A DNA stretch of 64,000 bases from assembly GCF_000002865.3 (NCBI RefSeq), contig NW_001865048.1, positions 770,098-834,097 of the forward strand, written 5' to 3'. The translations under genes were made by a program, and so were the position numbers. The DNA comes from Monosiga brevicollis MX1 (lineage: Eukaryota). Position 1 is the stretch's first letter, and every line of letters starts with the position of its first letter. The notes below the pieces were generated by a model that was given only the letters and a program-made list of their open reading frames with translations, made no database searches and had not been told where the DNA came from. Shown piece after piece: positions 1-64,000 of this stretch.

Positions 1-1023
1 TGCGCACGCACTTGAAGAATGCTCCCAAGCCCGTACTTAACCGTACGGCCCCGTCGTCCTCCTCTTCTAGCTCCAGCAGCAGTGATAGTGATAGCGACAG
101 TGGCAGCAGTAGCAGTAGCAGCGGCAGTGGTAGCAGTAGTAGTAGCAGCAGCAGCAGCAGCAGTCGAAATGACTCACGCAGGCCCTCGCCTCGTCGTGCA
201 CCCGCGCCTGTGTCTGCACAAGATGGTGCCAACCCTGGCCGTCGGTCCCGGTCTCCGCCCCGCCGATCCCGGTCTCCGCCCCGCCGCTCCCGGTCTCCAC
301 CCCGCCGCTCTCGGTCTCCGCCCCGCCGTTCTCAGTCTCCGCCCCGCCGCTCTCGTTCTCCACCCCGCCGATCCCGGTCTCCACCCCGCCGCTCCCGGTC
401 TCCACCCCGCCGCTCTCGGTCTCCGCCCCGCCGTTCTCAGTCTCCGCCCCGCCGCTCTCGTTCTCCACCCCGCCGATCCCGGTCTCCACCCCGCCGCTCT
501 CGTTCTCCACCCCGCCGCTCTCGTTCGCCTGCCAAGGATTCCAGCAACGGTGCGCCCGTTGGCTTGCACCCAGAGCGTCTGGCGATGCTGCAAGGTGGGG
601 CAGCTGGAGGCCCTCCTCGCAGGGGGGGACCTCCTGCCCGAGGACGGCCACGCTCTCCCCCACGTCGGCGCCGAGACAGCCGTTCTCCCCCACGCCGCCG
701 CCGAGACAGCCGTTCTCCTCCACGCCGCCGCCGAGATAGCCGTTCTCCGCCTCGTGGCCGCCGAGATAGCCGTTCTCCGCCTCGTGGCCGCCGAGATAGC
801 CGTTCTCCGCCTCGTGGCCCTCGCTCTAGTCGTTCGCCGCCACGCAGCCCGCCTCAGCGCCGGTACGTCTTCACACCGTCGTTGGTTTTTTGCCATTCAT
901 CCTCGCCCTCCACCCTGTTCTCCACTCATGCCTCTTGTATGTGTATCCCCACCCTTACTCCCATTAAGCTCTCCTGGTGGAGGACGCTCGCCGTCGCCCA
1001 AGCGCGCCGATCGTCGCGAGTAG
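1..1023 (+). CDS. CWC22: Pre-mRNA splicing factor CWC22, 3' end (Ser-rich and RS-repeat tail); gene starts before the window
   Basis: Frame from nt 3 reads RTHLKNAPK followed by poly-Ser/SDSD, like the CWC22 'LREHLKNTPK...SSSSESDSSD' tail. Then (RSRSPPR)n. A probable intron at ~863-968 joins to SPGGGRSPSPKRADRRE*. Confidence 0.75.
241..850 (+). repeat. Coding tandem repeats: 21-bp RSRSPPR units, then 30-bp RRRDSRSPPR-type units
   Basis: Repeated cgccgctctcggtctccgccc-like and cgccgagatagccgttctccgcctcgtggc-like units are directly visible. Confidence 0.95.
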
Positions 1024-1345
1024 GCAAAGGCTTTCCCGGGAGTCATGACTCGGCGTCACACTTGTGGAACTCTTGAATGAATTGCTTTGTTTTGCAATGG
1101 GTGCTTCTGTTCTACCATCCGCCGCTCTGTTCATCAATCGAGCTGAGGAATGCTGTGTGATTGTCAAGTTTGCTGCCTTTTTACCTCTTCCCCTCTCTTG
1201 CTTATTCACTCTCTTTAATGATGACATTGCCACGCTAGCCTCTTCCATCAGCGGCCGCAATCCAAAAGTTAATAACGTGACCTTTTTTCAACATGAATTG
1301 CACAAAGCAGAAAGGATGATATTTGTGCCCTTTGAAGCTCATGGT

Positions 1346-4300
1346 CTACAATTCTCGGTCAAATGCCCCACGCTTGTGCAGGTGAAGCCCCGAAGCTTCA
1401 AAGTCCAGCAGTGCCGGCCTGAACACATCCGGTTTGCGTTGCATTGCAGCCAACATGAGCACCACAATCTATTCGATTCAAGGAAAGGAAGCAATGTCAT
1501 GATGAGTTTTGTACATAGCCACGCCGCCCCCAACCCTCGACGCATGCTGGCCAAACCTCGGCATGGCCCGCTTGCTCGGCGAGTTCTACGGGGATTTCTC
1601 CGACCGGATTGATATTGAAAAGCTGGGACGACACCTAGGCATAACCGAAACAATGGGCATCTGGATGTACTTGGCCAGAACAGGGTGCGGCGCATGTATG
1701 TGAAAATGGTGACTTGGAGACGAACCGCAGGTAAGGTCAAGAGCCACTGAACTACATCTTTGCGACCAAAATGTGCAGCCTTTGCCAAGGTACCATGACC
1801 CCAATGATTGAGTCGCTGGAAGGGCAAGTGATGGCAGGTTGCAGTGAGAACAGTTTTGCCAGTATGCCTTTCTTCGACTGCCCCGCTTCCATACCGTGAA
1901 ATCAGCCTGCCGTTGATACAGCCAATGACAAATGTCCAGATTGCCACCAGCAGCTGCCCAAATGGCACTGTTGCAGCCGGCATTGCTCAACGTCTCAATG
2001 TGAAAGTGCAGTTCATCCACCAGATACTGTATTACGGGCAGATGCCGCCCCCATACTGCGCGGGCCGATAACACCAACAGCACGCTTGTGAAATCAGGCA
2101 GAGCAAGTCGACAATACCGCGCCAGATGTCAGGGCACTTTCAAGCCAGCCTGCGCCCTACCAGCCCAATGCAGACAGCTCACGCCCTTCTTGGTGACAGC
2201 TTGAACGTCGGCGCCCGCAGAGCACAGCGCTCTAAGGGAAACAACGGGGGAGGGGAGGGGGGGGGGGGGGGGGGGGGGGGTTTTTTAAAAAGGGGTTTTT
2301 TTTGANNNNNNNNNNNNNNNNNNNNNNNNNNNNNNNNNNNNNNNNNNNNNNNNNNGGGGGGGGGGGGGGGGTGGTTGACAAGGGTGCTTTTTGAGAGCAT
2401 CAAGGATCAAACGAACAAGGGGTGAAGAAGGCCAAGCTAACCGAATAACTTCCATGTGCCCATTTCGACACGCCCAGTGCAAGGGAGTACGAGCTTCTCG
2501 GCTCATACGATCCACTTGAACACCTTGCTCCAGCAGCCATGTGACACAGCTCAGATGGCCTTGTCCTGCCAGAAGCGTGCCAAACGAATCAAAAAGAGAT
2601 TAGCCTGTGTTGCTCAACTGCATCATCCAGCGATCCATGAACAGGCAATAAAGGCAAGGCGGAAGGGGTAGTACCGGCAGCCCATGCAAGCAAGGATAGG
2701 CCATGACGATCATGGACCTCATCAAGCCCTGGGTGATTAGGTTGAGTAACTCGTTCTTGCAATGCACCCAAGTCGCCCATGCGCGCTGCCCACATGGCTA
2801 TCATCCACGACACAGCATTTTTAACGCAAGCATGTGAGCAGAACTTCGCGGCTGAGAGCAGAATAGAGTAGAGGCATGTTGAGCTCTGGCATTGCGAAAC
2901 CTACAAGAGGCTTCGTCATAGGCACTTTCCCGTGCTGCGTGTATTTGTTGTTGGCGAAGGCGCCCCAACTGCTTCTTTGCCGCGACAGCTTGCTGCTTGT
3001 TGCTCCCGCTCGGAGCGACTGCTGGAGGACGGAGATGCCAGCGGGCTAGGAAAACTGCCACCGCCACATCGGTACGATAAAGCTCCTCCGGGCTCAGTTC
3101 CTCAACGTCGCAGTGCCGATGGAGCAGCTCTAACAACTCTGTAAGGCGTAGCGAGTCGATGCCCACCTAACAAAATGCAAAAGGATTCGGCACAATCATG
3201 CTGAGAAAAAAAAAAAAAAAAAACACCATCACGAACCAAGGGCATTGTGCGAGGAAGGAAACCACAGGCAGGTAGGCAGGCAGGCAATCGGATGGGGGCA
3301 GTCGGACAGACGTCGTACCTGTTCCAAGGTGAGGTGGGCATCACGTGGCAAGTTGATGGCGCAAAAAGTGACCAGTAAAGCTTCGGGAGTTAGGTGCTTT
3401 GGAATGTCGGCTGTGCAAGCAGACGCGAGATGCATTTCTTGAACCTGCAGACTGAGAGCCTGTGTCCCAGCTGCAGTTGTCAACCGCAGCAGCCGATGGT
3501 TTGTGGGCCGGGATAGACCGTTCAAGAGCCGGGAAAGGTGCGCACGCTGAATCTTGCCTGTCGCTGTTCGAGGCAATGTTGCGCCAAGAACAATCAACTA
3601 TTCACAGAAAATGTTTGGTGAGCTGTCGAGCACGGGGAGGAAGATACACTAGACTATTCCACCACTCCACCCCATCCCCACGCCCCCTGAAAGGGGGCGA
3701 ATGTTCTGGTCGAATGAATCAAACACGGCGCAATCTTTTTTTTTTTTTCCATACCTCGGGGCGCCAATGCGCGGGTAGGAGGCGGTGTTCCAAGAGTGCC
3801 CGCAGAGCATGCGCGGCTGGGTCATCCTCAAAAGCAAGAGCCACGGCCTCACCCAAATCATCATGGTCGACGGCGAAAGCTGCAAACCGCAGGCCTGGAA
3901 AGTGTGGCTGTAGGGTTGCTTCAATCTAAGACGATGCTCCAAGAAAGCGGGATGAGGTGGCACAGACGGTGTGCAGAGAAGAGCTACTGATACGCGGCTG
4001 GCCGGCCAACGCGTACCTCGCGCGGATTGAGTTTTTCACCGGCCCTGTTGATGAAATCCTTGAGGCGGCCTTCAAGCTTGACGCAGCCGTGCCCGTCAAT
4101 TCGGGCTAAATCTCCGGTTTGGAACCAGCCGCTGCTGTGCACAGGTAGATAGACGGAGCCTAATGGGAAGGCGACAATTGTGGGTGAGGCTGACTCTAGG
4201 ATGGGGGCGGGCAAACAAAGGAACGTGCAAAGACGCGGCCATATAAAAAAGTACAAAAGCGCGATGATTACTCGGTTAGGTGACAGCCGACCCACCGTTG

Positions 4301-5499
4301 TCATCCTCGTATGGGTTGAGGGCGGGGCCACGTACGCACAGCTCGCCCGTACCCTGATTGTGGACGCGATCGTCAGCTGCCAGCACACCCACCTGAACGA
4401 CCGGTGCACAGGCGTGGCCAAGAGAGTCACAGGAGGGGTTCGTGGAGAGGAGGGAAGGAGAACACATGGGCATGCATTCCGTCATAGCGCAGGTCGTCAG
4501 CATGCGACAGCCCGTCAGCTGGGCCAAGGCTGCGGCATCCGCAGGGGCAAGATGGGCGCTGCAGTTGCGGGCAAGGCGCAGTCGAGGCAACGGGGCAACA
4601 TGTGCAGGGGAATTGCGCAGCACACGCAAGAGTCGGCGATGGGCTAAGGGCACGGCAGAATACCAGGTGACCTCAAAAGCCCGTAGAGCCTCTAGAAGGC
4701 CAGGCCCATCCGCCATGGTCGCTGTCGGGAGAAGAACGAGGCTAGCACCGGCAAACAGGGTAGCAAACAAATTTACCACCAGGCCGTGAATGTGATAGAG
4801 CGGTAGTGCGTTGCAGCCCACGTCTTGGCTGGTCAACTGCAGGGTTTGAGCGATGCTGGCAGCGGCACGCTCGCAATTGACTTGAGTCAGTAACACGCGC
4901 TTGGGTGCACGTGTGGTGCCAGAGGTTTGCATGACCAGGGCCACGCGATGAGAAACCTCTCCGTTTGCATCGTGCCATCGGGCTCCCTTGAGCTGAAGCT
5001 GCGAGATGTCTGGCTCATCGACCACCTTGCGTTCAGCACAAGCCATGTCAAGGGAAGACTGTGGCAGGATTGGGTCTGCCAGATAGAAGAGTGGACTGGA
5101 CGACGTGGCAGGTTCTGCTGACTGCGAGCCGGTGTGTGCCCAGAGAACGGTGATGTACGGACTGAGACAGCGCGTCAGGGATACGGCAGCTGGATGAGTG
5201 GCCTCGATGCAGAGAGCATCAACGCGCAGGTGGGCCACGGCACGGGCCAGGTCAGAAACCGATCCACGCGGGTCCATGGGAGTATATTGGGTGCGCGGGG
5301 CAAACAGGATGGCTGCTGTCGCGTAGTACGCGTGATGCTGAGCAATAAAGGCCAGCCGCAAGTTGGATGGTAGCTGGCAGAAGGGCTTTGCCTTTGCTTG
5401 TTGGTCAGCCCAAGCTGCCACGGCCTCATAGCTGAGGACGTGGTGTGCGGCGCCCCACCGAAAGAGAGGCCCGTGGCCCCGCGCAACCCACGTGTCCAT
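1346..5499 (-). CDS. NRPS-like protein: adenylation domain (oxalate-CoA ligase/PCS60-like) + phosphopantetheine carrier domain + about 6 ankyrin repeats; multi-exon
   Basis: A-domain motifs QTSGTTRAPK, LPLYHIHGL, TWYSAVP, CAMTE, GWFQTGD, GRLKDFINRAGEK, LPRTATGKIQR. Spliced LTLEQ|VGIDSL carrier motif (intron 3318-3167). Ankyrin motifs GLSLLAWAAG, RTPLHWACRNGH, GVSCLHWA, NSAIWAAAGGN. An assembly gap lies in one predicted intron. Confidence 0.8.
2306..2355. other. Assembly gap (50 N) flanked by low-quality poly-G
   Basis: N run in the sequence. Confidence 1.
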
Positions 5500-5759
5500 G
5501 GCGGTCCACCCCCAATTCACCTGCTTCTGCCCCGAACACTTTCCCCACTACCCATACGCACTGTCACACCTTTTGCCCAATCACCTCAAAGACTTGACTC
5601 TCAACTCCCAACTCTATCTCGTACAGTCCCTCACTCACGGCCCCGCCCGCCCGCCCGCCCGCCAACCGTAAACCCGAACGTTTGCCGTGCTCGCAACACA
5701 TTCGTTGACTCAAATGACCACTTTTGTCTGACATTTCAATCACTCATACACACCACAAA

Positions 5760-5873
5760 CACACACACACACGCTCTCTCTCTCTCTCTCTCAAACTCTC
5801 TCTCTCTCTCTCTCTCAAACTCTCTCTCTCTCAAACTCTCTCAAACTCTCTCAAACTCTCTCTCTCTCTCTCT

Positions 5874-5909
<36 letters not shown>

Positions 5910-5935
5910 CTCTCTCAAACTCTCTCTCTCAGTCT
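5760..5935. repeat. (CA)n then (CT)n microsatellite punctuated by CAAA, in a divergent intergenic region
   Basis: ctctctcaaa units between head-to-head starts at 5499(-) and 6169(+). Confidence 0.95.
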
Positions 5936-6168
5936 CAGTCATCAGTCTTTTTTTTTTGTCTGAACAGCTGGTTGGTGGAGTTGATCGCGGCGGTTGGCAG
6001 TGGCGCGGGTGAGGGGGGGGACAATGCTGAGCTGTGTTGCGCTGGCAAGGACATGGAATGAGGACCATTGGGTGGAATTAAGGGCGGGGGTGTTCTGACT
6101 GGTGTATGGATGGGGTTTGCTCGCTTCATAGATTGGTCGTGTGCTTCATCGCCATATCGGGGAGTGCG

Positions 6169-7570
<1,402 letters not shown>

Positions 7571-7891
7571 TTTGACTTGCCAGTTAGCCAACCGAACCTC
7601 CGATCTTCCCAGCACCCAGTCCCTGGTCCTTCTTCCCTCTCTCCCTATGCCTCGACCCGAGCCGAGCCAAGCGGCGAGCCCAAGTCTTTGTTTCATGCTA
7701 TCTGTGTTTTATGTGCGCGTGTCCGTGCCACAATGAACCCGCTGCCCCGTGGTGTGTCAGACTGTACAATACGACGCACCAACATCACCACGCTCTCAAA
7801 TGAGTCGTATGACTCGTTCACACACAGGCACACACACTCGCACGCACCCACCATCCAAAAGCAAAAGCAAAGGTCAGAAAGAAATAAAACT

Positions 7892-7942
<51 letters not shown>

Positions 7943-8038
7943 AGGGAAAAGGAAATACACTACATGTAAGCCTTGATCTCTTGTCACACACACACAGACG
8001 GCGTGCCTTTGGGCATTTTCGTACAGTAACGGATCGAG

Positions 8039-9349
8039 ATGCTCAAGTTCCTGTTGTTGGTGGCCCTGGTGGCAGCGGCGGCCAATGCCGATGTGCCTTT
8101 GACTCTGCTTGACAAATATCCCAACGCACGGTAGGCATGCGTCGTACTGCCGTACTCACCTGGTCCACAAAATCAACTGGACTTCATGCCGATCTGCCCT
8201 CCGCCTCTTGCCTTTGTTGATGTTTTCTTGCGGGGCCATGTGACTCTGATGCCCCTGGCATGGCACGGCCCGTTTGAAGGCCCTCTCTCACACACCTCTC
8301 TTTTTGCATTGCATGTCATGCTGCGCGCTAGTTGTATGGATGGTACGCCCGGTGGTTATTACTTTCAGCCAAGCAGCAACGCCTCGGCGTCCACCAAATG
8401 GGTCATCTCCCTCGAAGGCGGCGGCGAGTGCGCCACGGAGGACAGCTGCAAGAGCAAGCTCAACACTTCCCTCGGGTCAACCGATCATCGCCCCAAGAGC
8501 ATCGGCAGCTTGGGCTTCCTCGGAACCGATGATTGCAACGAAAACCCTGTCATGTGCCAGTGGAACCGAGTGGAGGTGGTGTACTGCTCCCAGGATCTGC
8601 ATTCCGGCCAACGCGCCCAACCCTCGGACGAGTCCTGGGGCATCATCTTTGCTGGAAAGCTGATCGTTGACGCCATCATCGAAGATCTGGAGGCCAACCA
8701 TGGCCTCACCGAGGCCACAGAGATTATTCTTTCGGGTGATTCGGCCGGTGGCCTCGGTACCTGGTACCACCTCAACGACCTGGTCGATCGCTATCCCCAG
8801 GCCAGCGTTTACAACGTCCCCATCGCCGGCTTTTACTTCCCGGCTTACCCCTACACCGGCCCCAATCACACTCAGTCGGGGCTTGCCGACTTCCGTGCCG
8901 AGGCCTGGCCTGGACACGTGACCCTCTGGCAGAGCCACATGGACCAAGATTGCCAGCGCGACATGCCCGTCAACGACACGTGGAAGTGCATGCTTGCCAA
9001 CTTCTCGTACCCTTACATGCGGGCGCCCATTTTCATTGTTGAGGCACAAACCGACGAAGTTGTGACCACAGGTCATGACTGGCTGCCTGCTAATGACATC
9101 TACCAACCCCCTGAGCAAGCCTATCTCGCCGAGTGGGCAGCCAACATGACCCAGGGCCTCCAGCGCGCCGCCAACAGCCACCGCGATGGCGTTTTCAACG
9201 CTGCCTGCTTCATTCACACGACCTTCACCAACAGCAAACCACGCATCAATGGCCTCACCTACCACCAGGCCATGTTGCAATGGCTTGCTGGTGAATCCAT
9301 GGTGCTCATCGATGATTGTGGTGTCATTTGCAACCCCACCTGCCCTTAG
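8039..9349 (+). CDS. Secreted pectin acetylesterase/Notum-family carboxylesterase; 2 exons
   Basis: Signal peptide MLKFLLLVALVAAAANA. Spliced AR|CMDGTPGGYY, LEGGGEC, YCSQDLHSG, nucleophile GDSAGG, ACFIH, terminal CNPTCP. Confidence 0.9.
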
Positions 9350-9713
9350 TCAAGCCGCAACCCCCGCTGGAGCTGCTGGCTAGCTAGCTAGCTAGCTAGC
9401 CAGCTAGCCACATTGCGCAGATGATGATGCCTTTTACTTTTGTTTTTCTACACTTGTAGACTCGCACCTCTGAGGCTGAATATCCCCCTCTCGTGCACAG
9501 AACGACTGCCCTCAGCCTGCGGGTACATGGCGCATGTCTGTTGCATCTCTTGTCTTGACCATCGCACGCCGCGCACCAAAGCGACCTGGCAATTGATCAT
9601 AGGTCGATTAAGATGCCATGCACGAGCAAAACACTCATTTAATAGCGAATCTACACTCTAATCACTGTCCTAGTAGTGTGGTAGGGCGTCAACGCCGCAG
9701 GATCGGCGGGAGC

Positions 9714-9745
<32 letters not shown>

Positions 9746-9747
9746 CC

Positions 9748-12700
9748 TCTATCCATGACCTGACAACCTCTGCTCTTCCTCCTCACACACTCTGCGAAAA
9801 TAATCGCTGTTCGTCGCAATAAAGGCTTCCACGTCCAGTCCCAAATCGTGAAAGGCGGTCTGTAAAGCCAGCAAGTCAACACGAGACACGTGCCAACCGC
9901 GGTAACAAAGCATAAATGAGAGCAATCAGGATGTCTTAAAAAGGACCACAGCGCAAGGGCACCACATCATGACATGCAACGAGCAGCGCCTGCGACGACG
10001 CACGTAAGCGAGCTGATCTACGTTGCGCACGCGAAATAGATCCTCTTTGAAGAAAGCATTCAGCTCTGTATCCTCACGAAATTGCAAAATGTCGTCCTTG
10101 TGCAGCTTGAGCAGTGCGAGCCCATAGCGAAACAGAACCTGTCAGGGACCCCAGAGAAACCAATACCATGCTTATGAGCATGAGGCAGGGCGCACATTGA
10201 AAAAAGAAAGTCAAAGACGCCGCACTAGACTCATGGGCGCAACGCTAAATGGATAGCACCACGTACGCTCCGGCCTTCGCACAAAAAGGCGTCCCAAATG
10301 CGCAGCACGACTTCAGTCGGCAGTGTGTTGACAAATGCCGTGAAAAACCTGAAGCACCGTCACGCGTCATCTGATTGAGCCGGGAAGAACGTGAAAAAGT
10401 AGTGCCCGCTGGCCTGCTGCCACCTACCAACTAAAACAGATGCGCTGCAGATCCAAGCAGTAATGTTGAAAATGGTCGTGCAACTCGGGCATCGTCTCCT
10501 TCACCATGGCTGCAGTAGCCAGGGCGCAAGCCAGAGATACAGACCAGGTCAGCTCTATGCGTTCTTTGAGCAAAGCAGAGCACAAAGCTGGAAAAGATGA
10601 ACGCACCCACAAACATGCTACGGTCCACGGCACAGCCCGTCATGGGAAAGTTGTAGTACTCAAACCGCATAATCTTCTCCACAATGGCATCGAGAGCGTA
10701 AAAGGCCCATTCCTCATTGAGATACAGCATGGCAAAGGCAACCAAGCGGTTGAAACCTTGAGTGTAGCCTAAGGGCAAAAGGTGACGACAGACCAACGGG
10801 ATCATTCCACCACAGGGTCCTGACATGGAACAGCAATGCATTCTACTGGCAATGACGTACCAATTCTGGGGATGAAAAAGGCAAAGGCCGTCAACACGCG
10901 CTGCAACGCGACCACGCTTGGCGCATTAAAGTCTTGGAAGAACACGTTGTTGGAAAACGTGCGCAGCAAGTCCAGCTGACATGGGTTGATGCAAATCACA
11001 TGAATGCCAAACACGCAGAGACCTCACCGAGCATCTGGTGGGCGCTGGAAGCGGGGGCTGAGTTGGAAGACGGTGTACCACGACGCTCAAATTCACCTTG
11101 ATCAACTCGGCGTACTCAAGTTGCTTCGTCGACTTGTGCTCAACCAATTTTTTGTAAAAGTTGTTGCCGTTGATGCGTCGAATGCCTGCGGTACGCGCGG
11201 CCACAAAATGCTTCCAGACCTGCCAACACGCCCAAGATACAGGTATTAGCATGCCTACGTAGTATTCCAATGCCCTGGTATATGTCGATCCTCACGTGCT
11301 GGCGCAGGTGCTGAGGGATGCCGCGCCGACATAGCTCGAGATGGGAAACGTCTGTGAGAAGCCGGGGTTCTGTTTGCTTGTTGAGTTGTGCGATCAACTC
11401 TTCCCACCTACATGGCACCAGAATTCCATAAGCACACCAGTTGAGCCAAATACAAGGTACGACGCGATACCAAAGTCGGTGGGATCCAAACAGGAGGCAT
11501 ACTCGTCATGTCGTTCCAGGTCGTTGGCCGTGACCTTTTCAGCATCCACGCGAAAGGCTCGGATTGCCCTCTACGCGACCAGGGAACCGTAGAGTGAAGC
11601 ATGGGCTCGGATGAATAGAAGAGAAACCATCGACGCGCGCACAAACGTGCGAAAGGAAAACGAGTTGTGTGAAGGGAAGCAATTATTCTTTTTTTTTTTT
11701 TTTTTTTGAAAGAATCACGAGTGTGGCGAGCAACTGGCCAAGAGAGAAGGTGAAATGAGCACGAGGTTGCAAGACATACCGATTCCAGTGGCCGCGTCTC
11801 AGAACGAGGGGGCACATCCGCAACCACGGCAAAGCGCATGAACCCATATTGATCATAGTCAGCTTGAAGTTGTGGTTGAACAGCATATGCGCCCACCGTC
11901 TCGGCCTGTGCTGCTGCCACGTGCTGGACGTGCTGACCTTCATGCACGCGTGGAAACTCCTCAAAGTCACCGCTGGTCAAGCGAGCACTAATCACCGTGT
12001 CATGCTTGTATCGACGCATTAGTTCGGCCATATTATGAACAATGATCGAGCCGTCCAACGGTGCAGAAGCCGTGGCCAGGTGACGAGCGTCGGGGCTTAT
12101 GGCAAGTCCAACAACGCCATCCGTATGTAGGCATAGCCGAAGAAGCGGGTGCTTGGTGCGGGCATGCCAGGCATAGATGGCACCCGAGGTGCCACCGGCC
12201 CAAACAACGTCGTCGTGACGCTTGACACAAGTCAGGCCCTGGCACTTTACGAGCCAGGTGAGAAGCCGACGGCTGCGCCGTGTATCAAACACCTGCATGG
12301 CTGATGACTTGGGCGAGCAGCACCACAGCTCGCCATCAAGTCCAGCGCATATCAGGTCGACAGGCAGGGCCAAAATAGGATGGCGGCGAGGCCGCTTGAA
12401 GCGGTTTGAACTCACGCCGTCATCCGCAGCAGCGGCAAAGATTTGGCCCAAGGCGGTTAGTGGCACGCTAGGGATGGGCAAATGTGGCATGCCATCGTCC
12501 TCGGCATCACTGGAAACATTGCTACTGGCGGCACTCTCGGCCGCACTTCCAGCGGTGCTATCAAGGCGGCCTGGAACCGTGGTAGCTCCAAACGGATTGG
12601 GACGGGGCGAGCGGCCGAGTGTCGACGCAGGCGATGCTGAGAGCCCTTCGGCGGAGCGGAGGCCAGGGATGGGAATGGATGAGACTGTAGGTGTCGTGGT

Positions 12701-13861
12701 TGAGGAGGCCAGACGCACGGATTGAATTCCAATCTCCAAGGCGGCATGGACAATGTCACCGGCTACGTTCTCGGCTCGACGCCGAGTCAGGAAGCTCCGC
12801 GAGCTGCTGAGACTGTCGGCACGGACGATACGGCCATCACTGAGATGACCTGACGTGCTCGTTCGGTTTTTTTGAAATTGAGGCAGGATGGCATCAATGA
12901 CGCGCGCGTCCCGCTTGGTGAGGCCGATAACATGTGTGCCCACGGCCAGCCAGAGAAGGTCATCCATTGGGACCATATCTGCCACAAGTGCGCTGTCGTC
13001 CAGGAGGGTTTGCAGGATCACGTTTTGCAGGGCGTATTGCTGTTGTGCATTCCAAAGCACAACATGTGCGTCGCGGCTGGCGGTCCACACCCAGTCGGGA
13101 TTCATGTCATCAACCTGCAGGCTCGCAATGTGATCCTCGTGCATGGTCAAGTCGGCGGTGCATTCGAGAGTGCGGGCATCAAACACCTTGAGAAAGCCGC
13201 CGTGGCCGCCGATCCAGACGGCCTCCGTCAGCGGCAAAGGCAGAATACAAGAGATGGGGCCATCGAGTTGCAGGCTTCGCAAGGTTTTGTATGTGGAATG
13301 TGGTGAGCGAGTGTCGGCGCCGCCCATGTGGAGGGGGCTCTGATCAGGGCGCATGAAATTCAACCAGCGCCAGCGCCTTGATGGGGATCCGGGCTGAGAT
13401 GCTTCAGAGGCCAAGGACGAGACTATCAGGGAATCCGTACCCCAGAAAGGAACAAAGGATGAGCGACGCTGGTGAATTGATTCAAACTTGCAAACATCGG
13501 GGGGGATCTAGACGCCAAGGGTGCCGATTGCAGTACCTGACGAGCGACTGTGGCTGCGAGGCGGGGTGGTGGGTGTGGCCTCGGCTTCGTGGGCGACATC
13601 AATGCGACCGTTGCTAAAGCCATACCAAATCTAACAAGGATTGAACAGGCATCGGGTTGGTCAATCAGGCATGATGGCTGTACCGGTGGGTCGAGGTGAA
13701 AAATCATGGGAATAGAGCCGAGCGTTGCTCACCAGGGCAGGCTCGGCCACCGCGCACGGACGGTAGATGGCGATGCAAGAGATCCCAGCCACGCATTCCC
13801 ATGCATCGTCGTCAGCGGCCTGCGAGACCACTTCGGGCCGAAAGCGCACAGTTGTGGACAT
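9748..13861 (-). CDS. Rab GTPase-activating protein: N-terminal WD40-like propeller + TBC1D2-like TBC domain; multi-exon, both ends approximate
   Basis: TBC motifs YDQYGF, RRGIPQHLR, IK|LDLLRTFSNN, GYTQGFNRL, AFYALDAIVE, FRYGLALLK. WD-like blades VWIGGHGGFLKVFD, VWTASRDAHVVLWN, VWAGGTSGAIYAWH. Confidence 0.85.
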
Positions 13862-14129
13862 GGTCGAGCTCCAGCAGCGCGCATTTGCAGAGCACGCGCC
13901 ACAGCCTGACTGGTCGCCTGACCGTGAGTCAAAACACCAATGAACGGCACACCCATATGTCACCCCGAGATCTAAGGCGACAAGGCACCTATGCAAACAC
14001 CCGTTTGAGCTACCAGACCCCCAGTACCATCACCAAACCAAATCGTCCACCTCCCAATGCCATCAAGAGAGCCGCATCAGCCACTACCGCCGCCGCTGCC
14101 AACCGCGCGGAGAAGGAACGAGACGTACC

Positions 14130-14188
<59 letters not shown>

Positions 14189-14755
14189 GTGTGTGTGCGA
14201 TAAAAGCACTGAATTGTTGTTGTTGTTGTTCACGTCATTTGATCTCCTCGAGTTGTTGATGCTGCTGGTGGTATAAGAGTTATTGCTGATAATTTTAGAT
14301 TATCGTGGTATTTAAATTAGTTGATGTTGTTTGTAATACATTTACCATGACAGTTACTGAAGGACTTTTATAGGTTTTCGTTGCAAAATTTGAAGTTGTT
14401 GTGGATGAATATGAAAAAGTCGTTGCCTGCTGATGGGCTGATGCCTTTGAAAGAACAAGTCGTAGTTTGGAGAGGTGCCAACGGACGGCGCTCCGCACCT
14501 GAGATGTGGGCTGAGGTTGCTGTGGATGGACGGATGAGTATGCGTGTGAGGCAAGAGCTTGCAACTCAATGTCCCGTTCACCAGGTCGGTCTTCAATCTT
14601 GAATCCGGGCTCGTCTCACACACGACAAAGAAAGTGGACGGTTCGATGCTATGCTCTTGGTTGGAGTGGGTGCTTTCATGTCTTATTTAAATTGCAAGGG
14701 ATAACGTCGGTGTATGTATGTGAAGGGCTGTGCCGAAAAGCCTGCAGGGCCTGGC

Positions 14756-16159
14756 TTAGGCAGCAGGGGACTCTGGCTTGGCACCAGCCGGGACCTCGGG
14801 CAAGGGACCAAAGGCGTACTCGCCAGACTCGATCAGCTTGGCCACATCTGTTTGATCCAGGCGCAGCATCTCCCGCCGCACGTACTCGACCATCACGGCC
14901 AGCTTTTGACCATCCACGTCAGCCCGAGCGTCATGAAACATGTTGCTGCGAGACAGGGCCGCCACAGACATCAGCATTCGGCGCATGCTTGCATCAGCTG
15001 TGGCAACAACCGGAAAGAGCAACGTACCGCCACAACGCCGCCGCCAATGTCATGTCATCACCAGCAACACCCTCGTCGTAAGCAAAAATGAGGCCGTAGA
15101 ACATGGAAAAGAGTTCGCGAAGCGACTCTTGCTGAATTGTGCGATCATCCACCTAGCTCATGCCAAAGGCACAACAAGCAAACAGATGGTCATAAGAATG
15201 AGCACCTGCAATGATCAGATGAAGGAAAAGTACAGTGTAGGGGAAACTCACGCCCATGATACGCATGCGATGGTCCACATCCTCCCAAAAAAGAGTGACC
15301 ATTTGTTTGTACACAAAGGGCCCATCCCCGCCCGCTTGCTTCAACCGCACCTGTTACCCCCAAGGAGAAAAACCAAAAAAAATAAAAATTGAGCATGGCG
15401 AGAAGGCAAACAGCACGTAGCAGCGGTGCTGGTTGGTGCTGGGTTGGTGTTGAGTGGTAAGTGTTTGAATCCGACGGAGGCCAAAATACGAGAAGTGGCA
15501 ATCCACTCTGGAGGCCGACTTGAGGTGGTGCGATGTACCGGGTCTCGGCAGCGAAATACACACCAAGAAGAAATAAAGATGCAGCTGCGTGATCAAGTAC
15601 CATGACTGAAAGGTGTCTGGGAGATCACAGACGCGATAAAAGTGTGGATGTAGCGAGCGCTCAGCGCAAATGGAATACAATTCCTTGGCGTTTCTCATTT
15701 GGACCTACAACAAACCCGGCATAATGAGGACTCAAGCGTTGATGGACAGGGAAAGGCGAGAGAAGCACAAGGGCGCCCTTGACAATTGACCTGTTTCTTG
15801 GTATAAAAGCCGCCCAACCAGCCCATGCTCTGGACAATGCGGTCGGCCCAGTTGGGCTGGGGCTCTGTTGCCGCCGCCTCTTTGCCATTATCCGACGTTG
15901 TGGTCGGCGTGGCCGCGGATTGCTACAGGTCATTGTTCAGCACGATGAACCATGGCACGACACAGAACAGAGGTCTAGCGTGCAATACATGCCGTAGCCT
16001 TACCGCCGCCCATCGTCGACAGCCAGCGGGGCCTTTGCCCAAAGGATGGCGCAGCATCTGAACACGAGCTTCAACCCCACGCGCCATGGCTGCACGCACT
16101 CCCCTGGCCGCCACGCCACGCGTTGCCGTAGCAGCCATGAGACTCAAAGCTGCTGCCAT
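14756..16159 (-). CDS. UQCC1: Ubiquinol-cytochrome c reductase complex assembly factor 1 (Cbp3 homolog), mitochondrial; multi-exon
   Basis: LPDTFQSWYLITQLHL, LFWEDVDHRMR, AYDEGVAGDDMTLAAALWR, YVRREM. Arg/Ala-rich N-terminus resembles a mitochondrial presequence. Confidence 0.9.
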
Positions 16160-16349
16160 CCTCACTCAAGTGCAATCAATCCACACGTGCACCAATCACC
16201 CCGCCCTCGCTGCTGCCCCCACTCTGGATTGATCGGCGCGCTGTCTCTTGACGTCGTTCCAACAGCCAGCGCGAAAGAAAAAAAAAATGTTGCAGTCTCG
16301 TGCTTCATGAGCGGTAGTGTGCTTTTTGATACACTTGAACTTGAAGTTG

Positions 16350-16552
16350 CTCTCTCAAACTCTCTCTCTCTCAAACTCTCTCTCTCTCTCAAACTCTCTC
16401 AACTCTTCTCTCTCAAACTCTTGACTCTCTCTCTCTCAAACTCTCTCAAACTCTCTCAAACTCTCTCAAACTCTCAAAACTCTCACAAAACTCTCTCAAA
16501 ACTCTCTCAAAACTCTCTCAAACTCAAAACTCTCTCAAACTCTCTCTCTCTC
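16350..16552. repeat. (CT)nCAAA microsatellite in a divergent intergenic region
   Basis: Repeated ctctctcaaa between starts at 16159(-) and 16820(+). Confidence 0.95.
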
Positions 16553-16819
16553 TGTGCAATGCTCGAAAGAGATTTGTGGTGTTGAACAAGATCTGAAAAA
16601 AGTCCATGACAGTGGGGTTGAGGGCCGGAAGGAGGGCGAGTCTCTGGCCTTGTTTGTAGCAGATGAACGTGTTGACGGGAGACGGGAGGGCTGTTTAGGG
16701 TAGAGGCTTATGGATTAGAGAAACGGAGGCTTTCCTGGTGGTGTTGGGCCAGTGGCCAGGCGTGGCAAGGCCCTGAGAATCTCGTGGCTCGTTGGCACGA
16801 CATGCATGCATCCAGGGCA

Positions 16820-19800
16820 ATGGCGCTCCTCCTGCTGTTGGGCCTCGTCTTGGGGGCTCGTACCGATGAGGACTTTGCCGCCAACATTATCAACAACCTG
16901 CAGCGCCCATCTGTGCGTTGGAAGATATCAGCTGACCATGGCAATGACGCTGCTGCCTCACGACACTGCGAGCCCTGATCTTGTCTCACTCGGCTGCATG
17001 CCTGCGGATAAGCGCAGACAATCAATGACGCGTCGGCACCTGCCAATCCTACTGCACTTGCCTACCAAAGGTGGGTCTGCCTCGCTCTGTCTGAACCCAT
17101 GCATGGACGCTGTCAGCAAATGGTGTACTGCAATCGTGCTTCGACAGCGTGGGGGCGAGCCCCATGGCGATCGCGCCAAATGCTTTTCAAGAACTCTATG
17201 CCGACAATCGCGACCTTTGGGGTGACTGTTCTCCAGAGGTATGTGGCCGTCTCATGATGGTCCCCCTGAGCCAAAGTCACCTCCTCCGTTTCATCATTTC
17301 AGCCCAACCGCTCTCATCTCAGCTGCCCCCGGGCCCCCTCCCGATCTTGCCAGGATGCCTATGTCAACTACATGCGTTCGCAGTCAGGCAATGTAGACTC
17401 GGCGCGACTCCTGATGGAATTCTCAATGGTACCCTCGGTCAAAACCATGGGATCTGATCTTCACACAGCAGCGGCGCGTGGCGACGAAGAGGCGCTGATG
17501 GCCCTCCTTGACGTTGAAACCGGCAGCAGCCTGGTCGACCCCGTCAAGATGGATGGCACCACGCCTCTCCTTACAGCAGGTTTGGACCTGGCCCGACTTG
17601 CCCTTGTAGGACATGCTTAACTGCATCTCGCTCACGCTGCGCAAACACGCAACCCTTTGTTCATGTCCTTTTGTTCAGCCATGCTGGGTCAATCACGGAC
17701 CGTGGAACTCTTGTTGGAGCAAGGTGCCGATCCCGAGAAAGGTCAGTCGACCATCCTGTCTGCTAACCAGCCGCTCTACCGCACGCACAGCTTGGTTTCT
17801 GCTGGATGCTTAAGCCATGTTGACCCTGTTTGACGATTTTTACACATTCATCCTTAGTTGGCATGAATGGAGCCACGCCCCTTATGGTGGCAGCCAGCAT
17901 GGGCCATGTGTCCGTCCTGGAGCTGTTGCTCAACCATGGTGCCAATCCCAATACCAAGCACAAATTTGCTGGTTCAACAGCGCTGCATTTTGCCGTTGAG
18001 ATGGGCCAGGTTTGTGGTGATTCTGATTGAATTGAGCCATTCCCTCGTGCTCTAGCTTTCCTCCGCGCAGTCAATGCCAGACGTTTGAGCTGAAATGTCC
18101 AAACCCCTTGCTAAATTTGAATTGCTGACCCAGATTGGGGCCATTGAGCTTCTCTGTCGCAAAGGCGCTGATCCTGAAAGCGTGAAGAGCAATGGAGGCC
18201 GACCTCTGCACGTGGCCGCGGACGCCAATCAATCAGCTGCTACACGCACCCTCATCAAGGTTCGAGGCCCAACGGGGCCCATACCTGTCCGCTGGCAAAT
18301 TCACTTCCGCTTGGTGTCTCATGGTAGCTACTCGGTGACCGAATGCTCGCCTACGCAGATTTGCCATGCCGATGTCAACGCACTGCTCCTCGGAGACACC
18401 ACCGCCATGTACCTCGCCGGTGCGCGCGCATGCCAAGCACCGTGATCTTTGTACCAATCGCCCTGCTGTGTCTGACATCGCATGCTCGAATAGCTCAAAA
18501 AGGGTTTACAGCAGTTGTGCAAGAACTGCTGGCCAGTGGCGCCAACCAAAATTTTGCTATGCCCGAATCGGCTGACACGCGAGCTTTGGCTATACCATCG
18601 AGCGAGTCGGTCGTGGGCGCAACCGATACGCCAAAATCATCCGATGAGGAGGAGGAGCTCTTTCGATGGTCCCGTCAATTTCTCCAGCAAGGCTCTGGTA
18701 TGTCTGAAGCCCACTCCAAGTTCCCCAAGACCACAGCTCCCAACACCGCTCGTCCTCGTGCAGCTCCTTACTATCTTTGTCCCACGGCTACGACGTCAAA
18801 CTGCAGATCCATCTGCTGCGGGGTACGAGGCAGGCAATGGTGCTACAAGCTTGCACGCTGCCGTCGAAAATGGCCATCTAGAGGTTGGTGCGCTGTCTTA
18901 ACACGGATGCACATTCCCCATACCATTCCAGAAGCAGCTTGCTCGGCTGAGTAGAGGGGACTCATTTTTTAACGGATTTCATACGCCCGCTGTCATACGC
19001 CCCCGTGGCTGCACCGTTCAGACTGTCAAGCTACTTCTGGAACACGGCGTTCAACAGACCAACTCGATGGAAGGCGCAACACCACTTTGGACCGCTGTTG
19101 GTGTGTGGACAGTCTTTGTCATGGTGTCGCTTGGCCTGTGTCTTTCATACTGTCGTACATGATGCTGATGTGCTACATTCACCAAAACCGCATGTTATAG
19201 AATACAATCGGCCAGAAATAGCCCGGCTTTTGCTCAGCCATGGCGGAGACCCCAATGTCCCCATGAAGGGTAGCGGCAACAATGCTCTCTGGCGAGCACT
19301 CATCGCCCGTCGGCTTGAAGTGTGTCATGCAAAAATGCAGGCATTCTGGTCGACATGATAGACAAGCTCCTTCATCCAACAGCAGCAGCTCTTGTGTTTG
19401 AACTCATCCCTGACCTGCACCCTCTCGACCTCAGCTTGCCGCCATCTTGCTCGAAGGTGGTGCCGATGCGAATCAACCAAACTTTGAAGGCTGGAGCGCG
19501 ATGTACTTTGCCTGCAGCCTGGGGTGGACGCAGGCCATGCAGCTACTTATGCGGTATGCCCGTCGTACAATGCGCAGGCCTGCCGGTGTTTTTGTTGTCA
19601 TTGTTTGGCTGTTGGGCGTTGTGGCTCCGAATTTGTCATTGCAGGCATATACTTGATTCGGAATTTGGCACGCACGCGCAGATTCGGTGGCAACCCGTTT
19701 GCACCGGCTCGGGACAACTCGACCTGCTTGCACATTGCAGCCGAACAGGGCCACATGGCCATTATTACCGGTCTACTAACGCTGCAGCCCGCGCTGGGCA

Positions 19801-21109
19801 TGGAAGCAGTTGGCGCTGACCAACAGGTGGGCCACTAATATTCTCTGTGTGTCGCATTTTATGTGTGATACTTTACTCTTGTGTCGCGGAACTTCAAGAC
19901 TGATCGGCGCTTGTGGCATAGACCATGTTGCACTACGCATGTCGAGGGAATCGCGTTGATGTTGCTCGCTACCTGCTTGAGCGGAATGCCCAAGTGGAAG
20001 CCCGCGTGGCAAGCTCCGGAGCCACCCCCTTGATGCTTGCTGCTCATCATGGTAGTGCTGCGCTGGTATGTAGTTGGACCAAAGTTTTACACCCGTTGCT
20101 CAAAGGACCCTTCCGATTACAACCTCATTTCAGCGTTCAATGTCTAGGTCAAGCTGTTGTTGGATGCTGGTGCTGACGTCAATGCCACCTGCAACTCACA
20201 ATTTTATCGAACCACTGCCTTGTACATGGCCGCTCGCCGTGGCCAGTGAGTCGCTCCAGCCCCCAGCAACTTGGGCTGCTGCTTGAACTGTCTTTCTGAA
20301 TGCCTCCACGAGTGCTCAAAGGCTTGGACAACCTCTTTACCCTTTGCAGCTTCGACATCGTTCAGCTACTGCTCCAATCCGGGGCGGCGATTCACATGCG
20401 ATTGACAACGGGAACTTCACCACTCTTTGTGGCCGTGGAGAGTCGCAGCCTGCAGGTGATGCGTCTGCTCCTTGAAAAGGGGATCCGCGTAAATTTACGT
20501 GATACCAAGGGCGCGAGTGCTCTCCACCTTGCTGTCAAGGTGAGTGCGATTCGGGCTTTTGGGACCCAGTGACCAATCGTTTGTATGGCCGTTGAGCTGA
20601 CCAGATCATTCACTCGTGTTTTCATTCGCCTGACCGGGCTTCAGACCAATCAAACGACGGCTGTCGACCTGCTTCTGCAGCATGGTAAGTGGCACAGCAT
20701 AGGCCTGTCCTCTCATCCATCCGTCATGAATTGCTAACGCATACGACTCTGTTTCCCCGGGCAGGTGCTGATCCCACCGCGCGCGCTCGAGACGGCGATA
20801 GCCCCATCCATATGGCCTATGCCAACCGCAACTACAAAGGTGAGTTGTGACTCGTGTTTGTCAGGCACCACGGCATACAAAACCGTGCATAATCGGGGAT
20901 TTGACACTAACAATGTCACGCTTGGGCACTGATACCCCTACCCGACTGTGTGGGCGCTAGCCGTGTCTCTGTTATTAGAACATGGCGCTAGTCCCAATGC
21001 TGTTGGAACGCATGGCCGAACCCTGCACGAACTTGCAGAACTTAATCGTGATTTTGCGCTCATCAAGCTCTTGGGCCACCATGAAACCTCATCACATTCC
21101 GAATTGTAG
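16820..21109 (+). CDS. Long ankyrin-repeat protein with signal peptide and C-terminal HSEL; many exons
   Basis: MALLLLLGLVLGARTDE start. More than 12 ankyrin motifs (GTTPLLTA, GATPLMVAASMGH, GSTALHFAVEMG, GRPLHVAA, TSLHAAVENGH, GATPLMLAAHHG, GTSPLFVAVE). Last exon ends LGHHETSSHSEL*. Confidence 0.85.
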
Positions 21110-21448
21110 CACGTCCTCTCTCTTTCAGTTTCGAGTTTGCTTGAGTAAATTTCGAAATGGAGCCTGGGATGGGAGGAAAAAACCTGTTCTTATGGGAACT
21201 GCCGAAAACAAAGTTAAATTCAGAGCAAATCTTGAAATGTGATGAATTTTTTTAGCATGAGCTGTTTGTTAACAAGCTTTCTTAAAGCTTGGATGCGCAC
21301 GAACAAGCCCTTGTAGGCTCAATGGATGAACCTGTGCTTATCCCTTACACCTGTGGCCTGACCATTGAGCACACACCAAGTTATTTGAGCCCAGGTTTTT
21401 AAGTTTTTTAAAGGTGAGAACATTGAGGAAAAAAACAAAAAAAAACAA

Positions 21449-21717
21449 AAAAGCTCAAAACGAATAGCTGCCTTGCTTTGAGATGCAGCCCACATCACCA
21501 GCTCAGTACCCAAGAAGATTCAATTAAAAAGATATAGATAGCATGGGAGAGCTCTCTTGGTCAAAGCTCGGTAACAAACAGTGCTATGTACATGATGACT
21601 CGGTCGTAATCGGGGACGAAAAAGGCAGGACCATCATCCCTATGTTGAATCATATCACACGTGCACTTCGGCTCGTCTGGATTTCCTTCAGGCTGCCGAC
21701 TCCACAGGTAACGGATG
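21449..21717. repeat. Direct repeat copy A (diverged copy of 23513-23818)
   Basis: Shares gctgccttgctttgagatgcagcccacatcaccagctcag...ggcaggaccatcatccc...ttcaggctgccgactccacaggtaacggatg with copy B, with scattered substitutions and an indel. Confidence 0.95.
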
Positions 21718-21719
21718 GT

Positions 21720-23510
21720 GCTCGACGAGCAATGAGTCACGAACAGGGCCTTAACCCATGTCGATCTGCTGAGGTGCTGATAACCTTGCTCGAAAGTTGG
21801 AGAGCGTAGTAGAGGAGTCCTGTTGCAGAATCAAGCTTCGTCTGAATCGAATACCAAGGCGCCCACGCCTAGGTGGTTTGCTGTTGGGGTCGGCATGGCC
21901 TGCCAGTCAGGATCTGCCCGGTAACCCTCCACTAGCTGGGGGTAGAGGTGCCAGGGTCCAATACGTCTGGAGGCCAAGCACGAATTTGATGCTAACAAGA
22001 GGTCGCTGGAAAGTTGGAGCATGGTTGTGCTGCCTGCGATGGCACGCCTTCTGGGTTGGGGACCGGGTAAGTAGAAGATGCAGGCTCCCCGACCCCGGGC
22101 CCTAGTTTTTTGGGCACGCCTTGCTCTGGTGGTCGTCGGCGAAGCAGTGGTAGCAAAGACGATGTTTTCGAGCAAAGTTGTATCGAGCTTGCTTGTCGCT
22201 TTTGTCGAGCTGGGTGAACTCTTCAGAATTGCGGAGCTTGGCTGGAATACGGAGAGCTGGACGGCTGCGGGAGCTGGCGGCACGCTTGCTAGCCGGCTTG
22301 GGTCCGGAGGCCGAGCTAGTCGTCGGCCCCTTGGGCGCCGTCCGGTTGCTTGGCACGCTGAAAAGAATATCACGAGTCGGGACGTAACCATCGAGAGCTT
22401 CTGCCACGACTTTAGCCAAAGTCGACGCCGAACCAGATGTAGCCTGGTGTGCCGCAGTGGCGAGGCGCTCCACCAGTCGACTGCAATTGCACTGGCGCTG
22501 GAGCTTGCACAGCATCAGGACCTTGGTCAGCATGGTGTATTCAAGCGGTTCGTGCTGAAACATGCAATCCACCGCCTGTACCCACTCATCGAATTCATCG
22601 AGTCGAGTAAAATTGCTCGTCGAAGCGTCCAACATTCGGGCCAGGGCGGCGACGCCCAAGTGAAAGCCAAACTGTTTGCGCAGGTGGGCTCGAGCCTCTT
22701 CCAAGGACGTTGGGGTTGTGTCCGGACTTGCAAAGCCGCGGTTCAGGGTACTCTCGAGGAAGGGTACCATGACATTGTCCCAAAGAGGGTACCAGGCCGT
22801 TGCTAGGTCTGTCTTGAGCCGGTGGCCCATGAGCATGGTCACGGCAATGTAGGCCGAGAAATAGGGATCAAAGCCAAAAGTCTGCAGGCGTTGCGACTTC
22901 TTCTGGACTTTAGTTCGGAGGCCCTCAATCACGTGCGCGGCAAGCGGAGCCGTTGTGGTCGATGGGTCATGAACAGGTTCCGCGGCAGATTCCGTATCAG
23001 GTTTCGTGTCAGGTTTCGTGTCAGGTTTCGTGTCAGGCTCCTCCAATATTCCTTTGCCAAGGCACCGAATTGGCTGGTGGGTGTGCATGACGATGTTGAC
23101 CAGCGCAAGGAATGGGAAGGGCGGTCGGGCGATCGAAGTTTTCAATCACTACCATTTCAGGCTCCAGGGCGCCTGGAGGCCAGTTTTGGGTTGCGAGGAA
23201 GCGCGTAGGTTTGAGGAAGCGTTTCGAGAGCCGTCCGTCGCTCCGTCCCGAAAGCTTTGATGGTGTCTTGAGGTCAGTTGAACCAGCTGCGATCGGCAAG
23301 CATTCACAATGACCAGACCAGGCTGTAGAGCCGAGGATAGGGAAAGTGCAACCCACGACCGCAAAGAGAGAACAGTAGTCACAAGCTTATCGCCCCAAGG
23401 CAGGTGCCAGGGATCGCGGGGTCTTAGTGGGGTTCACACGTTTCCGTTTCGACGAACGCTGGGTGTGTGCGAAAGCAGTGGGAGTGCTCAAATGCGTGGA
23501 AGGAGCGCAA
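21720..23510 (-). mobile_element. Decayed/internally deleted LTR-retrotransposon-like (Ty3/gypsy-like) segment: gag ORF plus pol remnants
   Basis: Intronless gag-like ORF. Downstream frameshifted fragments QRPLVSIKF (protease-like start), LVEGYRADPDW and TGLLYY (pre-integrase linker-like). No RT or integrase core found. Confidence 0.6.
22102..23145 (-). CDS. Gag-like protein with C-terminal CCHC zinc knuckle
   Basis: 347-aa uninterrupted ORF ending RLCYHCFADDHQSKACPKN* (CX2CX4HX4C); start codon uncertain. Confidence 0.75.
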   Translation of the reverse strand: MKTSIARPPFPFLALVNIVMHTHQPIRCLGKGILEEPDTKPDTKPDTKPDTESAAEPVHDPSTTTAPLAAHVIEGLRTKVQKKSQRLQTFGFDPYFSAYIAVTMLMGHRLKTDLATAWYPLWDNVMVPFLESTLNRGFASPDTTPTSLEEARAHLRKQFGFHLGVAALARMLDASTSNFTRLDEFDEWVQAVDCMFQHEPLEYTMLTKVLMLCKLQRQCNCSRLVERLATAAHQATSGSASTLAKVVAEALDGYVPTRDILFSVPSNRTAPKGPTTSSASGPKPASKRAASSRSRPALRIPAKLRNSEEFTQLDKSDKQARYNFARKHRLCYHCFADDHQSKACPKN

Positions 23511-23512
23511 AC

Positions 23513-23818
23513 AAAAGCTCAAAATGAAAAGCTGCCTTGCTTTGAGATGCAGCCCACATCACCAGCTCAGAACCCAAGAAGATTCAATTAAAAAGATATA
23601 GATAGCATGGGAGAGCTCTCTTGGTCAAAGCTCGAGAACAAACAGTTCCTATGTTCATGGCGACTCGGTCGTAATTGGGGACGAGAAAGGCAGGACCATC
23701 ATCCCCACATATATGCTAGAATCATGTGGCCTCATTTTTAACGGTAAAAGGGGTTCACACGTGTACTTTTGGCTCGTCGGGATCTCGTTCAGGCTGCCGA
23801 CTCCACAGGTAACGGATG
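23513..23818. repeat. Direct repeat copy B; overlaps the last codons, stop and 3' flank of the receptor gene
   Basis: Matches 21449-21717 and contains the HPLPVESAA* stop at 23789. Confidence 0.95.
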
Positions 23819-26800
23819 TGACAAGGAAAGCTTTTTGAGCAAGGGCGGTTGGAGCTGCAGTAAGGCTGCGGCTGCTTCCATGGTACGGCGCCGTGGCTGC
23901 AGACGGTGTCCGTTCACAGTCACGAATCCATCCGTGTCTTTATCCAACAAGTGGTGCACTACATTATGACTTCGCAACAGAGACAAAGCATATGATTGGC
24001 CCTGGCGATGCCGCACCAACCAGGTTCCCTCTTGGTCAGCTTGAGAGAGGCGTGCCTCGGTCTCTTCACGCGAAATCTTTCCGTGAAACCATGGTTGTGC
24101 AGTCAAGGCTTGATGTTCGCGCACACAGCTGGGAAGATCTTCGACAAGCCAGCGCTCAGAGCGCAAGGGGGCCAGACAAGCGCGTCCAGGCTCGCGTTGC
24201 AGGCGCAATAGCACCTGGCTCAGGGTTTGGGCCCCCGGTATAGGGTTTTGATTAAAGCGCAACTCACCACCCTGCTCATCCAACACATAGTGGGCAACTT
24301 TTGCATCGCGAACGAGCACCGATGCCACGAAAGTGTCATTGTTCGTACTATGGCGCAAGAAATAAGAGCCAACAGGCCGGTCGAGCAACATGCGCTCCAC
24401 TTTTTCGCGAGGAAGGTCTTCCACATATGTGGGATGAGCCTGCACTTGAACAGCGAGCGGAATCTCGCGATCAGTAAAGCCATACACCTCTTCTTCAACG
24501 TCCAAGGTCTTGCTTGCCCCTGATGCCATCTGTACAGGTCCTGACTTGAAAACGCCGTACTCAGCATTGGCGTCAAGGTCATTCTCACCAGAAATAACCT
24601 CCGGTACTGTTCGAGGAAGTGAGCTGGGGACATCGTAGGTGTCTGTTGATGAATCCTCGCGTGGTGCCAAATTTGAGTGTGGAGCATCAGGAACGGCATA
24701 GGCCACCTCGAAATACGCTCTGCGACGTATACCCTCGTTTGGCTCCGAGTAATCAGTTGAAGCGGGTGGATCGGAGCTCAGCACAGCGTACGGCGTATCA
24801 TAGGTTGACTGGATGGAGAAATCATCGACAATGGAAGTGGCATGGCTGAAGGTTTGATGATGGGAGGCCACAGGCTGCTGATATCCATCGATATCTTGGG
24901 CTAGGGGCATGGACATGGCCGTCTGGTCTCGGGCATTGGGCGAATCATACAACTCCTGCTGCCCCAAGCCGCCGGGTTGCTGATAGCCCTCGCTATCTTG
25001 GGCAAGGGGCATGGTCATGGTCACGGGCATGCCGGTCTGGTCTTGGGCATTGGGCGAATCATACAACTCCTGCTGCCCCAAGCCACCGGGTTGCTGATAG
25101 CCCTCGCTATCTTGGGCAAGGGGCATGGTCATGGTCACGGGCATGCCGGTCTGGTCTTGGGCATTGGGCGAATCATACAACTCCTGCTGTCCCAAGCCAC
25201 CGGGTTGCTGATAGCCCTCGCTATCTTGGGCAAGGGGCATGGTCATGGTCACGGGCATGCCGGTCTGGTCTTGGGCATTGGGCAAATCATACAACTCCTG
25301 CTGCCCCAAGCCACCGGGTTGCTGATAGCCCTCGCTATCTTGGGCAAGGGGCATGGGCATGGCGGTCTGGTCTTGGGCATTGGGCGAGTCGTACAAGCCC
25401 CATGGCTCCTCATCAGAAGCTACCTCATCAAGGCTAAAAGTAAATAGGCGGTCGGTATCACTTTCCAACGAGTGCGCGCCGTTGCCCTGTTCAAGTCTCA
25501 TTCGTTGCTTGCCATGCTGCCGGTCGTTAGGACCAGCGCTGGCATCCTGATCATCGATTGTCTGATACATTTCAAGCGAACTCTTTCCCGACATACTAGG
25601 CCTGTAGGTCGGGTTGATCATCATCGCATGCGTTTGTGGCTCGATAGGGCCAAGAGGGGTTGCCAGTTTGGCGGGATTGGTTTGCTGGCGACGACGAACA
25701 AGCACCACGCTAAGAATGACTGCCAACAGAACAACTGGGATTGCAACTGCCATGGCAAGAGTTGTGGCTGCGAGGCCAGAGCTTGCCGCGGTCGATGTGT
25801 TGGCGACGTCTACATCAGCCACCTGCCCATTGGCGCTCAAGCGATCCCGCACACGCAAGACGTACGCTGTTGCCGGTAACCACGCCAACGTGTTCTGGTC
25901 TCGAACGCAAATATAAAAGTTTGTCATCTGCTCTGCAGCTAACCAGCGTCGCTGGAGCCGGCGGCGTTCGGTCGTCATGCTGACCAGTCGCCGGGTACCG
26001 GGCTCCACATTGAACATGGACGTGTCATGATCATCGGCTGCCACGCGCCCAACCACAAAGACGTACGGTTCTCGTAGCACGTTGCGTAGCATGGTTTCAA
26101 CTTCGACTGCAGTCGGCGCCGAAGCCAAGGGCAGGCTCATCGTCACCCGCACAAGGTTGGCGGCGTCTGGGCGGGAGAAAGGTTGCACAGTGAACAGCTG
26201 GACTGCCGTGGCCGTGTTTCCAAACTGATCACGACAGGTGTAGTTAACGGCATGGTCGCCTGGCGCTTCAACATCCACGTTGTTGAGTCCAGACACACGC
26301 ATATATACGGTAATGTTGCCGTCGTGGTTGTCCAAAGCCTCTGCCCAGCTCACGGGCACCCGGGTGCCGAAGATGATATCTGCTGCGTGAGGGTGGACTG
26401 AAATCACGGGGGCCACCTGATCTACAACTTTGACCCAGCGCGAGGCGCTGGCAGTGCGACCGGCCCCATCGGTCACGTCATATTGCACAAGGAGCTGCGT
26501 ATTCACGGGGAAGGCTGCAGCAATGGCGACAGACCAAGGAATGCCGCTGGCTTGCAGGCGTCCTTCTGCTTGCGCCTCACGTTGCGACACTATCCGATTC
26601 CAGCTTTGATTGGAAGCCGGTAAAAGTTCTCCCGGCTCGGCACCCGATGGCACCTGCTGCAGCAATTCTCCTTCAAAATTGTAAACGCTGATAAGGTAGC
26701 AGAGGTGGGCAGTCAAGTCACCGTCAAGCGCATCATTGGCCGTGGTATCATCAAAAAAGCGCGCGTACTCATCACCAAAATTGACGAGCTGGACATCGCC

Positions 26801-29800
26801 TGCAGTGGTGTTGATTGTGGGACTCAACGTATCTGTGATTGTGACCGAGCGCTGTGCCGTGGCCAGATTGCCCGCCTCATCCGTTGCCGAATATGAGACC
26901 AAAAACACACTGCCTGCGGGCGCGTGCGAGTCGACCTCAGTGAAGGATTCCTTGGACAGGCGCGCCCAGCGCTGTGCTTGGTAGGCATCAGCGGCGGCAG
27001 ATGTCAATACGGACCAATCGGGAGTGGCGCAGCTCACACTGTGCGGGCTCTCCCGTCCTAAAGATGCAAGCTGAATCTCCACAACATCTGCGTCCAAGTT
27101 GCCGTCAACACGATCCGAAGCGGACCACGGCTGCTCGTCGACCCAAGGCGTCCCGCCGGGCCAAGTGCTGTTTGTGACGTTGATGATGGGAGCTGTTGTG
27201 TCCACCAAGATGACGTTTAGAAAACCAAAGCCGGTGTTGTCATTGTTGTCCGCGACGCTTAGCTCGATAACAGCACTGAATGGCGTGAAGGGCGGCTGCA
27301 GGGGCAAGTTGCTCACATTGCTTTGCAAGCGTTTTTGCAGGCCGCTTTGAACGTAGTTGTCTGCCAAGGTATACCAAGTATTCTGCAGCACGTAGACTCC
27401 CTCTACAGGGGCAGCCTCCAGGGTCAAGACATCCTGGGTGACGTCGACGCTGGGTGCAGTGGTGTCCACGACCGTAATAATGCGCCCCACCGAGGCAATG
27501 TTTCCAACCACGTCACGGGCAGAGTATGTGAGAGAGTAGTTGCTTGGTACACCTTGAGATGGCCTTGACTCATAGGACCCCGAAAGGCTGACTGCCACTG
27601 GACCATCCAGCAAGTCTACAGCCCATGCGCCTGGGTCAACAAAGTCCTGGCCTGCTTCCAAAATGAACGGGTTGCTGCCATTGAGCTGAAGATTTGGGGC
27701 CCGCGTATCCACGATCAACAGCGTCCGTGTCGTTGAGTTGATATTTCCCGAGCCGTCCATGACGGTGTAGGTAAGCAGGATGCGAGTCCCGCTCGGTACT
27801 GCGGTGCTGATCGAATCTGGTGCCGGGTTCACAGTGACAGTATTTGAAAGGTTGCCTTCAAAAATGTCCCAAGCTCGCCAGCCAGGTTCTGAGTACTCAA
27901 AGGAGGCCTCAACCTGAACAAGACTTGATCCACGCAATTCAAGTGCCTATACAAGGCGAAAACCAGGAACACCGCATAAAGCCAACGAGTCAAGAAACGT
28001 CAGGGCAAGACTGGTAATGGGCTGTGGAGGTGCCGCTCAGCTATCAAAAGACACACAAAACACAAAACACAAAACAAAACAAAACAAATAAACAACGCAC
28101 CGGTGCCAAGGTGTCGGATATGACTACAGTACGCTGAACGGGTTCGGCCCATAGACCTTGATTGTCAGCCCTTGTTGCCTGGTAAGTAATCAGGCTGGTG
28201 CCCAGCTGAGCTGTGTCAATTTGTGAGGAGGCATCACTTTGTACACCAACCGACGCATCAAGAGCATCATACAAGTCAGCCATCGGGTCAATGAACGGAA
28301 GGCCGGCTTCTTGATGCATGGGGTTGTCACCCCGAAGGGTGATGTAAGGCTTTTGGCCTGACAGCACTTCCACGGTCAAGATGGCCCAAGCAACGTTTCC
28401 AGCAGAGTCCTGGGCGGTGTAATTGAAGGTCTGCACGCCTTCTTGAGCTACATAACATGCATCATACAGTGCGACGTAAGGACGTGTGCGCGCGTGCGTG
28501 TGTGCGAACACCATCTGAGATATTCAATAGTTCATCCGCAGAGAATAGGCAGCCAAGTGGGCATACCAATATCTAAACTATCATCCGTATTGGTTTCCAA
28601 GGGACCATCATAAGTGTCAGAGGCCGTGACGGCCGGCAGCGTGAAAGACATGTTGAGGACTTCAGTAACCAAAGGTGAACTTGGAACATGTATGACAGGC
28701 GGAGTAATGTCTGATTTGACATGTAAGGGCGTGCGTAAGCAAAGAGGGCCAGACAGCCGAAAGCAGGCCCAGAGGCAACGGGGTCTCCTTGGGCACACCG
28801 AAAGTCACGTGGCAACCAGCGCCAAACAAATAAGAGCTGGGGTAATACCGCACGTACCACGACACGCCGTGCGGTTGGATAGAACCGTCAGGCCAACGGC
28901 ACACGGCCAGCAGTCACCACTCTGCGAATTGGGCTGATATGTCCCATCTAGGCAGGTTTGGCAGTAGGTGGCCTGCTGGGGCGCAAAGGAGCCTGCTGCA
29001 CAGGGCTGACAGTCGGTATTGGCGGGTTGGGCAGAAAACTTGCCCGCTTCGCAGCTCTTGCAAGAAGCTTGGGCTGGTGCATCGCTATACAGGCCGGCAC
29101 CACACGGCAGGCACTCGGACACCAGCTCACTGCCCCGGTACTTGCCTGCCTCACAGGTGAGACAAACGCCCGGTGTACCGGGCTCAGAAGATAGAAAGGC
29201 GCCTGAAAATTAACAAAGCAAGGCAGAGTCATGGTATCATGGTAAGGATGGTAACAATGCCGATTCGACATCCCGTCGCGAAGCAATCGATCGATGGGCC
29301 ATGCAAGCGCGGCGAACGGAACGTTCAGATTCATGAACATACCTGCATCACACTGCTCACAAGAAGTTGCTCCCATGGTAGAGGTGTAATATCCCTGATA
29401 CGCATCGCATTCTTCAGTAGTCAAGTCCAAGCAAAATCAAAAGCAGTCAACGGTTGAGCGTGGAATGACATGCGTATCCTCGTTGAGGGATTTACCAAAT
29501 GATGGAGGGAAGTACTTGAGCGAATAAGCAAAGGGCAAACTGCCCACCACGTGCTCATACCTTCGCAGCTTGTGCTCGCTGGCACTGAGGTGAAGGTGCC
29601 ATAGCCACAGACCTGGCAGCCCTGGCCCACGCCGATGCCCACCTGACCAGCCGGACAGTCTAGTTGCAACGTACAAGCCAATGTTGTGAGAAAGAAATTC
29701 ACGCCTGATATATAGGCAGGGGAGCCTAATGTATTGTTTGTGGAGCCGGCAGGTGAAGCGACTTGAAACAAGGCAGTATCAGACCAAGGCAGGTGTCCGA

Positions 29801-32800
29801 GGTATGGTTGGAGGCGTTCAGATATTGGCCTGAGACATGGCACAACGGCGACACGAACAATGTGATTGTGAAATCACTTTCACGTTCCGGGCGCAAAGAG
29901 GAGCGTGTTTGTCAAGCAGGCCAAACCGTTGGGACAGGCAACGCAAATGCGGTCCGCTGTGGTAGAACTGGGATTGCTCACGCGGCTGTTGGCATTGCAC
30001 AAGTTGGTTTTTGCTGTGCAGGTGGTTCCCCTAAAGTCATTTTGGGATTGATAATACCCTATTATGCATGCCGCTTCAGTGAGCCAGCGCACACATTGCT
30101 TTCTTGCGGCTGGGAAATTCTGATCGGAAAAAAAACAAAAACAAAAAAAAAACAAAAAAAACAAAAAAAAAACAAAAAAAAAAAAAAAAACAAAAAAAAA
30201 AAAATAAACAAGCTCGTAAAGCTCGAATGGGATAAACGAGCTAGCTTCCGGGTGCCGTGCTAGATGGTGGAGGGCTACCATGCTTACCTGAAGGACAGGA
30301 TGCACAAGAATTGTCGGCGGAGGTGGAGGTGGAGAAAACAAGTGCAAAGCCAGCCCCGCAAGTCGTGCGCTTGAGTTTGCATGTCGTCTCGCTGTGCCAG
30401 GCTAAATCTTGATACCGGCCAGCCTCACATGCGACACACGTGTTGTCAGCAGTGTTTGTACCCGAAAGCGCCAGTGCATAACCAGCTCCACAGCCAGCGA
30501 GCTTGGGCTTGCAGCTGGTTTCACTGTGCGTTGTCAAGTCCTGAAAGAACAAAATGCCCTCGCACGCGATGCAAGCATTGTCCATGGTGTTGGTCGCAGA
30601 ATATTCCAACCGCTGGCCAGCACCACAAGTCGTGGACTTGGGTGTGCATGTTGTCACGGTATGACCAGACTCGTCGATGAACTCATTCTCGGCGCAGGGA
30701 ACGCATTCGTTGTCTGCCGTAAGGGAATTGGAGGCGACGAATCGATGTCCGGAGGCGCAACTCGCCCTCTTGGTAATGCAGGATGCGAACACATGTTGCG
30801 TCGCTTCCTGATATGTGCCTGGTACAAAAACAAAGAGGGAGCGGCACAAGGTGGCGATTGATTGGTTTGAACGAGAGTTGAGTGCAAAGTCAGGGAGCGT
30901 TTGCAGACTGCTGCCTTGCAAGCAAGCCAAATATTGAGATTTACCCGCAGGGCATGCCGCACAGCTGTCTTGGTCAGAGACGAAATATTGCCCTTGATTG
31001 CAAGTGACCGATGCTGTTGAGAAGAAAACGACGTGGCCGAGTCCCAAGAGGTGGCGTGAGTCAATGCATACCAAAGTCACATGAGCAGACGGGTGATAGG
31101 GTTGCTTACCAACAGTGCATACGCCGCTCTTTCGAGCTGGAAGAACGACGGGACAATTGCCAGAACACGTCGCCTCTGAAAACGGTGTGCAAACGGCAAT
31201 AATTTTAGACAGCACATGGACCAGGTGCAGCTTTGAGATGATGGGCTCACTGATATGCATTACGTACGGTTGCAGTTGTGGTCACAATTTGAATCGCAGC
31301 TGTCCCTGCAATTAGCACCCCACCATGCGCAGTTTGAATCGCACCATTCGTTGCAATCTTCGTTGCAGCTGGAAACCGAGTCGCAGCTGCAAGGCGGCGA
31401 TGGATGCAACATGGGATGAGCCATCCGTCTGAACGGTTTGAGCTGTGCGTCGAAACCTGTTAGCCCTTGCGCGCAGCATACTTGGCAGGTATGTTGTCCT
31501 TGCTCACGCCAACAACGCGGCGGGCACGGGCTTCAGGTGTCAGAGTCAGAACGTTCTTGTAATCAGAGGCAAGATGCCAGAGCAAGCTGTCCACGGGACG
31601 CTGGGGAATTGGCCAAACACACACACACACACACACAAGAAAAAAAAAAAAAAAACCAAACAAGAAAAACCAGGAGGCGTAACGTGTAACGTGTGAGAGT
31701 GGCATCTCGACAATCAGGACCCCAATCAATACTTCACCCCACACTGCTTCTTTTGGGCATTTGGAGAGCACGCGTACGTACTGGAGAGAGTAAGGTTGCT
31801 AGGCGCAGCATATCAGCGGCCAGCTCTGGAAAAGTTTGGCTGGCCACAATGTCCATTTGTTCGCACCACTCGGTCCAAGCGGCGGGTTGGGTATGGTGTT
31901 GTTGCAGGCACTGGGTTGTCAGTCGGTCACGCAGAGTACCACGTTCGCTTTTGAGTTGATATGTCATGTGGTAACTGGCAGTGCTGTTGTCGGTCCAAGC
32001 GTGATGGACCAGGGCCCGGGGTAGATAAAGCAAATCACCCGCATGGAGCGTCAAATTCAAGCACGACATGTTCTGCAACTGTTCGTAGCTGTATGACGTG
32101 CAGCCTGTGCAGGCAAAATGGGTTCATACAAAATTGAGGGGCATGAAGCTGGACATCATCAGGTCTGAGGTCAGAGCCGCACCCGTTGTGACCGGGCGGC
32201 AGGAAGAGGGCAAAGTGCAGCTGGAAACGGCCATGCAGACAACCTTGTGGCAAAGCAAACCCACCTTGGAAGCTAGAACGTTCGAATTCTGCGAGAAGAG
32301 CCTGCGCGCCGTGGGTGCAGTTTTGACAGGTAGTATTGGTGGTCGGCACGCATATTTCCCAATGTTTGTGACCGGCGAGTTGATGCACAAAGACGTCCCC
32401 ACCGTCAGTGTGGGGGTCCAAGGCACGGCCACCGGGCATTGTGGCGTATAAATGTTGGGTCACGTCTGTGTCGAAAGCTGCGCGCAAAGCGTTCTGGAAA
32501 GGGTCAGCTGCAAGGGGAGCAAGGCTGTCTCGCAAATCTTCGTCTAGCTCTTCTGGGTAGAAGATGGCCGATGTACCAGCTTGACGAGCAAAGAGCTGTG
32601 AGAAGAGTTGGCTCCAGGTCGCTACACGACTGTCCATGGCAAAGCGAGTGCCGTTTTCGCGAAGACGGAGGATGTCGTTATCGCTCAGGAGTTGCAAAAG
32701 CAGGGGTTCGTCAAGGAGGTTTTCCAGCTGGGTCGTGAGCTGGGCGGCGCTAGCTTCATCCGAGGGGCTGGCTCGATAGAGCTGATGCGTGGCCTGGTAA

Positions 32801-33036
32801 TTGGAGGCAAATGTCGCCCAAGGTCCGAGGCGGGCATCTAGCATGGATGGCCATGTGCGCGGAGGCAGCGTGTAATGGGACCATGACCAGTTCAAGTGGG
32901 GACGGTCCAAGCCACGATCGTTCGCCTCGACCAGGCGCCCTAGCGATATGCCATGAGCTCCGGGTACATCAGCGAGTAGCAGAGCCAAGGCCACCACGAC
33001 AACTCGCGTCGAAGCTGCATGGCTGCCGCTAGCCAT
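23789..33036 (-). CDS. Giant type I receptor: signal peptide - JmjC/cupin-4 oxygenase - Cys-rich repeats - HYR/DUF5011-like Ig repeats - TM - Tyr-motif repeats - 2x SH2; about 15 exons
   Basis: Signal VVVVALALLLADVPGAHG. JmjC LYAT...LDPHTDGGDVFVHQLAGHKHW and LHAGDLLYLPRALVHHA. CxxCPAGxY repeats. DTxAP...YSARDVVGN repeats. TM LAMAVAIPVVLLAVILSVVLV-RRR. SH2 GSYFLRHS and WFHGKISR...GTWLVRHR. Every intron junction I traced is phase-compatible. Confidence 0.8.
24873..25398 (-). repeat. 114-bp (38-aa) coding tandem repeat, about 4.5 copies, two Tyr motifs per unit
   Basis: LYDSPNAQDQTGMPVTMTMPLAQDSEGYQQPGGLGQQE; period of 114 seen at 24974/25088/25202/25316. Confidence 0.97.
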
Positions 33037-33312
33037 GTTCACCGGCTCGTGAGATGTGTGCCTGGCAGCGGCAATTGCGAAAAACGTCCAACCAGCTTGC
33101 CGATGGCCCGGGGCAATGTGCCGCGCCGAGCCTTCAACCAGCCTCCAGTTGCCTTTGCCGGAGCAACACGCAGTACCACAGCCAGCAGGTCAGAGGTATG
33201 GATGGATAAAGTAGTGATCGACCAATCTATTTTTTTTCTTCTTAATCCAGACCAAGGCAGAGCTGCTGACAGTCAGCCAGTGCCTGCGCAAATGCGGGTG
33301 CGCATGAAAAAG

Positions 33313-33317
<5 letters not shown>

Positions 33318-33391
<74 letters not shown>

Positions 33392-33652
33392 GTCGCGTGC
33401 GCGCGCGCGTGCGAGAAGAGAGAAAAAAAATATGGCAGCGAGTCTGACATTTGCACAACCATGTCTGATGCGTGTGTGTGGTAGATTTGGCTTGTGTGCC
33501 CCTTTGAAAGGGGCTTACATGTATAACCTGTGCAAAACTTTGGAGGAAGGAGGAGTAATTTCGCTTTTGATGACATCAGAGAGAGAGAGAGAGAGAGAGA
33601 GATTGGTAAGAGAGAAAATTTAAAAAGAGCAGAGACACAAAGGAAAATTGAA

Positions 33653-33734
<82 letters not shown>

Positions 33735-33790
33735 TTTGAGAGAGAGAGAGAGAGTGAGAGAGAGAGAGAGAAAGAGTTTGAGAGAGAGAT
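33318..33790. repeat. (GA)n tracts with GTTT interruptions upstream of the receptor gene
   Basis: Three GA runs; reverse complement of the (CT)nCAAA motif. Confidence 0.95.
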
Positions 33791-34297
33791 GGCATTGTAT
33801 CGAATTGGAGTTGTTGCAGCCTTAGGGGGCACGTGCATGGTGGCGTATGGCGAAGAACAAAAAAAATTGCGAAACAGATATTTGGAACGCATGTTGAGAA
33901 CATGTTCGAGCTCCCTATGTAGGGGGCGACTGTGGGCTAAGGAAGACGTGGGTGTGCGGAATGGTTTGAAAGAACTAGAGTCAAAAGGAAATAAACTGGC
34001 GGACCAGTGATGGTTTCGAATGCGAGTATGCTTAAGGGTTCTTCTATGGAAGGCAACGGCACGTGTCGGGGCCGAGTCACAGGTAGTGTAAAAAACAAAA
34101 ATTCCAAGCCTTCTCCGTTGAAAAAAAAAACAAAAAAAAAACAACAACAAAAAAAACAAACATGCAGCAGCCACAAATGCAATCAGTCCAGATGGGGGCT
34201 AGAAGACGGAGGCTGCTTATCACGGCGTTTGTAGTATGAACAAATGAGCAGGGCCTGGCACCGTGCAGGGCAAACTATTAAGCTAGAGATAATATTC

Positions 34298-35995
34298 TCA
34301 GCACGATGCCGATTCCGGCTCCAATAAAGGTGCGTTAAGGTCGTCACCCTGGGCCTGCGCTGGCCTCGACAGCTCAACTGGTGCCGGCGCCTCGTGGCCA
34401 ACGGCGTAAGAACCGAGGTACAGGAGGGGACCAAACAAAAGGGTGGCCCCTACGCTTGCGCCCACGTCAATGTACAGGAGCGTATTCAAGCGTGCAAAAT
34501 TATCGTAGGCAATGCCAAGGGCCTTGGTGATGGGGGCCGTGATCCAGCCAGCGGCCGAGTCACCCACATCCATAAAGGCAATGTATAGTGCGTAGGTGGT
34601 TCCAGAGGTGCCATCGTCCACGGGACAGGCCTGCGTGGCCAGCACCAACCCGGCCACAAGCGCCAGCTCGGCCACGGCTTCAGTGACAATTGTCGTGCCT
34701 ATGGCGTAGAGCAGGCTGTGGCCTTCCGTGCCTGCAATCTGGCCACCTATCCAGGGCGACCACATCAACGAGACGAGCGAGGAGAGGCCACTGCACACCA
34801 GGAAGATCGTCACCAGACGCGAGCCTTGCATGCGCGATAACGTGGTGTAGAAGGCCGTCGAGGCTAGGAGAGCTACGCACGAGGACACGATCTCCAGCGT
34901 CTGAATGTAGCATTCGTGCTCGGGCCACACGGCATACTGAAAGCTGTACAGGGCATCTGCCGCCGTAGGGGTTGCGTTCATGACAAATAGCACCACGGCC
35001 GGCCATATGCCGGTCACGGACGCCAACACGCCACGCATCGTGACGGTACGCTGGCGCAGCTTCAACAGCACCAAGCCCAGCACCACAGCGTTGATGGCTA
35101 AGACGACGTAAAGGAAGATGAGCCAGCGCGCATGGTTCATCAGGTCCTGACACGCACTCCAGACGAAGAACAGCATCAGCGAGGGCAAGATCAGCTCCAC
35201 TGTGGGGAAGCGTCCATTCACGCGCCCCGACAAGGGATGCCCACCATTGATGGTGAGATCTGATGAGTACGCAATTGCGTCTGAATCATCCTCGATCACA
35301 CTTCTCTCCTCCTGAGGCCGGTCAGCTTTGTTCAACATCAAGGGCGTGGCGTCCGCCTTGGTGCCCACGCGCGGATCCGGCACGTAGAAGCCCAAAAACG
35401 CCACGCAAATGCCCACGAGCCCGTTGAACATGAGAATGGAGCGTGAATTGATGTGCGGCTGGCTACCGTGGCACGGGTACATGGGCAGGCCCACCAACAA
35501 GGCCACCAGGGTGGCCAGGTTGCGCACCGTGGCGGCCGCTGCCTGCAAGTGTCCAGCATTGGCCATGTTGCGCTGGGCACAGTCAAGGAGGGAGAGGCCC
35601 AGCAACAGTTCAGCAAAGGCATTGGTGGTGGTGCGCATCAAGACCAAGCCATAGGCTCCACTGGTGGTATGCACAAAGTGGGAAATGATGAGCCAGCTCA
35701 CGGCGGAGAGCGCCAGGCACGCAATGAGGTAGGGCTTGCGGCGTCGACCCGCAATGGGCAGGCGCTCAGATATCCAGCCATACAACGGTTTGAGCGTCCA
35801 GGGAATAAAGATGCAAGCATAAAAGTTTGACTGGTCTGCCACTGGCATTTGCAGGTCATTTTGCAGCCAGTCCCCAAAGGCCGTCATGGGAAAGGATTCG
35901 AGAAAGGAGGTAAAAAAGTAGAGCACCAAGATGGACCAATGCAACCCATTGGTGTTGATGCGAAAACGCGCCAGCGCGCGCGAAGCCACACTCAT
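34298..35995 (-). CDS. BT1 family folate/biopterin transporter (MFS), intronless
   Basis: Signature PWTLKPLYGWISERLPIAGRRRKPYL; ATQACP..SGTTYALYIAFMD; about 12 hydrophobic segments. Confidence 0.9.
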   Translation of the reverse strand: MSVASRALARFRINTNGLHWSILVLYFFTSFLESFPMTAFGDWLQNDLQMPVADQSNFYACIFIPWTLKPLYGWISERLPIAGRRRKPYLIACLALSAVSWLIISHFVHTTSGAYGLVLMRTTTNAFAELLLGLSLLDCAQRNMANAGHLQAAAATVRNLATLVALLVGLPMYPCHGSQPHINSRSILMFNGLVGICVAFLGFYVPDPRVGTKADATPLMLNKADRPQEERSVIEDDSDAIAYSSDLTINGGHPLSGRVNGRFPTVELILPSLMLFFVWSACQDLMNHARWLIFLYVVLAINAVVLGLVLLKLRQRTVTMRGVLASVTGIWPAVVLFVMNATPTAADALYSFQYAVWPEHECYIQTLEIVSSCVALLASTAFYTTLSRMQGSRLVTIFLVCSGLSSLVSLMWSPWIGGQIAGTEGHSLLYAIGTTIVTEAVAELALVAGLVLATQACPVDDGTSGTTYALYIAFMDVGDSAAGWITAPITKALGIAYDNFARLNTLLYIDVGASVGATLLFGPLLYLGSYAVGHEAPAPVELSRPAQAQGDDLNAPLLEPESASC

Positions 35996-36399
35996 GACGT
36001 TCCGCGACTGAGTAGAAGAACTGTTGGAACGAGGCGGGCTAATCCGAGCTCGTCGACTTGAAGATTGTCGCCACCCGCGCCTCGTGTCACAAAAGCGGCA
36101 GCTTGCCTGACGGTTCCGCAGCTGCACTCCGGATGTGCTGATAAGCGCGGCTCAGTGCTAAACTCAAGAACATGGAATACCAAACAGGCCTATACACGGA
36201 AGCGCAAACAATCAACAGGCTCCACCAAGCCCAAGCACAGGAACTACCCCGGAGAGCGCGCGTGTGTGTGTGTGTGCGCGCACTCAAACTGAGCCCCTGT
36301 CACGCTCGAGTCAAAAAACAACTCAAGTCAGCTCTGATGATGACACGTGAACCCCATTTCTTTTGCTCCTCTCTTATAAAATAAAAAATGAAAATCTGA

Positions 36400-36443
<44 letters not shown>

Positions 36444-36639
36444 AGCAGCGATTAGAAATAATTTGGATGCTTGCTTGGGGCTGGGGGTGTTCGAGAGGCG
36501 TTTGTTGGTTAACATGTAAGAAGGCAAGGTGAGGCCGGAATGGCGGGGGTGGTCAAGGCTTGGCAGAGCGTCTTTGACAGAGCACGTCGGCCAGGCATGA
36601 TTATGCGAATTTAGGGCGTCAATTAAGGGCCGAAGCCAA

Positions 36640-39600
36640 TCACGGTGGAGTGCGTTTTGTGTACTTCACCTGACGAAAGAGGTGCTGCAAGTGGGCGCGT
36701 CGATCGGCACGCTCACTGGCAATTCGCTCGTCCTGCTTTCGAGCAAGGGGCAGGCGAGTTAGAAGCGTGCTCAGTGATTGACACAGCACATCCAAACGCG
36801 CTACGGGGCTCATGTAGACGGGTACTGGATCGGGCAACGGCTTCCGGGGGGCAAAAAGGCGTTGTTGGGCCGTGCGCAGACGATCCTGCTCCACTTGTGC
36901 GTGAGCATCGTGTACCTGCTGCCGAAGTCGAGCACGCCGGGCCTCCTCTTGTGTCCACGCCAATTGGCGTTCAGCAAAAGCTGTTTCTGCTACTATCCGC
37001 TCCTCTTCCTGAGGGGAGCTCACTTCGGCAGTCAATGGGCTTGGCCACCAATCCAAGCGTGTGCGTAGTAGATCCACCGCAGCAGCCAGCGTAGTGCAAC
37101 CGGTGTCGTGCTGCTCAAGATGAAAGGTGGCCTCCACTTGTGCATCGACCCGCGATAAGTCGGCTCCCTCAGCCTCCCATTGACTGGTGGTGATGGCGCT
37201 GCCTGACAGAGAGGCCACCTCTGACAGAGCCTCGGTGGGCGCTCGGCGTACCAGACGATAGTGCCGTTGCTGGCCCTCATGCACAACAGACAGAATAAAG
37301 TGGTCATTGGTCCGCCGTCTTGGGACACTGCGCACCAGAAATTTACCCTCGATAATGGGGGGCGTGGCCAGCAGCTCTTCTGCGCGCTCTTGATTCAGTG
37401 ATGCAAAGAAAAAAGCCGGCATATCGGGACTCGATGCAGGGCGAGCATCTGTCGGTGGTGTCAACGGCCGCTGTGGACGCAGCTCAGGACTGATGTCCGG
37501 CAGCGAGCCAAACCACGTCGCAGCGTAGTCGCGTTCCCACCGTGCCACGGAAGCCGCGGCGGTCCGAAGGGCTTGACGTCGGGCTCCATCGTCAGCGGGT
37601 GGGGTGCAGAGCGCCGCAAAGCGAGGGCCCACGGCAATCAACATCCGCCGCTGATGGGCAAGCGACGATGAGGAGCCGGTGTCCAAAGATGCGAGAGCTG
37701 AGCGCTCTTGCTGAAGGGCAGCAATGTGGGCCGAAGCTTCGTCTGGTAAAACGCCAAGTTTGGATGAAGCTGAGGCCAGCACCTGGAGCGCCAGGGCGGC
37801 ATCGGGCACCACGTCCATGTAGCCTCCATCCTGGTGTAGCGGCTCTGCCACACCACTGGCTTGCAAAGGATCAAGGGGTTCAATGTCCTCTGCATTGTCA
37901 TACTGACCATCCGTCTGGTTGTCATTCTCTTGATGTCCAGTATCGGCCGTGATTGCCACCATAGGGGCCGCTGTCGTTGTCGTCGTTGTCGTGGTCGGTG
38001 TTGCCGTTGTCGGTGTCGGTGCTGGTCTCGGTGTCGGTGTCGGTGTCGTTGTCGTGGTCGGTGTTGCCGTTGTCGTCGGAGCAGATGTGGTTGCTGAGGG
38101 CAAAGTGCCAACTGAAATCCGCCGCACCAACGGCACCGGCCACCAAGGATGCTTGGACTGCAAGAGAACAACCACCTCGTCCAAAGTCACAGCCTTGGTC
38201 ACCTTCTTATTCACAACAAAAGTGCCACCGGGTTCAGATTTCTGCACGAGATGATGTGTGCACTTGCCGTGATAAAGCACGGAGATAATATATCCACCTC
38301 CCTTGGAATGTCGTAAGAGATAGACACCATCCATCCCCGCTGCTTCGTGTTCCACCAGGGCAGCTGCTTGATCCTTTGACAGCACGCCGTGGACGTCTTG
38401 TTCAGCTCCCGCTGCTGGCAAAGGTGCTGCCGCTTTTGCCGCAGTTCTCGCATCCGGCAGAATTGTGGGAGGGTGTCTTGATGGTTCAACCGTGGTTGTA
38501 GCTTTGGGGGCAGAAGATGAGTCGATCGGCGATACAGGAGGCGCCACGGCCTTGATCAGAGGTACGGGCCAGAATGGCTTGGCGTTGCGCAAACTCTCCA
38601 CCACCTAACAGCCATCATGCGCAGTTTAAGATGCTTCACTTGCAATGGAGGCCTGCGCAAGCATTCGCCCATTGACCCTGCAATGGCTTGGCTATGCGGT
38701 CATTCACGTGTTGCTGTGCTCTTGCGCAAGGCTGGCCCATCAGTCAAAAACTCACCTCGCTTAAATTGCTAGCTTCGACGGTCCCTTTGTTTAAAGCGTA
38801 GGCGTGGCTTCCGGTCTTGATTAGCAGATGGTGGGTCGGCTTGCCTTTGTAAACGACAGATATGACCGATTCATTGAGGTCTGCGTTTGCCGTGTTGGCT
38901 CGTGCTCGGATCAGAAAGGTTCCATCCTCGTTGCCGCAGGCCTGCAAGCGAGCTGCAGAGCGTGGTTGGGTGTGAGCAAGGAGTGGCTGCTTGTCCCAAT
39001 CGCCGCCCTCCCATGAACAAGCTCCGTCACCCTGTGCCGTGAGTGCAGTTCACACCTTCCGCTGTGGCTTTGTCCAAGTTGCCATGGTAAAAATGGCGAA
39101 ATGGCGATCCTTGCAAAGCTGGTGTGAATGCCGACGTGGGGCTTGCCGGCATGATGGTGGCGGTGGTTGGGGGTGCAGTGGAAGATAGAGCTGGAGGCGC
39201 CAACTCTTCAACACGGGCAGGAAGGGCGGGAACCGAAGCAGCATCCGGCGTGTGGTGAACGAGGGTGGTTGACGATGCCTGACGCACCCATGATATGCCG
39301 TGCACGGCGTGCTAGGGATGAGATGCGAGCTCGAGGCAGCTCAGCCGTTGTGTGCGTGCGTGCGTGTGTGCGTGTGTGGATGGGGCACGACCCACCTCTG
39401 TCTCCTCATCTGATTGAATCAGCTGTTGGAGTGGTACTGGCCACCAAGGGTGGGCAGTCTGCAGCAGCTCTGCAATCTGCTCCAACGAGGTGGCAGTTGT
39501 TGTGGTTTGGTTGATAGTGAAGGGGTGGCCCATCTCCATGCGCGTGCACAAGTGATGCGTGGGTTTGCCTACAGCAGAACGAGCAGACGTGAGGTCCTGC

Positions 39601-40900
39601 AACCTCGTGTCTTGTTGTGACTCGCCTCCATCGAATCAAGACCCGCACCTTTGTAGACAATGACAATGACGTAATCTTTGTCACTGTCGGCGTGGCGCCG
39701 TCGGAAAAGAGCCGTGCCTTCAGCCAAGCCGGCCTGCCCTAAACGCGCTGTGGAGTTCGCGAGCCATTAAAAGGGAGTCAAAACAGGTTTGCCCCTTTTT
39801 TTAAACCTTCTTCGAGTTCTTGTTTTGTAGTTGTATGAACAACCGAGCAAAATGCCAGAAGCACGCTATACCCTACCTTCGGCCTCAGTCTTGGTGAGAT
39901 TGATAAAGGGCTTGATCGGACCACTGGTACCCACGGGGGTGTTGGTGGTCGCGCCAGACACGGGGTTCGATGTGCCTGCAGGTGTTGGTGATGGGACAGC
40001 TATGGGGGTATGCAGTTGCACGGGCCAACCGGTTTGCGGCTTTGCCAGATGTGCAATGACCTAAGGGCCCTCCATCACATACCAGCGGTCCAAATATCGG
40101 GCGTGAGCCCTCACAAATGGATACAAGAAAGAGACGGACCCCGGATTGAACGCGTCAGAATCAATGTCTGAGGGGAGTACCACAGCGAGCGATGAGCCGT
40201 CGCCGTAGAGCTTGCCATTGACGTGCCAGCGACCTTGATCATCCGCTTGGCACAGATGATGAGTGGGCTTGCCTGCCAAGCACAGCTGGAATGAGGCACC
40301 TATTGCCAAGCCAAGCCAAGCAAGGGCGCACCGAACAAACCTCTAAAGTTGACACTGAGGACAAGCTTCGATGGGTCCGCGAGTGCGCGTACCAAGAATG
40401 CGCCATCGGGCTGGTCAGCCAGTCGTGCTAAGACGCCAGAAGTTGTTAGGGTTAGTTCACGGGCCGATTCAAGCACAGATGGGGCGGGGCGCGAGCGAGC
40501 AGAGAGGCTTGTGCACGGGCCTGACCTTCGACGTCGGAGCGATCCAGGTGGCCATGGAAATAGTCTAAATCAGCTGCCATCTTGTGCAGCACCCTCCCAT
40601 TCGGGCAGGCGAAAAGCTTTTACCCCCAAACACCAGCCAATGTTCTGCAAGCGCGCTCTCTCTGCTGCATCGAGCTTTTCAGTCTGTCTGGCGATCCACC
40701 CACCGCCACCAGCAGCAGCAAAGGAGGTAGGCACGAAACTGCATGCATGCAATGAAAAGTGCCTCAAGTCGATAACAGATGTTGTCAACATCAACGCCAG
40801 CGATGTAACCACGACAGCAGTGAGCAGGTTATTGCGCTTGCCCATGCGACAAAGTGCCGACGGCAGCGCACCCCGTCGTGCCTGCATCCTCGGCCGTGGA
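36640..40900 (-). CDS. Adaptor with five SH2 domains; multi-exon, 5' end uncertain
   Basis: SH2 cores YFHGHLDR..GAFLVR, GTALFRRR, FYHGNLDK..GTFLIR, VHGVLSK..GVYLLR, FFASLNQ..GKFLVR. Recurrent GKPTHHL and WPVPL motifs. No catalytic domain seen. Confidence 0.85.
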
Positions 40901-41443
40901 GCGGCAGCAGTCGTACGCAAGCGCCCAGAGTTGTGGGCGCGAGAAAAGGTCGGAACTAAGCTACAGACCGACACGCCCAGGCGCTCTCACACACCATTGT
41001 GTCGCTGAGGAGTCGCACGTGAAACTCATTTTTCTTCTCTCTGCGCACCGTGTGTGTCCCACGGCTCCACTTGAGCCTGGACCTCTTGCTGCTGCTGCTG
41101 CTGCTGCTGCTGTGCTCGCCTGGGCGCCCTTGTGTTTGGTGCTGTTTGCTGCCATACGGGGTTAGTGAGGCCACAGACACATTGGCAACCCTCAACTGGA
41201 TTCTGCAAGGTTGGTGTTGAAAGCTTGCCACTGCTGGAGTTCTGACACCTCCGCGCCCAAGGGTTGGTGCATCATGACGACCAAGGGCTCCCATTTGCTC
41301 TTACACCAGCACTTGGCTTGGCACCTAGCTTTGTGCTCCCTTTGGCTGCCGTGGGCACGATCCTTGAGCCTGTCGCTCTTTTTGACTCAATCATTCCCCG
41401 CTCGCGGTGGTGCTCAGGTCATTTGTCGCTGGGACCACCAGTC

Positions 41444-43592
41444 ATGTTGTCTCAACGAAGCTTCTTGTGTTTGGTGCTGGCCACCGCGCTCTGCGCGGCA
41501 TCGAGCGACAAAGACAGTGATGCAGAAGTCAATTCGCCCATCTTTTTGGTCAACGGCCGCATCACCAACCAAGTGGCTCGCGTGCTTGTCGATTGCCGCC
41601 ACACCGATCCCGAGCTTCGTAAGAGCTGCTCGGCACTCGAGTACACCCTTGATGCTCCTGATCACCACACGGAGGTGGTACACTTGACTGACATGCCCAT
41701 GATCCTCAAGATCAATCGTCTCAACACTTGCCACCAGTACACCTTGACCGTGCAAGTCAAGGACCAGCCTGAGACAGCCATCACGAGCCACTTTGCTACC
41801 CCGTGCCCAGACACGGACCACCGCCGCATGATCGTGGTCTCGTGTGATCGTTTTGCCGATGACCCTAACGACGATGCTTTTCTTGAGGCCTTTGCGGATC
41901 GGGCCGGCCCCTTTGATGTCATGTTTCACATGGGAGACCAAATCTATGCGGACAAATTGCTCAAACTGGAAGCCCAGACGATTGATGAGGTACGGGTGCC
42001 CTGAGTGACCCTGAGTGTTGAGATTTTTCTCGAGTTAAAGTAGCGACCTAGTATCCTCACCGCAATTCCGCGCTTGCATTGCGCGCACACAGGCAATTCC
42101 CCTGTATCGCGACCTCTATCGAGAGGCCTGGTCGCGGCCTGTGATGCGCCGCTTCCTTTCCACTGGTTCCCATATCATGGTTCCCGATGATCATGACGTG
42201 ATGAACGCGTTAAGGTAAGACGGTGTGGCATCGCCTGTGCCGTCTGTCCAGTCTGTGTCTGGCTCTCAAATCTTTTACCGACCAACGTCCTAGCCCTGAA
42301 AACGTCCTCGCGAGCCGCGACGACCCGTATTGGGTGGCCGGCCAGCGTACCACTTATGAGTTCCAGCGCGCCCTATGGGTTGGTGAGTTTCCTTGACACG
42401 ACAATAGTCTCCTTCCACAGCCCGCGCCTTGCCTTGCCTTGACGGCTCTACCTCATCTGGTTGGGATGCTTCAGATGTTTTGGAGCTCAGCAAGCTGTCG
42501 GCTGATAACATTGGCAAGGAAGATGCACACCCCGGCGTCCATGCGTTCATGCGAGTTGGCAGTACGGCTGTGGCCGCTCTTGATACCCGGTGTGTTTTCT
42601 TGACGCCTCACTGTCAGGCACAAAGCTGCTTCTTGCTCTCCACTCTTTGTCTGTGTATGTGTGTGTGCATGTCGCAGCTGAGTTTGCGCTGATCTCATCA
42701 GGCCCGTCTTGTGTCCTTTGTCGTTTTGAAATCGCGGCCTGGGTCAGGTTTTACCGCAGTTATGCCTCGCCAAAGGCGCCCTATGAGCTGCTGGGCGAGA
42801 AGCAGACGAAATCCTTCCTGACACACTTGCATCGTTGGGTCGAAGATACAAATGTCAACTCCATCGTTATCCTGACGGGCCTGCCCCTCATGTGGCCATC
42901 TGAAATGCTCTCTCATGTAGCCTTTGCCATTGAAGGTTCGTTTTTCCCTTGACATGTTCCCCACCGCTCCTTGGTTGAGCCGTCGCAAATTCCTTTTTGA
43001 CCTCACTTGATGACACCGTATAGGTGATAAGTATCCCATGCATCCCACCCATCGTGAGAATCTGATTACGATTCTTGACGCCCTCCACGAGGCGCAGCGG
43101 GTCAAGGACGTCATTCTCATCGGGGGCGACGTCCACGTCTATTCGGAAATGCAACTGTGCCGCTCTGATGATGGCGTGCAAACAGGCTGTCTCACCTCGC
43201 TCACGTCCTCAGGCCTTACGCGCAGCGCCTCAATCATCAGCTCAGCCAAGCTCATGCTCTTTGACTCAGTCCTGTACTGGCTGCAACCGGCATTCCATTA
43301 CTTTTCCAGTGACGGCGTGCATCACCGCTGGGTCGGTCGCTTTCAACAGTTTTCAGTTACGGACAACGCCGTCATTCTCGACCTGAATGCCTCTGGCACA
43401 GGCCGTGAGCACCATGTTGTGCGCCCCTTTCTGCGCCCCCTCGCCTTTGGAGACCAGGTTCGCAAGCTTGTGTTCTTTGACATCAGTTTTCCTCTGTTGG
43501 CACTGCTTCTTCTGGCACTTGCCGCCAAGCTCGTTGGTATGCTCGCGGCCTGCCGATGCTGGGGGGCTTCTCGAAAGGTCAAGTCGGAATAG
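41444..43592 (+). CDS. phoD: PhoD-like alkaline phosphatase/phosphodiesterase with signal peptide and C-terminal membrane anchor; multi-exon
   Basis: MFHMGDQIYAD, PDDHDV, LDTR, LIGGDVH motifs; N-terminal signal; C-terminal hydrophobic helix then RKVKSE*. Confidence 0.88.
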
Positions 43593-44115
43593 ACAAGTGT
43601 ACACTGAGAGGTGTTGGCCTTTCCAAACAAGCAAACAAACACGAAAACACAAAAAACAAAAACAAAATGACACCTGAAAGAAAATTGAGACCACTTAAGC
43701 AATGCACGAAATTGTTTCATTTCAAGAATACATCAAATATATGCGCGAGGAAAGAATGGAAGACATGGCGTGATATCGGCTGAAATGAATTTCTGGTCAC
43801 GGTGCATCTGTGATGCAGGACACAACCCTTTTGCGAGCTGCAGATACTGTACAAGTTCCAAAATAAGAACACGCTTTGGTTCAGTTTGACAAGCTGGGCC
43901 GACTGTTATAAGCATCGAGAGACGCAGCGTGCTTTGAATATCGGTATAATATGAACGAGGCCACGATTTACCGTGCCACTAGCATGAGGTCGAGGCACAT
44001 CGTTTCGAGGTGGATGAATGATGATGGATGGGAGTTGAGACCACTCTCGCGAGAAATACCAAATCGTGGCATCATGGCAAACGGGGAAACAAAAGGGGTC
44101 ATGATGATGTGGTGC

Positions 44116-47100
44116 TTATGCCTCATTGCCCGACGCCTCCAATAGCTTTGCATGAATTCCGAGCGAGTGAGGGCGGGAGTTTTATGAGAACAGAGCATGA
44201 CAAGATAAGCCCAACAATTATCCCAGGCTTTTCTGTTTGTTCCGGCAAGAACGAGGCCTTACCAGCAGCTCAAGCTCCTTCAGCACTCGAATCCGCAAAT
44301 CCACATCGCGCACATTCATGGACAACAGGTCATCGTCATCAAGATCCAATAAATCAACACCTGCGTTGCGCCATCGAACGTGAGATGCATTGATTGCTTT
44401 AATGGGCATTGACGCTAGATTCAAAAAGCTGCAAAATAGAAGCAGGCTGTCCCACAGCAAAACTTACCATTGATGCCATGAACGAAAGCACGCTCAGCCA
44501 TGGCATCGAGCTCCACAGTCTCAAACCAAGAGGCCACCATTGCTGGATCCCACAACGCGATTGATTCAGCCGTTAGGCGTGAATCAAAAGGCATGAAGGG
44601 TAAACCCACGTGTACAGCGTCATGCTGCGGCGCATAAACAGTTGCGCCTTCCAACGAGCTTGTCTTTTGCATGGGCGGTGGCGGGCGCGGTGGAGCCACC
44701 TTTGGACTCCCTGGCTTGGCCTTGGCTGCCTTGCCAGCACGCTGATGCTCACTCTCCAACGTTAGCGCGCGTGCTTCGCACGTCAAAGCCTCAAGTGCCT
44801 GTGCCGTGGTCATGCCCAAAGACACCGACTGCGTCTTCTTGCCCTTGGCCCCTTGTGCACCCGTGGCAGGGCGACTAGGCACCCTCTTGGACTCTGAGTC
44901 GATCTCACGCTCATCCTCCTCGGGCACAACATCAATGTATTCACCATGTCTGGCCAACACTTCGAGCTCCGCTTGCAATTCATCTCGTGTGGCATGCAAA
45001 TGCAGAATTTGCTCCTCCACCTGATAAACAGTCAAAGGGATATGCCAAGGTGTAAGCACTGAGTCCAGCTCGTTCGTCTGCCTCTTCCAACCTGCACCTT
45101 CCCGCAAACCAGCAGCATCTGCCTTTTCTTTTCAAATCAAGTCTGCTGTACGTGTTTCCAAGCAACGCTAGCAAACCAAAATATCCCCGTCCTCGACACG
45201 ACACTTACGCGACTCAGGGCGCTGCGAATGCGGTCCAGATGGGTAGCTGCCGAAGTTTGCGACATGGTCGTACCTATGGTTGTCGTTTCCCCCCCATATC
45301 GCAGCGTGAGCAACAAGACAAGCATGGCAGGGAGTGCAGTCAGTCGCCAACTAGGTTTGCTTTGCACTCTCCCTTCTCTCAATCTTGATGTCCAAACACA
45401 GATTGAGTTAACATGATGCTTCCTCATCTTCCCCTTTCCCACAAGGAATACACTGCAAACGTACCGGACATTGGCAGATCACTCAAGTCTAGGTTGTATA
45501 GCGTCTCCTCCGTATCGATGTTGCGCCCAATAGATCGGCGCAGAGAAGACTGGCGCGACAAGTTGGCGGGATCTACAATGGTCACATCACTGCTGGAGCT
45601 GGCATTGGACATGGCCGCAAACCCGGCACGTCGGGTTTGCGGCGATTGCGGCAGAGGCATGGCCATGCCAATTGAGGGTTTGCGACTGAGTGGACTGCCC
45701 AGCGCTGACTGCTGGGCCACCCGGGCCTCATGAGCCTCTCGGGTAATGAAGCGGTTCTGCATCGACTCCATTTCTCCCAACATGGCAGCTCCAAGCCAAG
45801 GCAAAAACACGCGGTCGTGCTGTGGATCAATCTTCAAAGGCGGTCGGCCGGGCATAAGCTGCATCAACTCGTACTCGAGGCGCTCGGCAAAGTTGGGCAT
45901 CAGCGTTGTGCCTCCACTCAGCACAATGTTGGACCAAAGCAGATCCTGAACAGAGGCTGGACACGCGTTGAGACACTCGGCCACCAGCATGGGAATGGTC
46001 TCACGCTGCTCGCTTGGGCCACGTGCCGGGTTGATCTCTGCAAGGTGCGGAAAGCCAACGTCCGAATTGAAGAGGGGTTCGACGCAGCTAAACCGCTCTG
46101 GCCCAAGGACAACCTCGCCGTCTCCATCTGGCATGACATAGACCTCTTGGAGGGCGGTGCTTGTGTTGCATGACTGCATGTCCTCCCGATAGTCCATGGA
46201 CACAAAACTGAGGTTGTCCTTGATGTCACGCAACAAGACCTGAGTTTTGGGCCCACCGTACCGCTCACGGGTGACGCGCGTAAATGCTGGTGCCTGCGCT
46301 TGCAGAAAGAAACCCAACAGCTGCGTCACCGTGTCGCCGGCCAGCTCTGAGGCACGGGCACAGCTCAACAGCGGCTCGGGTACCTCGCTGCTGAGATCAC
46401 CTCGAACCACAGGTACAACCTGGGTGTAGGTATCGCCCACGTGTACAACAAGCGCACAGCGCCGGCCTGAGCCCAGACAGGAGAGGTAGGCCTGGTCAGC
46501 AAACAACACACTCTGCACATTCACCTTTTGCATGGTGAAGAGTTTTTCGGCGATCATATTGCGCTGGCGCATCAATCGATGCGTCGTGCCCACAAGTCGA
46601 TCAACCACGGCCACGCGGCACAGAGTGTCCTCGTGTAGAAGCTCCAAAAGAGTGCGCTCCAGCAAAAGGGCTACCCCATCCCAATCGGCCAAGCTTCCCG
46701 TTGCATCGCGCTGGCGCAAAGGGTAGGAAATGCGAAGCACACTAGACAACTCGGGGGGATAGACGGCCTCCAACACATCATAGCCCAAAGGCAAACGAAT
46801 GTAGTCAAAGCCTTCCTCCCACCCACTCGTGTTGCCGTCGACGTTCAAGGGCGGTAGCTCGGGGCTGCTATAGCTGCCCGACACAGAGATGGTGCGACCC
46901 ACAGGACTGTGCGCATTAACCAGCATAGGGCTACCTTGAGAGACAGTACCGGAGCCGGGCACAGTGAGATTTGGCGCCTCTGACTGCAGAGCAGTGTGAA
47001 TGCCAGCTTTGTCGTCCTGTTCGGTGGCCACCACTCCAGCAGCGGGCGAAGCACCGGCGCTGTGCTTGGACCGGGACGGCTCATGCCGGGCCTGAGGGTG

Positions 47101-50100
47101 CGGCAATGATGTCGTGGCCCCGCCGTCGTGCCCAAGAGCATTGTCATGGGGTTTCCCCTTGCTTTTGCCTGGGCGCCGTGGGTTGGCCTGTCGCACGCCC
47201 ACGTTGGTCGATTCCTCATCGGAGCTGGAAGAGTCGTGCTCCCAGTCAGCATCACCCGTGGCCACGCCCACAGAGAGAGGGTGAAGCGGCGGTGACACGG
47301 GCCGTGCGGCCTGCGCACTGCGGGCTAAAACGTCGCGCGAATGGGGGCTTAGGCCTTTTGGCAACCCGGCCGGCAGCACGAGGGCCACGTCCTGGCCCGA
47401 GGGCTGGGCCGGTGTCATGACGCGCGAGTCGCTTGGCGGCAAGAAATCACCCAGCAAACTTGACGTGACAATGTCTGGAAACTCGTCGCCTAAACCAAAG
47501 TCGCAAGCCATGAATAAGAAACTCAAGTCTCGCCCACCACTCCATTTCCCACATCCTACACCACCTTCACTATCTCGACTGATGCCAGAAACTCAAGTAT
47601 GAACACAGCAGCGAAGATCAAAGCAACACACCGGCAAGGCCAAGCCGCAAGTTGATGGCGCCGGCATCAATGACAATTGTGAGTACCGTTCCAGGCTCAG
47701 CTGTGACCCGTGCTGTCATTGGCGTAGCCGGGGGTAAGGCGGCCATTTCGTTCACATCCTCTTGAAATCCGTACTTGCTCTGACTGCGCTGGCGCTCAGC
47801 GCGAGGGTCAAAGTCTTCGTCATCAGCGGAAAAATGAGAGCGAAGCGAGCCAGGGCTGGCCAAGCGCAATGGGTCATCATCCCCAAACCCAAAGGCAGCC
47901 TCTGAAGCTGGAAGCCACTGAGAATCCTGACTTGAGACACGGCTAGGCTGGAGCACGTGTGGGGGCAAGGAGGTGCCCATGCCCTTGCTTGGGCCACCAA
48001 GTTCTGCCCCGTCAGAAGGCATGGCGCCCTCCAACGCCGTTACCACAGCCGGAAGCGGTGCTTCAGGCGAGAGCGGGCTACCTTCTCCAACAATTTCACC
48101 AATGGCTTCAGGAATATTCAAGTCATAGGGGGAAAAGTTGAGCTCGGGAATGGACGGACGCGAGCTCTTTTCAGACAAGGCCTGGGGTGTAGCCAGACGG
48201 CTTTCATCCGACGACTCGTCCTCACGAATGGTCTGGGGCGAGAGCATGTCCAACCCAGCCTGCGGCTCCGGGGTCACCTCTGGTAGCTCATGGTGAACGT
48301 CAAAAATAGGCGTGCGTACTGAGTCGTCCAGCGAAGGCTCGGGATGCTGGCTGTCGTCCGTCTGTGACTCAAGCCAGTTTCCAATGCCCACGGCGGCCCC
48401 TGCGCCGCCTTCTTTAATTTGCAGCGGTGGTGGCAATACCCTGTGGATGGACCAGTGCAAGCAAGCACGGTCGTGGAACATTAAAAACTTGGAGGTGTGC
48501 GGCACAGGCTGACCAAGACACCCAAACAGAACGCGTCTTTGATGCGACGTACGCTTTTCGCTTTGATGAATAGCGTAGAGAACCATGAAGCGTCACCGGC
48601 CGCCCTGTGCTGCCTGAGGGCGATGGATCGGGAGGGCGGGCTATTTGAAGCTTTTTGATCGCCTAAGCAGCAGTAACCCGATCGATAAGGAGGTGACTCG
48701 AGTACAAGTGCCAGAGCTCTCCACGGTGGCTTTGTCTTGCTTCGCCCATCAGCAAAAAAACATTTGTACGCACCGAATGCAGGTCAAGACTGTTGGCTAG
48801 CTGGGCGGGAGGCTGATTGCGCACAGTTTGCCCATCACAGGAGAAAATAACATCGCCCGGTCTCAAGCCTATAAAAATGGGTGGGAGAGGCGGAGCAAGG
48901 CAAAGGTGAGAATGCGAGAGCGTCGGAACCATTCTGCAAGACTTCTGTGGCATCCACGAGTGGGTGCACAGGCTGTTGATGACACGGGACCTCAAAGACG
49001 AAACAAGCGTACCAGAGCGCTCAGCATCGGATGTACCGGCAACTGCCACGACATAAAGACCACCATCCAGTGTTGCATCCTCATCCTAAGCACGCCAGGC
49101 CCGCGTTGACCGGGGACCAGCGTTAGCTTTCAATGACGCACACATTTATCTCTGTTTTACCAAGGTGGGAACACGTACAAGGATGTGATCTGGTAGTGGG
49201 CCGAGACGCAGACCAAAGGAGTAGGTCAAGCCGGGTACCACGTTATATTTGACAGTGATGGTCAAACGCGAATACCGATTGGCGGCATTGACCGAGGCGA
49301 AGCGGCTTCGACGCAAAATGGGCGAGGCGGAAACGGAGATGCTGCGGCTAAAGTCAGAGAGGGTGGACGGAGGGCGCCGACTGGTGGGCGAGGTGGTAGC
49401 AGAGGCGCTGCGAGCTTGATCTGCAGCCCCGGTGGTTGCGTCTCCCATAGACAAGCCCATAGGAGAAGGAGGCTCTGTCCCGTCCATCGCGTCGTCTGTA
49501 GAGGTGGCGAGCTCAAGCTCAGGATCCAGGGCTAAAGAAGGAATACTCTGCCGCTGTCGGGCAGACCGCCGTTCTGCACCACGTACGTGACCACACACAC
49601 AAGCCAGTGTCAATCAAGGCAAAGACCGTTAATATTTGCGCCGGTGCTTGCCATCAAAGGGGTCGCTGGAGCAGGGCCTTACGAAGCGTGCGATTGATTG
49701 CGGCCGTTTCCATGGCCATGCGGTGCGCAGGAGATTCGTGGTGGCCCTTCATTTTTTCAGCTCGAGCCACCAGGAGTGAGTCGTCGCTCTTGTGGCTTAT
49801 CAATGGGCTAGGCGGAACGAGCTTTGTGGCATCCTGTACACAAAAAACCCAATCGGAAAACAATCATTAAAGACCTGGACGATCATTGTACACTTGGTCC
49901 AGGAGTGCAGAATGTCTCAGGCAGCAGCACTGACCGCAGGCTCATCATCCACGTGAGCCGCTTCAAACAGCGGCGGGTCACGGCCCAGTCTTTCTTGTTG
50001 CACGATGCATCTTTGAAAATCTGGCATCAGGTGCCCAGTGGCGAAGAAAGAACGGAAAGAGGCGAGCAATGAGTGCGCGATTTTTTTTTTTTTTTTCCCA

Positions 50101-53100
50101 AAATCCATTGTATCTCACGATGGACCGGTCGCAACTAGAACTGACCATTCCACCATTGTTCTTTCATCTTGCCGTTCATGGCGCGCAGGCGATACATGGA
50201 TTGATTTTTCTGCAAAGGTTGGGGTGGTTAGGGAGCACCGTCACGCGTGGCCTAAGACCAGATGCACACAGCATACCTTGTGGTACAGAGTATTGACGAG
50301 GATAAGGCTTCGCTTGTCGGTGGCGTCGGTGCGAACAATGGTACCCCTGAGTGGGAGCACGGGGTCCATGGCGGCCTTGACAATGCTTTTGCCTGTTCGT
50401 GTCAAAGTAGGGCAGCACAATGTGAAAGAGGGGTGAGAAAAGTGCCTCATGGGACTTATTCGCTCAGATGCCAGGCCTATGAACGTCCGGGACAGTCCAA
50501 AACAGCATAAGTGTGTTGCTTTGCAGACCTGGGCATTTGAGAATCAGCGCTGCCTCCTTTTGCTGGGTGAAGATGGCTACATCGGAGAAAAGGATCACAT
50601 ACACCTCTACGACAAGCACGGCCTTGCTTGTGAGTGCAAGCAGCATGCGCAAGCGTGCAGCATCGCAGTTGATTGTGCTAGGCATGTCCGGCAACACCGA
50701 CCTTTGGTTTGCGATTCGTCGGTAACAACGTCAAGGGTGCCTTCTCGCACCATGGTGCGTTCTTCATTGACAATGAGGTTCAACTTGCTGTAATGCGCCA
50801 AGTGCTTGTGATGCATGCAATGTGAGAAGTCTAGCTTGTCTTGGATCTGATGCAGCCGCTCCAAGTCCTGCTGTTCTTTAATCTTCTTGTCAATCACCTG
50901 CGGGTAGACGAAGTTGTGAGTGCGGTGGGCGGGGCAGAACTACAACCAGCACAGACGCTGTTTCAAGCCCAAGCCACGTACTTCCATCATGTATTTGCTT
51001 TGTTGCAGACACTGCGACAGTAACTGTCGTTCTTCGTGCTGCTGTTTCGTCTGGTAAGTAAGAATGTGCAATGGAAGCAGGAAGAAGTGAGTATCACTGT
51101 TCGGGTGGGGCCATGGGGCATGCTGGATCGTTCGGGCAGCACGGTGTCGTGTGCATACCCGAGTATTCTTCAGGATGCCTTCAATCAACAGCGGATACTT
51201 GGAAAGGCGTTGCATAACCTAAGCACCATTTAGGAACACGGTGCAAGTAGTGAAAGCGCAATCCCGCTCAAAGCGCTCAAGTGCGACAAGTCTCTTGCAA
51301 AGACCACATACCTTGGCAATGAAGTCAGGAAACTTGAGACGCGCACATACGGGCTCAGCATGAGCAGCATTAATGACGCGTTCAAAGTGGGGGTCTTGAC
51401 GCATGCTGCAGCCAGTTGCGAAAAGCAGCATCGGATGGGTGAGACAGACGGCGAGATACGAAGCGACGGTGAAGGTAGCCCGCGGCATGCGTACAGAGCT
51501 TGAAAGGCACGAGTTGATGAAGATTGATTGGCGCAAAAATCGCCGTAGGTATTGCAGTCGGCATCAAAAGTTTCCTAAATTAGCAATTAAAAGAAAACAA
51601 ACAAGCAAAAGCCAAACGCCGCCACGAGCAAGGCAGAGGCGAAGACGTGAGTGTCCAGATCTGGGCAGGAGAGGGTGTTTTGACAAGGGCACACAGTAGT
51701 GAATGGCTTGGTGTAACACCCACCGTCAGGAAAAGCTGTTGAAAATTTTCGCCCATGTTGGGAAAAGAGCGTGCATGGTATTCGTGCTGCAGATCCACCA
51801 GCCGTTGACAAAAAGGCCCGTTTAGAGCGATAATGTCGTCCAAATTGGCAAACAAGCCATCCAGTTGCTCCCTACGCCACAAAAGAGTCAATCGCATCAG
51901 CCATTGAGTGCTCATGTATCCCACGACGGAAAGAATATACACGGGCGTCACCAAGATCACAGGCGATTGTACTGTGATGCTGGGGAGCAGAGCCAATGGT
52001 GCTGGGGAGCAGAGCCAACGCACTGAGACAAGACGCCAGAGTGGCTCAAGCGTAGTTGAAAATTGACGCGAAGAATGATGAGGTTGCGAATAAACGCCTT
52101 CTCCGTCTGCAAGGTTTTACACATCGAACCGAAATAACAGGATTCGAATTGCAAATGGTCGTGAAAATCACAGGCAGTCAAGTCGATCGGCAGTGTGAGC
52201 AAAAAACAAAAAAAAAACAGATAGGATGAAATCAAAATGTTCAGATCATGCTTTACAAACTGTGGCTCACCTGGATGAATTCGTAGATCATATCCTGACG
52301 GCGCACGGCGCGACTGTCCATGCCCTTTAGCTCCTAGAACATGCGAATAGAGGTCGGTGTAAAAACATTAATCATGCTCGAGCATGCCTGCGTGCAAGAT
52401 GATGGTAGAGCATTGGCTGGCAGATTGAACGCTGACCTCGGAGGGCACTGTGTCACCCCAGGTGGCGGGCTCAAGAGTGGGGTCTATACAAAGCACAGCG
52501 ACAAGTTAACGTTTGGTGAGACATCAAGGGCGTGTCCACGCCTCCCGTTCAAATGCCTTGCACGGCTTGAGAGGGCAAGCTAACCTGGTGGCAGTTGGGA
52601 CAAATCGGTCCAGGCATCAGGGTCTGTGTCCCAGCGCACGTCTAAGGAGAAAGCAGGGGTAGTGAGAGTGAGCGTGCGCGTGTTGACAAACAACAGATGG
52701 TGTTGGGTGAGCCGGACAGGCAACCGCAGTGTTTGCATACGGAAAACAGAGGGGCGGGGAGGAACGAACCATGGTAGGCACGGGCGGCACGTTTAGCCGT
52801 CTGCTTTCTCGCGGCAAAAAAAAACAAAAGAAAAAAAAACAAAAGAAAAAAAAAAGAAGAAAAAAAAAAAAAAGCAAGTTGAGTGAACCAATAGCAAAGG
52901 GCTGGCAGCAGATGCGTTGCGGCGAGCACCGCGGGCAGCAATGCAAACCTTTGCATCGGGAACGGACGCGGAACTGGCTTCTGAGCTCTGGCTACCACGA
53001 GCCTGATCGTGACGATCGAGAAGGCTCATGTTATCATAAACGACGCCAGTGTTGAGAGATTCCCGTCGGCGTCGGCGGTTGGACTAAAACACAATGATGC

Positions 53101-53900
53101 GTCGTCAGCAAAGTGTTAAACATTTCTTGTACATCCAGGATATACGGGCGCCATTTTCGGGCAGAGAGCGGGCACAAGATGTGGACCAAAAAAAGGGTCA
53201 ACTACAATGAGCGAACCTTGAAGTAACTCCGGTTGGTGTCAAGGGCCATGGCGCTGATGGCAGAGGCTGAGTACGAGCGGAGATTGGGTGAGAGGCCTGA
53301 TCGCTTCTTCACCCAGGAGAGTAGAGAGGGGTGCGAGCAAGTAAAAGCAAAAACGCTTTCTGTTCTGCTGCTGTACGGGGCAGAGGAGGTCAGAGCACGA
53401 TACGGATTGACTTACGAGCTTTGCTTTTGTCATCCTTGCCGCCCTTGGTCTTCTTGCCGCGAAACTTATCCCAAAGGCCTGCCAAAAAAAAAAAAAAAAG
53501 ATGAATCAAGGAAGGTATCGATAATCATCGCGAGGCGAGGTGTAACCAGCATGCGGTGACGAGGGGAGGACACGGTGCGTACGTGGCTTGCTATCATCGG
53601 AGCCAAGGCTCTATGGAGTACGGGTATTAAAAGCAGGGGATAACCGGCCATAAATATAGGGGCGAATAAAGCTCGCTGAGCTGGGCACGGTTTGATTGGC
53701 CGGATGGGTGAAGGTGGTCTGCGTACCGCGGCCGAGGCGGATGTCTTGGCATCAGCCATATTGCGGCTGAGATGACGGCTATTGGGCGAGGACGCCGCAA
53801 AGGTGGCTCAGGTGCATTGCTGCTCTCCAGCGACACATCATCGTGAGGCGTGGCAGTCTGCGCGACTGGCAAGCGCGCGGGGGAGTCATGCACTACCTAG
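44116..53900 (-). CDS. RhoGEF (DH-PH) - PDZ - actin-like domain - coiled coil - SAM fusion protein; many exons, both ends approximate
   Basis: DH RQDMIYEFIQ|TEKAFIRNL, LFANLDDI, MQRLSKYPLLIEGILK. PH VREGTL..VILFSD. PDZ SFGLRL..G|LRPGDVIFSCDG. Actin VIDAGAINLRLGLAG|DEFP, GPERFSCVEPLF, NIVLSGGTTLMPNFAERL, WLGAAML. SAM WDPAMVASWF..ING|VDLLDL. Junctions from PH to SAM are phase-compatible. Confidence 0.8.
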
Positions 53901-55082
53901 GCTCCGACAAGCGGGCAATGGAGTTGGCGTGCACGAAGGTGTAAGGGCGGCTGAACACGGAGCAGCAGACGACTGGTCAGGGTTGGACGGGAGTGCTCAG
54001 TGCCCCGATGCATGCATCTTTGCCTCGCACCGCGAGCTGCGCCCCCCGTCCCCTGGACCTGGAGAACATGGTGAGGCCGTGAGTCCAGCGTGCCCATGGG
54101 GGCGGCCGACGAACGCTGGCATCAGTAGAAAGGGACAGACCTGAGGCTCTAGTTGGAGAGCAGAGCCGTCGCGCAGACGGTGCAGGCAAGACGAAATTGA
54201 CCTTGTGCTGCAGAGACTGGGTGGGCAGCACAGATGGGTTGGATGTGAGTGATGATGCACATGGAAGCAAGTCAAAAAGAGGGCACGGGTCACGATGCTT
54301 GGAGCTGAATACGCGGCAACTGACGATTGATGGATTGCTTTTCAAGGCTCGCAAGAAAGCCGTGTCTGGGGTGGGAATTCAAGACAACGCGGCGAGGTGA
54401 GTGAGTCAGCGTTTGGGCAGGACAAGGCAGACACTTTGGGTTGGGAGCTTGCTGGCTCAACCGCCAGAGAGATTCGTTTGTGCGTGTGCGTGCGTGTGTG
54501 AGTGCAGCTGCACCCCAGCGGCTGGCTCGATCCAACACAAAGCGCACGAGCTGCAAGCCCGGGCAGAGCCAAAGGGGCATGCGCGCTCGCGGTCGACAGG
54601 TGTAGGTTTGAGGTGGTGTGGAGTAGCGTGTTCGAAGCGAGTTCACCATCGATCACCAGCCACCCACACAAAACCAGACGAGTTGAATCGGCCACTTCCC
54701 GCACCCCCCCTACGCCCTCTACGACTGGCCTGGCCTGACCTGACCTGACCGACAGACGAACCAGCCAGCGGCAGGTCGACCCACACACACACACACACAC
54801 ACTCACACACTCACTCACACACTCACACTTACGAGGAATAGTACGAGTAGCAAGGCGTTCACTGAAACGAACAGTGACCGAGATCAAGAGAGAGAGAGCG
54901 AGAGAGAGCGAGAGAGAGCGAGAGAGAGCCGCGCGAGCTTCTTAACGTTTCAACTGTCACACACACACTACATATGACTACACACTACGAGTTCCTAAGG
55001 ATGTACCCCTTACGATGATGAACTGCTTTTTTTGAGGAGAAGAACAAAAGAACTACGTTTGGTGGCTCTTGCTCGTGTTTTG

Positions 55083-55116
<34 letters not shown>

Positions 55117-55142
55117 ATGCTGCACAACATTGCCAGTGCTTC

Positions 55143-55183
<41 letters not shown>

Positions 55184-55727
55184 TGCTGGCACCACTTTTG
55201 GTGATGGCTCTCACATGCTTCTTCATGCAGGGAGGTGCTCTGGATGGAAGGGTATGATCACGATGGCGGTCATGCCTGCAATCTCGCATCTTGACTGTAG
55301 ACGGGAAACACCTTGCGTCGCGCCTTTGGCTCTCACCGATCGACCAGTTGCATGCAGGCAAAATCATACTCATCCACGAGTGGCAAAATGTGCAGCTGTG
55401 CGAGAGCTGAGGAGGAGCGAGTCTGACCAGAGCCATGTGCAGCAAGCCAATTATTGTGTGTTGTGGGTGCTTGGGCTGGGCTCTTTTTTTTAAAACGTTG
55501 TGACTTGCGCGATTATATTTTTGAAACCCCATCGAGCGTGGTGTGACTGTAAAGTGCATCGTTGCGCGCCGCCAAATGGCGTCAGCAGCGTGAACGAATT
55601 CGTCCGCTCGTACGGACGCAAACAAACATGGCCAACCAGGCAAAGCCTCAGAGCTCAGACCAACCAAGAAAGGATGGTCCAACCACGACCGAGAACCGAA
55701 TATTGGTGCATGGAAACTTTGAACGAC

Positions 55728-55811
55728 CGTCGCAAAACGAGCCGTTGATACGAGCTCGAAGTGCTGCGATCGTCGCAAAACGAGCCGTTGATACGAGCTC
55801 AAAGTGCTGCG
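55728..55811. repeat. Tandem duplication of a 43-bp unit, intergenic
   Basis: cgtcgcaaaacgagccgttgatacgagctc(g/a)aagtgctgcg occurs twice, at 55728 and 55771. Confidence 0.95.
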
Positions 55812-56227
55812 GCTAACAACAAGGAAAAGAGAAGACTGCCTTTAGGGGGTAATGGCTAGCTCTACTCCATGATGTTGGATTGCCACGGATCATGTACATA
55901 TCAAAGGGACGACGAGACATGCCACATGGTAGTTCAAGTTCCCCCGCCTTTCCAAAGCCACGTCTAAATCTGAAGATACAATCAATTTTTAAAGCTCAAG
56001 AAAAAAGTTGGCTAATTCCAGACCTGACCTCACTGCTGTTATGACTGTAAAAGCGTGATGATATGGGTAGGGCCCAGGCACAACCAAGACAGGATTGGGG
56101 GTTGACATGGCAGCACAGCTGCACTCCTCATTGCCACCAAGGCGGTGGCGAATGACGATGGCGGCGATTAGAAGCCCACGGCAGACAACGCAAGCGGGGG
56201 GTAAGCTCAGAAGGCACGGCCGTCTGC

Positions 56228-57598
56228 TCAAGGATTAGAGGCGGCCCGCATGTCCGGGGTAAAACCGATGCCGTGGCACTCAATCACGCGCGCCTCTGGA
56301 AAGTGCGGGTCCTCGGCTGATGAGACCGAAATCTTGGCTCCTGTGGAATTCCCATATCAAAAGTGCATTGCAAGCCATGAACACCAAATCAAGGCACGAT
56401 TGACTTTTTTTACCCCTCCCACTTGTTCTGAGCCCTCCCGAGTCAAGGGCACACAATGCTTTTCTACTGACCAGAGAGCTCACGCGCCAAGTGAATTGCC
56501 GTCTCCGTATGCAAGCTCAATGGACCCGTCCTGACCCGTGATGTGCCCGACTACAGCAGGACACACGCACACACGCACACGCACACAATGTTGAGACAAG
56601 GGCAGAGCGGATGCAGAACATGTGGACGAGATTCCTCGGGCATCACTGCGGCCACCAGGCAGCCTTCAAAGCCTTCAACTTCGTACCGCCAGGGCCATGA
56701 GAATGATGATCTGGTCAGCTGCGTATTCGTCCACGCAGCCACCTGCGTTGATGCCCGCCAACAGTTCCTGGGCTGCAGCGCGGCCCACCTTCTCTGCCGG
56801 TACACCTCGCTTACCCAAAGCCGAGCCGCCCAGTCGACATCCCGTTGAGGTCTCAGCCACCAGCACAATGCCCGTGCCAGCACCCACGGCATTGGCGGCG
56901 CGCTGCTCCTCAATGTTCACCTCCAGGTCTGGGTATTGTGCACGTAGGGCACGGCGCGCTGCAGCGGCCATTTCGCGAGCCACACGGTCGGGAATCGGTC
57001 CTGCCACATAGCTCAGGCCTGTAACTCGCGCCACCTCACCCCGCTCCAGCAACTCCATCCCGTGCAGGCGCGGCACAGGCGGCACAGACAGATGCACCTC
57101 GCCTTGCCCTTTGGGAAAGAATCCACGTGTGACCACACGGCAATCGCAATGGCCCCCAAACTTTTCGAGCAAAGGAACAAACACACGCTCAAAGTAATCA
57201 ACCTGCGGGGCCATCTCCGCGTTGGTGCCTCCTCGCAGCTGCAGCTCGACCTGTTCGGGGGCAAACAGCGCCAATGGCAATGCCGACTGGATCAGCAGGC
57301 AGGTTGAACCCGCAGTTTGCACGTCAGCAGCAAAGGTGCCACCTGCAAGTTGGTTTGGATAGATCTCGACCCGGTCCGAGCCGACGGTGGCATTGCGCAA
57401 CCGGCCTCGACACATGTTTGCCTGCAAGACGAGACCGGTCTTGTGCTGTGCCTTGAGGCCCGGCTTGGATCGCTTGGCGCGGATGTGCTCAATGACGACG
57501 TTCTTGTTCAACAAGCAAGCATAAGCCGAGGTGTTGCGCAGAATCTGGCCACCGCCCTCCATGATCGAGCCATCGATCACAATCTTGCTGTCACTCAT
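56228..57598 (-). CDS. RTCA: RNA 3'-terminal phosphate cyclase, 3 exons
   Basis: IDGSIMEGGGQILR, RAKRSKPGLKAQH, LRGGTNA, RGFFPKGQG, DEYAADQ. Exon 2 SGTSRVRTGPLSLHTETA (catalytic His). Exon 3 VIECHGIG. Confidence 0.96.
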
Positions 57599-57660
57599 CT
57601 TGCCGGTCCGTGTCCGTGGTAATCTTCATGGACTACTACTGCTTGAAAATGCGGCATCCC

Positions 57661-57721
<61 letters not shown>

Positions 57722-58279
57722 ACTTGCATACACGAGTCTATTTTGGGATCAATGAAATTAACGGTCACATAGACTGAACACAACAACAAAAGAATAAAAT
57801 AAAGATTATGAAATTCATTGATGGTGATGGGTCGTTCTTGTGCGCAAAATTGGCACACACGATCAAGTCAACTTGACATGACGTTGTTACACGCGGACGT
57901 GAATAACATCGTACGGATGACGGCACGGATGACGAACGAGCAGCAGGACAGGGGTTGGCGCAGCCATTCTTCTCTTGCCCTGGTAAAAGTATCTACAAAG
58001 TGACAGGCCTTAGACATCCGCCTCTATGATCGCTGACGCGCGCACCTGCTCCTGGTTGCTGTTGTCGCGGTGCAAAAAGGCACTATCGTCCCGATCAACC
58101 CGGCCTAGTTGAATTGCCACCCCAGTACCTGGCTCCACCACCTAACAATACAAATAAAAGGAGGAGAAGATGAAAAAAAAAAACACTTACCCCTGACTAT
58201 CGGCACCGAAGAGGGGTATCGGCTCAACACAAGAACATGTGCCAAGAAAGAACAACCGGCACCCGTCCTCCCAACAGTC

Positions 58280-60063
58280 GTCAAACCCCTTGCTGTGCCA
58301 TGGGGATCAATCATAAAGCAGGTTTGGTTTGCTCTTGGTCAGGCGCAGGCATGCCTTACCTCATACAGGACCTCTGGTCCATCGTCCCCTACGGCCTGGT
58401 AGACGGCGCTACTAGCCTTGGAAGTGCGGTCGCTGCGTGGGCGTGACTGCGACGTGTGCACGGGTGTCAGCGGCCGACTGCCCCCGGATCCGGCAAACTC
58501 ATCCTCGTCGTCCTCCTCACAAGCTCTTCTTCCCCTGCCAGGCACGTTCAGTCCACCCGGGAATTGCCCATCAGCCCGGCTTGGCATTCCAAGGTCGCTC
58601 TCAGGCCAGGCCTGGTCGTAGACAGGCTCGCCCTTGTGCTGGGCTGACGGTGAGCGCCGCCCGCGCTGTTTTCGGCCCATTCGACCCAGAGAGCCTCCCT
58701 TGGATCCGCTGCTGGGCGGCCGGTGTGCGTCTGTAGCAGGACTAGGGTCGTTTGCTTTCCCCGCATTTGCATCCTCGTCGTCATCAGGAAACTTGGACCA
58801 ATCAAAAGGATTGGGAGTGCGGTCTTTGGACCGCAATGAGCCCATATTCCGCGAGGATGTGGTGTCCGCACCGGCCTGGGCTTGGGCAAGCCAAGCCTCT
58901 TTGATGCTCGGTCCCTCGGCGGGCACCCGCTCGGGGTGAAATCTAAACGTGCTGCTACTCATCTGGCTGCTCCCTCCGTCGGCTGAGCCTTGGTAGCGAT
59001 CTACAGCCGCTGCGCATCGCTCCCGCGGCAGTGAAGTTGCATTGGCAGCGACGGGCAACGAAGCCAGGTCGTAGCGTCGTGCCGACCCATGCAGGGCCGA
59101 CCATTGGACAAATGCGGTGGTGACCAGGCGCCAGGTCGCAAGTAAATGCACGCCTGCCGCGAGACCCTGGGCGGCGAGCCGTCCAGCGCCGGTTAGAGGC
59201 TCGGGAATATCCCGGTCCTCCGTACACAATTGCACGAGGAGCGCCACGCTGGCAATCAGTCCCAAGCACAAATGGTGCACTGCAAACACCGCCGCATGGC
59301 TCGGTGATGGGCGCGAACCAGCCTCGCCCGGTGCCCATGCTGGACTCGCCAGCGCGACGACCCAACGCTGGCCCTCCAAGCAGCTCAGCCCCCAACGCAA
59401 AATGTTAAGGTGTTTTTCCTGTTAATGCCAGCGGGCCCGCCGCCAGCGCAGGTGAGTTCTGGATGACGGCACAACAGCAGCCATCGTGAATGCGAAGGTG
59501 CGAAAGGAGGGGTGGCGCGTGCCTACCGTGGTGGGCCAGTTCCTCGGATGGTGGTGGAGCAAGACAGCTGTGTAGGCGCTCATGGTGAGGGCTAAAAGGA
59601 TGAGGCCCGCCCGACGCAAGCGCGCCGTGGTGCTGACAACGGCTTGAGCGGCCTGGTTCTTGGCCCGCAAGCTGGCGTTTAACACCCAAAAGAACAGCTC
59701 GCCCAAAACGCAATTGACCAGCCAGGCGGAAATGAGAGACGGAACCAACTGCCGACGATAGAGCTGCTCTGGCACCACGTCGAGGGGTTGCTCAAGGATC
59801 AAGAGCTCGAGCGGAGAATTGCCCACCACCAAGCCGTACACTGTCAGGACGGTGACGACGACCGCCATGATCACGCTGGCGCCGTGAAAAGCAAACACCA
59901 AGGCGGCCGCCAAGCGCTGACCCCAAGAAGCTTCACGGCGCCCGTGTTCACCACCTTGCGCATGTGCGTTGCTACCCTGGCCCGCGGGGCCTGGCCGCGG
60001 AGCGGGACCACCGTCATCATGAATCAGGGGCAACAGCTCCGTCGACGTCCAACAGCACCCCAT
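58280..60063 (-). CDS. Multi-pass membrane protein of unknown function with MGCC N-terminus and Tyr-containing disordered tail
   Basis: MGCCWTS start, about 5-6 hydrophobic segments over two long ORFs, tail motifs PVYDQ, AVYQAV, VLYE; exon structure uncertain. Confidence 0.55.
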
Positions 60064-60731
60064 GCTGCACACTGACGCGTCCTTGACTTTCGATGCCGTC
60101 AACCCAAAACTGAAGCTTTTTTCATCAATATCGACCGCACGTTATTGCCTCTTCCTCGACCCATGTAGACGACCGACCCTCAACCAGGAGAGGAGGAGGA
60201 GGAGGAGGAGGAGGAGGAGGAGGAGGAGGAGGGAAAAAGGCCGCACACAAGCAGACGCAGACACAGCGAGCTACGACGACGACCCCACAGGGTTAAACAA
60301 GCTTGAATCTGTACAGCAAGCAATGCAACGAGGAATAAAAGAGAGAGAGAAGGAAAAAGAGAGAGAGAGAGAGAGAGAGAGTTTGAGATAAATTGGTTTG
60401 AGTGAGAGGTTTTCTGTCAGGCACACAAGCAGAAAAAGTCAGGAAAAGATCTGACAATCGGTGACGCTGCTGCTGGGCTGTGTGCTGTGTGTGCTGTTCT
60501 GTTCTTTTCCTCGTGGCCATTTTCTGAGCAAAAACCTGCAAAACCTGCACGGCTGTCTCTCTGTGTGTATCCGTGTCTGTGTGTATCTCTCTCTCTCTCT
60601 GTCTGTGTGTGGGTGCCTCTCGGCAAAAGCTCACGGCCGTACGCGCTCAGCCATAGCCCGCTGGGCAAGAGGTGAGACGGCGGGCGATAGCCTTGGCAAA
60701 AGGGCGGCTTGGCTGGTTTTATACGGCAGGC

Positions 60732-62523
60732 ATGGCGTTGAATGAAGGCCAGCTGACGGCCGAGGCCATCCGACTGGCGCAACTTGCCAAGCAAGACGTG
60801 GGCGGGGCGACTACGGCGCAACTGGGTTTGCTCGGGTCGCACCCAGCTGACAATGCGGCAATCCCTGTGGCAGCGGATTCAGAAGCTGTTGACGCAAATC
60901 GACCTGCATCGCCAGCAGTTTCGGCGCCCAACTGCGCCATGTGTGGGCAGCCGGATAAATACCGCTGCCCCAAGTGTGAGCGGAAGACCTGCAGGTGAGA
61001 ACCGCGTGATGAGTGCAAAAGTCAGGCAACCAACAGCCGAGTAGTGTGATGGCTCTCATTAATGTTTCCCTGCGTGACTGGACCACGAAAACGCCCATCC
61101 AGCTTGGCCTGCGTCAAGGCGCACAAGGCGCAATACGAGTGCGACGGTATCCGACCTCGCTCTCGAATGACCCGCGAGAAATCAGAGCTCACGGACCAAG
61201 TCCTCTGGCGTGGTGTGTTTATGGCCTGCCTTTTGCCTACCCATCTGACTGGCACACAATCTTGGTGGAGCACCAGCAGCTCACACCAAAGGTTCTTGCT
61301 GCCCTAGACTATTGCTTTCTCGAGGATGCGGCGCGCATGGTTGGCGCCAAAACACGCCCGATTGGCGCAAGTGTACGTCAGGCAGCCGCGGAAGCCCCCA
61401 CGGTGCGTGGTTGCCCTTGATGCTTCAGCTGTGCTTTCATGTCTAGCCCCTGGTTTTTGCCTTTTCGAATGAGGACTGCTCCCATTGCCGCTGCCAACAC
61501 GAGCCTTGAGCCAGGTCTGACCCCTTGATATGCTCATGGATTCGATCTTGGCAGGCAGGGACGGGTGACGTGTATCGGAATTTTGGGCGCCTGCTCAAGG
61601 TGGCATCAAGCCACGGCATCCGACTGGAGCTCTTGCCCGACGTCTACGAGCGCCACCGGGCCAACACCTCACGCGCGCATGATCGCATGGCTCGCATCCA
61701 TTGGCGTGTTGAGGTTGTGTTTGGCAGCGTCAAGTTTACGCAGCCCAGGTCAGACGAGATGCAAGAGGTCCTTGCCATGTTCGCTTTTCTTATTCCTTTT
61801 TTTTTTTTTTTGTTTTTTTTTTTTTTGTTTTTAATCCATGCACAGTTGTCCAAGTCCTCACCGACACACGCCTCTCTGACCCTGTGGCTGTTTGGGGTGT
61901 CACCCAGGGTCCCGTGTGCGCGCCCATTGAGGCAAATATTGGACGCCTACCTGCTTCAGACCAGTGAGAATGCCGTCGAGAGACACAAGTGGGTGTGCTT
62001 CCTGTTTCTGTACTTGCTTCTGGTCAAGCTTTTCGTGGTCAAGGCGATGGCTAACCTCCCTTTTTTGCAACATCAAAGGGTCGAGCCTTATTGGCGGCGG
62101 CGAGCGGAAGCGACCGTTTTGGTGGCCAATTTGGACACCCCCGCCACTGCTCGGCAATATGTGCGCTTGGACGAAGATATGACCTTGCGGGACGCCTTGC
62201 GCTTTCTGCGTGTGCTCGAGTTTCCCACCTTACATGTTGTCTTGCCCGAAGATATGGAGGTTCGCAAGTGCCATGTCACACTCTTCCCCGCTCCTCTGCA
62301 CCCCATTCTCACCGACCTGTACCCTTGCCAGGCACATGTGCTCTGTGAGCGCCCAACCAGCATTCCTCCACCTCTCAACACACGCCCTCCAGGCTTTCGG
62401 GGCCGTGCGCGAGGCCGGGGTCGGGGCCGAGGCCAAGGTCGAGGCCGAGGGGGTCGGGGCCGTGGACCGAGTAGCCACGCCTCTCGTGGCCGCGCTGCGC
62501 GCGGTCGATCCTCCTCAGAATAG
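60732..62523 (+). CDS. ZNHIT6: Box C/D snoRNA protein 1 (zf-HIT), multi-exon, RG-rich tail
   Basis: CAMCGQPDKYRCPKCERKTC|SLACVKAHKAQYECDGIR, DYCFLED, IHWRVE, TLRDALRFLRVLEFPTLHV. Confidence 0.92.
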
Positions 62524-62638
62524 CCAGTTGATTGTGTTACTTATTTTTTTGCGCATGCTTATGTATGAATAAGCACCTTCAGACCTTGGTTCACTGCCAT
62601 TGACACGCTTGTGATCAACAAACAGCCCAAGCTCGTTC

Positions 62639-62675
<37 letters not shown>

Positions 62676-64000
62676 TTCGCAGTTGACATCATCATCATCA
62701 TCATCATCCTCGCATTATCATCATCATGAGCATTATTCGCTGGCATATTCGGTTGATGTGCCTGAGCATTCAGGCTGTCCAGCACCGCCGCCAAACTTGC
62801 CAGTGAACCTGGCACGCCAGAACCAGTTGCAGTGAGCACGTCGCCCGGTGAAGTCATTGCTCGATTCTGAAATGATGCCTTTTTATCAGAAATCCCAACT
62901 CTATCTTTTGAAGCTTTGAGCTCATGATTTGGCCTGCAACTCATGATTCGGCTTGTGCCCTTCCTGACACGGTCCTCGCCGGAAGTTTACTGCAATCAGC
63001 CTCCCAAGTGCGCCAAGTGCTGCCTATACTGGAGATTCAATATCCCCGCTCGCCGTGTGAATGGTGATCAATTCAAATTCATCATCGAGACATAGGGGAA
63101 GAAGGGGGCGCTGCTGGACCTGGCGGCGCAAGGACTTCACAAGCACACAGTCATCGCTCACTCTGACTGAACCTCTGAACGCGCACGACACGTTTGGTCA
63201 TGCCACATTCAGCCAACTGTCCTGCTCTGGGACTTTAAACAAGCTTGGGGACTGGCTCTTCCACAAACACCCTTTTTGATAACAGGTGTCGAAATGTCCA
63301 AAACGTCCACTGGTTGACAAAAATACACACTTTTTTTGGTTGGACCAAGACAATTCGTTCAAACCTTTGTGGGGCCAAGCTGTTGAACCAAATGGACGCG
63401 CACCCCAAGAAAGGAGTGTGGTGGCTGGCAGATGCCAGCTTGGCGACGAGACATGAATCGGCCGGCCAAATGGACAATAATCGGTCCATGGTGTGTAAAG
63501 CACAAGCCCCAATCCCATGCTTGTGGTCGATTCTTGATAGTTCTGGGCAACCCCCTCGATCAGCCACCCATCTTTTCATAGAACAACATGTTTAAAACCA
63601 ACCAATGCTGTTAATCGGCTTGACAACTGTCAGAGCAAAGCAACTCACTGGTTGCCAGCCAGCCTTGGGACAACCACGCGCTGTCGTGTTACCCTCATAA
63701 TCCACCCTGACACCGACCTGTGGGTTCCAACATCTTGCGGCAAAGACTTCTCATCGTTGCGAGACACACACCATCAGTTCCGTGTTCTGCCGCATTTTCT
63801 TATCTTGCCTGGCCAGACCATCCCAAACGTCCGAGAGCTCAACCTAACCTCGTCATGTGCCAATCCCATCAGCGCACTACCCTACGACCAGCTGCGTCTT
63901 GCGGTAGCTTGCCAGTGTACGCCAAGCCCATCATCAAGCCCAAGCCAAGCTCGACCCTGGCCGACGTTGTGCGTCAAGCCTACATCAAAAACCACAAGCT

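Follow-up and report, generated by a model that had tools for sequence, protein, structure and literature searches.

Described relatives of the A-T-ankyrin protein

Oxalyl-CoA synthetases such as AAE3, LsOCS and Pcs60 (PDB 5ie0-5ie3, 6qjz, 8aff) are free-standing CoA ligases of about 515-545 aa. The protein considered here, encoded within a window of 64,000 nucleotides of the Monosiga brevicollis MX1 genome (GCF_000002865.3, contig NW_001865048.1, positions 770,098 to 834,097), shares with them the HxH, CS and AM pocket residues and the A10 Lys, but its adenylation (A) domain is fused to a carrier (T) domain and an ankyrin domain (Ank) in one mRNA. Similarly, AASDH/ACSF4-U26 and Ebony, the single-module A-T enzymes of animals, follow A-T with a non-canonical C-terminal domain, and the C-terminal part of AASDH is a repeat (beta-propeller-like) domain. 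The A domains of these animal enzymes group with the NRPS amino-acid activators (PMC10531068). That of the M. brevicollis protein, in contrast, groups with the oxalyl-CoA synthetases, and its terminal domain is an ankyrin domain. A coupling of ankyrin repeats with acyl thioesters, either protein-bound or carrier-bound, is known from the zDHHC13/17 palmitoyltransferases and ACBD6, and the ankyrin domain of zDHHC17 recruits protein substrates. The M. brevicollis protein, however, has neither a DHHC nor an acyl-CoA-binding domain, and the sole link to these proteins is the name that one source gives to a Diplonema protein, which probably rests on its ankyrin repeats alone.

Carriers loaded with small acyl groups are also known from other contexts. 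FkbH-like enzymes transfer glyceryl from 1,3-bisphosphoglycerate onto ACPs, and bacterial FkbH-ACP pairs, which the available text of the source presents without an ankyrin domain, supply glyceryl-ACP to PKS pathways (PMC7489565). These systems place a small hydrophilic acyl group on a carrier, and in diplonemids FkbH and T precede an Ank of the same type as in M. brevicollis; the difference is that the M. brevicollis protein would be loaded via an adenylation domain and not via FkbH. For dinoflagellates, the available text of PMC8283056 reports a proposal that carrier-TPR fusions and fusions of a FabD-like acyltransferase with ankyrin repeats serve as scaffolds for single-domain synthases; it also notes glycolate starters. 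As described there, these fusions resemble the M. brevicollis protein in combining a carrier or loading domain with protein-interaction repeats; they differ in being T-TPR without other domains or FabD-like AT-Ank, and A-T-Ank, which does not figure in that text, is found in choanoflagellates as well. Additionally, A-T-LRR and A-Acyl_transf_3(-T) relatives lie on the same Pro-type branch of A domains and have an LRR array or a membrane acyltransferase with the carrier instead of a release domain, so that their output domain differs from Ank; none of them was found to be characterised in the searches made. The A-T-Ank family was not described in the open-access literature searched.

Gene structure and transcript

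A sequence-only reading of this locus had proposed a gene for a stand-alone A-T-ankyrin protein, and its coordinates and anatomy hold: positions 5499 to 1346 of the minus strand carry one gene of 12 exons with an open frame of 942 aa (Table 1). The ATG at 5499-5497 is the first in-frame start downstream of an upstream stop, with no earlier ATG, and the stop codon is at 1348-1346. Read on the minus strand, each of the 11 introns begins with GT and ends with AG. Nine of the 11 exon joints lie inside one spliced contig, of 2734 nt in run X3 (the summed length of exons 1-10) and of 2765 nt in run X4, and the last two come from separate contigs. It should be noted that this evidence for splicing and expression consists of assembled contigs, rather than raw reads, from two runs of one study, and that the runs, which are not recorded as RNA, were guessed to be RNA and yielded spliced contigs. 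In both runs, carrier exon 5 is joined in frame to ankyrin exon 6 (2905/2797) within a single contig. A, T and Ank are encoded by a single spliced mRNA; the possibility that the ankyrin exons belong to a separate transcript is answered by the contigs of the two runs, which join exons of all three domains. The carrier motif had been proposed to be complete only after splicing (LTLEQ/VGIDSL, the slash marking the joint). Intron 3318..3167 does split the motif, and the joint is exact in the contigs of both runs.

The assembly gap in intron 7 is flanked by homopolymer runs on both sides. A spliced contig crosses from exon 7 to exon 8 without unplaced letters and therefore no exon is hidden in the gap; closing it, which had been suggested as a check, is moot since the gap is intronic. 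The public M. brevicollis model (P0012) comprises 663 aa, omits exon 3 and ends before the ankyrins. Correction from 663 to 942 aa restores one exon and adds seven ankyrin repeats, and mends the truncated model of this protein in a reference organism for animal origins. The C-terminal tail encoded by exon 12 can be aligned with choanoflagellate orthologs.

Table 1. Features of the A-T-Ank gene, in positions of the window.
Feature	Positions	Strand	Basis
5' untranslated region	5500..5634	-	spliced contigs reach 5603 (X3) and 5634 (X4); in-frame stops upstream of ATG
Exon 1: adenylation domain, large N-terminal subdomain	4296..5499	-	Pfam AMP-binding
Exon 2: A-domain TGD motif and GRLKD hinge region	4017..4159	-	joints 4158/4295 and 3925/4017; family A profile 62.9 bits
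Exon 3: piece of small C-terminal A subdomain	3755..3925	-	in spliced contigs; family A profile 43 bits
Exon 4: A10 motif, A-T linker, first carrier-domain helix	3319..3597	-	sequence
Exon 5: carrier core GIDSL, remaining carrier helices, basic linker	2905..3166	-	GIDSL motif, fold of ortholog P0171
Exons 6-11: ankyrin repeats, family-specific type	1557..2797	-	joints, Ank profiles
Exons 6, 7, 8	2797..2675, 2565..2442, 2231..2161	-	spliced-contig joints
Exons 9, 10, 11	2055..1895, 1815..1726, 1634..1557	-	spliced-contig joints
Intron 7 with assembly gap (N run 2306-2355)	2232..2441	-	joint 2231/2442, GT..AG ends
Exon 12, coding part: end of last repeat, C-terminal tail, stop	1346..1468	-	joint 1468/1557; frame and stop
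3' untranslated region	1283..1345	-	X4 contig spans 1283-1468

Adenylation domain

The full adenylation domain recognised in the sequence-only reading is borne out by the Pfam AMP-binding profile (PF00501), which scores 115.8 bits on exon 1 (E 2.5e-33, cut-off 29.9). This exon includes the P-loop TSGTTRAPK at 4926-4900 together with the motifs LPLYHIHGL, TWYSAVP and RNCSA, and exon 4 encodes the catalytic Lys521 of the A10 motif at 3555-3553. The spliced protein contains all of the motifs that we take to be the P-loop, TGD, the hinge Arg/Lys and the A10 Lys. These are also among the 58 invariant columns of an alignment of nine family members that includes the M. brevicollis protein (alignment A3), the column of the A10 Lys being one of them. 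As judged from the aligned residues, the catalytic motifs of the A domain are intact. In the AF2 model of P0012, pLDDT is about 66-88 across most of the adenylation part encoded by exon 1.

The nearest solved relatives of the A domain are the oxalyl-CoA synthetases AAE3, LsOCS and Pcs60. Exon 1 alone matches 6qjz with an E of 6e-30 and 5ie0 with 1.6e-28, against 5.5e-13 for malonyl-CoA ligase, and the family profile matches solved oxalyl-CoA synthetases with E values of 1.8e-105 and 3e-101. The nearest proteins in a representative library are 33-42% identical, over residues 185-400 only. With the NCBIfam model of amino-acid adenylation (TIGR01733), the domain scores 78.6 bits, far below the cut-off of 317.4 for an amino-acid-type A domain. 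The likeness to oxalate-CoA ligases of the AAE3/PCS60 kind, which had been noted from motifs, stands with respect to the nearest solved relatives but not with respect to one contact for oxalate. In AtAAE3, the oxalate-specific contacts given in the available text are Ser289 and His319 (PMC8905533). A HMMER alignment places Ser at the first of these positions and Pro at the second in the M. brevicollis protein, and a motif search finds Pro at the His319 position in 10 of 10 A-T-Ank rows. When the pocket as a whole is compared, using the residue list in the available part of the same source, six of the eight positions are identical and one further Val is replaced by Ile. The replacement of His319 by Pro means that oxalate as the substrate is not assured.

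In the A-domain tree, the branch leading to the M. brevicollis row is very long (2.93, the median being 0.52), which may indicate relaxed constraint on its A domain, and the A-T-Ank proteins do not form one clade (4 changes, at least 2 of them forced by well-supported branches). For both reasons, the tree says little on origin or transfer.

Carrier domain

The codon of Ser604 (TCG at 3154-3152) lies within a conserved GxDS motif (GIDSL), and this Ser is presumably phosphopantetheinylated. All nine proteins of alignment A3, that of M. brevicollis included, share the G, D and S of the motif, and of 10 A-T-Ank proteins, 9 have GxDS ahead of Ank. A profile scan for PP-binding (PF00550), proposed earlier as a check, gave a divided outcome: the M. 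brevicollis carrier region (via P0012) scores 19.6 bits (E 0.0011), 1.2 bits under the Pfam cut-off of 20.8, and relatives pass, with 7 of 13 family proteins above the cut-off, 3 sub-threshold and 3 without a match at the thresholds used. A custom PCP profile, built on 28 carrier domains of bacteria and too insensitive to carry weight, matches 2 of the 13 and not the M. brevicollis protein. In the predicted model of the ortholog P0171, the region forms a four-helix carrier (pLDDT 74-86) in which helix 2 (661-675) begins at the Ser. The carrier region of the AF2 model of P0012, an imperfect model that lacks exon 3, has a pLDDT of 27-52.

Ankyrin domain

Pfam Ank_4 matches exon 7 with 42 bits (E 1e-10, cut-off 22.7) and exon 9 with 30.8 bits, and exon 6 (40 aa) has no Pfam match. 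A family Ank profile built without the M. brevicollis protein covers residues 679-939 with 329 bits, and its exon-by-exon matches are colinear. Further, the predicted model of P0171 has seven ankyrin helix pairs (pLDDT 85-96). By sequence identity to the M. brevicollis protein, Ank is the best-conserved part (37-51%; A core, 37-40%; T, 15-29%). Its conserved residues include Cys820 (1975-1973), His853 (1797-1795) and Lys858 (1782-1780). Across 20 aligned Ank domains, with the register of repeat 3 taken from the Pfam Ank alignment and the other repeats placed by periodicity, the Gly-Cys of repeat 5 and the Lys of repeat 6 are invariant, and every protein except P0156, which has Asn, retains the His of repeat 6. 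Ordinary ankyrin repeats vary at the profile positions occupied by the conserved Cys, His and Lys. The Ank tree is without resolution in its deep branches, and a search of the ESM Atlas returned only clusters of generic ankyrins and of generic C2H2 zinc fingers.

The conserved pattern of Arg/Cys/His/Trp/Lys is shared by a related Ank subtype, which adjoins a weak F-box-like stretch on a metagenome contig and also a zinc-finger-like N-domain; such neighbours would fit a recognition module. This subtype is also found without any carrier domain, indicating that the Ank is not dedicated to carriers.

Family and distribution

Beyond M. brevicollis, the order A-T-Ank recurs in five more choanoflagellates, in two dinoflagellates and, among metagenomes, in two clusters. 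In a family search, its members score 785-1519 bits and everything else scores at most 554. In proteins of two diplonemids and in one ENA protein, the same Ank type comes after FkbH and T; here Ank is 45-53% identical to the Ank region of P0035, and FkbH (TIGR01686) reaches 196-239 bits, the cut-off being 146.65. The same T-Ank unit is thus preceded by swapped loading enzymes, either an A domain or FkbH. Together, these proteins define a small, discrete family in which one particular ankyrin domain always comes after the carrier and the loader can be exchanged, and in the M. brevicollis protein this family-specific Ank is directly downstream of the carrier domain. That ankyrins take the place of a C, TE or reductase domain, as the sequence-only reading had it, agrees with the Pfam scans, in which A and T are in one chain and no such domain appears in any family member scanned; neither the exons of the gene nor any A-T-Ank member has a match to a terminal reductase, condensation-like, thioesterase or propeller family. 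Outside eukaryotes, the family alignment, when run against prokaryote genomes, retrieved nothing but generic ankyrin matches (25-46% identity, confined to the Ank region), and none of the 77 loci kept has A-T-Ank; a scan of viral contigs with P0156 found no A-T-Ank. Close relatives of the A domain are found in C-A-T, A-T-C and A-T-TE proteins, and the Breviolum member of the family has an additional OGFOD2-like oxygenase domain.

Proposed function and alternatives

Taken as a whole, the protein may be an enzyme that charges its own carrier domain and relies on its ankyrin domain to select the partner to which a small acyl group is passed, a proposal to which we give slightly less than an even chance. 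In such an enzyme, the A domain, a member of the oxalyl-CoA-synthetase branch of the ANL superfamily, would use ATP to activate a small hydrophilic carboxylic acid, which we infer to be oxalate-like and possibly a C2-C3 hydroxy or dicarboxylic acid. The acyl group would then be loaded not onto free CoA but, as a thioester, onto the phosphopantetheine arm at the enzyme's own Ser604. The chain itself has no domain for release or condensation; the seven-repeat Ank would bind a specific, conserved partner and so decide the fate of the acyl group. Ank presumably binds the acyl acceptor, and the bound macromolecular partner could be a protein target or a trans-acting enzyme, the former being slightly more likely; protein acylation is a possible function. 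The earlier view of the ankyrins as the part that brings in a protein target or a partner enzyme finds circumstantial support in the conservation of Ank above all other parts, in its recurrence after an FkbH-loaded carrier in diplonemids and in the position of the related Ank beside an F-box-like stretch. The constancy of carrier and ankyrin behind a swappable loader points to a carrier-dependent eukaryotic pathway outside classical fatty-acid, polyketide and peptide synthesis, one that the corrected M. brevicollis cDNA makes directly testable.

A different destination for the acyl group is possible, although on the unlikely side: the protein could load starter units or building blocks for a trans-acting polyketide, fatty-acid or NRPS-like assembly, with Ank docking free-standing synthases or tailoring enzymes. 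A-T would supply a small acyl-S-carrier (e.g., glycolyl, glyceryl or oxalyl), much as bacterial FkbH-ACP pairs deliver glyceryl-ACP to PKSs in the available text of PMC7489565, and the available text of PMC8283056 offers the proposed dinoflagellate scaffolds (carrier-TPR, FabD-like-ankyrin) and glycolate starters. The A-domain relatives in C-A-T, A-T-C and A-T-TE proteins and the oxygenase domain of the Breviolum member are in keeping with such a role. However, the family is present in six choanoflagellates and, with FkbH, in diplonemids, and to the best of our knowledge no trans-acting assembly pathway of this kind is known in either group; moreover, the F-box-like and zinc-finger-like neighbours of the related Ank subtype are non-biosynthetic contexts. 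It is improbable that the protein is an ordinary acyl-CoA (oxalyl-CoA-type) synthetase in which the carrier-like segment is vestigial and the ankyrin tail merely localises or regulates. The best solved relatives are indeed CoA ligases, the PP-binding score in M. brevicollis is sub-threshold, T is the least conserved region and the A domain is on a long branch, but a vestigial carrier is difficult to reconcile with invariant G, D and S columns in A3, GxDS in nearly all A-T-Ank proteins, PP-binding scores above the cut-off in just over half of the family proteins, the confidently predicted carrier fold of P0171 and the occurrence of the same Ank type after T behind FkbH, an enzyme that requires a carrier.

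Still less probable is a role of Ank itself as acceptor or catalyst, in which the conserved Cys820, His853 and Lys858, on the surface of the repeats, would accept the carrier-bound acyl group and transfer it further. The invariant Gly-Cys and Lys and the near-invariant His at normally variable positions would suit such a role; the Asn of P0156 and the retention of the same residues in relatives without a carrier domain argue against it, and we know of no catalytic ankyrin repeat. That two adjacent genes were wrongly joined, or that the assembly is chimeric, is extremely improbable. The public annotation does terminate the protein after the carrier domain, and contigs were used in place of raw reads, with separate contigs for the last two joints, but the joint of exons 5 and 6 is in frame inside one contig in each of two runs, the entire frame of 942 aa is open and nine further proteins, taken from the transcriptomes and genomes of different species, repeat the order A-T-Ank.

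The proposal of a self-loading carrier with a partner-choosing Ank can be extended, in a form that we regard as unlikely, to a T-Ank unit that is a portable acyl-delivery cassette, with an oxalyl-CoA-synthetase-like A domain or FkbH as interchangeable loaders and an ankyrin groove that steers the carrier to a conserved protein, which becomes acylated. This groove would be marked by the conserved Arg, Cys, His and Lys and by a Trp ladder. If correct, such a cassette would represent a carrier-protein-dependent system of post-translational modification in protists, among them the group that is most closely related to animals today, and might be a functional cousin of the orphan animal enzyme AASDH.

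Gene structure and transcript

A minus-strand ATG opens a 401-codon exon 1 that is matched by Pfam AMP-binding with 115.8 bits (E 2.5e-33), and the frames 3' of it hold the rest of the adenylation motifs, an intron-split carrier motif, and ankyrin-like repeats. The stretch was found in ten sequencing runs, none of which is recorded as RNA, with about 0.69 of the sampled words present in four of them; contigs of runs X1, X3, X4, and X8 were aligned to window 1000-5800. The X1 contigs cover both exons and introns and contain no joints, indicating that this run is DNA-like. Those of X3 and X4 (two samples of one study) contain 11 joints, all with GT..AG ends on the minus strand. A single contig holds nine of these (2734 nt in X3, 2765 nt in X4). 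In X3, its size is exactly that of exons 1-10 summed from 5603. The remaining two joints come from separate contigs. Exons joined by script yield an open frame of 942 aa, in which adenylation (A), carrier (T), and ankyrin (Ank) parts follow one another on a single mRNA. In the nine-joint contig, carrier exon 5 is spliced in frame to ankyrin exon 6, which rules out that the ankyrin exons belong to a separate transcript, the possibility that the sequence-only reading had held against itself. The same reading took an assembly gap within the gene to need closure; the gap exists, but it lies inside intron 7 and contig positions are unbroken across it.

An exhaustive protein search returned a public model of 663 aa, P0012, 100% identical to the window protein and named by cluster look-up as XP_001746244.1 / MONBRDRAFT_8559 of Monosiga brevicollis MX1. 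Relative to the spliced frame, it is missing the 57 residues of exon 3 and continues past the exon-5 donor into 34 further residues before a stop, and therefore has no ankyrin part.

Coordinates of the A-T-Ank gene and of surrounding features in the window
Feature	Position	Strand	Observation
Ser/Arg-rich open frame	16-1023	+	Tandem RSRSPPRR-like units at about 240-830, also Ser-rich runs; contigs about ten times as deep as on the A-T-Ank gene (217-276 versus 21-26)
Start codon, exon 1	5499	-	ATG
Stop codon	1348-1346	-
Carrier Ser604 codon	3154-3152	-	TCG, within GIDSL
Exon 5-exon 6 joint	2905/2797	-	Exon 5 end, exon 6 start
Joints from separate contigs	1632/1724 and 1468/1557	-
Assembly gap	2306-2355
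Homopolymer runs	2242-2372	+	Long G, T, and A runs on either side of the gap; apparent assembly problem
CT-rich microsatellite	5745-5945		Long, made of CTCTCTCAAA-type units; close to the gene 5' end on its upstream side; skipped as repeat in contig alignment
Divergently placed neighbor	6170-6740	+	Presumably a Yip1-family membrane protein
Second ankyrin-repeat gene	17824-20569	+	Generic ankyrin protein, as the family Ank profile matches it only weakly (21-27 bits)
Long frame	23792-27946	-	SH2, Bact_surface_Ig-like, and HYR domains
Long frame	36643-38604	-	SH2 domain

Adenylation domain

In a search of 1.84 billion representatives, the best non-self matches of the window protein were only 33-42% identical and covered residues 185-400 only. 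Among solved structures, oxalyl-CoA synthetases were the best matches: exon 1 matched 6qjz (E 6e-30), 5ie0 (E 1.6e-28), 8aff (E 1e-18), and a malonyl-CoA ligase (E 5.5e-13), and the family profile matched 6qjz with E 1.8e-105. One study gives the oxalate pocket of the oxalyl-CoA synthetase AtAAE3 as Val215, His216, Cys288, Ser289, Ala313, Met314, His319, and Lys500, with Ser289 and His319 specific to oxalyl-CoA synthetases (PMC8905533). The window protein carries Ile, His, Cys, Ser, Ala, Met, and Pro at the first seven of these positions (HMMER alignment) and keeps the equivalent A10 Lys as Lys521. By a motif search in which a few regex matches in other columns were false, Pro occupies the position of His319 in 36 of 53 related A domains and in all 10 A-T-Ank rows, while His occurs in 13 of the 53, mostly bacterial. 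The AAE3/PCS60 resemblance noted from sequence thus holds for the A domain, but fails at one defining feature, His319, and does not extend to the architecture; since this oxalate-specific residue is replaced by Pro, oxalate is not assured as the acid.

The adenylation motifs are intact, with all catalytic motifs among the 58 invariant columns of a 9-protein alignment. A tree built on 53 A domains places the window row on a very long branch (2.93; median 0.52) beside Salpingoeca infusionum and Barroeca monosierra (SH-aLRT 87); the A-T-Ank rows do not form a single clade.

Carrier domain

On P0012, in which the carrier region is correctly spliced, Pfam PP-binding stays just below its cut-off of 20.8 bits, at 19.6 bits (E 0.0011). 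Among the 13 proteins of the family, seven pass (P0171, P0156, P0061, P0170, P0330, P0348, and P0333), three are sub-threshold (P0012, P0035, and P0015), and three have no match at the thresholds used (P0172, P0328, and P0331). The carrier Ser is conserved: nine of the ten A-T-Ank proteins have GxDS ahead of Ank. The AF2 model of P0012, made without exon 3, has pLDDT 27-52 in the carrier region; in that of the Stephanoeca ortholog P0171, the region forms four helices (pLDDT 74-86) with the Ser at the start of helix 2. A home-made bacterial PCP profile, insensitive in that it matched only two of the 13 family proteins, did not match the window protein. We read T as a real but fast-evolving carrier domain with a putatively modified Ser.

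Family and distribution

Of the 150 matches listed for the window-protein search, 76 were scanned with Pfam, the other 74 being mostly far longer or shorter, and ankyrin repeats followed the A domain in four of 75 scanned non-self proteins. Further members came from profile and region searches, with names from cluster look-ups. Besides Monosiga brevicollis, A-T-Ank proteins occur in the choanoflagellates Salpingoeca infusionum, S. kvevrii, Stephanoeca diplocostata, Bicosta minor, and Barroeca monosierra, the dinoflagellates Effrenium voratum and Breviolum minutum, two clusters without a name (P0156 and P0172), and two intron-bearing metagenome loci (L078 and L080). With profile scores of 785-1519 bits versus at most 554 for the next proteins, they are a discrete family. 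The scan of prokaryotes (one genome per species) gave generic ankyrin matches only and no A-T-Ank protein among the 77 loci retained, and viral contigs scanned with P0156 gave no match. No description of A-T-Ank or FkbH-T-Ank proteins was found in the literature searched; subscription journals or supplements may contain one.

In the Ank tree, the grouping of Monosiga with S. infusionum and Barroeca is supported (97/95), and its recurrence in the A-domain tree suggests vertical descent among the three; deeper branches of both trees gave no resolution. In the Breviolum minutum protein P0170, an additional OGFOD2-like 2-oxoglutarate oxygenase domain lies at the C-terminus (residues 1019-1132, 55 bits), which may reflect either a true fusion or the merging of gene models.

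Loader swapping and the ankyrin domain

The same Ank type is present in three proteins, from Diplonema japonicum (P0333), D. papillatum (P0348), and ENA (P0330), at 45-53% identity to the Ank region of S. kvevrii. When compared by profile, they match the A-T-Ank alignment only in Ank, or in T and Ank. Their N-terminal parts are FkbH domains (TIGR01686 196-239 bits versus a cut-off of 146.65; HAD-IIIC too) followed by PP-binding. The first carrier domain retains the GxDS Ser in both diplonemid proteins, and P0330 apparently has a GMAS stretch in its place; in all three, a second carrier-like segment, in which Ala, Thr, or Glu replaces the Ser, adjoins Ank. One ankyrin domain is thus preceded by two unrelated kinds of loader, both of which would charge a carrier with a small hydrophilic acid. 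In our view, no other finding argues as strongly as this loader swap for a functional carrier and for an action of Ank downstream.

Identity of the window protein to seven relatives is 37-51% in Ank, 37-40% in the A core, 29-32% in the whole N-terminal A part, and 15-29% in T. Even when the window protein was excluded from its construction, a family Ank profile matched residues 679-939 of this protein with 329 bits, and raw window frames matched exon by exon, in order. The ortholog model (P0171, AF2) shows Ank as seven helix pairs (pLDDT 85-96). A metagenome scan returned related Ank domains, 29-41% identical to the T-linked ones, in proteins of about 480-540 aa having an unassigned N-terminal domain with a C2H2-like motif, and in one with a weak F-box-like stretch (20.9 bits versus a cut-off of 24.3). 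This Ank type is, judging by these carrier-free relatives, not exclusive to carriers. The C2H2-like proteins are from L082-L089, e.g. L085:4173-5732 (+), on contigs of 60-74% GC.

Most of the conserved Ank positions are shared with the carrier-free relatives, namely an Arg (repeat 3), Gly-Cys (repeat 5), Gly-His and Lys-Ala (both repeat 6), and a Trp that follows the helix-1 His position in several repeats. Placed by the Pfam Ank register of repeat 3, Arg, Cys, and His each occupy the residue that separates the conserved Gly from the conserved Thr. This is a surface position used for binding in designed ankyrin proteins, and the conservation there speaks more for a recognition groove that binds a conserved ligand than for catalysis.

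Possible functions

In the proposed mechanism, the A domain would load a small acid onto the carrier of its own chain, and Ank would bring a partner that takes the acyl group from there; no release domain was found in the window protein or the scanned A-T-Ank members. That Ank is a delivery module with a bound macromolecular partner is the reading we tentatively prefer. Like AASDH/ACSF4-U26 and Ebony (PMC10531068), the window protein would work as an NRPS-like A-T enzyme, but it is outside their A-domain type and lacks their terminal domains. Alternatively, A-T could be a loader and Ank a scaffold for trans-acting synthases, as proposed for dinoflagellate carrier-TPR and acyltransferase-ankyrin fusions (PMC8283056); we consider this unlikely, while giving it some weight.

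A plain CoA ligase with a vestigial carrier would suit the likeness to oxalyl-CoA synthetases and is improbable beside the conserved Ser and the swapped loader. A catalytic or acceptor role of the ankyrin domain is very improbable: its Arg, Cys, and His are conserved, but these residues and the carrier-free relatives favor a recognition groove. An artefact, to which the faulty public model might point, has a negligible probability beside the spliced contigs.

Genomic surroundings and related fusions

The window is eukaryotic, with short GT..AG introns and microsatellites, and neighboring genes encode SH2, HYR, BT1, pectinacetylesterase, and actin-like domains. An architecture parallel to A-T-Ank, with leucine-rich repeats in place of Ank after a Pro-type-branch A domain, occurs in A(-T)-LRR proteins of Aureococcus, Picozoa, and metagenomes (P0008, P0189, P0191, P0204, and P0218); precomputed Pfam lists a carrier domain in the last four, and none was found in the Aureococcus protein P0008. 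Other fusions join an adenylation domain to a membrane acyltransferase, sometimes with a carrier (A-Acyl_transf_3(-T), including P0027, P0029, P0034, P0051, P0072, and P0076), and are, in our view, reminiscent of D-alanylation systems.

Follow-up and report, generated by a model that had tools for sequence, protein, structure and literature searches.

Gene structure and transcription

The window, a 64,000 nt stretch of the Monosiga brevicollis MX1 genome (GCF_000002865.3 NW_001865048.1:770098-834097), harbours on its minus strand one gene, whose product is a type I membrane protein of 2445 residues with a predicted JmjC oxygenase module at the N-terminus and two SH2 domains at the C-terminus. 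A splice-site check of this gene (33036..23789) demonstrates that all 14 introns are of the GT..AG type. Once joined, the 15 exons run from an ATG at 33036 to a stop at 23789-23791 and amount to 7338 nt (2445 codons and the stop), with no internal stops. Its features are given below, with the evidence in brackets; P0001 denotes an M. brevicollis relative (XP_001750724.1 / A9VDD4).

23789..33036, minus strand: entire coding sequence, with 15 exons, 14 GT-AG introns and 2445 codons before the stop
32950..33036, minus strand: start codon and signal-peptide-like N-terminus, residues 1-29 (hydropathy, sequence)
31484..32949, minus strand: JmjC module, residues 30-404, exons 1-3 (Pfam JmjC_2, MINA53/NO66 alignments, fold of the P0001 module)
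32404..32412, minus strand: codons of the putative HxD iron ligands, H209 and D211 (aligned to the MINA53 HYD motif; 19/19 members)
32365..32367, minus strand: codon of K224, candidate 2-oxoglutarate-binding Lys (aligned to the Lys of MINA53 'EKHW'; 19/19)
31968..32006, minus strand: codons from the putative distal iron ligand H291 through strand-8 H303 of the HxT motif (aligned to NO66 'IHQA...HLT'; each 19/19)
31601..31781, minus strand: intron of 181 nt, GTACGT...CCCCAG (GT-AG ends, record lengths, homology across the junction)
28709..31483, minus strand: Cys-rich region, residues 405-897, exons 4-13 (Pfam, Cys counts, RNA joints)
25787..28708, minus strand: Ig-like (DUF5011/Bact_surface_Ig-like) and HYR stalk, residues 898-1780 (Pfam)
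25697..25762, minus strand: single TM helix, residues ~1789-1810, with RRRQQ following at its cytoplasmic end (hydropathy, sequence)
24617..25429, minus strand: tail carrying Tyr motifs, with 14 YxxP sites such as YDxP and YQQP (sequence, TRF)
24167..24427, minus strand: N-terminal SH2, approximate bounds (Pfam SH2; FLVR-type Arg in YFLRHS)
23837..24097, minus strand: C-terminal SH2, approximate bounds (best Pfam SH2 stretch; FLVR-type Arg in WLVRHR)

Two introns, 32105-32264 and 31601-31781, lie within the JmjC module. The second contains an in-frame TGA at 31734-31736, and excision of this intron joins the JmjC exons with the remaining receptor exons. An Rfam search across 22800-34200 returned no match.

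The gene is transcribed. The spliced contigs list twelve GT..AG joints on the minus strand, with all 12 present in run X4, ten in X3 and eight in X6; these runs derive from one study, are represented by contigs rather than reads, and are taken as RNA by a guess that the splice joints back. A 13th joint (27945/28100) is visible in pieces of X3 record 4, such that 13 of the 14 introns are directly seen in RNA contigs, with ten joints residing inside the Cys-rich stretch. Run X8 displays none of the 12 listed joints and includes an unspliced piece (28100-29053), and was therefore treated as DNA-like. Coverage by the listed contigs ends at 33018, leaving 33019-33036 (the ATG included) uncovered, and does not extend beyond 23788. 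The 14th intron, 31601-31781, falls in a masked repeat, and its joint is absent from the listing but can be deduced from record lengths. X4 record 9 holds 696 letters between 30817 and 32264, where exons lacking this splice would sum to 877, a shortfall of exactly 181 that matches the intron; X3 record 5 (1328 letters) is likewise too short for a form that retains it. The record lengths in both runs therefore indicate that the 181 nt intron, together with its TGA, is removed.

One could alternatively envisage two genes at this locus, a secreted JmjC enzyme ending at TGA 31734 and a separate receptor, with the RNA contig being a chimera of the two. The in-frame stop after exon 2, reached when the donor at 31781 is unused, would suit such an arrangement, as would the tendency of contigs to merge neighbouring transcripts and the unlisted joint in the masked repeat. 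Set against this, the record lengths in two runs fit only if exactly 181 nt are taken out, the reading frame runs on into exon 3, which has its homologue in contiguous P0001 sequence, and 31260-31798 shows no evident signal peptide or start from which a separate receptor could begin. P0001 is colinear with the window protein over residues 59-2439 (32-42 % identity by blastp), with homology unbroken across the exon 2/3 junction (37 % identity, E-value 8e-95), and in two other species, Salpingoeca infusionum and Didymoeca costata, the JmjC domain is likewise fused to receptor domains in transcriptome-derived ORFs flagged as complete. The deficit, the continuous frame with its P0001 homology and the fused ORFs elsewhere leave the two-gene arrangement extremely improbable and close to refuted; taken with the RNA joints and colinearity, they are the reason for assigning the locus to a single gene. 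The original prediction, which had traced phase-compatible GT-AG introns from the JmjC domain into the receptor, is in this respect borne out.

Domain layout and the JmjC head

Residues 1-29 possess a charged n-region, a hydrophobic core and small residues ahead of the predicted cut, as judged from hydropathy and sequence. Hydropathy across the whole product reveals this N-terminal hydrophobic segment and one TM helix; given these, the RRRQQ stretch, the extracellular-type domains before the helix and the SH2 domains after it, the topology is type I. The JmjC module comprises an N-terminal extension, a DSBH core and a putative C-terminal helical extension. Both of its halves are matched by Pfam JmjC_2 (PF08007), with scores of 33.9 bits (ORF 32035-33189, minus strand) and 28.8 bits (31734-32123, minus strand) against a cut-off of 22 bits, which disposes of the concern, raised with the original prediction, that a JmjC profile might find nothing here. 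The Cys-rich region begins with a CxxxC-rich segment and continues as TNFR/GCC2-GCC3/Ephrin_rec_like-type repeats, displaying 8-15 Cys per 100 residues; Pfam places Ephrin_rec_like (46.2 bits), NCD3G and TNFR_c6 at 28805-29209. The stalk is matched by Bact_surface_Ig-like (96.7 bits, three stretches) and HYR (29.1 bits), and its homologues are bacterial DUF5011/HYR proteins and P0001. Thus the predicted order of signal peptide, JmjC, Cys-rich repeats, HYR-like repeats, one TM helix and two SH2 domains was recovered by Pfam and hydropathy at the positions proposed, with JmjC_2, Ephrin_rec_like, Bact_surface_Ig-like/HYR and SH2 all matched.

Within the head, the motifs PHTD (residues 208-211), GHKHW (222-226) and VHHA (290-293) align to those of MINA53 and NO66, in agreement with the claim of an intact HxD...H triad and 2-oxoglutarate Lys. 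The equivalent Lys in MINA53 and NO66 is the basic residue that binds the 2OG C5 carboxylate. The HxT motif reads HMT in the window protein, with its His also retained. The HxD pair, the Lys, the distal His and the strand-8 His are each invariant in 19/19 aligned family members, the 18 other rows having only 31-49 % identity to exon 1 of the window (matched stretches only). Three cysteines are also kept across the family: Cys229 (19/19), Cys259 (18/19) and Cys272 (19/19), with MINA53 possessing a Tyr at the Cys229 position. These additional cysteines may represent an adaptation of the head to the secretory pathway. Because the HxD...H residues, the 2OG Lys, the strand-8 His and the family cysteines are all conserved, the head is probably an active oxygenase.

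Structural comparison, along with several of the counts herein, rests on P0001 rather than on the spliced window protein. The AlphaFold2 model of the P0001 JmjC module has a pLDDT of 74.4, with most of the core at 85-98 and the helices after the DSBH core at 40-58 only. Foldseek with this module returned NO66 (E-value 4.8e-16), MINA53 (2.1e-13), YxbC (5.4e-12) and YcfD (2e-10), with FIH (1.2e-10) placed below these four. A homodimer prediction for the same module scored 0.02, and bears on dimerisation in neither direction. With MINA53/RIOX2, NO66/RIOX1 and YcfD/YxbC the window head shares the JmjC_2 profile, the aligned HxD...H, 2OG Lys and HxT positions, the nearest fold and, in the low-confidence part of the P0001 model, putative helices following the core, and by sequence and modelled fold it is a member of the MINA53/NO66/YcfD clade, albeit with a predicted location that is not that of a ribosomal oxygenase. 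These enzymes are intracellular hydroxylases of ribosomal proteins (PDB entry titles), whilst the window head lies behind a predicted signal peptide at the tip of a receptor and carries conserved cysteines specific to its family. Furthermore, the Cys-rich repeats start only ~114 residues after the distal His. Solved structures of ribosomal oxygenases have a C-terminal winged-helix domain, for which there is therefore no obvious room in the window protein.

Other 2OG oxygenases reside in the secretory pathway, amongst them ASPH and the collagen prolyl and lysyl hydroxylases, which are lumenal or secreted. JMJD8 (PMC5684140) belongs with them, and a secreted JMJD5-like family and extracellular versions of FIH1 are mentioned in excerpts of PMC2938197. 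In all of these the oxygenase domain lies behind a signal peptide, and hydroxylation of proteins is the likely reaction. Whilst similar to the window head in location, all of these belong to other clades, and none sits on the tip of a receptor with cytoplasmic phosphotyrosine modules.

The cytoplasmic tail

On the cytoplasmic side, YxxP sites account for 14 of the 24 Tyr residues in the tail (15/28 in the P0001 tail), compared with 3/51 in the window ectodomain. Part of the tail is built from a 114 nt (38 aa) tandem unit, present in 3.9 copies at 24914-25362 (TRF, 97 % matches). The SH2 profile scores 66.5 bits over two stretches, and the pair is best matched to the tandem SH2 domains of SYK and ZAP-70 (E-values of 2e-15 to 7e-12), with the C-terminal SH2 aligning to the C-terminal SH2 of SYK at 2e-15. 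A neighbouring ORF with two SH2 domains (36640-38604) was considered as a paralogue and rejected, with just a single SH2-level match (32 % over 56 aa).

No kinase domain was found by Pfam on the 1385-aa terminal exon, which holds the entire cytoplasmic part. The window protein is accordingly not a receptor tyrosine kinase, as anticipated from the outset, and, despite its similar tandem SH2 domains, falls outside the Syk/ZAP-70 family for want of the kinase. A resemblance exists between its YDxP/YQxP cluster and the YxxP array through which the Cas scaffold recruits Crk-type SH2 domains, although this is a likeness by analogy. Unlike Syk, ZAP-70 and Cas, the window protein displays no kinase, ITAM, SH3 or Cas C-terminal domain by Pfam, and its predicted phosphotyrosine modules are anchored to the membrane in one chain with a giant ectodomain.

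Relatives, prior description and function

P0001 mirrors the window protein throughout, with a signal-like N-terminus, JmjC_2 (53.5 bits), Ephrin_rec_like repeats, Ig-like/HYR domains, a TM helix, a YxxP tail, two SH2 domains and the same catalytic residues. The two are nevertheless only 32-42 % identical, and the window tail has its recent 38-aa repeat; on these sequences, the window protein is an orthologue or paralogue distinct from P0001. A second M. brevicollis relative, P0007 (XP_001748073.1 / A9V5Y7), shares the N-terminal JmjC_2 domain, the Ephrin_rec_like, HYR and Ig-like ectodomain and the catalytic residues, but possesses a tyrosine kinase domain (282.7 bits) in place of the YxxP array and SH2 pair, making it a possible partner kinase. 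Amongst the 11 other long relatives, neither SH2 nor kinase was detected by Pfam (0/11), and nine have only 19-136 residues past the last hydrophobic segment; P0039 has 248, whilst P0052 has no segment above threshold. The head would thus generally need no signalling tail. The family, as revealed by an exhaustive representative search, is also found in Choanoeca, Salpingoeca infusionum and Didymoeca, and so spans both choanoflagellate orders; on present evidence, JmjC-tipped receptors are confined to choanoflagellates, the closest relatives of animals. Word-index searches returned no fused homologue for exon 1 amongst longer proteins (451-2000 aa), and only P0001 itself for P0001 residues 60-420.

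The architecture as such is not new, having been described in silico in 2010 by Iyer, Abhiman, de Souza and Aravind (PMC2938197). Excerpts of that paper present receptor-like MINA/No66 proteins of Monosiga with extracellular JmjC domains, ectodomain partners of the GCC2/3 Cys-rich, Ig, disintegrin or Sushi type and SH2 or tyrosine kinase domains inside the cell, and propose that they hydroxylate proteins of the cell surface or serve as redox sensors operating via tyrosine phosphorylation. The window protein fits this class, with its signal, N-terminal MINA-clade JmjC, Cys-rich/Ig-like regions, TM helix and SH2 domains. The novelty originally claimed for an enzyme-tipped receptor consequently falls away, as does the premise that JmjC oxygenases of ribosomal type are soluble and intracellular. 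The assertion that no protein of this architecture has been characterised survives in its experimental sense, as literature searches found no experimental characterisation of any JmjC-receptor family member, but not with regard to the description of the class. Excerpts of the RTKC8 and RTKB2 papers mention Cys-rich and HYR ectodomains, with no JmjC or cupin. What the window adds is a transcribed, fully spliced member whose protein is absent from the searched collections at 761-2424 aa (an exon-15 search found no identical protein in this range, and the full product, at 2445 aa, lies just above it), as well as the invariance of the catalytic residues and near-invariance of the extra cysteines (18-19/19) across the family. 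The range of the family further reveals that it is not a peculiarity of Monosiga, although excerpts of PMC2938197 present it as a Monosiga-specific expansion.

With regard to function, we would give roughly even chances to a single-gene receptor that combines a competent secretory or surface hydroxylase head with a kinase-less phosphotyrosine scaffold as its tail, and for which the input is engagement of substrate. The head would be competent for catalysis, hydroxylating proteins with Fe(II) and 2-oxoglutarate in the oxidising lumen of the secretory pathway, at the cell surface or in both places. Its target would be the receptor's own stalk, a protein close by on the surface or in the matrix, or a ligand that it has captured. 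A tyrosine kinase acting in trans would phosphorylate the YxxP array; plausible candidates are a kinase-bearing paralogue that shares the ectodomain (as in XP_001748073.1) and a kinase of the Src type. The SH2 pair would then bind phosphotyrosines, either on its own tail or on those of partners, leading to clustering and signal relay. Engagement of a protein substrate by the head would be a more likely input than the level of O2 itself. Seawater is expected to contain little free Fe(II) or 2-oxoglutarate, making turnover at the cell surface doubtful, and activity may therefore be confined to the ER or Golgi. Head and tail may also be functionally uncoupled, and the coupling of Fe/2OG/O2 chemistry to phosphotyrosine signalling, as first suggested for this protein, is an inference.

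Other readings place the weight differently. Lumenal 2OG oxygenases modify EGF domains and collagen, and the head could similarly be a maturation enzyme acting only in cis, hydroxylating its own stalk or co-trafficking cargo in the ER/Golgi, with the SH2/YxxP tail as an independent adhesion or scaffold module. Cofactors are present in the secretory lumen, Cys-rich repeats always follow the head (Ephrin_rec_like after JmjC in 9/15 scanned relatives by Pfam), tails vary widely (SH2, kinase or short) on a conserved head, and hydroxylation of cell-surface proteins was predicted by Iyer et al. (excerpts of PMC2938197). Such a role is nonetheless unlikely, as it fails to explain why so long a stalk should keep the enzyme covalently attached to its far end, and no hydroxylation motif was identified in the repeats. 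We regard as quite unlikely a sensor of O2, iron or 2-oxoglutarate in which turnover or cofactor occupancy of the head sets the phosphotyrosine state of the tail, and as very doubtful the version in which an extracellular O2 (or 2OG/iron) sensor controls clustering, YxxP phosphorylation and SH2 docking through hydroxylation in cis or trans. The catalytic residues are intact and strictly conserved, and the head is part of one chain with phosphotyrosine modules in the window protein and P0001, and with a kinase in P0007. However, the mostly short tails of long family members make it less likely that sensing is what the head does in general, with signalling tails absent from most members, little Fe(II) or 2OG is to be expected outside the cell, and there is no evident route by which turnover could be conveyed across ~1400 stalk residues and one TM helix. 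Excerpts of PMC5122458 cut both ways: choanoflagellates are aerotactic by a mechanism reported as unknown and with parts of the HIF pathway missing, yet DMOG, a 2OG-oxygenase inhibitor, was without observable effect on Salpingoeca rosetta aerotaxis, a weak result in that the data are not displayed, the species is another one and the pro-drug may miss an external domain. Were the extracellular-sensor version true, the protein would be a fast, HIF-independent oxygen-sensing receptor that could underlie choanoflagellate aerotaxis, and oxygenase-based O2 sensing would have been wired to phosphotyrosine signalling before animals arose. Decidedly unlikely, finally, is a non-catalytic head, with the cupin/JmjC fold serving as a ligand- or peptide-binding module (a pseudo-enzyme) of a receptor or adhesion protein. 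The scarcity of cofactors outside the cell would accommodate it, and DSBH domains can be non-catalytic peptide binders, e.g. CENP-C (excerpts of PMC2938197). The invariance of four catalytic or cofactor positions in 19/19 members at only 31-49 % identity to exon 1 is, though, difficult to account for unless metal and 2OG chemistry has been under selection. Should the head be active, as the hydroxylase-headed scaffold receptor supposes, the family would constitute a novel class of protein hydroxylases of the cell surface or secretory pathway, and its SH2 and kinase forms would connect 2OG-oxygenase chemistry directly with pre-metazoan phosphotyrosine signalling.

Gene structure and splicing

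Long exon-like open frames extend along the minus strand from 33036 to 23789 (ORF listing), and splice-site tracing, begun at the ATG at 33036, joins 15 exons into a 7338-nt reading frame of 2445 codons whose sole stop lies at 23789–23791. All 14 introns are GT..AG, as had been claimed for the junctions traced by eye. The region has a GC content of 51–61 % and short introns, consistent with a compact eukaryotic genome, and the gene model is solid. The main Pfam features, with the JmjC_2 match (cut-off 22 bits) being divided between two open frames, and a repeat within the tail are as follows.

32035–33189, minus strand: JmjC_2, part 1 (Pfam, 33.9 bits)
31734–32123, minus strand: JmjC_2, part 2 (Pfam, 28.8 bits)
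28805–29209, minus strand: Ephrin_rec_like, TNFR and NCD3G-type Cys-rich repeats (Pfam)
24914–25362: 114-nt unit, 3.9 copies, 97 % identity, part of the YxxP array

By Pfam, the 1385-codon terminal exon contains Bact_surface_Ig-like (DUF5011) and HYR matches along with two SH2 stretches. Each domain type named in the original prediction (JmjC_2, Ephrin_rec_like, DUF5011-type Ig-like, HYR and SH2) was matched. Hydropathy analysis of the 2445-residue product reveals one hydrophobic N-terminal segment (residues 1–29), which is signal-peptide-like, and, together with the sequence, one TM helix at approximately residues 1789–1810, followed by RRRQQ. Cysteines are enriched at residues 400–900, and NxS/T sequons lie nearly all N-terminal to the TM helix. 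The product is one type I membrane protein whose outer part bears an intact head of oxygenase type and whose inner part bears a tail of YxxP sites and tandem SH2; the architecture originally proposed (external JmjC head, TM helix, internal tandem SH2) was correct.

A competing reading, in which two genes rather than a single receptor gene are present, was weighed using contigs (records) from four sequencing runs. Three of these, X3, X4 and X6, were produced by the same study and consist of assembled contigs; that they are RNA is a guess, backed by their splice joints. Of 12 listed sites, joints reading CT..AC (minus-strand GT..AG) occur at 12 in X4, 10 in X3 and 8 in X6. A 13th joint, 27945/28100, is apparent in pieces of X3 record 4. 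The fourth run, X8, displays none of the 12 joints and has an unspliced piece spanning 28100–29053, and is therefore DNA-like in behaviour. X4 record 9 (2852 letters) spans 28567 to 32982 and links JmjC exon 1 to exons of the Cys-rich and Ig-like parts. An in-frame TGA (31734–31736) sits within intron 31601–31781 (GTACGT...CCCCAG), the joint of which is unlisted owing to a masked repeat; two receptor introns (30122–30217 and 31609–31669) hold long low-complexity tracts, rich in poly(T)/poly(A) or of (GT)n type, resulting in masking during contig placement and one hidden splice joint. From 30817 to 32264, record 9 contains 696 letters, versus 877 expected with 31482–32103 contiguous, and as this shortfall of 181 equals the length of intron 31601–31781, the splicing out of the TGA-bearing intron is settled. 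X3 record 5 (1328 letters) is too short for the unspliced form, and the receptor protein aligns without a break across this junction (166/446 identities, E 8e-95) to P0001 (M. brevicollis XP_001750724.1/A9VDD4), with which receptor residues 59–2439 are colinear. Spliced contigs, the 181-nt deficit and homology across the junction thus uphold the one-gene claim over two genes. As the listed contigs end at 33018 and 23788, the start codon and UTRs lie outside their cover.

Exon 4 (31268–31386, minus strand), the first Cys-rich segment after JmjC, shows CxxxC periodicity with ~9 Cys per 40 residues and gave no match in Pfam; at this position P0001 has a shorter Cys cluster with different spacing. 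PMC2938197 mentions 'Monosiga-specific domains' in which cysteines are conserved, and this run may correspond to one of them.

JmjC head and cytoplasmic tail

Exon 1 matches MINA53 (4bxf; E 1.1e-5) over the HxD and the Lys of 'EKHW', and exon 2 matches NO66 (4cco; E 0.026) over the distal His and HxT motif. In a MAFFT alignment of N-terminal regions, the HxD, Lys, distal His and strand-8 His are each present in 19/19 rows, bearing out the suggested iron triad and 2-oxoglutarate Lys, with the 18 other rows only 31–49 % identical to receptor exon 1 over matched stretches. Head cysteines C229 (19/19), C259 (18/19) and C272 (19/19) are also conserved, whilst MINA53 has Tyr at the position equivalent to C229; this conservation fits adaptation to an oxidising compartment. 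The structure model is of P0001 residues 56–438 rather than the receptor's own domain (28-row alignment; mean pLDDT 74.4, pTM 0.71), with the DSBH core mostly at pLDDT 85–98 and the C-terminal helices at only 40–58. Foldseek placed NO66 top for this model (E 4.8e-16, TM 0.49), followed by MINA53, YxbC and YcfD, with FIH lower. As judged by sequence, motifs and the predicted P0001 fold, the receptor head is a MINA/NO66-clade JmjC domain. MINA53 and NO66 are of the intracellular ribosomal oxygenase type, unlike the receptor head; a precedent for lumenal JmjC proteins is JMJD8, reported as an ER protein with a JmjC domain (PMC5684140).

The 632 residues after the TM helix contain 24 Tyr, 14 of them as YxxP (YDxP, YQQP and similar), and the ectodomain has 3 YxxP among 51 Tyr. 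The 114-nt repeat indicates recent expansion of this clustered array, which may resemble Cas-type substrate domains. The P0001 tail is also YxxP-rich (15 of 28 Tyr), so the YxxP feature is conserved but the tail sequence is not. Both SH2 domains keep the FLVR-type Arg, and the pair is nearest to the tandem SH2 of SYK and ZAP-70 (E 2e-15 to 7e-12); Pfam identified no kinase domain in the receptor.

The family and its possible function

Searching exhaustively by HMMER with the 257 aa of exon 1 as query brought up 94 proteins at E ≤ 1e-3, of which 10 reached E ≤ 1e-10 and one E ≤ 1e-30. Eleven matches are 750–4167 aa long, with JmjC near the N-terminus in 10, the exception being P0039 (~490–680). 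JmjC_2 was found in all 15 of the 94 scanned with Pfam, and Ephrin_rec_like in nine of these. P0001 shares the entire architecture, including two SH2 domains; P0007 (M. brevicollis XP_001748073.1/A9V5Y7) resembles it in ectodomain types but carries a tyrosine kinase domain (282.7 bits), and P0071, a further member, has Sushi repeats. The receptor's own protein is absent among the 761–2424 aa proteins searched and its best relative, P0001, is 40 % identical, making it a distinct orthologue or paralogue encoded by a related genome. Members derive from Monosiga brevicollis (at least nine proteins), Choanoeca flexa and Salpingoeca infusionum (all Craspedida) and Didymoeca costata (Acanthoecida), the remaining members being metagenome or marine-survey fragments; the proposed search of other choanoflagellates hence places the JmjC family in both orders. 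A majority of 13 long relatives have an N-terminal signal-like sequence, and in 11 of the 13 the C-terminal part contains just one hydrophobic segment; P0007 has two, the last directly ahead of its kinase domain, and P0052 none above threshold. Excluding P0001 and P0007, 9/11 have just 19–136 residues past the last hydrophobic segment.

On the likeliest reading, the head would hydroxylate proteins as a functional Fe(II)/2OG enzyme, within the secretory lumen, at the surface, or both. The tail would serve as a scaffold that lacks a kinase and is phosphorylated in trans, perhaps by a kinase-bearing paralogue sharing the ectodomain; its phosphotyrosines may be read by the receptor's own or partner SH2 domains. 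Rival readings cast the head as a pseudo-enzyme, as acting in cis-maturation, or as a sensor of O2 level. Against the last, the signalling tail is missing in most relatives, and free Fe(II) and 2OG are expected to be scarce in seawater. DMOG reportedly had no effect on S. rosetta aerotaxis, weak evidence from a different species, for which the data were not shown (PMC5122458). For these three reasons, substrate engagement is favoured, ahead of O2 level, as what a putative head-to-tail coupling would transmit.

The claim of novelty was wrong, as the architecture and the hypothesis built upon it are already in print in Iyer et al. 2010 (PMC2938197), an in silico account. No experimental study of any family member was found by full-text literature searches, and the receptor is a further member of a class known computationally. 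Additions to that account are modest: RNA support for the JmjC–receptor fusion, family-wide invariance of catalytic residues and extra cysteines (C259 18/19, others 19/19), a conserved YxxP tail of putative scaffold type, and family presence in both choanoflagellate orders.

Surrounding sequence

Immediately downstream of the receptor stop, RNA-contig depth rises from ~18–34 to 489–11,075 across 22102–23733 in X3, X4 and X6. Within this, the ORF at 22102–23145 (minus strand) has a C-terminal CCHC zinc-knuckle-like motif and no Pfam match, suggesting a gag-like remnant of a retroelement. A 45-nt core (23458–23502), single copy in the window and without an Rfam match, has varied flanking sequences in all four runs. 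A dispersed repeat with high expression is the probable explanation and, if so, would account for receptor contigs ending at 23788.

Immediately upstream of the start codon lie long (TC)n/(GA)n microsatellite tracts (33240–33940), and no X3 or X4 RNA contigs fall on 33276–34000. About 3.6 kb upstream, a 654-codon open frame (36640–38604, minus strand) carries two further SH2 stretches (56.1 bits) with Thr/Pro-rich linkers between them; its one SH2-level match to the receptor (32 % over 56 aa) rules out a receptor paralogue and marks a separate multi-SH2 gene. Other neighbours are listed below, the last three being ordinary.

34298–36151, minus strand: BT1-family transporter ORF, the next gene upstream across the microsatellite gap
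45424–47592, minus strand: actin-fold ORF with a long N-terminal extension
8135–9349, plus strand: pectinacetylesterase/Notum-family ORF
56675–57625, minus strand: RNA 3′-terminal phosphate cyclase

What the first reader, a model, noticed from the sequence alone, without database searches (positions are those of the whole stretch)
44116..52330. RhoGEF fused to a complete actin-fold domain (DH-PH-PDZ-Actin-SAM)
Seen: the junctions PH to PDZ to linker to actin to coiled coil to SAM each splice in frame (e.g. LHS|AIKKLQIAR, KRKA|VLPPP, LGLAG|DEFP, ALSR|VEEQ, ING|VDLL). Known: actins and ARPs are nearly always stand-alone proteins, and RhoGEFs act upstream of actin assembly. Inference: a regulator carrying its own actin mimic, which could dock on filaments, recruit actin-binding proteins or sense them as feedback on Rho activation, with SAM-driven oligomerisation.
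Basis: partly seen in the sequence, partly recalled or inferred. Interest (0 to 1): 0.9.

Follow-up and report, generated by a model that had tools for sequence, protein, structure and literature searches.

The report
RhoGEF with a built-in actin-fold domain
One gene of the choanoflagellate Monosiga brevicollis really does encode a Rho-activating enzyme fused to a complete but strongly altered actin-like domain, an unusual design shared by several choanoflagellates and apparently not yet described in print.

Summary
The window is Monosiga brevicollis DNA. On the minus strand, 44116-53759, lies one gene of 31 GT-AG exons. It encodes about 2004 aa in the order DH, PH, PDZ, disordered linker, actin-fold domain, conserved motif and helix, SAM. 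The deposited model (MONBRDRAFT_25782, 1954 aa, 'uncharacterized') already carries the fusion but has a false N-terminus, a retained intron, two skipped stretches and a truncated SAM. The same order occurs in complete transcripts of Choanoeca perplexa, Mylnosiga fluctuans and Salpingoeca infusionum. In S. rosetta it seems split over two neighbouring models. The DH-PH is of the ARHGEF1/11/12 type. The actin domain is a full four-subdomain fold (Z 42 to actin) at only 27% identity. Phosphate-clamp and catalytic residues are replaced throughout the family, and insertions of very different length sit in the D-loop and plug. I read it as a non-polymerising pseudo-actin module that anchors or regulates a RhoA-type GEF; that function is inferred, not shown. 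A RhoGEF survey lists the protein as 'ARHGEF11', and I found no text on its actin domain. Verdict: real, conserved, a new variant of known kinds.

The parts
44116..53759 (-). Coding region of one gene: 31 exons, about 2004 aa, ATG at 53759-53757, TAA at 44118-44116. It corresponds to the deposited model MONBRDRAFT_25782 (P0001), which differs at six places.
   Evidence: The exon model was assembled from window coordinates. Every intron has a GT donor and an AG acceptor, and the product has no internal stop. The exons from 52800 down agree with the joints and the record arithmetic of the X4 contig. The five exons upstream of 52800 are inferred from the sequence, from P0001 and from the contig's remaining ~732 nt. 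Their joints were not displayed.
43779..44115 (-). 3' untranslated region (extent approximate).
   Evidence: RNA contigs of X3, X4 and X8 continue to 43779, 43884 and 43774. Contigs cannot fix a transcript end.
50982..52303 (-). DH (RhoGEF) domain, aa 169-357, spread over 7 exons. It is preceded by a conserved Trp-containing extension.
   Evidence: Pfam RhoGEF scores 110.5 bits over profile positions 2-176 of 180 on P0001. The nearest solved structures are ARHGEF11, ARHGEF1, ARHGEF12 and AKAP13. The Trp lies 19 residues before the RQ[ED] motif, as in animal ARHGEF11/12.
50019..50783 (-). PH domain of the PH_16 (Lbc/RGS-RhoGEF) type, aa 396-509.
   Evidence: Pfam PH_16 scores 64.5 bits on P0001. 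The alignment to PDZ-RhoGEF runs through both DH and PH.
48636..49277 (-). PDZ-like domain, aa 687-784, on 4 exons.
   Evidence: Pfam PDZ 18.9 bits and PDZ_6 18.4 bits, both below the cut-offs in this species. The same position passes in orthologues: C. perplexa PDZ 27.3, P0009 PDZ 34.2, S. infusionum PDZ_6 28.0.
47690..48635 (-). Disordered acidic, Ser- and Pro-rich linker, aa 785-1062. It lies mostly on one 809-nt exon (48440-47632) that also encodes the first strands of the actin fold.
   Evidence: The X4 contig covers 47631-48439 without a break. Conservation among orthologues is low. The deposited model wrongly skips 89 aa here.
45706..47689 (-). Actin-fold domain, aa 1063-1676. It is split by intron 47631-47490 directly after the LGLAG strand.
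   Evidence: Pfam Actin scores 167.5 bits. In the AF2 model 312 residues have pLDDT of 90 or more. VIA gives Z 42.1, rmsd 2.2 A, with 353 of 370 residues of beta-actin aligned. Identity to a canonical actin is 98 of 368.
46822..47457 (-). Disordered insertion of about 210 aa at the position of actin's D-loop (subdomain 2).
   Evidence: pLDDT is below 50 for model residues 44-69 and 83-245. The segment aligned to actin residues 33-69 holds 246 residues here, against 34-35 in Mylnosiga and P0008 and 337 in S. rosetta.
45472..45501 (-). Short conserved motif LYNLDLSDLP, of the form (Y/F)xxDLxxL, in the linker after the actin fold.
   Evidence: It aligns in 6 of 7 family members; P0008 lacks it at that position in the alignment.
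44943..45253 (-). Conserved helix of about 40 residues (putative coiled coil), aa 1764-1804, crossing intron 45208-45021.
   Evidence: AF2 predicts a helix at residues 706-745 of the construct, with pLDDT 78-93 in its centre. It is conserved in 6 of 7 members; P0009 breaks off.
44670..44699 (-). Proline-rich tract VAPPRPPPPM.
   Evidence: Read from the translation. Looser Pro-rich tracts lie at similar places in the orthologues.
44140..44564 (-). SAM domain, aa 1931-1997, on three exons.
   Evidence: On the middle exon alone SAM_2 reaches only E 0.021. The spliced product is 53 of 67 identical to the C. perplexa segment, which scores SAM_2 28.0 bits against a cut-off of 20.5. Both introns are confirmed in X3, X4 and X8.

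Best explanation
The locus is one gene giving one mRNA of about 6.7 kb and one protein of about 2004 aa. This is the choanoflagellate member of the ARHGEF1/11/12 (Lbc-type) RhoGEF group. Its N-terminal third is a DH-PH tandem that most likely activates a RhoA-like GTPase; this is inferred from its closest relatives. Its C-terminal two thirds are a PDZ domain, a long disordered linker, a complete but highly diverged actin-fold domain, a conserved short motif plus a helix of about 40 residues, a Pro-rich tract and a SAM domain. The actin-fold domain arose from an actin-family gene. It has been inherited vertically with the rest of the protein since at least the common ancestor of Monosiga, Choanoeca, both Salpingoeca species and Mylnosiga. 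It has lost the residues that clamp and hydrolyse ATP in actin, and it tolerates large insertions at the two filament-contact elements. I therefore read it as a pseudo-actin. In this reading it is a non-polymerising, probably non-hydrolysing module that serves as a binding or regulatory platform, placing or gating the GEF, while the helix and SAM multimerise the protein and the PDZ ties it to a partner's C-terminus. What is shown: gene structure, transcript continuity, domain identities, conservation, residue replacements and the predicted fold. What is inferred: RhoA specificity, loss of ATPase and polymerisation, the scaffold role and oligomerisation.
For: Transcript. One spliced contig of 6663 nt (X4) runs from 43884 to beyond 52802. 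It carries 15 listed GT..AG joints (11 more were not shown), and its record positions match my exon lengths. X3, from the same study, shows the same joints in pieces. X8 is an RNA-seq metatranscriptome of another study, 95-99% alike, and shows the four 3'-most joints. The unspliced run X1 shows none. The assembled CDS has no stop in 2004 codons.

Conservation. RhoGEF, PH_16, PDZ, Actin and SAM occur in the same order in C. perplexa P0002, M. fluctuans P0007 and S. infusionum P0173. All three are transcripts marked 'type:complete'. In a tree of 97 actin domains the 7 family members form one clade with support 1.0, and Monosiga pairs with Choanoeca and S. rosetta with S. infusionum. In the environmental variant 12 of 15 changed codons are synonymous, including 8 of 8 inside the actin fold.

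GEF type. The best solved relatives are ARHGEF11, ARHGEF1 and ARHGEF12 at E 2e-31 to 9e-28, aligned over the whole DH-PH. The best non-family database hits are animal ARHGEF11/12. The DH has the same Trp-containing extension at the same spacing. Fort and Blangy 2017, Table S3, list a 1954-aa M. brevicollis protein, XP_001746250, as 'ARHGEF11' (supplement read).

Actin fold. Pfam Actin scores 167.5 bits. The AF2 core has pLDDT above 90. Foldseek gives a target-normalised TM of 0.82-0.87. VIA gives Z 42, rmsd 2.2 A, over about 353 of 370 residues.

Degeneracy (residue roles are recalled from the actin literature). G15 is non-Gly in 7 of 7, S14 is A or T in 6 of 7, K18 is R in 7 of 7, D154 is H or Y in 7 of 7, G158 is non-Gly in 7 of 7, H161 is Q, Y or T in 7 of 7, and K336 is lost in 5 of 7. 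The segment aligned to actin residues 33-69 ranges from 34 to 337 residues, and the plug segment from 9 to 102.
Against: No experiment bears on function. The best conserved stretch of the family (FADQAYLSCLGSGRRCALVVHVGD.YTQVVPV) lines the nucleotide cleft and hinge. D11, G13, Q137, G156, K213 and the LSGGTT adenine motif are largely kept. The cleft may therefore still hold a nucleotide or another ligand. Contigs cannot show transcript starts, so an additional shorter actin-SAM isoform from an internal promoter is not excluded. The S. rosetta annotation has two models there. RhoA specificity rests on similarity of about 30% identity only. The roles assigned to individual actin residues come from memory, not from a tool. 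PDZ and SAM are below Pfam cut-offs in this species taken alone.
Confidence: 0.6

Rival explanations
1. The actin-fold domain still makes actin-like contacts with conventional actin. It docks on or caps filament ends, co-assembles, or, once multimerised by the helix and SAM and helped by the Pro-rich tract, seeds filaments. Rho activation would then be tied directly to filament ends.
For: The domain has a complete four-subdomain fold superposable on actin, with Z 42. Its closest sequence relatives among solved structures are conventional actins: all 60 rows shown, E about 1e-28. Subdomains 3 and 4 are the best conserved, and the PDG turn and DIK(E/D) motif are kept. A Pro-rich tract and multimerising elements lie downstream.
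Against: Identity to actin is only 26-31%. The D-loop and plug vary from no insertion to more than 300 residues within the family. Groove residues are replaced in a conserved way: Y143L and T148R in 7 of 7, M355 to a basic residue in 6 of 7, and Y169 lost in 7 of 7. No binding test was possible.
Confidence: 0.2
2. The actin-fold domain is still a nucleotide-binding switch. It binds ATP or ADP, or another small ligand, in a remodelled cleft, and its open or closed state gates the neighbouring GEF or its partners.
For: The family's strongest conservation lies around the cleft. D11, G13, Q137, G156, D157 (D or E in 6 of 7), K213 and G301-G302-T303 (4 to 6 of 7) are retained.
Against: Both glycine positions of the phosphate loops (G15, G158) carry side chains in 7 of 7. 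S14, D154, H161 and K336 are replaced. No ligand prediction was possible with the tools at hand.
Confidence: 0.12
3. There are two genes or two products. The RhoGEF-PDZ part and the actin-SAM part would be made mainly as separate proteins, and the fused contig would be read-through or an assembly join.
For: In S. rosetta the deposited annotation has a 463-aa 'ARHGEF11' (EGD74514) and, under the next accession, a 1647-aa 'actin' with PDZ, Actin and SAM (EGD74515). Contigs cannot prove a single molecule (a caution stated).
Against: The parts are linked by removed introns and not by plain contiguity. The frame stays open through 2004 codons. Three other genera have complete single ORFs with the same order. 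There is no stop and no break between PDZ and actin. The first strands of the actin fold lie on the same exon as the linker.
Confidence: 0.05

Closest known systems
ARHGEF11 / PDZ-RhoGEF, with ARHGEF1 (p115) and ARHGEF12 (LARG): the RGS-RhoGEF branch of Lbc-type Dbl GEFs
   Same: Both have a DH-PH tandem with a PH_16-type PH domain. These are the best matches among solved structures, E 2e-31 over the whole tandem, and among database proteins. The Trp-containing DH extension has the same spacing. Both contain one PDZ domain. A published survey lists this protein as 'ARHGEF11'.
   Different: No RGS-like domain was found at E 0.01 or better in P0001, P0002 or P0173. The PDZ follows the PH domain instead of opening the protein. 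The actin fold, the helix and the SAM have no counterpart in the animal proteins. Identity is only about 28-31%.
Conventional actin
   Same: The whole four-subdomain fold matches: Z 42.1, rmsd 2.2 A, 353 of 370 residues. Pfam Actin is far above its cut-off. The LSGGTT, DIK, Q137 and G156 motifs are kept.
   Different: Identity is 27% (98 of 368). The domain is embedded in a 2004-aa protein. S14, G15, D154, G158, H161 and K336 are replaced. There is an insert of about 210 aa at the D-loop, extra residues in the W-loop region, and altered groove residues.
Actin-related proteins with large insertions that act as non-polymerising scaffolds (such as Arp4, Arp5 and Arp8 of chromatin remodellers); named from recall
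   Same: These too are divergent actin folds, with insertions in surface loops, that are used as binding modules and not as filament subunits. This is a likeness in how it may work.
   Different: Arps are free-standing proteins of ancient, eukaryote-wide classes. This domain is in cis with a GEF, and I found it only in choanoflagellate-type sequences. Orthology to any Arp class was not tested, because no named Arp references were at hand. Among solved structures the top sequence hits are actins, not Arps.
Filactin of Dictyostelium
   Same: It is an actin domain forming the C-terminal part of a much larger multidomain protein, and so a described exception to 'actins stand alone' (PMC2441452, passages read).
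   Different: [quoted passage not shown] Here identity is 27%. Filactin has a different N-terminal part and no GEF, PDZ or SAM.

Membership tests
Dbl-family RhoGEF | Full-length DH domain above Pfam's cut-off | tested here: met
   PF00621 scores 110.5 bits against a cut-off of 27.6, covering profile positions 2-176 of 180 on P0001. Orthologues score 80.7-109.3 bits.
Dbl-family RhoGEF | Nucleotide exchange activity on a Rho-family GTPase | not testable with these tools
   This needs a biochemical assay. Rho1-3, Rac and Cdc42 of M. brevicollis are listed in Fort and Blangy's Table S3.
ARHGEF1/11/12 (RGS-RhoGEF) subfamily | DH-PH tandem closest to this subfamily, with a PH_16-type PH domain | tested here: met
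   PH_16 scores 64.5 bits. The top PDB sequence hits are ARHGEF11, ARHGEF1 and ARHGEF12, followed by AKAP13. The top non-family database hits are animal ARHGEF11/12.
ARHGEF1/11/12 (RGS-RhoGEF) subfamily | RGS-like (RGSL) domain N-terminal to the DH domain | tested here: not met
   PF09128 and PF00615 give no hit at E 0.01 or better in P0001, P0002 or P0173. The animal hits carry PF09128. The 168 aa before the DH domain are basic and of low complexity.
ARHGEF11/12 (PDZ-RhoGEF, LARG) | PDZ domain at the N-terminus, before RGS and DH | tested here: not met
   The PDZ lies after the PH domain in all four full-length proteins.
Actin family (PF00022) | Profile match above the cut-off and the four-subdomain fold | tested here: met
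   Pfam scores 167.5 bits against a cut-off of 27. The AF2 core has pLDDT above 90. VIA gives Z 42.1 to beta-actin over 353 of 370 residues.
Conventional actin | Very high identity to other actins and intact ATP-clamp and catalytic residues (S14, G15, D154, G158, H161; this list is recalled) | tested here: not met
   Identity is 98 of 368. G15, D154, G158 and H161 are replaced in 7 of 7 family members and S14 in 6 of 7.
Conventional actin | Polymerisation into filaments | not testable with these tools
   There is only indirect sequence evidence: variable insertions at the D-loop and plug.
Arp classes (Arp1-Arp11) | Orthology to one Arp class in a tree with named references | not tested
   No named Arp sequences could be fetched. 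In a tree with 88 unnamed actin-family hits and two typed duplicates of canonical actins (P0039, P0056) the family stands alone on a long stem.
PDZ domain | Pfam match above the cut-off | tested here: inconclusive
   In M. brevicollis PDZ scores 18.9 against 23.2 bits and PDZ_6 18.4 against 27. The homologous segment passes in C. perplexa (27.3), P0009 (34.2 and 36.3) and S. infusionum (PDZ_6 28.0).
SAM domain | Pfam match above the cut-off | tested here: inconclusive
   Only single exons of this species could be scanned: SAM_2 15.4 against 20.5 bits. The spliced segment is 53 of 67 identical to the C. perplexa SAM, which passes at 28.0 bits. M. fluctuans scores 36.0 and S. infusionum 25.7.

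The most novel reading that the evidence does not exclude
The actin-fold domain is a working actin mimic built into a RhoA-type GEF. Multimerised by the helix and SAM, and flanked by a Pro-rich tract, the pseudo-actin units would bind filament ends, actin monomers or actin-binding proteins. In some versions they would even template new filaments. The enzyme that switches Rho on would then read, or seed, the actin cytoskeleton directly. That would be a one-protein feedback loop between F-actin and Rho in the closest living relatives of animals.
Probability: 0.17. Interest if true: 0.85.

Novelty: new variant of a known kind. Interest (0 to 1): 0.66.

Why it matters
Actin-fold proteins are almost always free-standing, and RhoGEFs normally act on actin only through Rho and its effectors. 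Here an actin fold has been held in cis with an ARHGEF11-type GEF, a PDZ and a SAM domain across several choanoflagellate genera, so the combination is under selection and not an annotation accident. If the domain is a pseudo-actin scaffold, it adds a new use of the actin fold, outside filaments and chromatin remodellers. If it still touches actin, it would be a direct physical link between filament state and Rho activation in the sister group of animals. In those organisms the actin-filled collar and apical contractility are central to feeding and to multicellular behaviour. S. rosetta is, from my recall, genetically tractable, so both readings can be tested. On the practical side, the deposited gene models need correction in M. 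brevicollis (false N-terminus, truncated SAM) and probably in S. rosetta (one gene split in two, the second half named 'actin').

Tried and rejected
1. Complex prediction of the actin-fold domain against the downstream motif and helix scored 0.00 and returned 'no answer'. The alignments I supplied were not used. This is neither for nor against docking of the tail on the actin fold.

2. The window's whole genome is not held.

3. Two of my hand-made exon guesses were wrong: a reading 'DASCNKKDW...' near 50010 and an exon end '...VRVPTL' at 49160. The RNA joints and the deposited protein corrected them.

4. The word-indexed search with the single actin exon found only 2 long relatives. The exhaustive representative search and the profile search were needed to find the rest.

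5. The search for the S. rosetta DH-PH half covered only proteins of 630-2000 aa, so it could not have found the 463-aa EGD74514. That the two S. rosetta models are neighbours rests on consecutive accession numbers only.

6. Literature searches found no text on a RhoGEF-actin fusion or on these accessions. The term 'A9V0' was a guess and returned only noise. These searches cover open full texts and not supplements. Fort and Blangy's supplementary figure S3, which shows domain architectures, could not be viewed and may depict the actin domain.

7. The top VIA rows are mostly filament-state actins, but the rows differ by less than 1 Z and so are tied. I draw no conclusion on conformation.

8. 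The high pLDDT of the 40-residue helix in the monomer model does not show that it packs on the actin fold, because no contacts are reported.

Full report
What is there. The window is eukaryotic DNA of about 55% G+C with short introns. The 2-kb open frame at 45424-47592 on the minus strand matches Pfam Actin at E 9e-45. Neighbouring minus-strand frames give weak RhoGEF, PH_16, PDZ and SAM hits. A search with the actin exon returned a 100% identical deposited protein, MONBRDRAFT_25782 of Monosiga brevicollis MX1. It is 1954 aa, is named 'uncharacterized protein', and has precomputed RhoGEF, PH_16 and Actin domains. The window is therefore M. brevicollis, and the fusion already exists as an unnamed gene model.

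Transcript evidence. I laid four public runs on 43000-52810.
- Run X1 holds the stretch unspliced in one piece, with no joints. It may be the window's own source.
- Run X4 holds one contig of 6663 nt that covers 43884 to beyond 52802, with introns removed at GT..AG sites.
- Run X3, from the same study, shows the same joints in shorter contigs.
- Run X8 is an RNA-seq metatranscriptome of a different study, 95-99% alike. It shows the four 3'-most joints.

Fifteen joints were listed and 11 more were not shown. For the parts not listed, the contig's record positions fit my exon lengths exactly. For example, 278 nt lie between the linker exon and the 49178-49573 piece, which equals 110+95+73.

The PDZ, linker and actin parts are joined by removed introns, not merely by contiguity. 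The first strands of the actin fold (…TIVIDAGAINLRLGLAG) lie on the same 809-nt exon as the linker. Contigs cannot show transcript ends, so an extra shorter isoform is not excluded.

Gene model. From window coordinates I assembled 26 exons from 52800 to 44116. All have a GT donor and an AG acceptor, and the product is 1891 aa without a stop. About 732 nt of the X4 contig lie upstream of 52800. Five further exons fit the sequence and the deposited protein. They reach an ATG at 53759 that has an in-frame stop 16 codons upstream. The total is 31 exons and 2004 aa. The joints of these five exons were not displayed, so the 5' end is inferred.

Compared with this model the deposited protein has:
- 102 false N-terminal residues translated from a microsatellite-rich region;
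- one extra residue at a NAGNAG acceptor;
- a 14-aa retained intron inside the DH domain;
- two skipped stretches, of 51 and 89 aa;
- a C-terminus that reads into an intron and truncates the SAM.

Domains.
- On the deposited protein Pfam gives RhoGEF 110.5 bits, PH_16 64.5 bits and Actin 167.5 bits. PDZ scores 18.9 bits, below its cut-off.
- The DH-PH of the Choanoeca orthologue aligns over its whole length to PDZ-RhoGEF (ARHGEF11), p115 (ARHGEF1) and LARG (ARHGEF12), at E 2e-31 to 9e-28. AKAP13 follows.
- The best non-family database hits are animal ARHGEF11/12 at 28-31% identity.
- A Trp-containing extension lies 19 residues before the RQ[ED] start of the DH domain, as in animal ARHGEF11/12.
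- No RGS-like domain is found, and the PDZ follows the PH domain instead of preceding the DH.
- Fort and Blangy 2017 (PMC5499878) list 'ARHGEF11, XP_001746250, M. brevicollis, 1954 aa' in Table S3 (supplement read). The passages I read in the main text do not mention an actin domain. Their figure S3 could not be viewed.

The family. An exhaustive search of 1.84 billion representatives with the actin core gave 4949 hits at E 0.001 or better, but only 15 at E 1e-30 or better. Fourteen of these form a distinct group, and the fifteenth is an ordinary actin. The mass of actins scores about 100 bits. A profile search added one more member.

Named members:

| Species | Protein | Length |
|---|---|---|
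| Choanoeca perplexa | P0002 | 1837 aa |
| Mylnosiga fluctuans | P0007 | 1554 aa |
| Salpingoeca infusionum | P0173 | 1776 aa |
| S. rosetta ('actin', EGD74515 / XP_004992772) | P0003 | 1647 aa |

The first three are complete transcript ORFs with RhoGEF, PH_16, PDZ, Actin and SAM in the same order. The S. rosetta model has PDZ, Actin and SAM only. The preceding accession, EGD74514, is a 463-aa 'ARHGEF11' in Table S3, so one gene is probably annotated as two; this is an inference from consecutive accessions. Two unnamed contig-limited proteins, P0008 and P0009, carry PDZ-end, Actin and, in P0008, the helix and the start of a SAM.

For the tree, 48 of the 136 hits that matched were dropped because their domain length fell outside 330-520 aa. 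The family's short fragments were left out as well. That left 97 actin domains. In this tree the seven family members form a clade with support 1.0, and Monosiga pairs with Choanoeca and S. rosetta with S. infusionum. The family is 26-31% identical to a canonical actin, against 36-98% for the others.

The actin fold.
- AlphaFold2 with a 64-row alignment gives a core of 312 residues at pLDDT 90 or more. Residues 44-69 and 83-245 are disordered.
- Foldseek aligns the model to actins with a target-normalised TM of 0.82-0.87.
- VIA gives Z 42.1, rmsd 2.2 A, with 353 of 370 residues of beta-actin aligned. All 50 rows shown are actin-containing entries.
- By sequence, all 60 PDB rows shown are conventional actins, at E about 1e-28.

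The domain is therefore a complete actin fold. It is closer to actin than to any solved Arp by score, but very diverged.

Residue analysis. This comes from the alignment to a canonical actin. The roles of the residues are recalled from the actin literature.
- Kept: D11 (6 of 7), G13, G20, Q137 (6 of 7), G156, K213 and the LSGGTT motif (4 of 7 exact).
- Replaced in a family-wide and conserved way: S14 to A or T (6 of 7), G15 to I, V, T or S (7 of 7), K18 to R (7 of 7), D154 to H or Y (7 of 7), G158 to T, S or A (7 of 7), H161 to Q, Y or T (7 of 7), K336 (5 of 7).
- Replaced in the barbed-end groove: Y143 to L and T148 to R (7 of 7), M355 to R, K or H (6 of 7), and Y169 lost.
- The segment aligned to actin residues 33-69 holds 246 residues in Monosiga, 337 in S. 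rosetta and 34-35 in Mylnosiga and P0008. The plug segment ranges from 9 to 102 residues.

These changes point to a domain that no longer hydrolyses ATP as actin does and that does not rely on the D-loop or plug contacts of F-actin. Against this, the most conserved stretch of the family lines the cleft, so some ligand may still bind there.

Selection. In the environmental variant (X8), 12 of 15 changed codons are synonymous, 8 of 8 inside the actin fold. The 3 replacements lie in linkers. This is a small sample.

The tail. After the actin fold come a disordered stretch and a short motif of the form (Y/F)xxDLxxL, here LYNLDLSDLP. It aligns in 6 of 7 members. A helix of about 40 residues follows, conserved in 6 of 7, then a Pro-rich tract and the SAM. 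The SAM is 53 of 67 identical to the Choanoeca SAM, which passes Pfam. In a second AF2 model the helix has pLDDT 78-93. A test of whether the tail docks on the actin fold gave no answer (see Tried and rejected).

Mechanism. I commit to the following, with about 0.6 confidence overall. That this is a real, conserved single-gene fusion I hold at about 0.93. The protein is an ARHGEF11-type, probably RhoA-directed GEF. Its C-terminal half is a localisation and regulation device:
- the PDZ binds a partner's C-terminus;
- the helix and SAM multimerise the protein;
- the pseudo-actin serves as a binding or gating platform and not as a filament subunit.

Lesser rivals are a retained nucleotide switch (about 0.12) and two separate products (about 0.05).

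Novelty. The sequence, its Pfam hits and its listing as 'ARHGEF11' are public. Seven searches of open full texts found no description of the actin domain, of these accessions, or of a RhoGEF-actin fusion. Fused actin domains are known elsewhere, as in filactin (PMC2441452, passages read). I therefore rate this a new variant of known kinds and not a new category.

Noticed in passing
window 55053-55841 (-) and 54782-55179: The deposited protein's first ~102 residues (MKKHVRAITKSG...CVCVCV...) are translated from a region rich in (CA)n, (AC)n and (AG)n microsatellites, far upstream of the RNA-supported start. This looks like a gene-prediction artefact.
   Followed up: partly
window 52800-52803 (-): There is a NAGNAG acceptor. 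The deposited model uses the upstream AG, which adds one Gln. The X3 and X4 contigs use the downstream AG.
   Followed up: partly
window 56675-57625 (-): An open frame of 316 aa matches RNA 3'-terminal phosphate cyclase: RTC at 225 bits and RTC_insert at 107 bits. It is a separate upstream gene.
   Followed up: partly
window 43022-43637: A neighbouring transcript is covered by a separate RNA contig of much higher depth (X4 record 14, depth 137, against 54 for the GEF contig). The 192-aa frame at 43014-43592 (+) has no Pfam hit.
   Followed up: no
window 43974-44105 (3' UTR): The environmental variant (X8) differs at 8 positions within 132 nt of the 3' UTR. It differs at only 16 positions in the roughly 1.4 kb of coding sequence it covers.
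   Followed up: partly
P0003 (S. rosetta XP_004992772.1): The deposited model contains an exact internal repeat of about 90 residues (SYKTRVIVDDIKQQ...AANIV, twice) inside the actin domain. This is either an assembly or model artefact or a recent exon duplication. The protein is named plainly 'actin'.
   Followed up: no
P0073, P0146, P0174, P0175 and P0021, P0044: Other long proteins combine an actin domain with further domains. One group combines CRAL-TRIO with actin; the two named members, P0174 and P0175, are teleost (Channa striata, Toxotes jaculatrix). The other combines actin with VWA and the Sec23/24 trunk. I did not check whether these are real fusions or merged gene models.
   Followed up: no
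window 47880-47760 (-) and orthologues: Short (Y/F)GF motifs recur in the otherwise unconserved PDZ-to-actin linker: FGFGDDD and YGFQED in Monosiga, YGFG in Choanoeca, FGFQD and FGFA in S. infusionum, YGFD in P0009.
   Followed up: no
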